DNA of 64,000 bases, taken from assembly GCA_002633005.1 (NCBI GenBank), contig NMRA01000532.1, positions 114,032 through 178,031 on the forward strand, written 5' to 3'. Numbering within the stretch: the first letter of the stretch is position 1; the number at the start of each line of letters is the position of its first letter. The stretch comes from Phoronis australis (Eukaryota; Animalia; Phoronida). Shown piece after piece: positions 1 to 64,000 of the stretch. Both the position numbers and the translations under genes were made by a program. The notes beneath the pieces are model-generated. The model did no database searches. It saw nothing but the letters and a program-made list of their open reading frames with translations, and was not told the origin of the DNA.

Positions 1-80
1 CCCCGAACTGCCAAATTGTATCTGGGAGAATTTTATGGGAGGCCATGGCCCTCTTGTCCCCCCCTAATTCCGCCACTGGT

Positions 81-1318
81 AACTATTACCAGAGTACTAC
101 GTTGTTTGCGATTCCTGACCGACTTCGCCATTCCTGCCTGCCTTTCGATGCTTCGGAGATCCGTCTGCCGTTTCTCTCAGGAAAGGTGCATTGTCCCTAT
201 TTCGATTATACACTGTACATATTGTTTATGGTGCGTTTGAAACGTGCAGTTGTCTGCTGAAAACTGTGCCGGTTTGTACAGCTGTACAGACCCATCGAAG
301 CCGAAGGTGAGTCGATAACCTGGCGGAGCCGAAGCCGGCTTTGGTCGAGGGGGTTGGGGGTGGAGGGGGTCGTGGGTCATGTGGTAGGGGTTGTGGGTCG
401 AGGGAGTCGTGCGCCGAGGGGGTTTTAGGGGTTTTAGAACTATCCGATAATTGACAGTGTTTTGCCAACAGGAGTGACACCTATTGTATACCACATTTAG
501 CAACAGCTTGATCTCTACTCTGTTTCACGGTATTAGAATTTTTCAGTTGAAACGACAGAGTTTCAATCTCTCTATAAACATTTGGGTTTACTTAAATCTA
601 CCATATTTGATTGTTTGTTTCTAGCAGTGGTTTTGATTGCGCTTTACATGTACTCCTTCGACTATTTTAATCACTGACAGTCAGAACTGCAAACCTCAAA
701 TTGGAATATTGTGACTGTAGCTAGATCTAATAAGAACTTACATCAGCCGTCAGCGAAATATGGACGGTGTGACAGGGAAGAATTTTTCCATAATGTCGAA
801 CTCACCAATCAACTATGATATAATTGAAATCAAGTATCGAATCCCCGGGCAAAACCTGTTAAAGATTGCTATGTACATGGTTTTAGCGACATGAAATTCA
901 CATTTTAATAAAGCTTTCTTCATTGCAAAGTCTTGTTGTTTCAATGATACACTTCATTAGAGTGATATTTCGAGCACATCCGTTAACTGATAGCATGAGT
1001 ATTTGTTGACCTGCTTTCTCTTTGAATGAATGAACTTCACAGAACCTATTTTTGGTGAATACCTAGTGTACCGTTTTATCCAAAATCCTACCCATGGGCT
1101 TATATTCACGAAATTAAAATTTCATCACACAATGAGCCAGGGGATCTCATCCATTTGTACTGGTCTTGTGATATTGTGCAACATTTTTGGGTGTCCTTTA
1201 GGGGACGGACTTGTCAAAAAGGAGTCAAGCTTTTGAACTAACGCCCATAGATATTTTTGTGAGAAATTCGATGGACCAAAAATATGTAATGTTATAATTT
1301 GCCTTGGGAAACCACACA
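81..1318 (+). repeat. ~1.25 kb block duplicated at ~5209-7143 (second copy carries a ~0.7 kb insertion)
   Basis: aactattaccagagtactacgttgttt at 81 and 5209. Colinear match resumes at ~5916 (gcgattcctg) and runs to cttgggaaacca (1303 vs 7131). Confidence 0.9.
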
Positions 1319-3154
1319 TATACAAAAGAAGACTGAAAAACCTTCAACCACACTTGGAAGTTGCCAAAATGGAAATTATTAATTACTATGATATAGACAA
1401 ATATATATACCTGAAAGAAACCGTAATCACAAGAAAATTTTTGGGCAGGTGGCTCATTTAGTTACCTGATTTTTTTTGCTCTTATCCCCATATGTCCGCA
1501 CGCGTGTGCGTGTATGTGTAGGTGAATGTGTTTATTATTTGTTATGCTACTTGTGCCAATGAAATATTTATAAAAAAATTCAACCTACTTCATATTCACA
1601 TCTTCTCCATTTGACCAAGCGATCACAGAGTTAATGAGAAACCTGCAAGTTCCTCAGATGAGAAATTTCGATTTCTTCGTTTGCAAAGAGTTGACAGCTC
1701 GCAGTTCTTCTAGACCATACTCGTGCAAGAAGTGACACGTCATAACAAGCCATAGTGTAAAGTGTGGTCTCGAGCAATAACGAGCTGTCAATTGACCTAT
1801 CGCCACGAGTTTGAGTGACTGCTGAACTGACCAATCACAACGTTGAATTCTTGATACACCTTCGTTTCCAAGTTTCCACTTTACCCCAAAAACAACTCGT
1901 TGTCGGGTAAAATTTATTGTTAATTTGTAGACATTTCGCAAAGGGACGGAACTTGCGATTGGTCAGTTCCTTTAAAATCCTTAAAGTATCTCCAAATTGA
2001 CAAAGGAACACATTGATACCACTTTAACAACGGTAAGTTGTTTACATTCGTAGTTGTGATGGACGGTGGGTTTCATTGCGGCTAGGGCTATCTGCCACCC
2101 ACTCTCGGGCCTTGTGTGAACAACAATGAAACATTCTCACGCGCCCGTCTCTGGTTGTCAGATATCTACAAAAGTCGTCCTTTTCAACTGAATTAGAGCA
2201 ATTATACGTGTATTGATGAAACTAGAACCGTTGTTACCACTCCAGTTTCACAAAGTGGCTTTCCTGGTTGGATGAACGTCAAAGTTTTGAGAATATTTCA
2301 AGTGATTGGCCATTGTATTAATTTTTTGTTTTGAGTTTTTTGCCCAGCAGAACGTGCTTAAGAAACAATTGAACTGACCATGTATTTTTACAAAATATTT
2401 AATGTCAGAAATGGCAGACTGTCAGAATACATATTGAGAAACTATTAGAGCTAGTTCCATTGATGTTTCCCAAATTTGAGCATATGTTAAAACCATTGGG
2501 TCAACTTTGTTCACATGTACCTTTGACATCTACACATATTTCAAGATGGTCAATGTGCCCCGAGAATTCTAGAACTTTCTAAGGGCAGATTGTAATAGCC
2601 AATTGTTAAGTAAGCGCATCATTATAATTTGGGCAGAAGATTGGAAAATTGCCAAATGGAATTTAGAAGTTGAAGCTGTAGGACTTGCTTCAGTGAACTG
2701 AAGAAATAGTACAACAGAGCCATCTCGTGAAACATTCTAAAAGGATCTCGGTAAGGGTAAGTGTTAACGAACATGAAGTTAACTATGAACTTGCCACGTG
2801 CATCGTGGGTACTAAAATAAGGCCCATTCATGAATGCGTTACGAACGGCTGTGGCCGGCATACTGTATTGTGGGTGAGAGCGGGATTACGGGGGGTTCGT
2901 TGGCGTCAAGAAGAACCGTGACCAGCAAGTACACTGTCGCAGTACAGTGTGTTTTAGTACGAGGATCGACCAACATGACTGTCATCCAACGAGCGTTGAG
3001 TCCCACAGGCTTGGATAGCACATAAGACGTTTGATTGTTTCTGATTAATTGATTGAAATTATCCTTACAGAGGCCCTAGAGTAGTTGCTCTTCTTCATTG
3101 TTATATTTTAAACTAAAGCCACATTCAACTTCTGTCACAGACTATTTTTTCCAG

Positions 3155-3529
3155 ATCAACGTGTGTGTTCTGTTCGTTTGTGCTATCGGGTCTCTCCGGG
3201 CTGAAGAGACCAAGGCTGGTGATGCTAATGTCGCTGACTTCGAAATACTTTCACTAAAAGACGTCTTAGATCAAAATGGCGAGGAAGACAGCGAGCAGTC
3301 AGAATTCAATGCTCGGTCACTGGAAAATACTGACGAAGAAGGCGACCCTTCCGCCCTTTCCGAGATAGACGCCAACGACGACGACGACAAACTTGAAGAA
3401 CAACAGAGGGGTTTTCACTGGACGAAATGCCGCGTGAGAGAACGCGACATCCGCGTTGTGAGAATACGATGGCGCCGTTACAAACTCGAGAAGTCCGTTG
3501 TAATTACCTGGTGCCGACAGACTGGGTAA
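3155..3529 (+). CDS. Exon of a secreted prepropeptide: signal peptide, acidic propiece, cationic 2-Cys mature peptide (candidate antimicrobial peptide/toxin); start exon not located
   Basis: Acceptor ttttttccag at 3145-3154 (alternative tctgtcacag ending 3140). Hydrophobic INVCVLFVCAIGSLRA, then a ~69-aa region with ~25 D/E, then EEQQR, then GFHWTKCRVRERDIRVVRIRWRRYKLEKSVVITWCRQTG-stop. The stop overlaps a possible donor (GG|GTAAGG). Confidence 0.7.
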   Translation: MNVCVLFVCAIGSLRAEETKAGDANVADFEILSLKDVLDQNGEEDSEQSEFNARSLENTDEEGDPSALSEIDANDDDDKLEEQQRGFHWTKCRVRERDIRVVRIRWRRYKLEKSVVITWCRQTG

Positions 3530-4861
3530 GGGAACAGCATGCCATGTCGATAAATATGAAGTAAATGCACGCTTTCTGCCAAAAATCAACTTCCGAATTA
3601 AGCCTGGGCCCTGGCTTGTGACCACCGAACTTAACCCGAGACTCAGTAACTTAAAAAAAACTAACCAACCACATACTGTGAATTTGTAAAAATTACCAGT
3701 AGCGCGCCAGGCAAATTGGTTAAATGTCGAGTCGACTTTCCAGTAACAGGAAGGCTTCTTTGCTAGTAGCAAGAACATAGGCACCTGCTGGGGTATCAAT
3801 TTAAATACAAAATGATTGCTGGAAGTCTTGTACACGTTGTACCAGACATGTTCAGATTGCTCAGGTGGGTTAATTGCACATATCCCCCGGATAATTTCTA
3901 TACTTCAATGACGTGCAGTTAAAACCTAGCTGATGTAGGTAGAAACCTGACTCAAGGGTCAAGTAGTGTACCTCCGTGGGACTTGAACCCAAGACCGCAT
4001 TGCCTCATATTGGTTGTCACTTATCTTATGATTTTCTTTTTTACTTTGACGATTAGAGGAAAGAGCTTACCTTACCAAAATGTTTTAGTCTCAGACGTGT
4101 ACGTACTTACGTTTAGACACACACGATGCTGTCTCTCGTTTGGAGGAAAACAGTTGTCTTGAAAAGTTCTCTTGTACTTGGCAAAGATCAGTTCCGGTTG
4201 CATAAAACAGTCCAAAAGAGGTACCCAACGAAGTTCCCTAAATGTATGACGTATTTGTGGAAAACGTCGATTGCCCTTTCTTATACTAATGTACTTTCAT
4301 TACTGAGTCAATGCTTGGCTCTGATATAAATCAAGACTCAACTCTACGTTGAATTCTCAATGTTATTGAAAATAAGTAGGGATCTTTTCATGTACCGTCC
4401 GTAATTTAAGGATTAGTCCCCATTTATTTTGACTGAAATAAGGTCTTGGTTATAATTTGTATGATTAGAAAATGTCATTTTTCATAGAGGGTCACATAAT
4501 AACGATAAACTGACAGAAAAATAATACATCTGTGACTCCAGAAGTTAAGCAAATGATTCAGGGAACTTAGATGAGTCCCTTGAGACTGTTTCATGCACAG
4601 AGGTCTAGACCATTTGCTGTGAACTTTGCCTGAACAAATTATATTACCCTAAACTCATATAAAATCTCGATCAGAGTTATTCAGTGTTCTTACTTGCATT
4701 GTGTTCTTGCAGAGCGAGATGTTCGACACGCGAAATACCTCATGGCGCATGTCACCAGTTCTTCGTCCGTGTGCGCAGACGTGCGTTCTGCTACTTCTAC
4801 CGCAGAAATGAGAGGATCGTGTTTCGAGTCCCGCGATGTAACTGCAGTCATCATGACAATT

Positions 4862-4975
4862 GGTACGGCTAATTGAGGATAGTTGTAAAACCCCTTCGAT
4901 CCCCTCGTCCCCAACATCCCTCTACCCCCTCGACCCACAACCCTCACGACCCACGACCCCCTCGACCCACGACCT
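4862..4975 (-). repeat. Inverted copy of the G-rich GGGTCGTGGGTCGAGGGG minisatellite-bearing repeat
   Basis: cccctcgacccacaaccc units plus ggatagttgtaaaacccc; reverse complement of ~340-455 and 6180-6295. Confidence 0.75.
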
Positions 4976-5208
4976 GCGGTAATATTTTTTGCCCATTTTA
5001 CACAGTTCATAATCTTATTAGGTCGGTGAGTAACTTTCATTCAAGACGTACCTGCACGAATCTGCTCAGGCTCAAGCCTGCATGGTGATTAAAATTAAAC
5101 AGAAAGTGGCTCAAGAACATGATTTGAAATGGCGGATATTGAGCATGCTATCGTTCGTCACAGAAATAGTTCAATGCGCGCTCGCAATTCATTACCAGGG
5201 GGGAGGTT

Positions 5209-7143
5209 AACTATTACCAGAGTACTACGTTGTTTTTGGACGTAATGTCTGAACTCTTAACTTTAAATTTATGCCGGGCAAAGTGAACTTGCAACTAATT
5301 GCCGTCACGTGGTACAACAGCGAGGTCCCGGACGATCATTGGCCTCACAGATTTTTTGCGAAAATAAAATAAAAATAAAAACACTTTCACGTATAAGAAA
5401 ATCGAAGATTTTTATTAAAAATCTCCAAACAACTGTTGAAGTGTAATTCTCAATTGAACTTTGGGCATTTCATCCATCGGCTTCATTGTCACCCATTTTG
5501 TCTCTTCACTAGTACTTATTCTGTGTCACGTACGTATGGCAAGACTATCGTTAAAGACGTTTATAATGTGTTATTACCTCTTTTGATAAATATTCTTGAT
5601 GTAGTAAATTCGCGTTTTGAGTTTTGTTGCATGAGACACTTTTACAGCGGACGAACACATTAGTGCATAGCAGGCGTGCGTTCTGTAACACTAGGACCTA
5701 CGCTAGGACGTAGTTAAAACCTAGCCAGTGACATGTTCTCATTTAAAATGCACGGCAATAATTTCACGTATCTTTCGAAATTTTGCTTTTTAACGAGGTC
5801 GTTACTGAACAACGGGAGGCAGGTCTCCTGCAAACAGAGCGTGTGACAGCTTGCGTGTCAACTTTCCCAGCCAGCTGTAGTCGCACTCATATCCGTCAAA
5901 CTGAAAAATAGTTCGCGATTCCTGTCCGTCGTCGTCATTCCTGTCGTGCTACATGTCACAAAAAGAGCGTCATCCTGCCTTTCGATGCTTCGGACGTCCG
6001 TCTGCCGTTTCTCTCAGAAAAGGTGCATTGTTCCTGTTTCGATTATATTCTGTACATTTTGTTTATGGTGCGTTTGAAACGTGCAGTTGTCTGCTGCTAG
6101 TTGCGCCGGTTTGTGCAGCTGTACAGACCCATAGAAGCCATAAGTGAGTCGATAACCTGACGGAGCCGAACCCGGCTTTGGTCGAGGGAGTTGTGGGTCG
6201 AGGGGGTCGTGGGTCGTGTGGTCGAGGGGTTGTGGGTCGAGGGGTTCGAGGGTGTCGAGGGAGTTGGAGGGGCTTTGGAACTATCCGCTACTTGACAGTG
6301 TTTTGCCAACAGGACTGACACCTATTGAATACCACATTTAGCAACAGCTTGAGTTCTAACCTGTTTCACGGTATTATAATTTTTCAATTGAGACGGCCGA
6401 GGGTAAATCAATCAATAAACATTTGGGTTTACTTAAATCTACCACATTTGATTGTTTGTTTCTAGCAGTGCCTTTAAATTGCGCTTTACATGTACTTCTT
6501 CGTCGAGTTAAATCATTGACATTCAGAACTGCAAACATCATATTGGAATATTGTGACTTTAGCTAGATCTGATATGAATTTACATAAGCAGTCAACGTAA
6601 TATGGACGGTGTGACAGGGAAGAATTTTTCCATAACGTCGAACTTGCCAATCAGCTATCATATAAGTGAAATCATGTATCGAATCCCCGGGCAAAACCTG
6701 CTAAAGATTGCGATATACGTGGTTTTAGCGACATAAAATTAAACTTTTAATAAAGTTTCTTCATTGCAAAGTCTTGTTGTTTCAATGCTACACTTCACTA
6801 GAGTGATATTTCGAGCACATCCGTTGACTGATAGCATGATTGTATTTCTTGACCTGCTCTCTCTTTGAATGAATGAACTTCACAGAACCTATTTTTGGTT
6901 AATACCTGGTGTACGGTTTTATCCAAAATCCTACCCATGGGCTTATCTTCACGAAATTAATATTTTATCACACAATGAGCGAGGGGATCTTATTCATTTG
7001 TAATATTATTGTGATATTGTGTCCTTTAGGGGACGGACTTGTCAAAAAACGAATCAAGCTTTTTAACTAACGCCCATAGATATTGTTGTGAGAAATTCGA
7101 CGGACCAAAATATGTAATGTTATAATTTATCTTGGGAAACCAA
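5209..7143 (+). repeat. Second copy of the 81-1318 block
   Basis: Direct alignment by eye, including the GC-rich gggtcgtgggtcgagggg minisatellite (340-430 vs 6180-6270). Confidence 0.9.
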
Positions 7144-7614
7144 AGTAGGTTGAATTTTTTATAAATATTTCATTGTAGCATAACAAATAATATGAATTAT
7201 TAAACGCACATTCACCTACACATACACGCACATGCGTGATTATTTTATTTTCTCCAAAATCACATATTCACGACTTCCTGCTCACAGAGCGGTGACAGCA
7301 ATTCTAATGCTCTTGCACTTAGATTCCTGAAATACATGATAAATATATCATTCTCAACCAGAGTTTTGCAATTTTTGTTCGCCTAAAGCTAACTGTATTC
7401 GTAACAAATATTCGCCCTGAACAAGGAATCCTCAGTCTAAAATGGCGTACTTCCTGATCCGGGTAGAACAGAGCTGAAGCTGGGCGTATTTTACTCACAA
7501 CACATTCAAAGAACTTCTGAATAACATTTGTAGGAATCTCTCCCATTCACTACAAAGAAATGTCATCAAACTTAACCCGCGACATTTTTTCATTTTCGGG
7601 AAGCTATAGTACAG

Positions 7615-7894
7615 CAGTGGCAGATCTACGATTTCAGTAAGGGGGGGGGGGTTTAGGATTCGAGAGAATTCGAGGCGCCTAGCGCCGNNNNNNNNNNNNN
7701 NNNNNNNNNNNNNNNNNNNNNNNNNNNNNNNNNNNNNNNNNNNNNNNNNNNNNNNNNNNNNNNNNNNNNNNNNNNNNNNNNNNNNNNNNNNNNNNNNNNN
7801 NNNNNNNNNNNNNNNNNNNNNNNNNNNNNNNNNNNNNNNNNNNNNNNNGGGGGGGGTTTAAACCCCCTGAACCCCCCCTGTAGATCCGCCTCTG
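7615..7894. mobile_element. MITE with CAGTGGC(A/G)GATC termini and 6-bp TSD
   Basis: gtacag|cagtggcagatcta ... tagatccgcctctg|gtacag. Related copies at 57667-57825, ~13527 and a 3' end at 1-78. Confidence 0.8.
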
Positions 7895-10800
7895 GTACAG
7901 ATGCCCGAACCATCCAAAGATTTGGACCATGCTGAACCGGAAGTGACTAATGATGAATGTATTTGGAAGATCAGGCGTTCGTTCAGTAACGCTAGGACCT
8001 ACGCTAGGACCACACTTTGCGAACGAAGATCATGTGTGTGAATCCCAACAAGCCCGCATTTTTTATTCCCTTTTCTCCTTGTTCGCAAACGAGAGGGACT
8101 GGCTCCCTACACAAAATCCATCTATGACAAATGAAATTCTGGAAATCCAAAATCTCGATTCTGGTTGTGGAGAATCGATTGTGGTAGTCAAAACTCGATT
8201 CGAGTATTTCAGACTTGCACGTGCGACAACGATTTTAGATGCACATCGGTTCGCGCATGTATTAGGCTCGTGTGCCTCTTGTGACAACAGCATGCATCAA
8301 ACGAATGGGGCTATTGGGAGAATTCTCCTCGCGGTGTCGCTGCTGTACTAGTGGTGATTGAATTGCGCATGCGTGGGTGTCTGCATGTAAACAACTGGTA
8401 AAAGATGGAATTTTTATCAAAATACGTCGTCGCGCTAAGCCTTATTACTGCTAATTTCCTTGGTGCAAGTCTTTGACAGGTGGCCACAAATTCCCAAAAG
8501 ACCTAAGGTTACTATATTCGTGGACAATTGCGGTCAAAAGGGTCAACTAACTGACAAAAAGTGTGTGGATGCTGAAGCCCCGTGTGTGCTCTATGAGTAT
8601 GACTACGCAGTTCCGTTCGGAGACTACACAACATTACTTGGTAAGTTTTTAGCAATCAAATTTCTATCAGCATCGTTCGGAGATGTTATCCCCACCAGTT
8701 ACCCCACTGAATGACATGTTTATTGAGTGGAACTAAGTGTTTCTTTTAGGAAACTCACCCGATGCCGGGTAGGCTAGCAGCACATATTCATAATGGGTGG
8801 GAGTGCTCCCAAAATAAGAGGTGTATGGTACTTGATGCACAGAAGTCAAGGGCGACTTTTTCACAGCAGTTTCTCTTCAAAACTATGCTGTTTCCAATAA
8901 AATTCTCTAGATGAGTGGGTTTCCTTATTTTATCGCGGACCCCACCCCCAGGACTACCAGATCAGTTATCGAATTAACATGATAAGCCTTAATTCAGTTT
9001 GCCATTTGTTTTTAAGTACACTGATAATTGTTTATTCTCGAATCTTGTGCATAGCATATTCTTATCCAGCTAGCTACAAACATACAATGACAATCGATGC
9101 AGTCACTGAATGTCATTTCCCCATAATCTGTACCAAATTGAAAAGTTTTTACCAATAGTATAAAGCCTTTCTTCTGAAAGGAAAAATTAATGTCACTCAG
9201 CTTTTGGCTTTCATTTCACTGGGTTCTAGTTTCAATGGCCTATAGAAGCGCTTGTAAAAAAGGTCCAGTTTCAACACGTGGCTTTCTTTCATGTAACCTC
9301 ATTTAGCCTCAATAACATCCACAATTAGACCCTTGAAGGTAAATACAGCAGCGCATCACTTGAATCGTTTTGAGCCCAAAATCAGACTCTGAACTAGACC
9401 AGAGTGTGACTAGGTCTTCTTTAGCTTCAGTCCCTCATGTTTCTTCCAGGAAAGGAAATAANNNNNNNNNNNNNNNNNNNNNNNNNNNNNNNNNNNNNNN
9501 NNNNNNNNNNNNNNNNNNNNNNNNNNNNNNNNNNNNNNNNNNNNNNNNNNNNNNNNNNNNNNNNNNNNNNNNNNNNNNNNNNNNNNNNNNNNNNNNNNNN
9601 NNNNNNNNNNNNNNNNNNNNNNNNNNNNNNNNNNNNNNNNNNNNNNNNNNNNNNNNNNNNNNNNNNNNNNNNNNNNNNNNNNNNNNNNNNNNNNNNNNNN
9701 NNNNNNNNNNNNNNNNNNNNNNNNNNNNNNNNNNNNNNNNNNNNNNNNNNNNNNNNNNNNNNNNNNNNNNNNNNNNNNNNNNNNNNNNNNNNNNNNNNNN
9801 NNNNNNNNNNNNNNNNNNNNNNNNNNNNNNNNNNNNNNNNNNNNNNNNNNNNNNNNNNNNNNNNNNNNNNNNNNNNNNNNNNNNNNNNNNNNNNNNNNNN
9901 NNNNNNNNNNNNNNNNNNNNNNNNNNNNNNNNNNNNNNNNNNNNNNNNNNNNNNNNNNNNNNNNNNNNNNNNNNNNNNNNNNNNNNNNNNNNNNNNNNNN
10001 NNNNNNNNNNNNNNNNNNNNNNNNNNNNNNNNNNNNNNNNNNNNNNNNNNNNNNNNNNNNNNNNNNNNNNNNNNNNNNNNNNNNNNNNNNNNNNNNNNNN
10101 NNNNNNNNNNNNNNNNNNNNNNNNNNNNNNNNNNNNNNGTATCGTATCACATATCACAACATACAAAGATTAACCAGACTCTGGCTGGCGACTGACTGCC
10201 GCGAAGTCGACATCGGCGAGTGCCTCAGTTAACAGGCATCGGTAGAATAATCATGGAATAATCGTTAAAATAATCATAAACCTTACCTTTGTATGAGGTC
10301 GTGCTTACTTCCTCTCATAGAAGCACCCTTTTTACGCAATCTCAGATTCAGTTGACACGGTTGCAAACCATTTCACCATGTATTTAAAGGGCTCGCGAAA
10401 TCGAGGCTGTTAATCTATCACCACTATTACACGCACGCCCTCTAGTTATTGCAGATTTTCCGAATAGCCCCATTGGTGAATCATGATCTACAATGCAAGT
10501 TTACATTTGCCCTACAAGCCAGAGTAGACGAAGTCACAAGCTCATTTGTCTGCCTCAGATGAATGAACCAACCGCTAATAAAATAGGTGTAGCTGGTAAT
10601 TCAGTCAGTAGACCCTTTCTAATACATGCCACACGCACATTCTTAGGAAATCTGATCTTTTCTCGAAAAATCGCATTGAAATGACGGTAACAAAAACTTT
10701 TCTCACGTGCCACATCAACAGTATTTATGTATGTTCTCAAAAGTCAACTCGCTATGATGACTGTCTGTTTTCATAAACTCGTGTTCTCTCGCACAGTGGT

Positions 10801-13259
10801 AAAGCCGTTATAGGTTTATGGTTATGAGCACGCGCGTTGCCATCATATAAGTAAGAGTTATTAGCATTACGTATATACAGAAGTCCGTTTGTGCAAAGTG
10901 TAAATCACAAGAGGGGTAACTTTGCAGCTCGCCCTTGACACCCCCAGACTAACTAAAAATCTAGCAATAATTTTGACACATATAAAGGAATCTCGTTCGA
11001 CAGACAAATTACTTTCAAAGCATCAACGAACCCGCGTTCCATGGAAGAAACTGACATTTGATTTAAACCATTTACGGCTATAAACTTGGTCTCAACTTGC
11101 TCCTCAGATCATTCAGATGACAAGTTCATTACATATGCGCAATATCGATGCAAATTCATAGAATTTGCGACTTGAGAACACTTGATATATGAATGTTCAA
11201 TTGTCTGTATCCCAATCTTTTAAATGTAACATATCCTTGCTTTTCCCTGAAGTTACAAAGGAGTCACTTCAATCGAGAGATATCCCCAAAACAGGAACAT
11301 GTATGTAATGCACCTTTGCTATCAATTTATCAATTATTTTTTATTTGCTATCCATTTTTCTGTCTTGAAAAAATATCATTCTTTACTGACACCCATTATG
11401 TTGGAGAACCACACGGCATTAAAATCCACTTATTCAATTCTATATTGAATCCCTTGAATAATAATCGAGACCACATTCGTTAAAAAGATTTACATACCAA
11501 GTTTGGTTTACGTTATTTTTGTTAAAGTTCTTACTAAGAATTGAAAGCAGTCAGTATATTTTATAGCCAACGAGAAATACTGATCAAAATTTAGCGTAGC
11601 AGCATGGTCGATGTTTATGAAGGTTGGACACAAGACAGCTGATAAGCGGATTCAGCATTGGTAAGTTGAAAGGGCTATGGGTATTGCGATCGTTGGTGAA
11701 TGTCAATGCACAGAATTGTTGTTAATTGACCACCAAGTAAATTGTTTGTCCGTGCATTAACCTGCAGTTGGAATTGAAGGACTTTGAAAAGGTCTGTCAA
11801 CAGGCCTTTGTTCCCACTATTTCCTTTTGATCCATGGAATAACTGATCTGTATTCAAATTCTTTAAACAGTTGGCATCACTGGTGCATCCTGTGAATAAT
11901 GTGCATCTACCACCGATCACTGCTAGCTTGTTTCCAACTCTAAGATGGTCCTAATGTACAAGGTAACATCACAGATACCAGATATCGATTAGCAAAACAT
12001 CCTCATGTACGCTGAAAATAAATTAGATTTGCCTCCCCGTTTCCCTACAACTGAGCACAGACCTATAGAATAAGGTTTACAATCCAGAGCAACAGCCTCA
12101 CAGGAATAGGCCATAGTCCCAGCTTTCCTATCTTTCACGTCCGTGACTACTTCAGAGGAACAATGGGAACTTTGAACTTTAATTCAAAGAAGGATTAGTA
12201 AGAATCTTAGTTGGAAATAACAAACCTCAGATATTTTGTTAGCCACTAGGTGTCAATGCAATATGATCAGAACAGCCAATCAAACTACAGGAAAATATTG
12301 TGTCCAAGATGTCTGCTTCCTGAATCATTCTGTTCTTCACCAACCAAACAGGAGTTTTGCGCCAGCTAGCTGTTACACTGCTGGGAAGATGAATTATTGT
12401 ATAATTTCATGCATTGTTGAAACAGCAATAGACTGTCAAGACTTCTGTCCCTTGTTCCATTCACATTAATTAGGAGTCTGCTCACATTTTTGAGCTTCTG
12501 GAATTTACAGACATAACCTCCCGAGTCATTTAAGGCTGCTGATTTTGAAAACAAGTGGATCGAATTTGAGTGCAGAGAAAGCCTCATTGCTGAGAAGTTT
12601 TTAAGTTTTGTGACAAAACAGAACTACGCTAACACAGTGTTACAGAAATTTACTGGTGTGACGGAACTTGAAGGAGCTCTTAAACAAGGAAAAACGATTA
12701 AGCTGACCAATGAAACATTAAAAGTGTTTAGCTTAGTGCTAGTAGCAAAAAACCAAGGAAGTTGTCAGTTGTGTTTAACAGTACTCAAAGGAAGATGCAC
12801 GTGCTGCCTCCATATTGCATCATTTGCCAGAAAACGATGTGGGTTACAACTTACCGACAACCACACAAAAAAGAAAACATGAAAAATTGTCCAACTTTGA
12901 AACATTGAGTGACAAGTACCTTAGTTGAAAAATCTATAAATTACGGTAAAAATCTCTTGTTTGGGATATAGAAAATTTTACTTTTTGCTAGAGGTCCGAG
13001 CTTGTCCCAAATTTTGGAAATTTGCTCTCAATTGGGCATCCCGGCAAACTCAAAGGCACTGGCGGCATTTTAATTAACATTTAAGTGATTGTCACTGCTT
13101 TTTATGAACTTTCAAGCCTATTTTCCGACCATGTCATGAAAAAATGCAGTGTTTAGAATTTGAGACAAATAAAAAAGGCAAAAATAGTCCGTGCCCCAAA
13201 TTTTGTAATCAAGACAATTGAATGTTAGCTCAGATTTCGAGCTATGTCAGAATCTTACA

Positions 13260-13850
13260 TGGATGTCAACCAACTAGTTAGGTGCACACCTTACTTGGAT
13301 GACAACCAACAAGCAGACGCCACCTTGTGGTTGGTTGACATCCAACATAGCTTCGTAAAGCTTTAAAGAGAAAGATAGTTGGTTAGTTGGTTGACATGCA
13401 ACATCCAATATCTGCCCCACTTTGTGGTCAAATGACGAAGCTATACTAAGGGACAGACAGTTGGTTAGTTGATTGACATCTAACATCCAATATCTGCTCC
13501 ACCTGGTGGTCAAACGATCAGTGGCTAGGGGCGGATCCAGGATTTTGATTTGGGGGGGCAGGGNACGAGTATCAGCCATATTCCTTTTTTCCCACACACA
13601 CCCGCTAGACGTCTCTACGGTCCATGGAACAACAATGGCCACCAGTGGCCGTCCAATAGGATTTCGCAAGGTGAAACGTCTCCCTCTCTACGGTCTCTGA
13701 TACAACTAACATATACACTGTAGTTAGTTGGCTAACATCCAACATCCAATAGCTGCCCCACCTGGTGGATAAACGATCACTGACAGATACTGCTATGAGG
13801 TAGTTAGTTGGTTGACATTCAGCATCCAATAGCTGCTTCATCTGGTGTTA
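13260..13850. repeat. Degenerate tandem repeat (~70-80 bp unit) interrupted by a MITE fragment
   Basis: Recurrent tagttggttgacatccaacatccaata..ccacctggtgg..aaacgatca at ~13330, 13385, 13465, 13725, 13805. Confidence 0.75.
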
Positions 13851-13939
13851 CATCAAATCTGAACGATGTTTAGTTTCGAAAATATATTTTGAAAATGCAT
13901 AAACAGTCGATTAGTGAAATATACTGTTTTAAGATAGGT

Positions 13940-15085
13940 ACATTTGTAAAACGGGGTCACCCACTCACTGTTTTTTTCATATTGTGAATATCAACACGTC
14001 CGGGTATTTGTTTGACTTTCGTAAGCAGACAAACGCTGAAAACTTCAACGCTAGATGACGCGGGACCGCGCAGAAGCGGAAACAATAAGATCGTTCACGA
14101 TTTCAGGGCACTCACGAATTTAGGACCTCCGACAGTATCATCAAAAGCCCCTGACAAAAATGTGATGGTTTTGGGTTTGGCCCATGCAGCAAGCATTTCT
14201 GAATCACTCAAGATTCTTACAGGAATAGCTCAGAACTCCAGAGTAATTGATTGAAGTTCAATCGATTTTAATAATGGCCAAGGCTCGAACATTCCTTGGC
14301 CTACATGTATATATATTCACAGAAACGGCAACACAGCTAATGTCTTCAAATGTGCAGGCAAGAGTCAAAGCCCTGCTGTTGGACATTTGACAACATCACC
14401 ATCATTATTCGCAACAGCAAAAAGTAAGACATCGTGTTACTGATCACTCTCGACAGTCACACAGCTCAGAACATGGCATGCATCTGACGTCAAGCAAGAG
14501 CACATTTTTGCGCCAGCCACATTAAAAACTGTAAACTTATGGAAAATATTGACAACATTCTGTCGTGCATCTTGTGTGCTCAGTGTGAGTGCCACAACTG
14601 TATGCATCGCGTCCTTGACCTTATGACAATAGTATAATGAAAGTGATGTTGGTGAATTCAGTGAAGAAGCATTGGAAATGTTAAGATGTCCATATTTTTA
14701 TTTAGATATCAAATCCTTTTCAAGTAAAAATATTGCTCTATTGAAGTGAACTCGGAATATAACAGAGTCCTTCGACCAACAGGAGGCGCTGATAAAATAA
14801 AACTTTTCCCATCTTTTTTAACTAGTGGCTTCAAATGAATAAAACAAAAAAATAGTCATTCAATTTTTGCTCAGTGTTTTGGTTTTTATTTTTTTTTGTG
14901 CCAAATTTTGCAAAATGTCAAATTTTTAGGTCAAATGTCTCAAAAACGTGCGAGCCGAACCTTGGGACCTTTTTAGATTCCTAAAGTATGTTACTTAATG
15001 AGACTAAAACCACCAAAATAACATTGCCTCCAAAAGTAGACACGGAAGTGATTGTCCAGGCTTCCTAGAGCTGAATGGACTGTGG
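13940..15085 (+). mobile_element. Possible decayed repetitive element with PIN/5'-nuclease-like and Cys-rich remnants
   Basis: Fragments APDKNVMVLGLAH (cf. SPDTDVxVL), ARTFLGLH, and ILSCILCAQCECHNC followed by an acidic tail; many disruptions. Confidence 0.3.
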
Positions 15086-15706
15086 TCTAGAATATTACAG
15101 TTAGCATAGTTAATTTGCTGTCTTGTGTTTGCTTAGCTTGTGTGTATCCCAATAAATAAATAAAACTTGTATGAATTCGTTTCGCGTTAGCTGTCAAAAC
15201 TGCTTCTCGTTTGCTTTCTTGTTCACCTGAGTTTCTAAGTGGCCAGACCTATTCATTTCTCTCTCTACCGTAAACTTTTCCCGTGAATGGAAAATATCAA
15301 CGTGGGAAGTGAAGTCCTCAATACAAACCAAGATTGTTACACATTAGTTGACATGACGTGTAGCTCCACAGACTCATCAGTGTACATGTATTACATTAGG
15401 ACATTCGCTACTACACGGGAGATGGGAAAGATGAGAGTATCCTCGAAGGATGCTGTACTGTTGACGATTTGATTTACAATGAAGTGCGTGGTGCATAAGC
15501 GTAACAACACATTTCAGTTGGGAGGAGACTCATTTTGCTAGGATCAGGCTAATCGCGTGAATGGAGGGGTAACGTGATGATCCTTATCCGCCTCAGCATG
15601 CTGTTAACTTGTCACATCTACATTGTACAAAACGTTCAGTGGCTGTTCTGCACAATCACCGGCTTTATGATATTATCACAATGAGGCCAATACAAGCATA
15701 GCTGAT

Positions 15707-15849
15707 TCTGCCTCTCGTTCAGTAACGCTAGGACCTCGCTAAAAAGAAACACTTCGCGAGATTACTCGAGATAAATGAGAACATGTGACTTTGTCTAGAT
15801 TTTAGCTAGGTCCTAGCGTAGGTTCTAGCGTTACTGATCGCACGCCTGG
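15707..15849 (-). mobile_element. ~145 bp MITE-like repeat (CAGGCGTGCGTTCAGTAAC...GTTACTGAACGGGAGGCAG family)
   Basis: Subterminal inverted repeats gttcagtaacgctaggacct / aggttctagcgttactga. Other copies at 5671-5822, ~7972, 32550-33367 and 49857-50657. Confidence 0.8.
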
Positions 15850-17299
15850 TCTGTGTTTAGTGAAAATTTAGGCGGTAGCTCGGAATTTTTTTTGTTGCTA
15901 CATTTTTAAAAACGAATCTTCACCTGAGACAAGCAAAATGAAGCGAAGTTCATTTTTTACGTAAGGCTTGGCAAATCGTGCCGTTGCAAACCTTGGTTAA
16001 CCTTGTGCCTTTGGACAGCTTCACCAGACCTTGAATGAAACTGATACACGCGGGCGTTTCGTTTTAGTCGGTGAATGCAGGTGTCAAAATGAGTCTCGTA
16101 CACACCAGAACCAACGAAGGTTTTTGGCCCAGTCTATAGAAAGCATAGGCATACAACGCAACTGGCCCTTCCGGAACAACTAAAATCACGACAAACAGGG
16201 GCTGGACTGCATCAGCCACATTATATTCGCCATGTTGACTGTTTGCATCTGTTGACGACACAAATAAACATCACACCTGTCTCTAGGTTACCCTAATTTA
16301 CACGCCAACAGGGCAGAAACCTTTGCAATTATAAGCTTCGTGAACTACTTCGCATCCACAGTTTTTCCACAAGCACTCACTAGTTTTTGAGCCACAGATG
16401 AACTAACCTCCCCCAGATTTCATATTTTCTCATTTTTGAGACTATTTTGACTGAACAATTACTAGTTGCTGTCACCTATACACACTTTTTTGCTCAGTCG
16501 TAGTTTTTCTTAAACCTTTACTTCTTGCAAGCGGGACGTTGAACCTTAGTAGGAATTTCAGGTACCCTTCAGCAGGTCTACACTCACTTTTATCTTTTTT
16601 CCATAATCTGGATGGTTTTAGCAATCTGAGCGCACTATCTCGATCTTCTTAGTTCGCAAGAATCGCACGCGAATGGTGGCTTTGGGGTGAAAGTTGTTGA
16701 TTTGGTGTATTTTGTTCCTGTTTAAAAGTAGCTGGCTGCATTGGCTGTGCAGTGTAGTTGTAAAAGAAAGAGAAATTGGATTCGCTTTTAGTGGCTTTGT
16801 ACGCGGTTTTTTGAAGTCTTTAACTCACTATAATGATCACATTTTCAGCTTTTGTACATGTGGAACAAAGTGTTGGAGCTGCCAAGACCTGGCTTTTCAA
16901 GCCCCAAAACCAGCAAGAATTGTTGAGTGCCATCTACACCTTATGTATATGGTAGTGTCTAGTCGGGCGATTGATTAAAGAGCATGGGATATTATCCAAT
17001 CACTATTATACATACCACCAACGTAATCTAAGCTCGTCTGCCGAAGTTTACGGAAAATTTCGTCATTGACGCGACCACGAGTCAGCTTGATGTGAGTACA
17101 ACGTATCAAGCGCCTGTAACGGTAAATTGGTGTCCTCCACATATACATTCTCAATTGAAACTTACAGTAAAGAGCCCCTCATCAGCAGGGGATAGCTAAA
17201 AGAACCCAGCCCCCGAGAGTAAATATATCTACATGCACGTTAATCCATACAAATCCAAAGCCAGTTGAATGCAACACGTACCTTATCTTTAAACCCTGC

Positions 17300-18520
17300 A
17301 GCTACTTCTACCAATAGAAGTAAAACAATAGTGGCGATGTTCAACTTGAAGCAGAAGTGGACTGTAAATTCTTTGAAGCTCTATGGTACCGAACTCCTAC
17401 TCCAAAAAAGTCACCTACCTAGGTGTTACTCTCCACCATCGCCTTTTTTGGACACCTCACGTGGTGGAGAAGATAACCACGGCCAAGTCGGCCCTGGTAA
17501 GGTTGGCTGAGTAGTGGGTAAAACTTGGGTACTCTCCCCAAGAATTGCTTTTATGTTACTTCTGCTTGGCCGGGGACACCTACAGCTGCAATGGAAATGC
17601 TTATTGGTTTGTTGCCATCCCTGCATTAGAACCTCAGCGGTGAAGCTGTGCTTGCAGCTTACCGTATGAAGTGTAAGGGGCAGTGGAGTAATGTGCGAAT
17701 CACTTATACTGTTGCTTACAAAAACCATCTTGATGTATGCAGCAGGTTAATGTCAGAAACTGGAACACTTTTGGCAATGCCGAGAGCTATTTTAATGACG
17801 ACCCTAAATCACAGACACAATTTTTATACAGAAATTGCATATGGTCACGGAATCATTGATTGCAATTACCAACAGTCTGTTTGTTACTCTGATGGCTCGA
17901 AACTTGACAACAGGCATTCAGGACTCGCAGCAGAAGGAGAAGTGCACCTTGTTTTATACCAGAACATTGCATACCAGTTGCCTATAGGTGCTGCAGAGTA
18001 AAGGTAAGACGCTGGGTGCGCAACCTGTCAGTGGATCCATGGAGGAAGCTCTCCGTCTGCTGACAAACCAAACAACTACATTGTGTTTCCAAGTCATATT
18101 GAACAAAAATATTCAAAGAAACTGTTATGTTTAGATGTGCTTGCCATCAGGCAGTTGATTCAGGTTATTACTGGACACTGCAACTTAGCTCGGCACCGTA
18201 ACATTACAGGCCACATGGCATGTTCATTGTGTTCCAACTGTGGCTTGGAGGCCGAGACTCCTCAACATCTGGTGGAGATTTTCCCTACCTATAATAGACA
18301 CCATAATCTACTACTTGATGGACACATAACGTGCCTGCTTGACATTGTTAGTTCATGCAGGTTTAATAGTCTTTTTGTCTTTCTGAAACAATCAAGTAGA
18401 TTGGAAGATTTTACTTATGAGGAAATCGGTGACGTCGATTCCCCACTAGTCATAATCAGGTTATTAGTGCAATGGGCCCGGCCTTCTGGCCTAAACACGC
18501 CTGACGTACCGCAAAAGGCA
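17300..18520 (+). mobile_element. Decayed 3' part of an RNase H-containing non-LTR retrotransposon (Loa/I-group-like)
   Basis: VCYSDGSK (RNase H first acidic motif) at ~17880 and C-terminal QVITGHCNLARH...CSLCSNCGLEAETPQH zinc-knuckle motif; frameshifted. Confidence 0.75.
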
Positions 18521-19534
18521 TCAGGCCATCTGTACTCTTGTTTACATGTACTTCTACCACTCTCAGCGAATTCAAACTACAAAGCGTAACATGTTTCGAC
18601 GAAAGTATTTGTGGTAGCTTCGCAATTCTTGACCAATACTTAATTATTTAGGTTACCATATAAGCTTAATTGTACTGGGAATTTCATTAATTCAGTCCTT
18701 ACCAGCGGCCATGTTCGATGTTCGTACGGCCAAAAATGTGCAGACGTTGTTATGCAAAAATTCTATATCCTCGCCCACATGGAAAACCCATAACTCACAA
18801 CCACACGTGAGAATTGATAATATTTTAGCGTCAAGCAATCTCAATCAACCTGTAACTGGCTCAAAGGGGGAAGGTTTTCTTGTGCTTTTTAAGCACCAAA
18901 AAATGCCTTGCAAGTTTTTCGGACAGGTTCTTTTGACCAGTTGTTCAGATCACTTTGACTGCAAATTGCATAGTATACGTGTACTGTAAACTGTGACTTG
19001 ATGTTACGTGTACCTTGTTGCTCTCTAAAACACTTTGCGTAACGTCCCAGATAACTATCATTTTTAATTACCATTCTTTTCGACCGTCAATTTCCATTTT
19101 GGCAGTGCCTTTCTAATTGGCATTTTGGTCTCTGCATTGAGAGCGTAGGTTATTCAAACATCGCTGGGTTGTGAGCAAACAATAGCATGCATACTCTCCA
19201 TACAACGACCATGGTTACGATTCTTGCAATTATCTTAATGTACGATCGGATGGGTAATTTTGTTGAAGTGTTCACGGTTAGACTAGCGCATATTGTTCAC
19301 AATCCTATCGAGTAATCAGCATCCATTACCCACCATTATGCAGCTAAATGTCATGTTTGGAGAACGGTAGCAATCTCAAAATCACATCCTGCACCTGCAA
19401 ATTGTAGTCAAACGTAACATATTGATCAACGACGTCGGTTGGACCAAGTTTTATCACCAAGAACAGACAGACTAAACATAGATAAAGAAATTAGCAGCAA
19501 CTGTAAAAACTTTTTTCTTGAATTACGAAAAGAA

Positions 19535-22108
19535 ATGAAAAATAAGGAGCATTTGTCTGAATTCTGCGACACAACATCCTGCCACGGAGCGTCTCAAATT
19601 TACAACGACAAGTATGGCAAAGTACTTCGCATTGGAATGGTAAGTTATCCGATTCTTTATAAAACAACTGTACTTGGACTTCCACACAAGTGAATATCCA
19701 GATGAATCAATGGCTACATGAAGATGACGAACAGTACTGAAATCAAAATAGGGGACATTATTTCTAGATGGCAAAATTATCAATCACATATTCTGAAACT
19801 TAATGTGAAAGATTTCCTGGCGTTGCGGATCCAACTGGCTTCTACTGATTTTAACTCATCAGTGTTTGAGCACCTTCCCGACACGGAAAACTCGTTCGAG
19901 ACATAGAAAATGAGGGTGTGACCCATACATGTCAACCAATACGGGAATTACGCATTTGCTGCGCAATCTTGCCGTTTCTGTAGTGCTACGACATAACTCC
20001 AAATGTGTCGCGTTTTCGGTGATTAATACGCATTTTGCCCATTTTCATAATAAAGTTTCTTTTGTCGAAAAGATCTCAAATCACGAGCCTCGCTCGACAG
20101 GGCCAAATGAGTTACCAACGAGTATAACAACACTCATAAATACTACATGTTGATGTAAGAGCTTCTAATAATTAAGTACGTATGCTTGACATTATTTTGA
20201 CTCGTTTTCGTAAGTGATATGATTTGCTATGTTATTCATCTAAATTACGGCTGCAGGCCCTGCAGCTTTCGTCTACGAACCTTGGCAGAGGGACCCAATC
20301 AATCATCGTTCAAACGCAAATTGAGCACGAGGCTCGGCAACGTCAGAAAAACTAAATTTCAGTATGGTATATTTCAGAGGTGGCACATTTAAATTTGTTC
20401 GGAGGTTGGAGTTGGTTGGAATTAACCTGTATTGTTATTAACCCTAAATTAGTATTTCATTATTTCGCAAACAACCGGTCACCGAGTCACTTCGTGTTCC
20501 TTCAAGTTCATTGAGAAGTTCAAAAACTATTCATCACCAGTACGACAGTAGTCTGCGTAATTACTGTGGTGCCTGTTGCTTCCGATAATCTTGACTAGTG
20601 TCTTCCGTTACGATACCCTCAACAAATCCTTTGGTGTAGAATCAGCCACTGTGAACGCAACCATCCCCAGAAACTTTACTCAAGTTTGAAGTTATCGAAT
20701 TTTGCTTGACTTAAACTTGACCTACTCATCATTCTAGGTAGTACTGCTAGTCGGTAGTCTCACGACAGCAGCAGCCAATGTGGTGTTGTCTATCAGAAAC
20801 TACTATAGATATCCATACCACCAGACGGTGGAGAAGATATACACAGCTGACAAGCCGTTCCCCAGTGTCTCAGTTTGTAATATGGAGGCCGCCACATCGA
20901 GCCAAGCTCTTAATGTTTTCATGCAACTTATACCTGTCTTCAGAAAGTGTCTATCAGATGACATTTTCAGGTATACCGAAAAAAACAAGAAATATGGAGG
21001 CTTTCCTATGTTTTACGATAACGTTGACACAATTGGTGACTACACGTGGAAACTGGAGGATATCGTAATTGACTGTAAGTACGACAGCAAGAAGTGCAAC
21101 GACAGCAAAATAACCGAGTTTTTAAATCCCTATTACGGACGATGTTTCACGTTCAGCATGGACGACAATGCTATGAAAAAAATTGGCGACGAGAACGGAC
21201 TATCGCTGATCCTATATTCGTATTCTCCAAGTTTACAACAACATACAAACATGGCGTCCAAGTATTCCACTTTGACAGATCTTAACTCTCACGGTCTCAG
21301 AGTAATTGTGCATAATAAAGGAGAGTTTGTAAATCCGTCGGTGAATTCCATCAAAATAGCGCCAGGATTGTCCACGTCCATTGCAGTTCACCCGTTGAAA
21401 ACAAGGCGACTTGGTCCTCCGTTTAAGTCTAATTGCACCGATAACAGTGGGAATTCGAAAGCAAATTGTCTACTTGCTTGTAAACAGTCTCATGTAGTCG
21501 ATAGATGTCACTGCAAAGATTCAGACCTGCCGATACACCGGCATCCTCTAGTGTCATTCTGTGGTAATATTACGGCTATTGTCAATTGCACTTACGAAAA
21601 ATGGTCAAACCAAGTTGATTGTATGTTGAAATCAAAGAACGAATTCCAGCTAAATTATTATCAGTACTGTGACTGTCAGGAAACTTGCGAAGAGTACAGT
21701 TTTAAGTTAAGTCAGTCTGCGTTTATTTGGCCCAATAACTTTGCCCCAGCTGCATTTTACAGGCAATATGTCAAGAACAAGACTTCGTCTATCGCCTTCA
21801 AGGAAATGTCGAAATACAGCATGGACTTTATGTTGAGCAAAAAGTTAATCAACCAACACTTTGCGCAGGTGAACGTTTTCTTCAATAACGACGAAGTCGA
21901 AGAGATTACCGAGACAGCTAAGTATCCCAATTGGACATGGAGCTTGCTGTCAGAAATTGGAGGCCATTTGGGCTTTTGGTGCGGCGTTTCTATTCTGACA
22001 CTAACCGATGCCGTATTTTTCGGATTGAACGTCATTCTCAATGGGCGAAAATCACGTGGAGTCACAAGCGATTTCAATGTAAGACAAGTCAAGAATGATG
22101 AGAAATGA
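19535..22108 (+). CDS. DEG/ENaC-family (ASIC/FaNaC-like) channel subunit, paralogue type A; exons 19535-19639 and 20738-22108, ~491 aa
   Basis: Exon 1 MKNKEHLSEFCDTTSCHG carries the conserved HG motif and ends ATG|GTAAG. Phase-0 acceptor ttctag|GTA. FPSVSVCN, YGRCFTF, GLSLIL, GLRVIVH, Cys-rich thumb, TM2 LLSEIGGHLGFWCGVSILT with GxS filter. Confidence 0.95.
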
Positions 22109-22235
22109 TGCTATGAATCTAATTCACGTACATGTTATGTGTTCATACCATTTATATTCATGTAGAAATGTAGAACGGCATGTACATGTACACATACTTT
22201 TGATGTGAGGAAGAGGCTAGCATATAATACTAATG

Positions 22236-22496
22236 CATGCACGCACCCAGGGGGCGCGGGGGGCTCCAACAAGCTCCCTATTTGGCGAAGCGGGCAAAAA
22301 AAATCCTATTCAAAGAAATAAGAATTCCCAAAATAGTAGAAAACTGGAGAAAATTTCCACTAAAAAGGCAAGAACTACCAAATATCGGTGAAAGCACAAC
22401 TCATAGCTGTGAAAGTACCCAGATAATCGTCTTTTTTAGCAAAAGGTCCACTCTCAAATTCGAGTCCCCCCGAGTTTTAGGCTGTGTGCGCCCATG
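22236..22496. mobile_element. MITE (CATG(G/C)(G/A)CGCAC termini); duplicate at ~40193-40450
   Basis: catgcacgcacccag ... ctgtgtgcgcccatg imperfect TIRs. Confidence 0.7.
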
Positions 22497-23657
22497 CAGT
22501 GTGGCAAGTCATATAGGTAGCTAGCTAGTTCATGAAGCTACTTACACGTATTCAGAGGCGAACACGAGTTGTGTTGTTCAGTGACCACATGGATACCACA
22601 TGGACATAACTGAGCATCCATTGCGACTTGATCAAATTGTTGATTTCGTTCAAAACTATATGAGAATGACAAACCTCTGAAAACAACATGGCATCTTTCT
22701 AGCAAGTTGAACTCGTTCCACATACTGGTTGATTCCCGTTGACATTTTCAAACAGCAAACTCACGCAGTTACTGATGGCTAATAGCGGCATACCAATGAC
22801 ATGGCCCATGGGAGAGAGGGAAATCTCATTAATACTGCTAGAATACGCTATACATATAAATATAGAAAGGAATTTTCGTACAAGCAGTAGGTATTAAAAA
22901 GAAGCTTGTTCTAGAAATTTCCGTACATTATTTAGTTATGTTTGTGTCAGGTGTAGCTTATTCTGCATGTGTCACGTGACATATTAGCGAGATTTTGTTG
23001 TCATTTTCCTCTGGTGATGGAAAGTGGCTGTCTAATAAACAGGGTGTTTAACTGTAGTTGTTGTCGTGCTTATGTGAACTGTTGGACACTCGCTCCACTC
23101 TATTGATCAGGACAATCGGAGAGATTTCCGTACGTACTTGCAAGCGGTTAGAAAAAGCCCGGAAGCCCGGGGGAGAGACAGAGCTACAAATGAAGACGCC
23201 CCCTCCCTAGTACACAGGCTGAAAGAAAGCAACGTCCTTTCGATTGAAGTCACCATGCTGTGTCGTGCGCTCACGTCGACTTCTTGCTGCTTTACGGCAT
23301 GTGTGTTATGAACGCGAGAAGGCTCTAATAAAACTATACGGTTGGGTGGGTTGTTTTTGTTGAAATTTCTTTTCACGGTCACTGCAAGGCGAATGCACAT
23401 GATGTACAATTCCATTAAGTAATCGATATCTATTCTCCAAGAGGTACGCCACTTAAAATTCCATGTTTAAACAGATTTAACGATCGTAATATCACGAACT
23501 GCACCAGTATAAAACAAAATCTTTTACAAGTAAAACTTAATGAGCAACGACGACTCACGGATCAAGTTCCATCACTATAGTGAACGGACAAAGCGCACAC
23601 TAACAGCCACATTAGTTTCACCGAGAGGTGGTGCTTTTTATGAGTTACGAAAAGAAA

Positions 23658-25977
23658 ATGGAGAATAAGGAAAACATTTTGTCCGAGTTTTGCGGCACAA
23701 CCTCCTGCCACGGTGCGTCTCAACTCTTGAATGACAAATATGGCAAAATATTACGGATTGGAATGGTAAGTTGCACGTTTTTGTGTAATCTGGCTTTTAA
23801 CTTTAGCGATTATCATTATCGGTTAATTGATGAGTAGATGACGGACATAATTGAGGCACCCAGTTGAATTATTTGATGCAGAAATTATATATCACAACTT
23901 CTAGAACTTCCTGTAACAATTTCCTCGACTTTACTGAGCCGCCTGGCTGTTACTAATCTAAATTCTGCAGTGTTTGATCACCTTAATGACGCGGGACACT
24001 CGTTCAAGACAGCGTACGTGGTGGCGCTGGAGAAAGAGTGATCTTGTTTTAGCTTGGTGTCAAAGAGTGGGTGAAAACCAGGAACTCCTCTTTGAATATG
24101 TCTGGAAGTATTCCTATGTAAATTATACGAGTCATGGGCCAGGGGTATTACGGTGTTGTCTTTGTACATGAGGAGACAGCGAGGGTAGTATTCGTAGGAA
24201 TCAATCTCTCATCAGTTTATTATGAACATCCAGATGGCGCCGCCACGTCGGGAAAACTAAACTACACCAACTTTCAACAGTTGCAATTTTCCTTATTCTC
24301 ACGGAAATATTTGGAATTTAAGCGTACTGTTCAAATTCGTACTGCTAAGAACATTATTATGTCATTGAATCTCTGACAATCCATCCCCAAGATGCCATGT
24401 GTTCCCTAATAATCAACTCGACGACCTTGTTTTGGTGCCAACTGCTGACGATAAACTCGTCACCTATGCCAATGCCCTCGATAAATCCTTAGGTGTACCA
24501 TGTCAAACGGTATGGATCATCTCCAATAACAATGTTACAGTTTGAAGTTCGGCATGAGCTAATTAGAGATGAGTAAAACCATGATTCCGCCTTACAGGTG
24601 ATGTTAGTTCTCGCCAGTCTCACGACAGCAGCAGTCAATGTGGTGTTGTCTATCACAAACTACTACACATACCCATTCCACCAAACAGTGGAGAAGACAT
24701 ACACAGCTAACAAGCCCTTCCCCAGTGTTTCAGTTTGTAATATGGCTGCCGGCACGTCGAGTCAGATGGAACAGATTTACGTGAAACTGGTATCTTCAAC
24801 AACATGTCTATCATATGACTTCAGAAAATATCATGAAAAAAATAAGAAATATGGAGGCTATCCACTCGTTTTCGATAATGTTGACGAATTTGGCGACTAC
24901 ACGTGGAAAATGGAGGATATTATAATTGATTGTCAGTACGACAGTAAAAAATGCAACGACAGCAAAATTACAGGGTTTTTAAATCCTTATTACGGGCGAT
25001 GCTTCACGCTCAACATGGACGACAATGCTTTGAAGAAAACTGGAGACGAGAACGGATTATCGTTGATTTTGTATTCTTACACTTATTATTCAAGTTTGAA
25101 AGAACAGATAAAGGGAGCACCGCTTTATTCCTCTTTGGTAGATGCCAACACTCACGGTCTCAGAGTAATTGTGCATAATGAAGGAGAGTTTGTAAATCCG
25201 TCGAGGAATTCTTTAAAAATAGCTCCTGGTCTATCTACATCCATTTCTTTACATCCCGTGAAAATAAAGCGACTTGGTCCTCCGTTTAAGTCTAACTGTA
25301 CCGAGAAAAACTATTCCGAAAAGTATGGGAATTCGAAAGCGAATTGCCTAAGTGCTTGTGAACAGTCTCGTGTAGTCGATAGATGTCACTGCAAAGATTC
25401 AGATCTGCCGACACACCACTACCCTACCGTGCCGTTTTGTGGAAACTTTACAGCTATCGACAACTGCACTCTCGAAAAGTGGTCAAACCAAGTAGATTGT
25501 ATGCTGAAAGCAAAGAACGAATTCCAGCTAAATCATTATCAATACTGTGACTGTCAGGAAGCTTGCGAAGAGTACAGTTTTAAGTTAAGTCAGTCTGCGT
25601 TTATTTGGCCCAATAACTATGCACCCGCTGCCTTTTTCAGGAAGTATGTAGAGAATAAGACTTCGTCTGTCGCCCACAAGGAGATGTCCAAATACAGTAT
25701 GGAGTTTATGTTAAGCAACAAGTTAATCAACCAACACTTTGCGCAAGTGAACGTTTTCTTCAATAACGACGAAGTCGAAGAAATTACCGAGACAGCTAAG
25801 TATCCCAATTGGACGTGGAGCTTGCTATCAGAAATTGGAGGCCATTTGGGCTTTTGGTGCGGCGTTTCTATTCTGACACTGACCGATGCCCTATTTTTCG
25901 GATTGAACGTCATTCTCAATAGGCAAAACCCGCGCAAAGTCACTACCGTTAGACAAGTTAAGAATGATGAAAAATGA
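23658..25977 (+). CDS. DEG/ENaC-family channel subunit, paralogue type B; exons 23658-23765 and 24598-25977, ~495 aa (alternative ATG at 23640)
   Basis: Exon 1 MENKENILSEFCGTTSCHG...RIGM|gtaag, acceptor cttacag|GTG. Same family motifs as the first gene; ORF intact. Confidence 0.95.
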
Positions 25978-27624
25978 CTCAAACATCATTACGTGTTGTA
26001 TGCTCATATTGGTTTCTTCACATAGAACAAATTTGACATGTACTTTGGAAATCAGGAAGAGGTTAGCAAAAAAAAAACAGTCTAGCAAGATATGAAGTTC
26101 GCCGTCTCATATTACGCCATGTACAAGCATGTCATGCGCTCAACCATTCCAAAATATTGGGGGCCCGAATATTTTAGAATGTGGCCCTTTCACTAATAAA
26201 ACGGGTTACGTTCACAGCTATGAGTTGTTCACTCGCCGAATTTGGGTAATTCCTGCCTTTTTAAGGGACTTTTGTCTCGTTTTCTACTTCTTTCCTAGTT
26301 TGTGTTTCTCTGAGGCGGACCTTTTTGCAAACTTCGCTAGTTTGTTAATCAGTTCCAACGGGTAACCATTTTTTGCAAATTGACTGTAAGGCTTTTCATA
26401 TCTTATCAAATCCACCCAAAGTGTTGTTAATAGTCAGTCCATATAAAAGACAGTAGATTTTCAAAAGTCAGCCTATACGTCAAAATTCAAAACAAATTTA
26501 TTTTTTGAACATTGATAGGTATCCTAACAAAAATGTAAATGCCATATTTTGTGCACTCAATGACCACTAATTTCGCCACTGGAGCACTAAATCGCAATTA
26601 GTCATATTAGCCATCTCCAAAATTGTAAAAATAAGTAATTTACAAATTAGATTGAAAGTTGTACTTTTGTGGCTGACATAACCAATATATATATTGTAAA
26701 TAATTGTTTGGTAGTTACTCAAATTGAACTTCTTTTTACTAGACAAGGGAGATAATCCACAGACCACTTTTCCTTGCTAATTCGAGTGGTTTATGCGACC
26801 TCTTACTGCCATATTGCACATTGTAGCTTTATGTAATTTTTTTGAATAGACAGCTAATGAGTAAATCTTGATGACTGACCAAAAATATCTTGCCTCAATT
26901 TACTTTTAGTGAAAATTGTCTTGCACAACTGTCTATTTTGGATATGAGGAGCAGAGTTTACAGACAAATTGAACGATATTTTGAACAAGAAATCTGCTTT
27001 AAATTGTTATGAAAATAAAATGTATGGTCTTTCAAATGTAAACAAGTTGTTTCTGCAAGTATTACGCTATCAATATCAAAACTGAACCTGATGACTTTGG
27101 TCTAGTTAGTCAGTTGACATTAGGTTGAGGATATATAGAAATATTGTACATGTAAATTTTGTTTTCTTTCATTATCATTTATTTGACAATTTCAGATCAA
27201 CTAAATGAAAACAAATGCATTTGAAGTTTGAATTTGTGAGAAATGTTATTTGTAAAAACTGGTTTTGAGGTTATCATGTTCTTAAAGACAAAATGAAGAA
27301 CGAAGATCATTCATGCTCGTTTAGAGAATTTTCATCAAACAAGTGCGATCCCAAATGCTTTGTTTCTTCAGTCAACCATTCTAAAGACACTTCAGAACAT
27401 CTGAGATGATGTAAAGTACCGCATAAATCGAGGCCAGTTGCAGAGTATGGGCTCGTACTAGCCAGGATAGCTAAATATGTGACTGAGCAGGACCAGTCGT
27501 GGAGTCAGGAGACTACTATTCGTAGCAACTTGCGGGGACATTACGATATGAACGAAAAATTACAATGTGTTTTGACCGAGTCGAAGATTTTCTTGCACTG
27601 AACACAGAGCCATAACCCTCGTAA

Positions 27625-29464
27625 AAGAGAATGCCACCCGATTTAATTAGTCTTTTTACCGTCTTAATCGGTCTACGTCCACATCGCCTCTTATACGTTC
27701 GACCTCACTTTGCCGAGAGGCGTCGCGTTAACCTGTGAGGATGGTGAGAAACGACGCAGCGACGTCAGTGGTTCGTCTGCAGAGTTAATGCCGCTATATT
27801 GGGTGCATCGTTCCCCGCTTGTCTGATTTATGAAGCTGCGAAGAAAGCGGGTATATCGTTTTTTCGACTTCCTCGAGAGCCAGAAATGCTTAGGAAGTGG
27901 CTCGCCGTATTAAAGAATGAAAGGTACGCTATTAATAGCAAGTATGAGGCCCTGAAACATCTCCATGTCCGGGGCCGGCATTTCGTCGACAGCGATTTCT
28001 CTGAAGGATTCCACCTTACCAAAGAACTATCCATACGTTCCGTTGTCTGTGCATGTTCATGGCGCCTCTCTAATATTTCTTGATCCGTGTATTCCGGTTC
28101 GAAATGATAGCTTGTGAAACCTAACGATCCGACCCGTGAAGTCTTCGTCGGATGAGCTCTTAACTAAGTCGGGATTGGGGCTGGGCGAGTTGCCAAATGA
28201 ATTATTCTCATCCTAACCAATGCATATATAAAACTGAAACAAAGTCTGTCTCATTAGATACAATTTGTAATGCCTATGCAGTATTCGTGAGTGCAAATGT
28301 TGAGAAGCCAGCAATGAATAAACCACTGCGTTACCGGCCTTTTATGCTGGCAATGAATAAAGGTAATTGACCGGGCGTGTGAGCGCATGCTAATTCAGTG
28401 TTCGCTGACAGAAAGCTGTTTTGAAACAATTTCTCGATTTTCTATGTTAAGGTCACATGTTAGGGGAATCTTTATTTAGAAATACAAATACATTACTCAA
28501 ATCATTTTTAATGTGCAACCGTTGCCCTGACTGTCTGTGGAAGGGGAAGCCGACTTCGCGGCACCCGACAAGTAAGTACTAGATTTTCAGATTCGTGGCT
28601 AATTCTCTTAAATAATTACGTGCACATTATTTCTTTGGCTTACTATTATCAGTGTTGTAGTGGGGCGTACGCGCACGTAGGCCTAGCCAACCACCTTTTA
28701 GCATTTGAACAAAGCGCCTACGCACCGTAAGTTACGTTCAGTGCTCAAGGTGATACCGTGGGCTTTCGGCTCCTAATTGCCTCTATTTCACCACCACAGC
28801 ACTTACTATTATAGTCTTTTCGTGAGTGGAAGTTTAGTTTCCAACTCAAGCTGGTTTATGTTCGTGCCAGTCCCGGCTGCCGCGACGGGCCTGATCGGGT
28901 TCTGAGCCACTGGCCAGAATAACGAGTGAGTCCGGGCGCGACGGGCCTGATCGGGTTCCAAGACACTGGCCGGGATAACAAGTGTTTTGTGTGTTTAGAA
29001 CTCAAAAAATCACAAGTCTAAACAACATAGGTTCTCTTCTCTGTATTTCACGGAAGAATAATTCGAATTTATCTCCGAACAGACCCAAACTCCTGCTACG
29101 GACCTTGGTAAATTGGACTGCCGAACTTTGTAGGCTACGGTGTATCCAAATACCAATAAAACCGTAACAGCGAAATAAAGCAACATGTTTTTATAAAAAC
29201 TCGGTGTATTTTTAAAGGTTTTAAATCGACGTTTGATTATTTATTGGTGTTAAACGATGAATTCAAGCTATAACCTGACACCAGTAACCCATGTTTTGAA
29301 CTGCCGAACAGACTGCGTGTGAAACCAATGACGTCATTGGATAATTTCAACACCTCCGTCTGCCGTCAGGTGTCAGGTAACGCAACAGAACGTGCCGTTA
29401 TCGAGTAGAACTACTCAATCTAAATTGATACAAAATGGGTTGTTTGTTTGGGTGGCATTCTCCT
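27625..29464 (+). mobile_element. Non-autonomous Kolobok-like DNA transposon with THAP-domain remnant
   Basis: TIRs A(A/G)GAGAATGCCACCC / GGGTGGCATTCTCCT, flanked by gtaa/TTAA. Internal ORF remnant GISFFRLPREPEMLRKW...HVRGRHF has the THAP signature. Confidence 0.85.
28650..28804. mobile_element. hAT-type MITE nested in the Kolobok-like element; duplicate at 44692-44847
   Basis: 8-bp TSD actattat on both sides, CAGTG termini. Empty site visible in the related element at ~46444. Confidence 0.85.
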
Positions 29465-31214
29465 TTAAGTGACTCCCTTCTTGCGTCACTGACTCTGACA
29501 CGAAGATAAAAAACACGAGTAAGGAAGATTTGGCTGGTAGTTGCGTCCATAGCTTCCATGTAAACAAACAGCGACGCCATCTATCATTTAGCCGAAGCAC
29601 ACACGCCAGTCACATTTTATGTACATAATTTTTGTAGTAAACAATAATCATCTGTATGGCTTTGAGAGAATGGTAATTAGTAATGCTCCCTGTTTTTTCT
29701 CTAAATTACAAGCTCTTTACCTCGTTTTTGCAAACTAATCTCACGTTTCAGGAGGCTCCCTATTGGTGGTTGAGGCAACTGAGAATAGGCAAACAGGACG
29801 ACGTACAGTTGGTGTAATGCTTCGAAAGCAAAAACTACGGGAGAGGCAAGATTTTTGATTTTAGATGATGGAGAGGTTAGAAATGAATGAGCAAACTATC
29901 ATAAGGTCAGTTTTTAAAAGCTGCAAAATGGCTGCTACAGAGTTCTAAATTTGGCCCTAGATGGTTTTAGTTAAAACCTACAGAATAGCCGTTTTTGCCA
30001 CACAAAATCGTAACATACAAATTTGAAAATGAATCTTGAAACTTATACCATTAAATTATTCAATCATAGTCCTTTAAAACTGTATTACTCATTTCTTATT
30101 ATCTAGCTATACTTGCTAGTAAAATGTATTCAAACGTATCTACTATGGCGCCCAATTTTGTTGCAAAATGGAGGTACATGTCATAAAAAGAGAAATAATG
30201 GATGAAAACTCTTAAAAAGCGTAATTTTTCTACATCTCATCAAACCTAACTAAACTCGTGTACTAAGTCTAAAAAAATCTGTGATTTTTGGCTATAGACA
30301 CTGCCTGTTGGTTTTTATATGGAGTCACTCTTAATGTGATAAACCCGATCAATCAACGTTTTGGCGAAACCGGTCTGATGCATATCGAACGTAAAACTTT
30401 GATAGCAAATTTACGTTTTTGTACTACCGAACCCTTAGTACGTTTGACTATCGCATCAAGAAAGGCCATCTGATTTTCAGTCTCAAAGTACGTACATGTA
30501 ATGAATTTCAAATTCGAATGCCTGGAGTTTGGTCTTACGACCAGAGTCCGTGGTTTAATGTGCTTGTTGTGGATCCGTGTTTGGTGAAAATACTCGCCAT
30601 GTTAAACCCAGGCTAAGAACTTTTCGATACTGACAACTATGGTCACAATAATGACCACTTACAGCGATCCAGTCACTGTAATGGTGAATGCACCGCATTC
30701 AGTCCCAGAATCCTTCGCAATTCGTCACACCACGCAAGACCATAGAACTTCCAATGGTTTTCGGAATCTGTTTTACAATAAGCTTCAGTTGCTTTGCTAC
30801 CAAATGTAGCGGTGAGTTCGCTGACCCTTCTCTTCGGGTAAGAAATAAGCGAGAAAAAAACCATAGTCTTAGGCACAACAACTTTATTTCACTATCTCCT
30901 CAACCAGAACCTTCAACGTCCAGCCGGCCACAACGCACGTGAAACGAAGTAGTAATTCACATGAAAATATCCCGCGTGACCCATATTGTTACATATAGAC
31001 AACGACAAGAGTTAAGCAAACCGGGGTGGGTGTCNNNNNNNNNNNNNNNNNNNNNNNNNNNNNNNNNNNNNNNNNNNNNNNNNNNNNNNNNNNNNNNNNN
31101 NNNNNNNNNNNNNNNNNNNNNNNNNNNNNNNNNNNNNNNNNNNNNNNNNNNNNNNNNNNNNNNNNNNNNNNNNNNNNNNNNNNNNNNNNNNNNNNNNNNN
31201 NNNNNNNNNNNNNN

Positions 31215-31275
<61 letters not shown>
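31215..31275. repeat. (TG)n microsatellite abutting a gap; duplicate at ~49263-49301
   Basis: Direct reading. Confidence 0.98.
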
Positions 31276-31276
<1 letters not shown>

Positions 31277-32439
31277 GATTGCAATTACATTTTACACATT
31301 CTCCTTATATTTTGAAGCAGTCGTAATAAAAGTGATATTCGTACCTACTCACAATATTCCTTTCTACTTTTCTTTTGTAATGCAAACAAACTCCCTCGCA
31401 TGCATTTAACAAATGAGCAAAACACTCCGTGATATTCTAAAAATTAAGAACGTTACAATTTTTCAATTCTCAGAATGATACAAGAAGAGTCCAAATAGCG
31501 TTTCAATCATTTTTCATCCCCTTTCTTTTAGTGAGAACCTCCATCAAACGGATTTTAATGCAAAATACTTCAGTCCGGCGAAACGTACATGTAAGCACAA
31601 ATAACTCTAATTTAACACAACTCTAAGTATTTTCAAACTTAATTTTATTCGATTGTTTAGTTAATTGTTTATGTTTGGTGATATACCACTTCCTAAAAGG
31701 GCCGCCGCAGTGAATGACAGCTGACTCCTGCATTTTTTGCACTCATTCGACTGCCGCCATACATAATGAGGTCTCTGCGGTATCCCCGGCAACTGTTTTA
31801 TTAAAAAAATAAAATAATAAAAGTAGACTAAAATACAAACGGGGCTGGAAGTTATGAAAGGAAATGTTTATATTTTAGTGATATCTTTAGACTGTCGGTA
31901 CTCGTCTTGTGCTAACAGTAATTATATATTTTGCATACAAGTTTAGAGTGTTGTTACTTTTGCGGCTCGCTGTTGGTCAACTTCGAATTACCTGCATACA
32001 CCTCATAATAATACACGCAAACCTCACGGTTCTAAACTTGTAAAAGATTGGATAGTTCAATCAGCAAGTTAAGCCATTTGTTAACTTTCGTGGACATTTT
32101 TCAAAAATGCGATAATCACATATTGTATATATAAAGTGTATGTTGTACAACGTAAGTGTTTGTACCAGAGGTTATTATATCGAGATTCGTGGTATGCAAA
32201 ATGCGAGAGGGCTCTAGATAAGGGGGCAACGACTGAGAACATGTAATAATCTATTTATACCACATACTGAACGAAAAACATTGCTATGAATCGATCTACC
32301 GGCTTTTGTAACCACCTTCTATGCTAGAGGTCTGAGTTCAGCGGTCGTGACCTTTCAAGTTTTTCTCGTTAAATGATGTTCTTACTTAAAACCGAATAAA
32401 AACTAAAACGGAAATAGAACTAAACTGAATCTGTAATAA

Positions 32440-33835
32440 AAGATAATCACTTACTTACAGACGGTTCAGGTTAGACACAGGCATTTCGGTCTGGTCCGAC
32501 AGTCCTTGTTCGATGAGTGAGGGGTTTTCCTCCTTTCGCTGATTAAGTACAGGCGTGCGTTCAGTAATACTAGGACCTACGCTAGGACCTAGCCAAAATC
32601 ATTTCTAACGCAAGTGTCCTTATTTAAAATACACAACAACATCTCACGTAATCTCGTGAAGTCTTGCTTTTTAGCGAAGTCCTAACGTTAGGAGGCACAG
32701 AACAGTTGTCACTGGGTTTTGCCCAGCAAAACCGACATCACTTGATTTGTCACCTTTTCTTCACTCTGTCAAAAACAGGATGCAAAGAATGACATGTTTT
32801 CAGTTATTTCCCATAAAAATCTCTGCAGATGAGCGCAGAAACTTTATTCTCTCTTGTATTTTTGACCCTTTCAATCCCACTGAAAACCAAGCTAGACTAA
32901 AAACAAATAGTGGCAAAAAGTGCAAAATCGGCACTTTTCACCCCCAAAACACCACTTCCCTGCCGATGCACGACTAAAATCAACAATACATTCTGAAAGC
33001 AAGTTTCCTACAGATTCCGAAAATGAGGTCTAAAAGTATTGTCAACCAACTAGTTTTTTGGCAATACTGGCTTATTTGAGGGCTACCTAAAATCGCAGCC
33101 AATTTCACAGTCGCTACCCAGCAATGCACAATTGCAACCGGGGGCCGCCATCTTGAAGAAGAGTGCAGCTACAGCCGAGAAAGTGGCCTTTTTATTCTAA
33201 GCATGTTCACAAGTGCAAACAAACCACATTCACTGAGCCTACATGCAATGTCCACCTACAAAATTCCCCTAACTTTAGCCTACCCCAAAATTTCAATATT
33301 TTGGCAGTGCAAATTGGCCGCAGCCGCAGCCTAACTATTCAGTGCCACCTTACTGAACGGGAGGCAGGTATGTTCGAATACACGGGAGGTAAGTGCAGAC
33401 CTCTGTCCAGCGTTCAAAAGAGGGGCGGCGCTGAGTGCAGATATTTATGGATTCTTTTAACTTGCGAGCATAAATGTTCATTGGAGAAACCAAAAGACCG
33501 TTCCTAACCAGATTCATAGAACACCAGAAATTAGACATACCCGCATTTTTGGGGCAACACATATTGGCGACTGGACATTCTATCGCCCTTGAATCACCTA
33601 AGATCTTACTAAGAACAGAATTGGTATGCTCGCAATTTAAAAGAGTCCATGAACATCAGCAGTCAGCGCCTTCTCTTGAACCGGGACCGAGGTCTACACT
33701 TACCTCCCGTGTATTCCAACATACTTAATCAGCGAAAGGCGGGAAACTCTCACTCATTGTAAAAGGCCTGGCAGACCAGGCCGAAACGTCTGCGTTTAAC
33801 CTGAACCGTCTCTAAGTAAGTGATTATCTTCTATT
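32440..33835 (+). mobile_element. Penelope-like element 3' remnant with an inverted terminal duplication, interrupted by nested MITEs; duplicate at ~49783-51125
   Basis: GIY-YIG remnant IGETKRPFLTRFxEHQK...HILATGH at 33474-33600. 32440-32549 plus 33368-33472 is the reverse complement of ~33625-33830. Confidence 0.8.
32691..33349. mobile_element. PIF/Harbinger-type MITE; duplicate at 49998-50639
   Basis: tta|ggaggcacagaa ... ttcagtgccacc|tta: imperfect TIRs with 3-bp TTA TSD. Confidence 0.8.
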
Positions 33836-34836
33836 GCAATACCTGTAGAGAACAATGACCAACTAATTTTCCTAAAGTGATCTGTAAAATATTTTTATTT
33901 TAAGCATCTACTCTAGCTTACTACACATCTTATAAATGCTAAGCTCCCACCTTGAAAATTTCGTCTGCTAAAGTAGGTTACCACTGGTTACTGAGTTTAA
34001 TGTCCAAGTCAAAGCACCCCGACCAGGCAAACGTTATTCGCATTCAAACTGGAGATCAATGGTTTACAAGTGAGAAAAAACTACAGACAAGTTTTACTAA
34101 ATTAAAGATGTCGTTTTTATTGAAAATTTGCGGTACAACACCCTTTTGTTGAACATGCAATTGTTGCGCGTGCTCATATAAGTATTCCATTATCACGTTC
34201 CATGACGTCAGCCGCTCAGTGATGCAGTGGTAGAGTCGACGGACCTAAACTCTTTCCGACCTGGCTTGAAACCTGCCTCGGTTTCCCGCCAAAATGTTAT
34301 TCAACGGTGTTAAGTAACTAAATGGGTTATTAAATGGTTATATTGGCCATTCGAAGCTGATATTGTGGTATAAAAACTGGTATCTCTATTGCTATCAATG
34401 CCCTTGAAGATATTTGAATGCGTCATTTATGTGCAAACTCTGAATTGATTGAATTTACTTCAAATATACGGCAAATGTATCGGCCCTTTCAGGCCTTTCA
34501 ATTTGAGACGCTTCTGACAATTTTGAATATTGATTTTTCTTCAGTGCCTAGGCAGACTTGCACAAATATTTGCATATCAATTTCACAATCTGTGGCCGAA
34601 GGAAAGACAGTGTTCTTGAATTTTCAATTTTATGTTAAGACCGCAGGGACGTCGGGCAATATCACATGTATCACATTATCACCTGCTGGAATTAACACCA
34701 TAATTAGATGTTAAAGAACAGTGTGAATGTGATTCAATATGACTTTCCAGCTTCCGTTTCAGGAACAACTCAATTTCCGGAATCAGGGAATAAATTAGCA
34801 TTTTGACTGTATTTTCAGGAGCAAAACAGTATTTTT

Positions 34837-34980
34837 CATGGGCGGCGCAGCACTAAAAAGTGGCAGGGGGCTAAAGCCCCTCAGCCCCCCTGTGGTTCAC
34901 CGTCTAAAGACCATGTGCGGCGTAGCACTGAAAAAATTGGGGGTTACATCCCCCCAGCCCCCTATGGTTCACCGCCCATG
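34837..34980. mobile_element. Small MITE with internal dimeric structure; duplicate at ~53007-53152
   Basis: tttt|catgggcgg ... ccgcccatg|tttt; absent from the homologous position near 62440. Confidence 0.7.
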
Positions 34981-34984
34981 TTTT

Positions 34985-36060
34985 AGAATCGAACCCACTA
35001 CCTCTGCAGTCACAAAATAACGCCCTACACTTGTTAAATGACCAAGAATTTTCTGAATATTTAAACGGTAGCAATACTTGCTAGCATTTTAGTGAATGTC
35101 TGGCCGACCACAGCGAGAAATGGCGAGTTGTAATGAAATCACAAAAACGCAGTGACTTTGTTGTTTTACATCTCTACCAGCAATCTTTGACACTTAAAAT
35201 AATTATGAAAATGCGCTTTCCTGCCAAAATATGATGTCCTTTTATTGGTGAAAGGAGCATTATATTCTAAAAACGTTGTTTTATTAAATTCAGTCTCACC
35301 GTGGGATCAAACGCCGCTGAGCTAACTCACTCTCATTAAACATCAAAGTATTTCAAGCATACACAACACAGACATCATTGATTTCATAAAATGTTTGTCA
35401 GACAGCAACATTGGATTTTGTTATTTCACAGCTCTAGTCAAATCTAATTATCTCGAGAAATGTATGCCACCCAACACTATTCGTAAAATACATATTTTCC
35501 GCACAGCTGATAGTCTCCCGTTGCGAGATAAACAAAAAGTTCTTTTGAATACGCCGCACTGCGGAATCGAATCCGGTAGCTCCGCAGTCGCTGATCAATA
35601 TCCAATGCTGAACAAAGTAATTTACTATTATTTTATAGGCAATAACAACAGCGAGAAATGGCGATCTATAATAAATTTACAAAAAACCAATGGATGTTGT
35701 CTGCTAATAACTTCAGGAAATCTCTGCTGCCCAAGAGTAATAGTAAAATTGTATATTTTGGTGGTAAAAGCGATGATTTTCCCTTAAAGATTTAAAGAGA
35801 AATTATTGGCAAAAACGTATTTTTTCTAAAATAAACCGCACAATGGAATCAAACCATGCATTGTACCGATGACCTAATTCCCACGCTGGTAATTTTCAAG
35901 TATTTTTAAGTTTACTGAAATGGTAGCGACACCGGCAATAACTTCAGCGAATGTCTGGTAGAAATGGTAATTTGTAATAAATTCAAAAAACATAATTGAT
36001 TTTGATGCCTCAGAGCTTTGGCCAATGGTAGTGATTTATATATGCCGCCCAACAATAACT
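34985..36060. repeat. Old degenerate ~270-310 bp satellite with a Pol III B-box-like motif; homologous arrays at ~53155-53915 and ~62450-63370
   Basis: Recurrent (g)gaatcgaa(c/t)cc, cagcgagaaatggcga and gaatgtctggc motifs at ~34987, 35303, 35563, 35845. Confidence 0.6.
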
Positions 36061-36953
36061 GTAGAAAAGTTTTTTTCGGTGGCAAAACAAACAGTGTGTC
36101 TTTAAGTGTTAAAGAGTAGCAGCGGCCATAGCCTAATGCTGTACAGCTGAGCTATTAAAGATTTATAAAATGACGAAGGATGCTAGGCCAACGATACCGG
36201 CATTGATTTCGCCGAATGTCCGGCAGACAACAACGTGAAATTGTATTTTGTAATTTAGTAACAAGAACGCAACGGATTTTGTTGCGTCATAAGTTTGGCC
36301 TCGGCAAAAAGCTTTAAAGAATTCTCTCCCATCCAACAGTAATACAAAAGTGCGTTTTTTGTGGTAAAACCGCTGTCAGTTCCCACGACCTCAAAGCCGC
36401 TGAAACATAGCTAAGTTGGAAATCGATTTAATTGTCTGATTTTTCAAGTACTTGAGGGTGATTCTCGTATCCACTGTCCTCTCTTTCTGCATAGTAATTT
36501 TTCATTTTTCGCTCAAAATCATCCTAGTCTTCCGATCTGATGTGTTCTGCCTTTGCAACTAACTGTCAAGTGATTAAACGCCTTTCAAACATGACATCAT
36601 ATGGCGGAAAACTTGGAAAATTTTTTTTTTTCAAAATTGATAAATTCGCAACCATTGCCATAAACGTACTTAACGAGCTGGATGAAACCTCAAAAACTAA
36701 GGAAAATTCATGGTGGGAACTCTTTTAGGTAATCGACATCGATTATCCAAGAGGTACGTCACTCAAGATGCCATGTTTAAACAATTTTAACGATTTTACT
36801 ATCATGTATTAAAGAAAGTTCTTAACGAGTAAAACTTAATGAGCAACGACGACTCATGGATTAAGCTTCATCATTACGAACGGACAAAGCACACACTAAC
36901 ATCTACACTAGTTGCACCGAGAGGTGGCTCTTTTTAGGAGTTACGAAAAAATA

Positions 36954-38156
36954 ATGAAGAATAAGGAAGACATTTTGTCCGAGTTCTGCTGCACAACCTC
37001 CTGCCATGGGGCGTCTCAACTATTGAATGATAAATATGGCAAAATATTACGGATTGGAATGGTAAGTTGCACGTTTTTGTGTAATCTGACTTTTACCTTT
37101 AGCGATTATCATGATCGGTTAATTGATGAGTAGATGAGGGACATTATTAATCACCCAATTGAATTATTAGATGCAGAAATTATATATCACAACTTATAGA
37201 ACTTTCTGTAAGAATTTCCTCGACTTTTCTGAGCAGCCTGGCTCCTACTAATCTAAACTCTGCAGTGTATGAGCACTCGTTCAAGACAGCATACATGGTG
37301 GTTCTGGAGAAAAAGAGATCTGGTTTAGGTTGGTATCAGATTATTGGGTGAAAACCAGGAAACCCGGTTTGAATAGATCTGGAAGTTTTCTATTTAAATT
37401 ATATGAGTCACGGGCCCGGGGTCTAAAGGTGTTGTCTTTGAACATTAGGATACAGCGACGTAGTATTCACTGGAATCAATCTGTCAGTTTATTACAAACA
37501 GCCAGGCGCCGCCGCCACGTCGAGAAAACTAAACCACACTAACGTTCAGCAGTTGAGATTTTCCATTTTCGCACTAAATTATTTGGAAATAAACCGTATT
37601 GTTAAACATCGTTCAGTCAAGGACATTATTTTGTCATTGAATCTCTGACAATCCATCCCCAAGATGCCATGTGTTCCCTCATAATCAACTCGACGACCTC
37701 GTTTTGGTGCCAACTGCTAACGATAAACTCGTCACGTATGCCAATGCCCTCGATAAATCCTTAGGTGTACCATGGCAAACGGGATGGATCATCTCCAATA
37801 ACAATGTTACAGTTTGAAGTTCGGCATGAGCTAATTAGAGATGAGTAAAACTTGATTCCGCCTTACAGGTGATGTTACTTCTCGCCAGTCTCACGACAGC
37901 AGCAGTCAATGTGGTGTTGTCTGATCACAAATTACTACACATACCCATTCCACCAAACCGTGGAGAAAACATTCACAGCAAACAGGCCCTTCCCAAGTGT
38001 TTCAGTTTGTAATATGGCTGCAGGCACGACGAGTCAGATCGAACAGCTTTACATGAATCTATTATCTTCAAGAAAATGTCTATCATATGACTTCAGAAAA
38101 TATCATGAAAAAATAAGAAATATGGAGGCTATCCACTCGTTTTCGATAACGTTGAC
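36954..38156 (+). pseudogene. DEG/ENaC type B' copy with intact exon 1 (36954-37061) and frameshifted, truncated exon 2 (37869-~38156)
   Basis: +1 G at 37923 leads to TAA at 38010-38012; one A is missing from the run at ~38108-38113. Homology to exon 2 stops at GATAACGTTGAC (~38156) and switches to type A intron sequence. Confidence 0.9.
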
Positions 38157-38700
38157 GGATTTTGACTTGTTTTCGTCAGTGATATGGTTTGCTATGTTAT
38201 TTGTCTAAATTACGGCTGCAGGCCTTGCAGTTTTTGTCTAAGAACCTTGGCAGAGGGACCCAATCAATCATCGTTCAAACGCAAATTGAGCACGAGGCTC
38301 GGCAACGTCAGAAAAACTATTGCAGTACGGTACATTTCAGAGGTGGCATATTTAAATTTGTTCGCATCAATTGATAGGAAAGTTGGAGTTTGTTGGAATT
38401 AACCTGTATTGTTATTAACCCTAAATTAGTATTTCATTATTTCGCAAACAACCGGTCACCGGTCACAAGTTCATTGAACCGTTCAAACACTATTCATAGT
38501 GAGTACGACAGTAGTTTGCGTAATTACTGTGGTGCCTGTTGCCTCCGATAATCTTGACTAATGTCATCCGTTACGGTACCATCAACAAATCCTTTGGTGT
38601 AGAATCAGCCACTGTGAACACAACCATCCCCAGAAACTTTATTCAAGTTTGAAGTTATCAAATTTTGCTTGACTTAAACTTGACCTACTCATCATTCTAG

Positions 38701-40071
38701 GTAGTACTGCTAGTCGGAAGTCTCACGACAGCAGCAGCCAATGTGGTGTTGTCTATCAGAAACTACTATAGATATCCATATCACCAGACGGTGGCGAAGA
38801 TATACACAGCTGACAAGCCGTTCCCCAGTGTCTCAGTTTGTAATATGGAGGCCGTCACATCGAGCCAGGCTCATAATGTTTTCATGCAACTTATACCTGT
38901 CTTCAGAAATTGTCTATCAGATGACATTGTCAGGTATACCGAAAAAAACAAGAAATATGGAGGCTTTCCTATGTTTTACGATAACGTTGACACGATTGGT
39001 GACTACACGTGGAAACTGGAGGATATCGTAATTGATTGTAAGTACGACAGCAAGAAGTGCAACGACAGCAAAATAACCGAGTTTTTAAATTCCTATTACG
39101 GACGATGTTTCACGTTTAGCATGGACGACAATGCTATGAAAAAAATTGGCGACGAGAACGGACTATCGCTTATCCTATTTTCGTATTCTCCAAGTTTACA
39201 ACAACAGACAAACATGGCGTCCAAGTATTCCACTTTGACAGATCTTAATTCTCACGGTCTCAGAGTAATTGTGCATAATAAAGGAGAGTTTATAAATCCG
39301 TCGGTAAATTCCATCAAAATAGCGCCAGGATTCTCCACGTCCATTGCGGTTCACCCGTTGAAAACAAGGCGACTTGGTCCTCCGTTTAAGTCTAATTGCA
39401 CCGATAACAGTGGGAATTCGAAAGCAAATTGTCTACGTGCTTGTGAACAGTCTCATGTAGTCGATAGATGTCACTGCAAAGATTCAGACCTGCCGATACA
39501 CCGGCATTCTCTAGTGTCATTCTGTGGTAATATTACGGCTATTGTCAATTGCACTTACGAAAGATGGTCAAACCAAGTTGACTGTATGTTGAAAGCAAAG
39601 AACGAATTCCAACTAAAGTATTACCAGCACTGCGACTGTCAGGAAACTTGCGAAGAGTACAGTTTTAAGTTAAGTCAGTCTGCGTTTATTTGGCCCAATA
39701 ACTATGCCCCAGCTGCATTTTACAGGCAATATGTCAAGAACAAGACTTCGTCTATCGCCTTCAAGGAAATGTCGAAATACAATATGGACTTTATGTTGAG
39801 CAAAAAGTTAATCAACCAACACTTTGCGCAGGTGAACGTTTTCTTCAATAACGACGAAGTCGAAGAGATTACCGAGACAGCTAAGTATCCCAATTGGACA
39901 TGGAGCTTGCTGTCCGAAATTGGAGGCCATTTGGGCTTTTGGTGCGGCGTTTCTATTCTGACACTAACCGATGCCGTATTTTTCGGATTGAAAGTCATTC
40001 TCCATGGGCGAAAATCACGTGGAGTCACTAGCGATTTCAGTGTAAGACAAGTCAAGAACGATGAAAAATGA
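38701..40071 (+). CDS. Intact exon 2 of a type A DEG/ENaC copy with no exon 1 of its own (could splice in frame to exon 36954-37061)
   Basis: Acceptor atcattctag|GTA at 38700/38701. Uninterrupted ORF with ~22 aa differences (counted by eye) from the ORF at 20780-22108. Only the 3' ~540 bp of the type A intron lies upstream. Confidence 0.85.
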   Translation, partial: VVLLVGSLTTAAANVVLSIRNYYRYPYHQTVAKIYTADKPFPSVSVCNMEAVTSSQAHNVFMQLIPVFRNCLSDDIVRYTEKNKKYGGFPMFYDNVDTIGDYTWKLEDIVIDCKYDSKKCNDSKITEFLNSYYGRCFTFSMDDNAMKKIGDENGLSLILFSYSPSLQQQTNMASKYSTLTDLNSHGLRVIVHNKGEFINPSVNSIKIAPGFSTSIAVHPLKTRRLGPPFKSNCTDNSGNSKANCLRACEQSHVVDRCHCKDSDLPIHRHSLVSFCGNITAIVNCTYERWSNQVDCMLKAKNEFQLKYYQHCDCQETCEEYSFKLSQSAFIWPNNYAPAAFYRQYVKNKTSSIAFKEMSKYNMDFMLSKKLINQHFAQVNVFFNNDEVEEITETAKYPNWTWSLLSEIGGHLGFWCGVSILTLTDAVFFGLKVILHGRKSRGVTSDFSVRQVKNDEK

Positions 40072-41345
40072 CGCTATGAATCTAATTCACCTACATGTTA
40101 TGTGTTCATACCATTTATATTCATGTAGAAATGTAGGACGACATGTACATGTACTGTGGATGTGGCGAAGAGGCTAGCGTATAATACTAATGCATGCACG
40201 CACACAGGGGGCTCGGGGGCTCGAACAAGCTCCCTATTTGGCGAAGCGGGCAAAAAAATCCTCTTCAAAGAAATAGGAATTCCCAAAAAGTAGAAAACTG
40301 GAGAAAAATTCCACTAAAAAGGCAGGAACTACCAAATATCGATGAAAGCACAACTCATAGCTGTGAAAGTACCCAGTGAATCGTCTTTTTAAGCAAAAGG
40401 TCCACTCTCAAATTCGAGCCCCCCGATTTTTAGGCTGGGTGCGCCCATTCAGTGTTGCAAGTCACATAGTTAGCTAGCTAAGCTATTACACGTATTCAGA
40501 GGCCGCGAACACGAGGTGTGTTGTTCAGTGACCACATGGGTATCCCACTAAAAACAACATGGCATCTTTCTAGCAAGTTGAACTCGTTCCACATACTGTT
40601 TGACATTTTCAAACAGCTAACTCACGCAGTTACTGATGGCTAAAAGGGCATACCAATGACATGGCCCATGGGAGAGAGAGAAATCTCATTAATATTGCTA
40701 GAATACGCTATACATATAAATATATAACGGAATTTTCGTACAAGCAGCAGGTATTAAAACGAAGCTTGTTCTAGACATATCCGTACGTTATTTAGTTATG
40801 TTTGTTGTCAGATGTAGCTTAATTTACATGTGTCACGTGATATATTAGCGAGTTTTTGTTACCATTTTCCTCTGGTGATGGCAAGTTGCTGTCTAATAAA
40901 CAGGGTGTTTAATTGCGGTTGTTGTCGTGCTTATGTGAACTCTTGGACACTCGCTCCCCACTATTGAACCGGACGATCGGAGAGATTTCCGTACGTACTT
41001 GCAAGCGGTGAGAACAAGCCCGGATGCTCGGGGGAGAGACAGAGCAACAAATGAAGACGCTCCCTCCCTGCCTGGTACACAGGCTGAAAGTAAACAACGT
41101 CCTTTCGATTGAAGTCACAATGCTGTGTCGTGCGCTCACGCCGACTTCTTGGTGCTTTTCGGCATGTGCGTTATCAGCACGAAAAGGCTCTGCTAAACCT
41201 ATACGATTGCGTGGGTTGTTTTTGTTGAAATTTCTTTTCACGGTCACTGCAAGGCGAGTGCACATGGTGTACAATTCCATTAAGTAAACGATATCGATTC
41301 TCCAAGAGGTACGCCACTTAAAATGCCATGCTTAAACGGTTTTAA

Positions 41346-42563
41346 AGGAGAATGCCACCCGATTTAATTAGTCTTTTTTACCGACTTTTAAGTCGGTAAA
41401 AAAGACTAATTAAAATCGGTCTATATCCACATCGGCTCTTATACGGACGACGTCACCTTGCCGAGAGGTGTCGCGTTAACCTTTGAGGAAGGTGAGAACG
41501 ACGCTAGCGGCGTCAGTGGTTCATATGCAGAGTGAATGCCGCTATGTTGCGGTGCATCGTTTTCGCTTGTCCGAACTAAGCAGCTGCGAGGAAAGCGGGT
41601 AAATCGTTTTTTTTTACTTCCTCGAGAGTCCGAAATGCTTAGGAAGTGGCTCATGGTAGTGAAGAATGAAATGTACGCTGTAAATAGCACGTATGAGGCC
41701 GTGAAACATTCTCTGTGTGTGTGGCCTGCAGACGTCGACAGTGCCTGACGAATGCCGGCTTACCAAATAACTCCATACGTTCCGTTGTATGAGCTTGTTT
41801 ACGGCGCCTCTCTAGTACTTCTTCATCACTGTATTCCTGTTCGAATTGATAGCGTGTAAAACTTAACGATCCACCTGCGAAGTCGGGACTGATGATCGAG
41901 CTCTAGCTCGTCCTAAGTCGGGATTGCGAGTTGCCATGTTGGCGTTTTACTGAGCGTTGTGTTTCAAAATGAATTATTCTCACCCTAACCAATACTTATA
42001 GAAAACTGAAACAAAGTCTGTCTCATTAGATGCAATTTGTAATGCCTTTGGAGTGTTCATGAGTGCTAATGATTTGAGAAGCCAGCAATGAATAAATCAC
42101 TGCGTTACCGGCTTTAGGTGCAATAAAACTAATTGACGGGACACCGAGGCCGTGTGACCTCATGCTAATTTAGTGTTTACTGGCAGAAACTGTTTTGAAA
42201 CAACTCGATTTCCATCCCACGACCAGGTGTTAGGGAAATCTTTATTTACATTTACATTACACAAAGAATGATTGTCAATGTACAACTTCTGCCCTGACGG
42301 CCTGCTGTCAGTGAAAGCGGAGCCGGAATTCGCGGCCCCCGACGAGTAAATAGATTTGCAGTTTCACCAACATAATCACGTGAAAATTACTTTGGCTCAC
42401 TAGTATGGTATTTTCTTGACTGGAATTTTAGTTTCCACTGAGCTTTGGCTGGTTTATGGTCGTCATGTTTGATCAGTTTCCGAGCCACTGGCCGGGATAA
42501 CCAGTCAATCCGGCGGTCTGCGACAGGCCTGAACGGGCTCCGAGCCACTGGCCAGGATAACAA
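41346..42563 (+). mobile_element. 3'-truncated Kolobok-like THAP element
   Basis: TTAA|AGGAGAATGCCACCC 5' end and THAP remnant MPLCCG...FFLLPRESEMLRKW; no 3' TIR. Confidence 0.85.
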
Positions 42564-43673
42564 AAATGTAAATGCCACATTTTGTGCATTCAATGACCCC
42601 TAATTTTGCCGCTGGAGCCTTAGAACGAAATTGGTCATATTAGCCATCTCCCAAAATTGTATGTTCTCGGCAACGAAAATAAGTAACTTACAAATTAGAT
42701 TGAAAGTTGTACTTTGGTGGCTGAAATAACCAATATATATTGTAAATAATTGTTTGTTATTTACCGAAATTGAACTTCTTTGTGCTAGACATGGGAGATA
42801 ATCCAAAGACCCCTTTTCCTTGCTAATTCGAGTGGTTTATGTGACCTCTTATTGCCATATTGCACCTTGTAGTTTTATGTAACTTTTTTGAACAGACAGC
42901 TAATGACTAAGTCTTGATGACTGACCAAAATTATTGTGCCTTAATTTACTTTTAGTGAAAATTGTCTTGGACAACTGTCGATTTTGGATATGAGGAGCAG
43001 AATTTACAGACAAATTGAACGACATTTTGAACAAAAATATCTGCTTTAAATTGTTATGAAAATAAAATGTATGGTCTTTCAAATGTAAACAAGTTGTTTT
43101 CTGGAAGCATTACGCGATCAATATCAAAACTGAACCCGATGACTTTTGTCTAGTGAGTCAGTTGACATTAGGTTGAGGATATACATGTATAAAAAATTGA
43201 ACATGTAAACTTTTGTTTTCTTTCATTATCATTTACTTGACATTTTCAGATCAACTAAATGAAAACAAATCCATTTGATGTTGGAATTTGTGAGAAATGT
43301 TATTTGTAAAAACTGGTTTTGTTCTTAAAGACAAAATGAAGAACGAAGATCATTTATGCTCGTTTAGAGAATTTTCATCAAACAAGTGCGATCATAAATG
43401 CTTTGTTTCTTCAGTCAACCATGCTAAAGACACTTCAGAACTTCTGAGATGATGTAAAGTACCGCAAAAATCGAGGCCAGTGGCAGAGTATGGGCTCGTA
43501 CTAGCCAGGATAGCCACATGTAAATATGTGACTGAGCAGGACCAGTCGTGGAGTCAGGAGACTACAATTCGTAGCAACTTGCGGGGACATTACGATATGA
43601 ACGAAAAATTACAATGAGTTTTGACCGAGTCGAAGATTTTCTTGCACTGAACACAGAGCCATAACCCTCTTAA

Positions 43674-46600
43674 AGTAGAATGCCACCCGATATAATTAGT
43701 CTTTTTACCGTCTTAATCGGTCTTCATCCACATGGCCTCTTATACGGTCGACTTTATCTTGCCGTTAACCCGTGAGGAAGGTGAGAAACGACGCAGCGAC
43801 GTCAGTGGTTTGTCTGCATAGTTAATGCCGCTATATTGTGGTGCATCGTTCCCCGCTTGTCTGATTTATGAAGCTGCGAAGAAAGCGGGTATATCGTTTT
43901 TTCGACTTCCTCGAGAGCCCGAAATGCTTAGGAAGTGGCTCGCGGTATTAAAGAATGAAAGGTACGCTGTTAATAGCAAGTATGAGTACCTGAAACATCT
44001 CCGTGTCTGTGGCCGGCATTTCGTCGACAGTGATTTCTCTGAAGAATTCCAGCTTACCAAAGAACTATCCATACGTTCCGTTGTCTGTGCATGTTCACGG
44101 CGCCTCTCTAATATTTCTATATCAGTGTATTCCGGTTCGAACTGATAGCCTGTGAAACCTAACAATCCGACCTGTGATGTCTTCGTCGGATGAGCTCGTA
44201 ACTAAGTCGGGATTGGCGCCGGGCGAGTTGCCAAATGAATTATTCTCATCCTAACCAAAGCTTATATAAAACTGAAACAAAGTCTGTCTCATTAGATACA
44301 ATTTGTAATGCCTATTCAGTATTCGTGAGTGCAAATGTTGAGAAGCCAGCAATGAATAAAACACTGCGTTACCGGCTTTTGATGCCGGCAATGAATAAAG
44401 GTAATTGACCGGGCACGAAGGCCGTGTGAGCGCATGCTAATTCAGTGTTCGCTAACAGAAAGCTGTTTTGAAACAATTTCTCGATTTTCTGTTATGGTCA
44501 CATGTTAGGGGAATCTTTATTTAGAAATACAAATACATTACTCAAATCATTGTTAATGTACAACCTTTGCCCTGACGGTCTGTGGAAGGGGAAGCCGACT
44601 TCGCGGCACCCGACAAGTAAGTATATTTTCAGATTCGTGGCTAATTCACTTAAATAATTACGTGCACATTATTTCTTTGGCTCACTATTATCAGTGTTGA
44701 ATTGGGGCGTACGCGAACGTAGGCCTAGCCAACCACCTTTCAGCATTTGAACGTAGCGCCTACGCACCGTAAGTTACGTTCAGTGCTCCAGGTGATACCG
44801 TAGGCTTTCGGCTCCTACTTACCTCTACTTTTACCACTACACCACCGACTATTATAGTCTTTTCGTGATTGGAGGTTTAGTTTCCAACTCAATCTGGTTT
44901 ATGTTCGTGCCAGTCCCGGCTGCCGCGACGGGCCTGATCGGGTTACGAGCCACTGGCCGGTTAACAAGCGTTTTGTGTGTTTAGAACTCAAAAAATCACA
45001 AGTCTAAACAACATAGGTTCTCTTCTCTGTATTTCACGGAAGAATACTTCGGATTTCTCTCCGAACAGACCCCAAACTCCTGCTACGGACCTTGGTAAAT
45101 TGGCATGCCGAACTTTGTAGGCTACGGTGTCTCCAAATACCAATAAATCTGTAACAGCGAAATAAATCAACACGTTTTTATAAGAACTCGGTGTATTCTT
45201 AAGGGTTTTACATCGAAATTTCGTGATTTATTGGTGTTATACAATGAATTCAAGCGATAATTTGACACCAGTAACCCGTGTTGTAAACTGCTAAACAGAC
45301 TGCGTGTGAAAGCAATGACGTCATTGGATAATTTCAACACCTACGTGTGCCGTCAGGTGTCAGGTAACGCAACCGAACGTGCCGTTATCGAGTAGAACTA
45401 CTCGATCTAAATTGATACAAAATAGGTTGTTTTTCTGGGTGTCATTCTCCTTTAATCGGTCTATTTACACATTGCCTCTTTTACGGTCGACCTCACCTTG
45501 CCGAGAGTTGTCGCGGTAGCCTGTGAGAAAGGTGAGAAACGACGCAGCGACGTCAGTGGTTCGTATGAAGAGTGAATGCCGCTATATCGCAGTGCATCGT
45601 TCCCGCTTGTCCGAAATATTAAGCTGAGAAGAAAGCGGTTATATAGTTTTTTCGATTTCCTCGAGAGCCTGAACAGCTTAGTAAGTGGCTCGCAGTAGTG
45701 CAGAATGAAATGTACGCTGTTAATAGCAAGTATGAGGTCCTGAAACATCTCCATGTCCGGGGCCGGCATTTCATCGACAATGATTTCTGTGACGAATTCC
45801 GGCTTACCAAATAACTATCCATAAGTTCCGTTGCCTGTGCATGTTTACGGCGCCTTTCTAGTATTTCTTGATCAGTGTATTCCGGTTCGAATTGATAGCC
45901 TGTGAAACCTAACGATCCGATCCGTGAAGTCTTCGTCAGATGAGCTCTTGACTATCTAAGTCTGGACTGGCGCCGGGCGAGTTCCCATGTAGACGTTTTT
46001 TGCTTTCTGTTTCAAAATGAATTATTCTCATCCTAACCAATGCTTGTATAAAACTGAAACAAATTCGTTCTCATTAGATACAATTTGTAATGCCTTTGCA
46101 GTATTCGTGAGTGTAAATGTTGAGAAGCCAGTAATGAATAAACCACTGCGTTACCGGCTTTTGATGCCTGCAATAAATGTATTTGACCGGGCATCGAGGC
46201 CGTGAGAGCGCATGCTAATTCAGTGTTTCCTGACAGAAAGCTGTTTGAAGCAATTACTCGATTTTACATCTATGGTCACATGTTAGGATAATCATTATTC
46301 AGAAATACAAATACATTATTCAAATCATTGTTACTGTACAACCTTTGCCCTGACGGCCTGTGGTAGGGGAACCCGATTTCGCGGCCTCCGACGAGTAAGT
46401 AGATTTTCAGTTTCGTGGCTAATTCCCAGTATTTCTTTGGCTCACTATTATAGTCTTTTCGTGATTGGAGGTTTAGTTTCCAACTCAAGCTGGTTTATGT
46501 TCGTGCTAGTCCCGGCGGCCGCGACGGGCCTGATCGGGTTCCAAGCCACTGGCCCCCGGGGATAACGAGTCAATCCAGCCGCGACGGGTCTGATCTGATT

Positions 46601-47093
46601 CCAAGCCACTGGTCGGGATAACAAGATATTTGTGTGTTCAGAACTCAACACAGTTCTAGGTTCTCATGTCTGTATTTCACGGAAGAATACTTTGAATTTA
46701 TCTCCGAACAAACCCCAAACTCCTGCTATGGACTTTGGTAAATTGGCCTGCCGAACTTTGTAGGCTACGGTGCGTCCAAATACCAGTAAATCCGGAACAG
46801 CGAAATAAAACAACATGTTTTTACAAGAACTCGCTGTATTTTTAAAGGTTTTACAACAAAGTTTGATTATTTATTGGTGTTAAACGATGGATTCAAGCGA
46901 TAACCTGACACCAGTAACCCATGTTGTGAACTGCTGAATAGACTGCGTGTGAAACCAATGATGTCATTGAATAATTTCAACACCTCCGTGTGCCGTCAGG
47001 TATCAGGTAACGCAACAGAACGTGCCGTTATCGAGTAGAACTACTCAGTCTAAATTGAGACAAAAGGGGTTGTTTTTTGGGTGGCATTCTCCT
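43674..47093 (+). mobile_element. Head-to-tail dimer of Kolobok-like THAP elements (43674-45451 and 45456-47093)
   Basis: TTAA|agtagaatgccaccc; 3' TIRs followed by TTAA end at 45451 and 47093. Best-preserved THAP ORF 43825-44145 (MPLYC...AC...FFRLP...W...RVCGRHF). Confidence 0.85.
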
Positions 47094-47731
47094 TTAAGTG
47101 GCTCCCTTGTTGTGTCACTGGCTCTGACAACGAAGATAAAAAACACAAGTAAGGAAGAGTCGGCTGGTAGTCGCGTCCACAGCTTCCATGTAAACAAACA
47201 GCGACGCCTTTTATCATTTAGACGAAGCACACACGTCAGTCACATTTTATGTACAAAATATTTGTAGTAAACAATAATCATCAGTGTGGCTTTAAGATAA
47301 TGGTAATTAGTAGTGCTCCCTGTTTTTTTATATGATTTTTGCAAGCTAATCTCACGTTTCAGGAGGCTCCCTATTGGTGGATGAGGCGACTGAGAATAGG
47401 CAAACAGGACGACGTATAGATGGTGTAGATACTCGCCATGTTAAACCCAGGCTAAGAACTTTTCGATCCTGACAACTGTGGTCACAATAATGACCACTTA
47501 CATGTACAGCGATCCAGTCAATGTCATGGTGAATGCACCGCATTCAGTCCCAGAATCCTTCGCGGTTCGTCACACCACGTAAGACAATAGAACTTTCAAT
47601 GGTTTTCGGAAACTGTTTGGCAATAAGCTTCAGTTGCTTTGCTACCAAATGTAGTGGTGAGTTCGCTGATCCTTAATTTCGGGTAAGAAATAAGCGAGAA
47701 AAACACCATAGTCTTAGGCACGACAACTTTA

Positions 47732-49073
47732 CGTAATGATAAAATTAAACGAACTACGGCCTGTTTAGGACTTGATCAAGGGGGAATTGAAATGGTTAAT
47801 ATGCATACTTTCAGCAAAGCTTTAAAACTTGCTATGGCCCGTAGATATCTGGAAAGCCCTGGGTCTAAAAGTGGTGAATTACTGTACTCACTCTACCCGT
47901 TCTTAAAGAATTTTGCTTCATTTGGGATGACTTTATTAAGTCGAAGTTAACTCTAATTGGTAATTCCTACTGGCGCGACGTATTTGAAAGTATGTTATCT
48001 TTCTACAAGAAAATAATTGTTGCAAGTAAAGAGGACTTTTTGAACCAACCTTTGTGGTTTAATAGTAACTTGGCGATCGGAGGCACAGGTGTTTTTTATA
48101 AGCCTTGGTTACTTTGTAAAAGGCTTAAGATTTATTAGAGATATGTATACCTCTGATGGTGATTTTGTTAGTCTAAACAATATGAAAAATAGGTTCGACG
48201 TGAAAACCAACTTTGTAGAATATAATGGTGTTGTTTCTGTTCTAAGAAGGTTTCAAAAAAGTCTATTTCAAAGTAAATTTAAAAGTGTTAATGTCTACTC
48301 TCCTTGCATGCCTTTAGCAATTACTCACTTACGGAAAGATTTGAAGGGTTGTAGACATATTTGTTCAGTCTTTAATAACGTTAAGAAACCTAAGTCAGAG
48401 TCTAAATGGGAAATAGAGCTAGGAGATAGTTTAGATTGGAAGAAAATATATGCTTTACCTTACAAAATTACAAAGGATCCCCATATTAGATGGTTCCAAT
48501 TTAGAATACTACATAGAATTATTGCAACAAATACCTTTTTAGTCAAAATATGTGTTAGGGATTCTGATCTATGTTCCTTTTGTAATAAAGCTCCAGAGAC
48601 GCTGTCACACCTTTTTTGGGAATGTAGCTTTGTACAAGATTTCTGGAAGGAATTCGAAAAGCTACTTCAAAAGTGTGGCATTCAGCTTCCCAACTGTCTG
48701 TCTTACGATATTGTTATTCTTGGACTTTACAAGACGCAAGATTTCCTATTTAACATTTTACTTCTACTAGCTAAACAGTACATTTAGAAAGAGAGATGTC
48801 ACAAAAATATACCTAACTTTCTCAAGTTCGTTACAAAAACTTATGAATACTATAATGCTGAAAAATTAAATGCACATAAAAACTTTGTACATGACAGCTT
48901 CTCTGCAAAATGGGAAAAATTTATTGTTCATGTTAACTTCATGTAGAAGATATTTACTTTAAACGAGATATGAGAATGGTCTTCCTGAGGTGTGCATGCG
49001 TGAATGAATGGTGTACTTATTTGTTTGTTTGTTTTTGTAATTGTTTGTAAATGATAATAAATACATAAAAAAC
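47732..49073 (+). mobile_element. 5'-truncated L1/Tx1-type LINE insertion
   Basis: ORF2 C-terminus (QGGIEMVN; zf-RVT-like WFQFRILHRI...CSFC...ETLSHLFWEC), AATAAA and A-tail, acttta TSD (47726-47731, 49074-49079). Empty site at ~30881. Confidence 0.9.
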
Positions 49074-49266
49074 ACTTTATTTCACTATCTCCTCAACCAG
49101 AACCTTCACCGCCCAGCCGGCCACAACGCACGTGAAACGAAGTGGTAATTTACAAAAAATATCCCGCGTGACCCATATTGTTACATATACAGTAGACAAC
49201 GACAATAGTTAAGCAAACTGGGGTGGGGTGACAACCACGCCCACACGCCCGCACGCACGCCCGTGT

Positions 49267-49303
<37 letters not shown>

Positions 49304-51578
49304 GATTGCAATTACATTTTACACATTCTCCTTATATTTTGAAGCAGTCGTAATAAAAGTGACATTCGTACCTACTCACAATATTCCTTTCTACGTACTT
49401 TTCTATTGTAATGTAAACAAACTCCCTCGCATGCATTTAACTGACACAAATGAGCAAAACACTCCATGATATTATAAAATTTAAGAACGTTGCAATCTTT
49501 TGATTCTCAGAATGACACAAGAAGAGTCCAAATAGCGTTTCAATTATTTTTCATCAATATTTGTGCATTCAATTATATATATATATTTTCCCCCTTTCTT
49601 TTAGTGAGAACCTCCATCAAACGGATTTTAGCGCAAAATACTTCAGTCCGGCGAAACGTAAGCACAAATAACTCTAATTTAACACAACTCTAAGTATTTA
49701 CAAACTTAATTTTATTCGATTGTTTAGTTAATTGTTTATGTTTGGTGATATAACGCCTCTTAAAAGGGCCGCCGCAGTGAATGACAGGCATTTCGGTCGG
49801 GTCCGCCAGTCCTTTTTCGATAAGTGAGGGGTTTCCCGCCTTTCGCTGATTAAGTACAGGCGTGCGTTCAGTAACACTAGGACCTACACTAGGGCCTAGG
49901 CAAAATCTTTTCTAAGGCACGTGTCCTTATTTAAAATACACAACAACATCTCACGTAATCTCGTGAAGTCTTGCTTTTTAGCGAGATCCTAGCGTTAGGA
50001 GGCACAGAACAGTTATCACTGCCCACATCACTTGGTTTGTCACCTTTTATTCACTCTGTTAAAAACAGGATGCAAAGAATGACATGTTTTCAATTATTTC
50101 ACATAAGAAGCCCTGCAGATGAGTGCAGCAACTTTATTCTCTCTTGTATTTTGATCCTTTCAATCCCACTGAAAACCAAGCTAGACTAAGAAAAATAGGG
50201 GCAAAAAAGTGCAAAATCGGCATTTTTCACCCCAAAAAACACCACTTCCCTGCCAATGCACGACTAAAACCAACAATAGATTCTGAAAGAAAATTTCCTA
50301 CAGATTCCGAAAATGTGGTCCAAAACGACTGTCAACTAACTAGTTTTTTGGCAATTCTGGCTTGTTTGAGGGCTACCTAAAATCGCAGCCAATTTCTCAG
50401 TCGCTACCCAGCAATGCACAATTGCAACCGGGGGCCGCCATTTTGAAGAAGAGTGCAGCTACAGCCGAGAAAGTGGCCTTTTTATTCTCAGCATGTTCAC
50501 AAATGCAAACAAACCACATTCACTGAGCCTACATGCAATGCCCACCTACAAAATGCCCCCAAACTTGGCCTACCCCAAAATTTTAATATTTTGGCAGTGC
50601 AAATTCGCCGAGGCCGAAGCCTAAATATTAAGTGCCACCTTACTGAACGGGAAGCAGGTATGTTCGAATACACGGGAGGTAAGTGCAGACCTCTGTCCCC
50701 CGTTCAAAAGGGGGGCGGCTCTGAGTGCTGATATTTATGAATTCTTTAAACTTGCGAGCACATATGTTCATTGGAGAAACCAAAAGACCGTTCCTAACCA
50801 GATTCAAAGAACACCAGAAATTAAACATACCCGCAGCTGTGGGGGAACACATATTGGCGACTGGACATTCTACCTCCCTTGAATCATCTAAGATCTTAGC
50901 CAAAGAACAAAATTAATATGCTCGCAAGTTAAAAGATTCCATGCACATCAGCAGACAGCGCCTTCTCTTGAACCGGGACACAGGTCTACACTTTCCTCCC
51001 GTGTATTCGAACATACTTAATCAGCGAAAGGCGGGAAACCCTCACTCATCGTAAAAGGCCTGGCGGACCACGCCGAAACGTCTGCGTTTAACCTGAACCG
51101 TCTCTAAATATGTGATTATCTTCTATTGCAATACCTGTAGAGAACAATGACCAACTAATTTTTATTTTAAGCAACAATTTAGCTTACTACAAATCTTATC
51201 AATGCTAAGCTTCCACCGTGAAAATATCGTCTGCTAAAGTAAGTTACCACTGGTTACTGAGTTTAATGTCCAAATCAAAGCGTCCCGACCAGGCAAACGT
51301 TATTCGCATTCAAACTGGAGATCGATGATTTACAAGTGAGAGAAAACGACAGACAAACTTTACTGAATTAAAGATGTCGTTTTTATTGAAAATTTGCGGT
51401 ACAACACCCTTTTTTGAACATGCAATTGTTGCGCGTGCTCATATAAGTATTCCATTTTCACGTTCGATGACGTCAGCCGCTGAGTGATGCAGTGGTAAAG
51501 TCGACGGAACGAAACTCTTGCCGACCGGGCTTGAAACCTGCCTCGGTTTCGCGCCAAAATGTTATTCAACGGCGTTAA

Positions 51579-52480
51579 AGTCCTTGTTGCAAACTGCCCA
51601 TGTGGTTCCAGTATCCGAAAATACTTACTACATAAATTCTTATTTTCGACACTCTTTCTTTATATTCTTTTCGCCTTTCTTGCCAAAAGCGATTTTGTAA
51701 CAGTTTTTGACCTTTCTCTCTGAGCGTATGATTACCGGTTGTCATTGGTTATTTCCGTACCCACATTTCCGGCTCATCAGTTCAGGAACTTGTCCTGAAC
51801 GCCGCCATTTTTTCCTTGTAACTGAATGTGCTATGGTTTGCTCGAAAAGTCTTCATTATTTTGTTTTATTAGTAATATATCGTGATTCGTTTGCATATGT
51901 AGTGTATTTATAGTTTGTAGTTAGTGGTCGTTGATTTTTTNNNNNNNNNNNNNNNNNNNNNNNNNNNNNNNNNNNNNNNNNNNNNNNNNNNNNNNNNNNN
52001 NNNNNNNNNNNNNNNNNNNNNNNNNNNNNNNNNNNNNNNNNNNNNNNNNNNNNNNNNNNNNNNNNNNNNNNNNNNNNNNNNNNNNNNNNNNNNNNNNNNN
52101 NNNNNNNNNNNNNNNNNNNNNNNNNNNNNNNNNNNNNNNNNNNNNNNNNNNNNNNNNNNNNNNNNNNNNNNNNNNNNNNNNNNNNNNNNNNNNNNNNNNN
52201 NNNNNNNNNNNNNNNNNNNNNNNNNNNNNNNNNNNNNNNNNNNNNNNNNNNNNNNNNNNNNNNNNNNNNNNNNNNNNNNNNNNNNNNNNNNNNNNNNNNN
52301 NNNNNNNNNNNNNNNNNNNNNNNNNNNNNNNNNNNNNNNNNNNNNNNNNNNNNNNNNNNNNNNNNNNNNNNNNNNNNNNNNNNNNNNNNNNNNNNNNNNN
52401 NNNNNNNNNNGGTACTTCTTGGATCCTTATAACATCTTCTAACCATGTAATAAGGGTTAACAACGCGTGAGACAAGGACT
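51579..52480. mobile_element. Non-autonomous TTAA-targeting element (Kolobok-type termini) spanning a gap
   Basis: TTAA|agtccttgt ... acaaggact|TTAA; empty site ggtgttaagta at ~34306-34316. Confidence 0.8.
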
Positions 52481-54816
52481 TTAAGTATCTAAATGGGTTA
52501 TTAAACAGTTATATTGGCCATTCGAAGCTGATATTGTGGTATAAAAACTGGTATCTCTATTGCTATCAGTGCCTTTGAAGATATTGAATGCGTCATTTAT
52601 TTGCAAACTCTGAATTGGTTGAGTTTACTTCAAATATACGGCAAATGTATCGGCCCTTTCAGGCCTTTCAATTTGAGACGCTTCTGACTAATTTGAGTAT
52701 CGATTTTTCTTCAGTGCCTAGGCAGACTTGCACAAATATTTGCATATCAATTTCACAATCTGTGGCGGAAGGAAAGTGTTCTTGAATTTTCAATTTTATG
52801 TTAAGACCGCAGGGGCGTCGGGCAATATCACATGTATCACATTATCACCCGCTGGAATTAACACCATAATTAGATGTTAAAGAGCAGTGTGAATTAATGT
52901 GATTAAATATGACTTTCCACCTTGCGTTTCAGGAACAACTCAATTTACGGAATCAGGGAATAAATTAGCAATTTGACTGTATTTTTAGGAGCAAAACAGT
53001 ATTTTTCATGGGCGGCGCAGCACTAAAAAAGTGGCAGGGGCTAAAGCCCTTCAGCCCCCCCTGTGGTGCACCGCCTAAAAACCATGTGCGGCGTTGCACT
53101 GAAAAAAGTGGGAGCTACAGCCCCCCCAGCCCCCTATGGTGCACCGGCAATGTTTTTTAATCGAACCCACTACATCTGAAGTCACAAAATAGCGCCCTAC
53201 ACTTGTTAAATGACCAAGAATTTTCTGCATATTTAAACGGTAGCAATACTTGCTAGCATTTCAGTGAATGTCTGGCCGACCACAGCGAGAAATGGCGAGT
53301 TGTAATGGAATCACAAAAACGCAATGACTGTTGTTTAACATCTCTACCAGCAATCTATGACACTTAAAATAATTAAGAAAATACACTTTCCAGGAAAAAT
53401 ATGATGTCACTTTATTGGTGAAAGGAGCATTATATTCTAAAAACGTTGTTTTATTGAATTCAGTCTCACCGTGGGATCAAACGCCGCTGAGATAACTCAC
53501 TCTCATTAAACATCAAAGTACTTTAACCATACACAACACAGACATCATTGATTTCATCGAATGTCTGTCAGACAACAACATTGGATTTTGTTGTTTCACA
53601 GCTCTAGTCAAATCTAATTATCTCGAGAAATGTATGCCACCCGACAATAATCGTAAAATGCATATTTTCCGCACAGCTGATAGTCTCCCGTTGCGAGATA
53701 AGCAAAAAGTTGTTTTGAATTCGTCGCGCTACGGAATCGAATCCGGTAGCTCCGCAGTCGCTGATCAATATCCAATGCTGAACAAAGTAATTTACTATTA
53801 TTTTAAAGGCAATAGTAACAGCGAGAAATGGCGATCTATAGTAAAACCACAAAAACCCAATGGATGTTGTTTGCTAATAACAGTGATTTATATATGCCGC
53901 CCAACAATAATTGTAGAAAAGTTTTTTCGGTGGCAAAACAAACATTGTGTCTTTAAGTGTTAAAGAGTAGTTGCGGCCATAGCCTAATGCTGTACGGCTG
54001 AGTTAATACAGATTCATTAAATGACGAAGGATTCTAGGCCAACGATACCGGCATTGATTTCGCCGAATGTCCGGCAGACAACAACGCGAAAATGTATTTT
54101 GTAATTTAGTAACAAAACGCAACGGATTTTGTTGCGTCATAAGTTTGGCCTCGGCAAAGAGCTTTAAAGAATTCTCTCTCATCCAACAGTAATACAAAAG
54201 AGCGTTTTTTGGTGGTAAAACCGCTGTCAGTTCACACGACATCAAAGCCGCCGAAACTTCGCTAAGTTGGAAATCGATTTCATTGTCTGATTTTTCAAGT
54301 ACTTGAGAGTGATGCCCGTATCCACTGTCTTCTCTGTCTGCATGGTAATTGCCCACTTTTCGCTCAAAATGATCCTAGTCTTCCGATCTGATGTGCTCCG
54401 CCTTTGCAACTGATTGCCAAGTGACCAAACGCCTTTAAACATGACATCATATGGCGGAAAACTTGGAAAAATAACTTTTCTTCAAAATTGATAAATTTGC
54501 AACCATTGCCATCAACGTACATGTACTTATTGAGCTTAATGAAACCTCAAAAACTAAGGGAAAATTCATGGTGGGAACTCTTTTAGGTAATCGACATCGA
54601 TTATCCAAGAGGTACGTCACTCAATATGCCTTGTTTAAACAATTTTAACGATCTTAGTATCATGTATTAAAGAAAGTTCTTAACGAGTAAAACTTAATGA
54701 GCAACGACGACTCATGGATTAAGGTCCATCATTACGAACGGACAAAGCACACACTTACACCTGCACTACAGTAGTTGCACCGAGAGGTGACTCTTTTTAG
54801 GAGTTACGAAAAGATA

Positions 54817-57135
54817 ATGAAGAATAAGGAAGACATTTTGTCCGAGTTCTGCTGCACAACCTCCTGCCATGGGGCGTCTCAACTATTGAATGACAAATAT
54901 GGCAAAATATTACGGATTGGAATGGTAAGTTTCACGTTTTTGTGTAATCTGACTTTTACCTTTAGCGATTATCTTTATCGGTTAATTATTGAGTAGATGA
55001 GGGACATTATTAATCACCCAATTGACTTATTAGATGCAAAAATTATATATCACAACTTATAGAACTTTCTGTAAAAATTTCCTCGACTTTTCTGAGCAGC
55101 CTGGCTCCTACTAATCTAAACTCTGCAGTGTATGAGCACCTTAATGAAGATGGACACTCGTTCAAGACAGCATACATGTACATGTACATGGTGGTGCTGG
55201 AGAAAAAGAGATCTTGATTAGCTTGGTATCAGATTAGTGCGTGAAAACCAGGAACCCCGCTTTGAATAGATCTGGAAGTTTTCTATTTAAATTATATGAG
55301 TCTCGGGGTCTAAAGGTGTTGTCTTTGAACATTAGGATACATCGACGTAGTATTCACAGGAATCAATCTATCAGTTTATTACAAACAGCCAGGCACCACC
55401 GCCACGAGGGGAAAACTAAACCACACTAACATTCAGCAATTGAGATTTTCCATTTTTGCACTAAATTAGTTGGAAATAAACCGTACTGTTAAAAATCGTT
55501 CGGCCAAGAACATTATTATGTCATTGAATCTCTGACAATCCATCCCCAAGATGCCATGTGTTCCCTCATAATCAACTCGACGATATCGTAGTGGTGCCAA
55601 CTGCTGACGATAAACTCGTCACGTATGCCAATGCCCTCGATAAATCCTTAGGTGTACCATGGCAAACGGGATGGATCATCTCCAATAACAATGCTACAGT
55701 TTGAAGATCGGCATGAGCTAATTAGAGATGAGTAAAACTTGATTCCACCTTACAGGTAATGTTACTTCTCGCCAGTCTCACGACAGCAGCAGTCAATGTG
55801 GTGTTGTCTATCACAAGCTACTACACATACCCATTCCACCAAACGGTGGAGAAGACATACACAGCTAACAAGCCCTTCCCCAGTGTTTCAGTTTGTAATA
55901 CGGCTGCAGGCACGACGAGTCAGATCGAACAGCTTTACATGAATCTATTATCTGCAAGAAAATGTCTATCAGATGACTTCAGGAAATATCACGAAAAAAA
56001 TAAGAAATATGGAGGTTATCCAATCATGTTTGATAATGTTGACGAATTTGGCGACTACACGTGGAAAATGGAGGATATTATAATTGATTGTCAGTACGAC
56101 AGTAAAAAATGCAACGAAAGCAAAATTACAGGGTTTTTAAATCCTTATTACGGACGGTGTTTCACGTTGAACATGGACGACAATGCTTTGAAGAAAACTG
56201 GAGACGAAAACGGACTATCGTTGATTCTGTATTCTTACACGTTTGATGCAAGCCTGGAACAGCAGATGAACAAGTCAGTAGTTTACTCCTCTTTGATAGA
56301 TGCCAACTCCCATGGTCTAAGGCTAATCGTGCATAATGAAGGAGACTTCGTGAATCCGTCGGTGAATTCCCTCAAAATAGCGCCTGGTTTCTCCACCTCG
56401 GTTTCGGTACATCCCGTGAAAACAAGGCGACTTGGTCCTCCATTTAAGTCTAACTGTACGGAAATAATCTACATGTATTCTGAAACCTATGGGAATTCGA
56501 AAGCAAATTGTCTTCGTGCTTGTGAACAGTCGCAAGTGGTCGATAGATGTCACTGCAAAGATTCAGATTTGCCCACACACCACTATCCTCTAGTGCCTTT
56601 TTGTGGAAACGCGACAGCTATCGACAGTTGCACTCAAGAAAAGTGGTGGAACCAAGTAGATTGCATGTTGAAAGCAAAGAACGAATTCCTGCTAAATTAT
56701 TATCAGTACTGTGACTGTCAGGAAGCTTGCGAAGAGTACAGTTTTAAGTTGAGTCAGTCTGCGTTTATTTGGCCTAATAACTATGCACCCGGTGCCTTTT
56801 TCAGGAAGTATTTGGAGAATAAGACTTCGTCTGTCGCCTACAAGGAGTTGTCTAAGTACAGTATGGAGTTTATGTTAAGCAACAAGTTAATCAACCAACA
56901 CTTTGCGCAAGTGAACGTTTTCTTCAATAACGACGAAGTTGAACTGATTACCGAGACAGCCAAGTATCCCAATTGGACATGGAGCTTGCTGTCAGAAATT
57001 GGAGGTCATTTAGGGTTTTGGTGCGGTGTTTCTATTCTGACGCTGACCGATGCCATATTTTTCGGGTTGAACGTCATTCTCAATTGGCAAAGATCTCGCA
57101 GGGTCACTAACATTGTCAAGAATATCGGAAAATGA
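54817..57135 (+). CDS. DEG/ENaC-family channel subunit, paralogue type B'; exons 54817-54924 and 55756-57135, ~495 aa
   Basis: Exon 1 MKNKEDILSEFCCTTSCHG...RIGM|gtaag, acceptor cttacag|GTA. All family motifs and TM2 GVS present; ORF intact. Confidence 0.95.
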
Positions 57136-57999
57136 CGCAAACCAGCATCATTAGGTGTCGTATGTTCATACTATTTTTCTTCATTATTCGAACAAAATTT
57201 ACATGTACTTTGGAAATCGGGAAAAAGTAAGTATATAAAACCAGTGTAGCAAGGTATGGAGTTCGCTATTTCATATTACGCCATTTACAAGCATTTAGGT
57301 ATGAAGATAATGCCTGTTGTTCTTAGATAGGGTAGGTGAAAGACCAACTATAAAACGGATATACAGAAATCAAACGTTTTTAAGAATACCTTTAATATAT
57401 CAAGGGTGATATTAAGAAAAATAATGACAGGCTTAAGTCTTGTTATGATTGGATGTGTCCAACATCATTCTTAAAAACAAATTGTGGCCATCTAACAAGG
57501 CCAGAGCAATGTGAGAGTGACCTAGGCCTATATAGAGGCTCAGACATCGATGGCAATAACCACAACTATTAGCTATACGTTTTGAGCCAACTGTTTGTTA
57601 GAACCAGGCTTAAGCCAATTAATATGAAGTGACTTACCTATTTCAATCTCATTTTTGTTTTAGCTTCAGTGGCAGATTTGGGGGGGGGGGGTAGGCTGGG
57701 AGCCATGTCCTCTAAATTTCTCCCAGATTCCATTTGGCAGTTCGGGGGTGCGAATGTCTGACGGGCAAAATGCTTGATAATACTCTGCCCTGGCATTCCT
57801 TACTCAAATCCTGGATCCGCCCCTGAGCCTGATCAACTAGGTTGAAGCAATACCTGAATATATGCATTCAACATAACATTGCAATGGCGGCTAGTTTGTA
57901 GCACGTGGTCCGATTATAAGAGCACAGCTGTGAATACCAATATGTTCTTCAGCCCGGGCAATAAGATGGCGATTAGTTTCACACGCAAATTTGTACATA

Positions 58000-59130
58000 G
58001 CCTGGACTTAAGACCAAAAAAGGTTTGATCCTTTGTATTGAACAAGCTAGATAATCAACAAATTGACCATTGTATTAGAAACGTTATTTTGATGAAATTT
58101 CCAGATTTCCTGACTTTTAACCAAAACAGTCAAGCTAAGCCATTTCTTGACTGAATGAACACCTTATGTAAGAGCATTAAATTTACCATGGAGTATTGTA
58201 TTAGTTTTCTCGTTGTATTAATTCACAGTCAGAATGACATGCTATATACATCAGTGTAAATAAAACCCACTTTCTCAGGTCTGTGCCTCAAATTCGATAG
58301 TTTTGTTCCCAAAAGCACAAAACTGGTCTAGTCAATGGTCTGATTAATAGGGCCTTTAAGATATGTAGCTATTCCGAGCCCTACTTGTTTGATCGTGAAC
58401 TTGAAGTTTTAAATAATCTCTTGATTCAAAATGGATACTTTAAAACGTTTATATAATCTTGCACTGACTGGTTTTTACGCAACCAATCTAAGACACCCGC
58501 GGATGTTTGTCATGGGCCTGAACTGAAGAAACTACTTTTCAATCTTCCCTAACTGGGTAATGTTAAGAGAATGCTTGGAGCTGTTGCTCCATGTTTGCAA
58601 CTTGTAACAATCTTCAAACATGTAAACAGACTTTTGTCATTGTCTAGAGTAAAAACACCATTGAGTAATTCTCAAAGAAGTCATGTTGTGTACCAACTCA
58701 ACTGCAATGAATGTGAACAGTTTTACATTGGTATGACGAACAGGATTCTTAGCATCAGAGTCAAAGAACACTGTAGACACACACACAGTGCTGTTCTCTA
58801 CCATTCATTGACAACTGGTCACACTATAGATTGCTCTGGTGTTCAAATCTTAGACAAGGATAATGCCACCCTCAGGCTTCTCATAAAGGAGGTTATGCAT
58901 ATACATGTACGGTTGAACCATGCTGAGCACTATCTCAATAGAAATATTGGCTCATTTGAGCTCTAACTGTTTTAATTTCTGGTTTCTCCCCCGTGTACCT
59001 GTACAGTCTGTTCTACACCTGTGTCAAGTGTTTGAGTATGTGAACTGTTTCATTGAGAATGGTTTGAAGTACTGTAATATACAGAAACGTTTGATAAATA
59101 TGTCATTATTCACTTACGCGCTAATTTTAA
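58000..59130 (+). mobile_element. Decayed Penelope-like retroelement (RT C-terminus plus GIY-YIG endonuclease)
   Basis: IKFTME, KPTFSGL, GLINRAFKIC, and VVYQLNCNECEQFYIGMTNR...RVKEH...GH...LNRN; stops and frameshifts present. Confidence 0.9.
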
Positions 59131-60890
59131 AGCTCGTGCTCCACAATAGTGTTTCACAAATTTCTCAAATTTACCCTGAAAATTTTTGGCAAAGAAGGCA
59201 CCATCAGGTACCCTAAAATATTTGCAGTTTGTCTAAAGATTACCCTCAGATTTTCGTAATTCTCTCTCAGTAGTGTAGTAATCAGTTCCAACGGGTAACC
59301 GTTTTTGCAAATTGACTGTAATGCTTTTCATAAACCTAATCAATCAATGTTTGAACGAAACCGGTGCATGCACACTGATGGTAAAACTTTGATAGCAAAT
59401 TTACAGTCCTGTGTAAGTTCCTACCGAGCCCCTAATACATTTAACTATCGCCTCAAGAAAAAGCATCTGATTTCCAGTCTCAAAATACGTAGAGAATTTC
59501 AAATTCGGACGCTTGGATTTCAGTGTTAAGTCCTGGGCCCGTGGTGTATAAATTTGCATGTGCCATTGGTGGATCTGTCATTGGTGAAAAAACTCGCCAT
59601 CTTAAACTGACGCTAAGAACATTTTGATAGTGACAACTATTGTCAGTGACCACTTTCACCAATTCAGCCACTGCAATGCTGAACGCACCGCATTCAGTAT
59701 ATCCTTCAGTTTTGCTGACTCGTAGGACCATAAAACTTATTATGTTTTTCGGAAACTGTTTGGCAATAAGATTTGCGCTGCTACCAAATATAGCGGTGAT
59801 TTCACTGATCCATAATTTCGGGTAAGAAATAAGTGAGAAAAACACCATAGTCTCAGGCACGACTGCTTTATTTGACTACACCCACGGAAGCAGCCAATCA
59901 TACTTTAGTTACAGTGTTCCAACAAAATTTCACGGTGAATGAGAATGAGACTTAAGGAAGCGGACCTGGGATGTCTGCTCACGCCTAATGACGGTGTTGA
60001 AATACGAAATGGATGGAACAGGTTAGCCGGTGTTCAGATCAGATAGGGTTCACTTGAGACAAGCGGCTCAGCTTGTACCTATCAGTCTTCACTGGTCCTT
60101 AGGTCAGAATTAATCTAATTATGGTCCAATTAGTTTCACCCTGTAAACATGTCGATACCGAACCGGACCGGGGGTACAGGTTTTGTACTATTTTGTACCG
60201 TTTGTACCAGGTACCGGTTTCCCGACTCCGGTCCAGTACCAGTTTAATGTGGGTAATCCGGTACCGGCTATGTTATGGGTTGCCTCTAACTAGCCCATTC
60301 TTGCTCAGTGGGCAAACCTTACTGCTGAATTCTTATCATAGATAACATTCAAGAAACGTTTTAGGCAGTTTGTCGTTTTTATTGTTATAAATAACTCTGC
60401 GAAGTGCCTTTTAGTAAGTATGGAACAAAGGACCTATCTGAGCAAGACTAACGTGATGCATGTAGTCTCTTGCCCCCGTGACAAATGTATTCGTTCTGAC
60501 AAAACCCGTTATATTGGACATACAATGTGTACTGTCTATGCATCTCCAGAATGGAGCCATTTAACACCATTTTGAGTCTAAACACAGTACACTCACTCGC
60601 TTGATGCTTGAGGAAAGCACGCGAATTCTTTATATTTTACATGACAATAAGCGCCCACAAACGTTGGAGTCCCTTGTAATCAAATCCCATTCTCTGTAAT
60701 CAATCAGCAGGACACTAGGTTTTCCCTCGTTTTGCTCTTGTTCATTGAATGGTTATTGGTCGGACGTAGTTGTCTCTGTATGTGTGATCGAGGCCTTATC
60801 TATAAGTTATGGATGGAGATGTCTCGTGAGAGACAATGTACTGAACATTTGAGCTGTTCATTTCCTCGTTATTTGATTTGAATATGAGGA

Positions 60891-61046
60891 TTGTAATATT
60901 GACTTCTTGTACATTCCTCACTGCCATGACCCTAGGCCATCTTGTACTATTGACTTTTTGTGCTTTCCTCACTGCCATGACCCTAGGTCATCTTGTACTA
61001 TTGACTTCTTGTGCTTTCCTCACTGCCATGACCCTGGATCATCTTT
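60891..61046. repeat. 51-bp minisatellite, ~3 copies
   Basis: ttgtactattgacttcttgtgctttcctcactgccatgaccctaggtcatc repeated with period 51. Confidence 0.95.
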
Positions 61047-63399
61047 TACATATACATCAACTGACGCCTCATGACGCCAGATCAACTTGACGCCAATTAA
61101 AACCTTCGTCTATTAAGGCCATTAAAAACAAACGGAACGTCGTGTTCAAGAAAACGTGTCTCAATGAAAATTGGCTGCCGATATACTAAGAATTTAAGTA
61201 TAAATATCTGCAAACTTATATTTTCTCTGAACGTTGGTTGGTGCACACATCAAAAGTCCGATCATGCCCATCTAATTTGTAACTCAAAGGTGGTCCGGAG
61301 AATAATTTGCATTCTGAATAAGCGATAGCGAATATTCAGGTTGCTTTATCAAGCAAATGTGTAGTTATAACTATTTCTGTGCAAATAAGATAAACTCTTC
61401 TTCTGATACTTCGTCCTTGTTGCCAGAATTCACAGTGCAATTAGCATTATTTAATTTGTTCAGCTACACCATATCAATACTAGAACACTTGTAAAAACCA
61501 CCGAAGCTTTTAGGCTGGCAAGTATCCAAGGATCAGGTAAAACTGTTTATAGCAAAGCAAGAACGGCCGGCAAATTCTCACTGTTGTGCGGTGAAATACA
61601 CTATTACTTTACGAAAAAGGCAAACCTTTTGAAATATCTGTGGATGAACAAGGACATCATGTTCCATACATTTCCCTCTGGGAAGAAGAATCCGCGACAA
61701 AGCCAGTGGCTGGGGCTTAGAAAGCGGGAAAATGTCAACCCCAGCCGATGTTAAAAAGCCAAAGTAAATTAATTAACCTAAACTCGTCATGCAATGCGAG
61801 GCGCCCTCTTTGGAATTTATTCGTCCGCTAAGAACGATGCGACAAAGAACGAGTGCGATGTTTCAAATACGATTCTCTGCGAAGGGATGAATGACCGTTG
61901 CTTGTGGGTATGCGAGCGCGCGTGCGTGTGTGTGTCGTGTGTTTATGTGTTGATAACAATGAGATTGTACATGTCCTATTATATTTTGAAAATGCAATAA
62001 CCACACGTTGTATAAGCTGGCATCTCAATTGCTATCAATGCTCTTGAAGATAATTGAATGCGTCGTTTACATGTACGTGTAAACTGTGAGTTGGTTGACT
62101 TACTTCAAATATATGGGAAATGCATCGCCCTTTTCAGGCCTTTCAACTTGAGACGCTTAACTGCCTAGACAGACTTGCATAAATATTTGAATATCAATTT
62201 TACAGTCTGTGGCCGAAGGAAAGTGCCTTCGAGTTTTGAATTTGATGCGGTAGGGACCTCGGGCAATGTTGCATGTATCACACGCAATATTTTCATCTAC
62301 TGGACTTAACACTATAATATATAGATGTTAAACAGCACTGCGATTCAATATGACTAGCCATCTTGCATTTCATGAACAACTCAACTTACGGCATCAGAGA
62401 ACAAATTGACACTTTAACCGCGTTTTTATGAGCACAACAGGTTCTTAGAAACGCCACGCCGTGGAATCGAACCCGATACCTCTGCAGTCACAAAGTAACA
62501 CCCTACACTCGTTAAACGGTCAAGCATCTTCTGCATATGTAAACGATAGAAATACCTGCGACGATTTCAGCGAATGTCTGTCACAGCACACCCCTTCGAG
62601 AAATGGCAGATTGTAATGAAATCACAAAAACACAATGGGTTTGTTGTTTTTTTAGCTCTGGTCAAAGCTAATAAGCACCAGAAATCTATGGCACCTAAAA
62701 TAATTATGAAAATGCGTTTTCCTACACAAAATACCATTTTATTTGTTAAAGTACCATTATGTTCTATGCAACTCAACAGTGGTCGTAAAAATGCATTTTT
62801 CCACACAGCTGACAGTCTCCCATTACGAATTAAAGAGACAATAAGGAACAAGAAGTTATTTTTTTTAAATTCACCGCGCTGCGGAATCGAATCCGGAAGC
62901 TCCACGGTCGCTGCTCAACACTCCGATGCTGAACAAAGTATTTTGCGATTACTTTATAGGCAATAGCAACAGCGAGAAATGGCGATCTATAGAAAAATCA
63001 GACACCCAATGGATGCTGTTGCTGATTAATTCAGGAAACCTATCCTGCCCAAGAGTAACAGTAAAATTGTACGTTTCGGTGGTAAAAGCGATGATTTCCC
63101 TTGAAGAGTTAGAGACATTATTTGCAACAAAGTAGTTTATTCTGGAATAAACCTCACAACGGAATCAAACCTAGCACTATACCGCTGTGAGTTCTAAATC
63201 CCACTTATTTAATTTTCAATTTACTCCAATTGTAACGACACCGGCAATAACATCAGTGAATGTCTGGCAGAAATGTCAATTTGTAAAATTCACAAAAACA
63301 TAATTTATTTTCATTGATGCCTCAGAACTTTTGGCCAATGCTAGTGACTTACATATGCCGTCCAACAACAGACAATTTCCATAACTCTGTTGTTATGGG

Positions 63400-63850
63400 G
63401 ATAAAGCTATAATCAAGCGAGCGAATTAAGATTGTATAGGTCCAAGGGACAAGAGCACTACCTATCAAGTCCTTCCTTGGCGACTTGATAGTGACAACTG
63501 GCGTTGTAGTGGGCACAGCATGCGCATTGAACACAATCGAGGAACGAGTAAAAGTGGTCGAGAATGAAATTCAAGGGTATCAAGACCACAAGCTGAGGAG
63601 CATAGTGCATACAACTACTACACAAGTATCACAACATGTTTCTTAGACAAATTTGCGAAATTAAGTTGAAAACGTCAGCAATAGCACAGATACGGTCCAA
63701 TCTGTAATTAGCGGTCTAAAAGAAATAGACAGTGCTATGCTCCTGGGGAGATTCAATGTTTGGAGCTACCAGTTTGACCTGTTGCCCAAGTTCGCGAGGC
63801 AGTTAAGAGAATACCAGACCCAGTTTGGGCTTATGAACAGATACTAAACA
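63400..63850 (+). pseudogene. Possible decayed env/class I fusion protein-like coding remnant
   Basis: GPRDK[frameshift]ALPIKSFLGDLIVTTGVVVGTACALNT followed by heptad-like IEERVKVVENEIQGYQDHKL; disrupted by stops and frameshifts. Confidence 0.3.
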
Positions 63851-64000
63851 TGACTTTCCCATCCAGTTCTTTGAAACAAAACAAGCTCTATAACTCTCAA
63901 CAGCCCTCAAAAGTTTGGAGAGAATTTGAAATCTCCTAGCTGTCGAGGACTTATCAGTACTGTGAAGAACAAGGATTAATGAGACAAATTCAAAGATTAT

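What the first reader, a model, noticed from the sequence alone, without database searches (positions are those of the whole stretch)
36954..40071. Duplication junction creates a potentially functional chimeric DEG/ENaC gene
Seen: type B' exon 2 switches at ~38152-38160 (shared ttgac and attt microhomology) into the type A intron (homologous to ~20186-20200). The downstream type A exon 2 has no exon 1 of its own. Both introns are phase 0, so splicing 37061 to 38701 gives an in-frame ~492-aa channel with the B' upstream region and N-terminus and the A ectodomain and pore. The intervening B' exon fragment has two frameshifts in ~290 bp, while the 1371-bp A exon has none. Inference: selection may maintain a promoter-swapped new gene. 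Caveat: the B' acceptor at 37868 is intact and would have to be skipped.
Basis: partly seen in the sequence, partly recalled or inferred. Interest (0 to 1): 0.85.

Follow-up and report, generated by a model that had tools for sequence, protein, structure and literature searches.

The report
Real duplication junction, unproven chimeric channel
A tandem duplication of about 18 kb really does place the start of one ion-channel gene in front of the intact body of its neighbour, but it is likely carried on only one chromosome copy, no joined RNA was seen, and the signs of selection likely predate the join.

Summary
The anatomy is as described. The window holds an array of two-exon DEG/ENaC genes (A, B, B'') and an ~18 kb tandem duplication (20194-38162 / 38159-56049). 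Its junction fuses B' (exon 1, intron, frameshifted exon-2 stub) to the A' intron and intact exon 2 at a 4-bp ATTT microhomology; splicing 37061>38701 gives an open 492-aa frame. The junction is no mis-join: an identical 152-nt contig bridges it in 2 of 2 DNA runs laid there (one sample), and both frameshifts stand in one run. Contig depths suggest it lies on one haplotype only. Selection on the chimera is not shown. A/A' dN/dS is 0.32, but the dead B' stub's own substitutions are 6 synonymous of 8, and a third A allele seems to share A' variants, so divergence likely predates the join. An intact A' is expected about 28% of the time without selection. Three RNA runs from other samples gave no 37061>38701 joint and no read on B' exon 1, at low power. 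The protein would be 94.5% identical to A: a promoter swap, a known kind of structural variant.

The parts
20194..38162 (+). Copy 1 of the ~18 kb tandem block (A intron 3' part, A exon 2, gene B, spacer, B' 5' part)
   Evidence: self-BLAST; non-coding divergence from copy 2 6.9% over 10,158 aligned bases
38159..56049 (+). Copy 2 of the block (A' intron part, A' exon 2, spacer without gene B, B'' 5' part)
36725..36953 (+). B''-type upstream region in front of B' exon 1 (promoter function inferred, not tested)
   Evidence: homology to 54583-54816 and 23415-23657
36954..37061 (+). B' exon 1, 36 codons: N-terminus, HG motif, start of TM1; protein identical to B'' exon 1, 1 synonymous difference
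37062..37868 (+). B' intron, GT..AG, with an intact acceptor that competes with the A' acceptor
   Evidence: B'-specific contig 37425-37661 in X1
37869..38162 (+). Truncated B' exon-2 stub; +G at 37923, -A at 38107; B''-like to ~38075, B-like from ~38086; if spliced in, stop after 83 aa
   Evidence: both frameshifts in X2 contigs
38152..38162 (+). Duplication junction: crossover within ATTT 38159-38162, TTGAC at 38152-38156
   Evidence: bridged by identical 152-nt contigs in X1 and X2
38159..38700 (+). 3' part of the A-type intron; its first ~40 bp belong to a dispersed repeat
   Evidence: summed contig depth 330-484 at 38155-38199 in X1 with loose ends at 38159 and 38196-38202
38701..40071 (+). 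A' exon 2, 456 codons, open: rest of TM1, ectodomain, TM2 with GVS filter
19535..22108 (+). Gene A (exon 1 19535-19639, exon 2 20738-22108), 491 aa, parent of the 3' part
23658..25977 (+). Gene B (23658-23765, 24598-25977), 495 aa
54817..57135 (+). Gene B'' (54817-54924, 55756-57135), 495 aa, parent of the 5' part

Best explanation
The junction is a real duplication breakpoint in a tandem array of DEG/ENaC genes, likely present on one haplotype only and likely made by a microhomology-guided join between two already diverged, functional sequences, so the chimeric reading frame is likely a by-product rather than a selected new gene. Shown: the join, its 4-bp microhomology, the open 492-aa frame, both stub frameshifts. 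Inferred: a strand from B-type exon 2 joined the A intron about 18 kb upstream, probably on the other homolog, so copy 2 began several percent divergent. Inferred: when the B' promoter fires, the spliceosome would meet the intact B' acceptor first and give an mRNA with a stop after 83 codons, likely degraded; the chimeric mRNA needs skipping to 38701 and would be at most a minor product. If made, it would be an A-like subunit (464 of 491 positions identical) under B'' regulation.
For: Junction bridged in X1 and X2. Per-contig depth in X1: junction 22.1, B'-only pieces 16.1 and 19, against B''-type 34.9 and B-type 33.1; in X2: junction 3.7, B'-only 5.6, against B''-type 9.5 and 9.67 (assigned). 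Three A-type copies in the sample: depths of 42, 45.6 and 50.7 fit 3 copies (38-57 expected) and not 2 (21-35), and 2 A-type contigs leave the A' sequence at 38319 while depth 20.6 runs on. A'-identical contigs at 38432-38611 and 40347-40547 have double depth (32.6, 37), and one exon contig carries the A letter at 7 and the A' letter at 5 of 12 diagnostic sites, as if a third allele shares A' variants. The dead stub's own substitutions are 6 of 8 synonymous, so it diverged while still coding. With neutral time set by those 2 non-synonymous changes, a neutral A' would stay open with P=0.28 (range 0.01-0.86). No in-frame cryptic donor rescues the stub (1 site at 7 of 9 consensus letters, stop at 83 aa). 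RNA: 0 depth in the bin over B' exon 1 in 3 of 3 runs and no listed 37061>38701 joint.
Against: Two frameshifts in the stub and none in A' (P=0.03); two indels are more than the stub's short neutral time predicts (P=0.02), which allows an older junction. Changes assigned to the A' branch are 12 synonymous and 11 non-synonymous, dN/dS 0.26, and those that seem private to A' stay synonymous-rich (4 of 6, or 5 of 9; P about 0.03). In X2 the piece shared by A and A' has depth 8.2, nearer 2 copies than 3; one B'' intron contig in X1 has 26.8, between the classes. Contig depth is a rough copy measure. At 38795, 13 of 15 RNA reads lack the A letter, and at 39624 a read has no other difference from A', so A'-like alleles may be transcribed. 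The RNA samples may not carry the duplication, and B-type exon 1 was unread altogether.
Confidence: 0.6

Rival explanations
1. The chimera is expressed and kept by selection: the stub has no downstream donor and is skipped (or its product is degraded), leaving an A-type channel under B'' regulation.
For: Open frame with matching phase; A' branch dN/dS 0.26; 2 versus 0 frameshifts; B' exon 1 has 1 difference in 108 against 5.4% in its intron; A'-like letters in some RNA reads.
Against: Half depth of the junction; synonymous-rich stub shows the same purifying signature in a part that is now dead; no joint and no exon-1 read although A-type exon-2 bins sum to about 2-4.5x over 3 runs; intact nearer acceptor.
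Confidence: 0.2
2. The two blocks are an older segmental duplicate in which B' and A' were complete genes; a later deletion on one haplotype removed the 3' end of B' and the 5' end of A', leaving the same junction.
For: The copies differ by 6.9% in non-coding DNA, by 59 indel events and by kb-scale changes (loss of B, a LINE-like insert); it explains purifying signals in both A' and the stub.
Against: Depths give about 3 A-type copies, not 4, and one B'-type copy: no complete B' or A' gene is seen on the other haplotype; it needs more events.
Confidence: 0.14
3. The junction is an assembly artefact that strings two haplotypes in tandem.
For: 6-8% divergent tandem copies in a gapped assembly look like uncollapsed haplotypes; the DNA runs may be the assembly's own sample; which allele sits in which copy may still be mis-phased.
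Against: Contigs built from reads bridge the junction letter for letter in 2 of 2 runs, with 39 and 109 letters beyond the microhomology; the nearest N gaps are at 31035 and 51941.
Confidence: 0.04

Closest known systems
Segregating chimeric genes made by tandem duplication in Drosophila yakuba / D. simulans (PMC4069613, PMC5460883; passages read)
   Same: Both breakpoints inside different same-strand genes; the 5' end of the downstream gene drives the 3' end of the upstream gene; polymorphic. 78 and 38 such chimeras were found; 24 of 76 changed expression; they tend to be at low frequency.
   Different: Here the two parents are paralogs, one breakpoint is exonic and one intronic, so an intact acceptor must be skipped; expression is not shown.
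CHRFAM7A (human partial duplication and fusion of the CHRNA7 channel gene; search listing and abstract starts only)
   Same: Polymorphic, duplication-born fusion involving a ligand-gated ion-channel subunit.
   Different: CHRFAM7A is expressed and structurally deficient and fuses unrelated genes; this one would be full length, nearly identical to parent A, and has no expression evidence.
Promoter-swap hybrids between tandem paralogs (CYP11B1/CYP11B2, haemoglobin Lepore/anti-Lepore; recalled, no call)
   Same: Regulation of one paralog, coding body of the other.
   Different: Those arise by homologous unequal crossover at matching positions; this join is non-homologous, at a 4-bp microhomology.
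FMRFamide-gated sodium channels, FaNaC (PDB 7yvb, 8on7; PMC9234716, passages read)
   Same: Best structural-database matches (E 3e-34, 1e-33); DEG/ENaC architecture; R288 and R324 equivalents kept.
   Different: About 30% identity; 5 of 7 peptide determinants differ; the window proteins form a long separate branch outside the clade with named mollusc FaNaCs.

Membership tests
DEG/ENaC (Pfam ASC) | Match to PF00858 above the curated cut-off | tested here: met
   180.5 bits against cut-off 23.6, residues 2-428 of A' exon 2
DEG/ENaC (Pfam ASC) | N-terminal HG motif, two membrane spans, Cys-rich ectodomain, G-x-S filter (features recalled) | tested here: met
   HG in exon 1, hydrophobic windows starting at 29-38 and 447-453, 20 Cys, GVS
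DEG/ENaC (Pfam ASC) | Forms a trimeric cation channel | not testable with these tools
   no functional data
FaNaC | Seven peptide-potency residues (Aplysia F231, I281, R288, G316, R324, S447, R529; PMC9234716) | tested here: not met
   R288 and R324 kept; F231>G, I281>D, G316>A, S447>F; R529>Q read from the alignment (the motif search missed it)
FaNaC | Placement within the FaNaC clade | tested here: inconclusive
   Quick tree of 48 rows: the 4 window proteins form a long branch outside the SH-aLRT 92 group holding Lymnaea and Cornu FaNaC; long-branch warning, careful search unfinished
FaNaC | Gating by FMRFamide | not testable with these tools
   needs oocyte recordings
Chimeric gene from tandem duplication | Real junction with both breakpoints in different co-oriented genes | tested here: met
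Chimeric gene from tandem duplication | Open chimeric reading frame | tested here: met
   492 aa if 37061 is spliced to 38701
Chimeric gene from tandem duplication | Chimeric transcript exists | tested here: inconclusive
   no joint, no exon-1 read in 3 runs, about 18-19% of each run read, other samples
Chimeric gene from tandem duplication | Selection on the chimera after its origin | tested here: inconclusive
   dN/dS below 1 but confounded by pre-junction history

The most novel reading that the evidence does not exclude
A segregating, expressed chimeric DEG/ENaC gene caught at birth: a former coding exon has become intron, its frameshifts route the competing splice form to decay, and an A-type channel of an uncharacterised, very divergent invertebrate subfamily is now made under the B'' promoter and kept by selection.
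Probability: 0.2. Interest if true: 0.55.

Novelty: new member of a known kind. Interest (0 to 1): 0.28.

Why it matters
If expressed, it would be a testable case of a new ion-channel gene arising by regulatory swap, with exon-to-intron conversion, still polymorphic in a population. As it stands it is a well-documented example of how copy-number variation in a channel-gene array produces chimeric frames, and a caution: dN/dS below 1 between a duplicate and its parent says nothing about selection on the duplicate when the copies came from already diverged alleles. The channel subfamily itself (no relative above 35% identity among the best 150 hits) is uncharacterised.

Tried and rejected
No whole genome is held, so genome-wide paralog counts and heterozygosity could not be measured. 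The search for homologous proteins found nothing at E<=1e-10 among 3669 candidates; the HMMER search found only distant relatives. No RNA holder was listed for the stretch; this is no evidence either way. RNA reads near the junction (4 in X5, 7 in X6) lay only on the A-intron/repeat side; none bridged it; too few to say whether those samples carry it. I considered that the two frameshifts were assembly errors, because X1 contigs lack them; X2 contigs hold both, so rejected. I considered that the true cis parent of A' is identical to it and collapsed; the unbranched 152-nt junction contig argues against identity next to the junction, but not further on. Rfam: 0 matches in the window. A paper search for chimeric + ENaC + tandem duplication + invertebrate + degenerin gave 0 papers; a search on competing duplicated acceptors gave nothing usable, so the preference for the nearer acceptor is recalled, not cited. 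(hemizygosity in marine invertebrates) was seen as a listing only and not used. Earlier scan notes: none for this place; one unrelated bacterial note. No structure prediction was run.

Full report
Anatomy. The window holds three complete two-exon DEG/ENaC genes on the + strand, A (19535-19639, 20738-22108), B (23658-23765, 24598-25977) and B'' (54817-54924, 55756-57135), and between them the B'/A' unit of the finding. All four full exon-2 copies match Pfam ASC at 180-188 bits. Self-BLAST shows that 20194-38162 and 38159-56049 are tandem copies of one ~18 kb block. The junction is therefore the seam of that block: the end of copy 1 (B-type exon 2) meets the start of copy 2 (A intron). Over 10 non-coding blocks (10,158 aligned bases) the copies differ by 704 substitutions (6.9%) and 59 indel events; copy 2 has lost gene B.

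The crossover lies within ATTT at 38159-38162, with TTGAC 2-3 nt upstream in both parents. Donor 37061 and both acceptors are canonical and in phase 0; the 37061>38701 product is 492 aa and open; the 37061>37869 product stops after 83 aa. The chimera is 464 of 491 positions identical to A; exon 1 contributes 5 substitutions and 1 insertion.

Is the junction real? I laid 2 of the 4 listed DNA runs (X1, X2; read-derived contigs, one sample, possibly the assembly's own) on 37900-38330. Each has a 152-nt contig at 38120-38271 with no difference from the window. X2 also has exact contigs over both frameshifts; X1 shows only the paralog letters there, as expected if small variants were dropped in contig building (inference). 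A mis-join at this point is thus unlikely; phasing of the rest of the two copies is untested.

Copy number (inferred from per-contig word depth, a rough measure; 16 of 42 pieces were shown and 8 of 463). In X1, pieces unique to the junction haplotype have 16.1, 19 and 22.1; B- and B''-type pieces have 33.1 and 34.9, and one B'' intron piece 26.8. In X2 the values are 3.7 and 5.6 against 9.5 and 9.67 (assignments). This points to one copy of the junction per diploid genome. A-type exon contigs at 42, 45.6 and 50.7 fit three copies, not two, and two A-type contigs branch from A' at 38319. Pieces identical to A' at 38432-38611 and 40347-40547 have double depth, the A-type piece at 38159-38265 single depth (15.1), and the contig 38799-39248 carries A letters at 7 and A' letters at 5 of 12 diagnostic sites. 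The simplest reading is a third allele that shares variants with both. Against: in X2 the piece common to A and A' has 8.2, nearer two copies.

Selection. A versus A' gives dS 0.066, dN 0.021, ratio 0.32 (P=0.0005). With B and B'' as outgroups, the A' branch has 12 synonymous and 11 non-synonymous changes (0.26), the A branch 5 and 8, with 5 unresolved. So A' was constrained for most of its history. The question is whether that history is before or after the join. The dead stub answers in part: its 8 B'-specific substitutions are 6 synonymous and 2 conservative in the old frame (P=0.002 if neutral). It diverged while coding, so the copies were already different when joined. Taking the 2 non-synonymous changes as the neutral clock, a neutral A' would collect about 10 amino-acid changes and stay open with P=0.28 (0.01-0.86; the share of nonsense changes, 4.5%, is assumed). 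They may come from a prior null allele, from error-prone repair or from an older join; I cannot tell. Variants that seem private to A' are also synonymous-rich, which fits either a third functional allele or selection on the chimera.

Expression. Three RNA runs of other samples (X5-X7; 1.6-1.8 billion letters each, 18-19% of each run) were laid on 36400-40600 at 90% likeness. Depth in the bin over B' exon 1 was 0 in 3 of 3, which at this likeness also covers B'' and probably B exon 1; no 37061>38701 joint was listed (joints need 3 reads). A-type exon-2 depth was low and uneven, partly from other paralogs; in the two bins I judged least open to this it summed to 2.0 and 4.5. At 7 listed diagnostic sites 26 of 26 read observations carry the A letter; at 38795 only 2 of 15 do; 40 of 195 rows were shown and they are chosen for showing differences. 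No RNA read bridged the junction. This leans against the chimera being the main A-type transcript in those samples, but they may lack the duplication, and the power is a few reads.

Mechanism. Shown: join, microhomology, open frame. Inferred: microhomology-guided template switch or end joining, likely between homologs, at the edge of a dispersed repeat in the A intron; the switch of the stub from B''-like to B-like at 38075-38086 suggests a conversion tract or a two-step event. Inferred: the nearer intact acceptor is used first (recalled rule, no paper found), giving a premature stop; the stub has no usable donor, which could favour skipping, so a minor chimeric mRNA is possible and might be the only stable product.

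Comparison. Chimeras from tandem duplications with both breakpoints in genes are common standing variation: 78 and 38 in two Drosophila species (PMC4069613, passages); 24 of 76 changed expression and they tend to be rare alleles (PMC5460883, passages). CHRFAM7A is a known channel case (listing only). The proteins are DEG/ENaC but not FaNaC by ligand residues: 2 of 7 determinants named in PMC9234716 (passages) are kept. The best 150 hits among 1.84 billion representatives are 25-35% identical; the named ones among 10 looked up are from an annelid, a brachiopod and snails; in a quick tree of 44 of these hits plus the 4 window exons the window proteins form an unplaced long branch. One search found no paper on a chimeric invertebrate DEG/ENaC from tandem duplication. 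No supplements were read.

Verdict. Real structural variant, likely on one haplotype; chimeric gene possible but unproven; a new member of a known kind. Interest 0.28.

Noticed in passing
window 41345 / 41343-42563: Copy 2 lacks gene B: homology to copy 1 stops about 175 bp upstream of the B start codon and an older copy of a ~1.2 kb spacer repeat stands in its place.
   Followed up: partly
window 47731-49074: About 1.34 kb insertion in copy 2 only, with a zf-RVT (LINE-like) fragment at 48044-48787 and ACTTTA at both ends.
   Followed up: partly
window 19535-57135: The channel subfamily is compact (one intron inside TM1, 491-495 aa), lacks most FaNaC peptide residues and has no relative above 35% identity in the best 150 hits; ligand unknown.
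   Followed up: partly
window 37923-37995: Seven substitutions and the G insertion specific to B' cluster in 73 bp, mostly synonymous: possibly a conversion tract from a paralog or allele outside the window.
   Followed up: partly
window 59330-63368: Older (72-78%) copies of the spacer that lies upstream of B' and B'', suggesting earlier rounds of duplication of the same unit.
   Followed up: no
window 137-1314 and 5974-7142: A separate 1.2 kb direct duplication at 88% identity.
   Followed up: no
window 40240-40450: High-copy repeat downstream of A' exon 2, abundantly present in RNA reads from other loci.
   Followed up: no
window 29816-30582 and 31720-32477: Two ~0.76 kb stretches present in copy 1 and absent from copy 2.
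   Followed up: no
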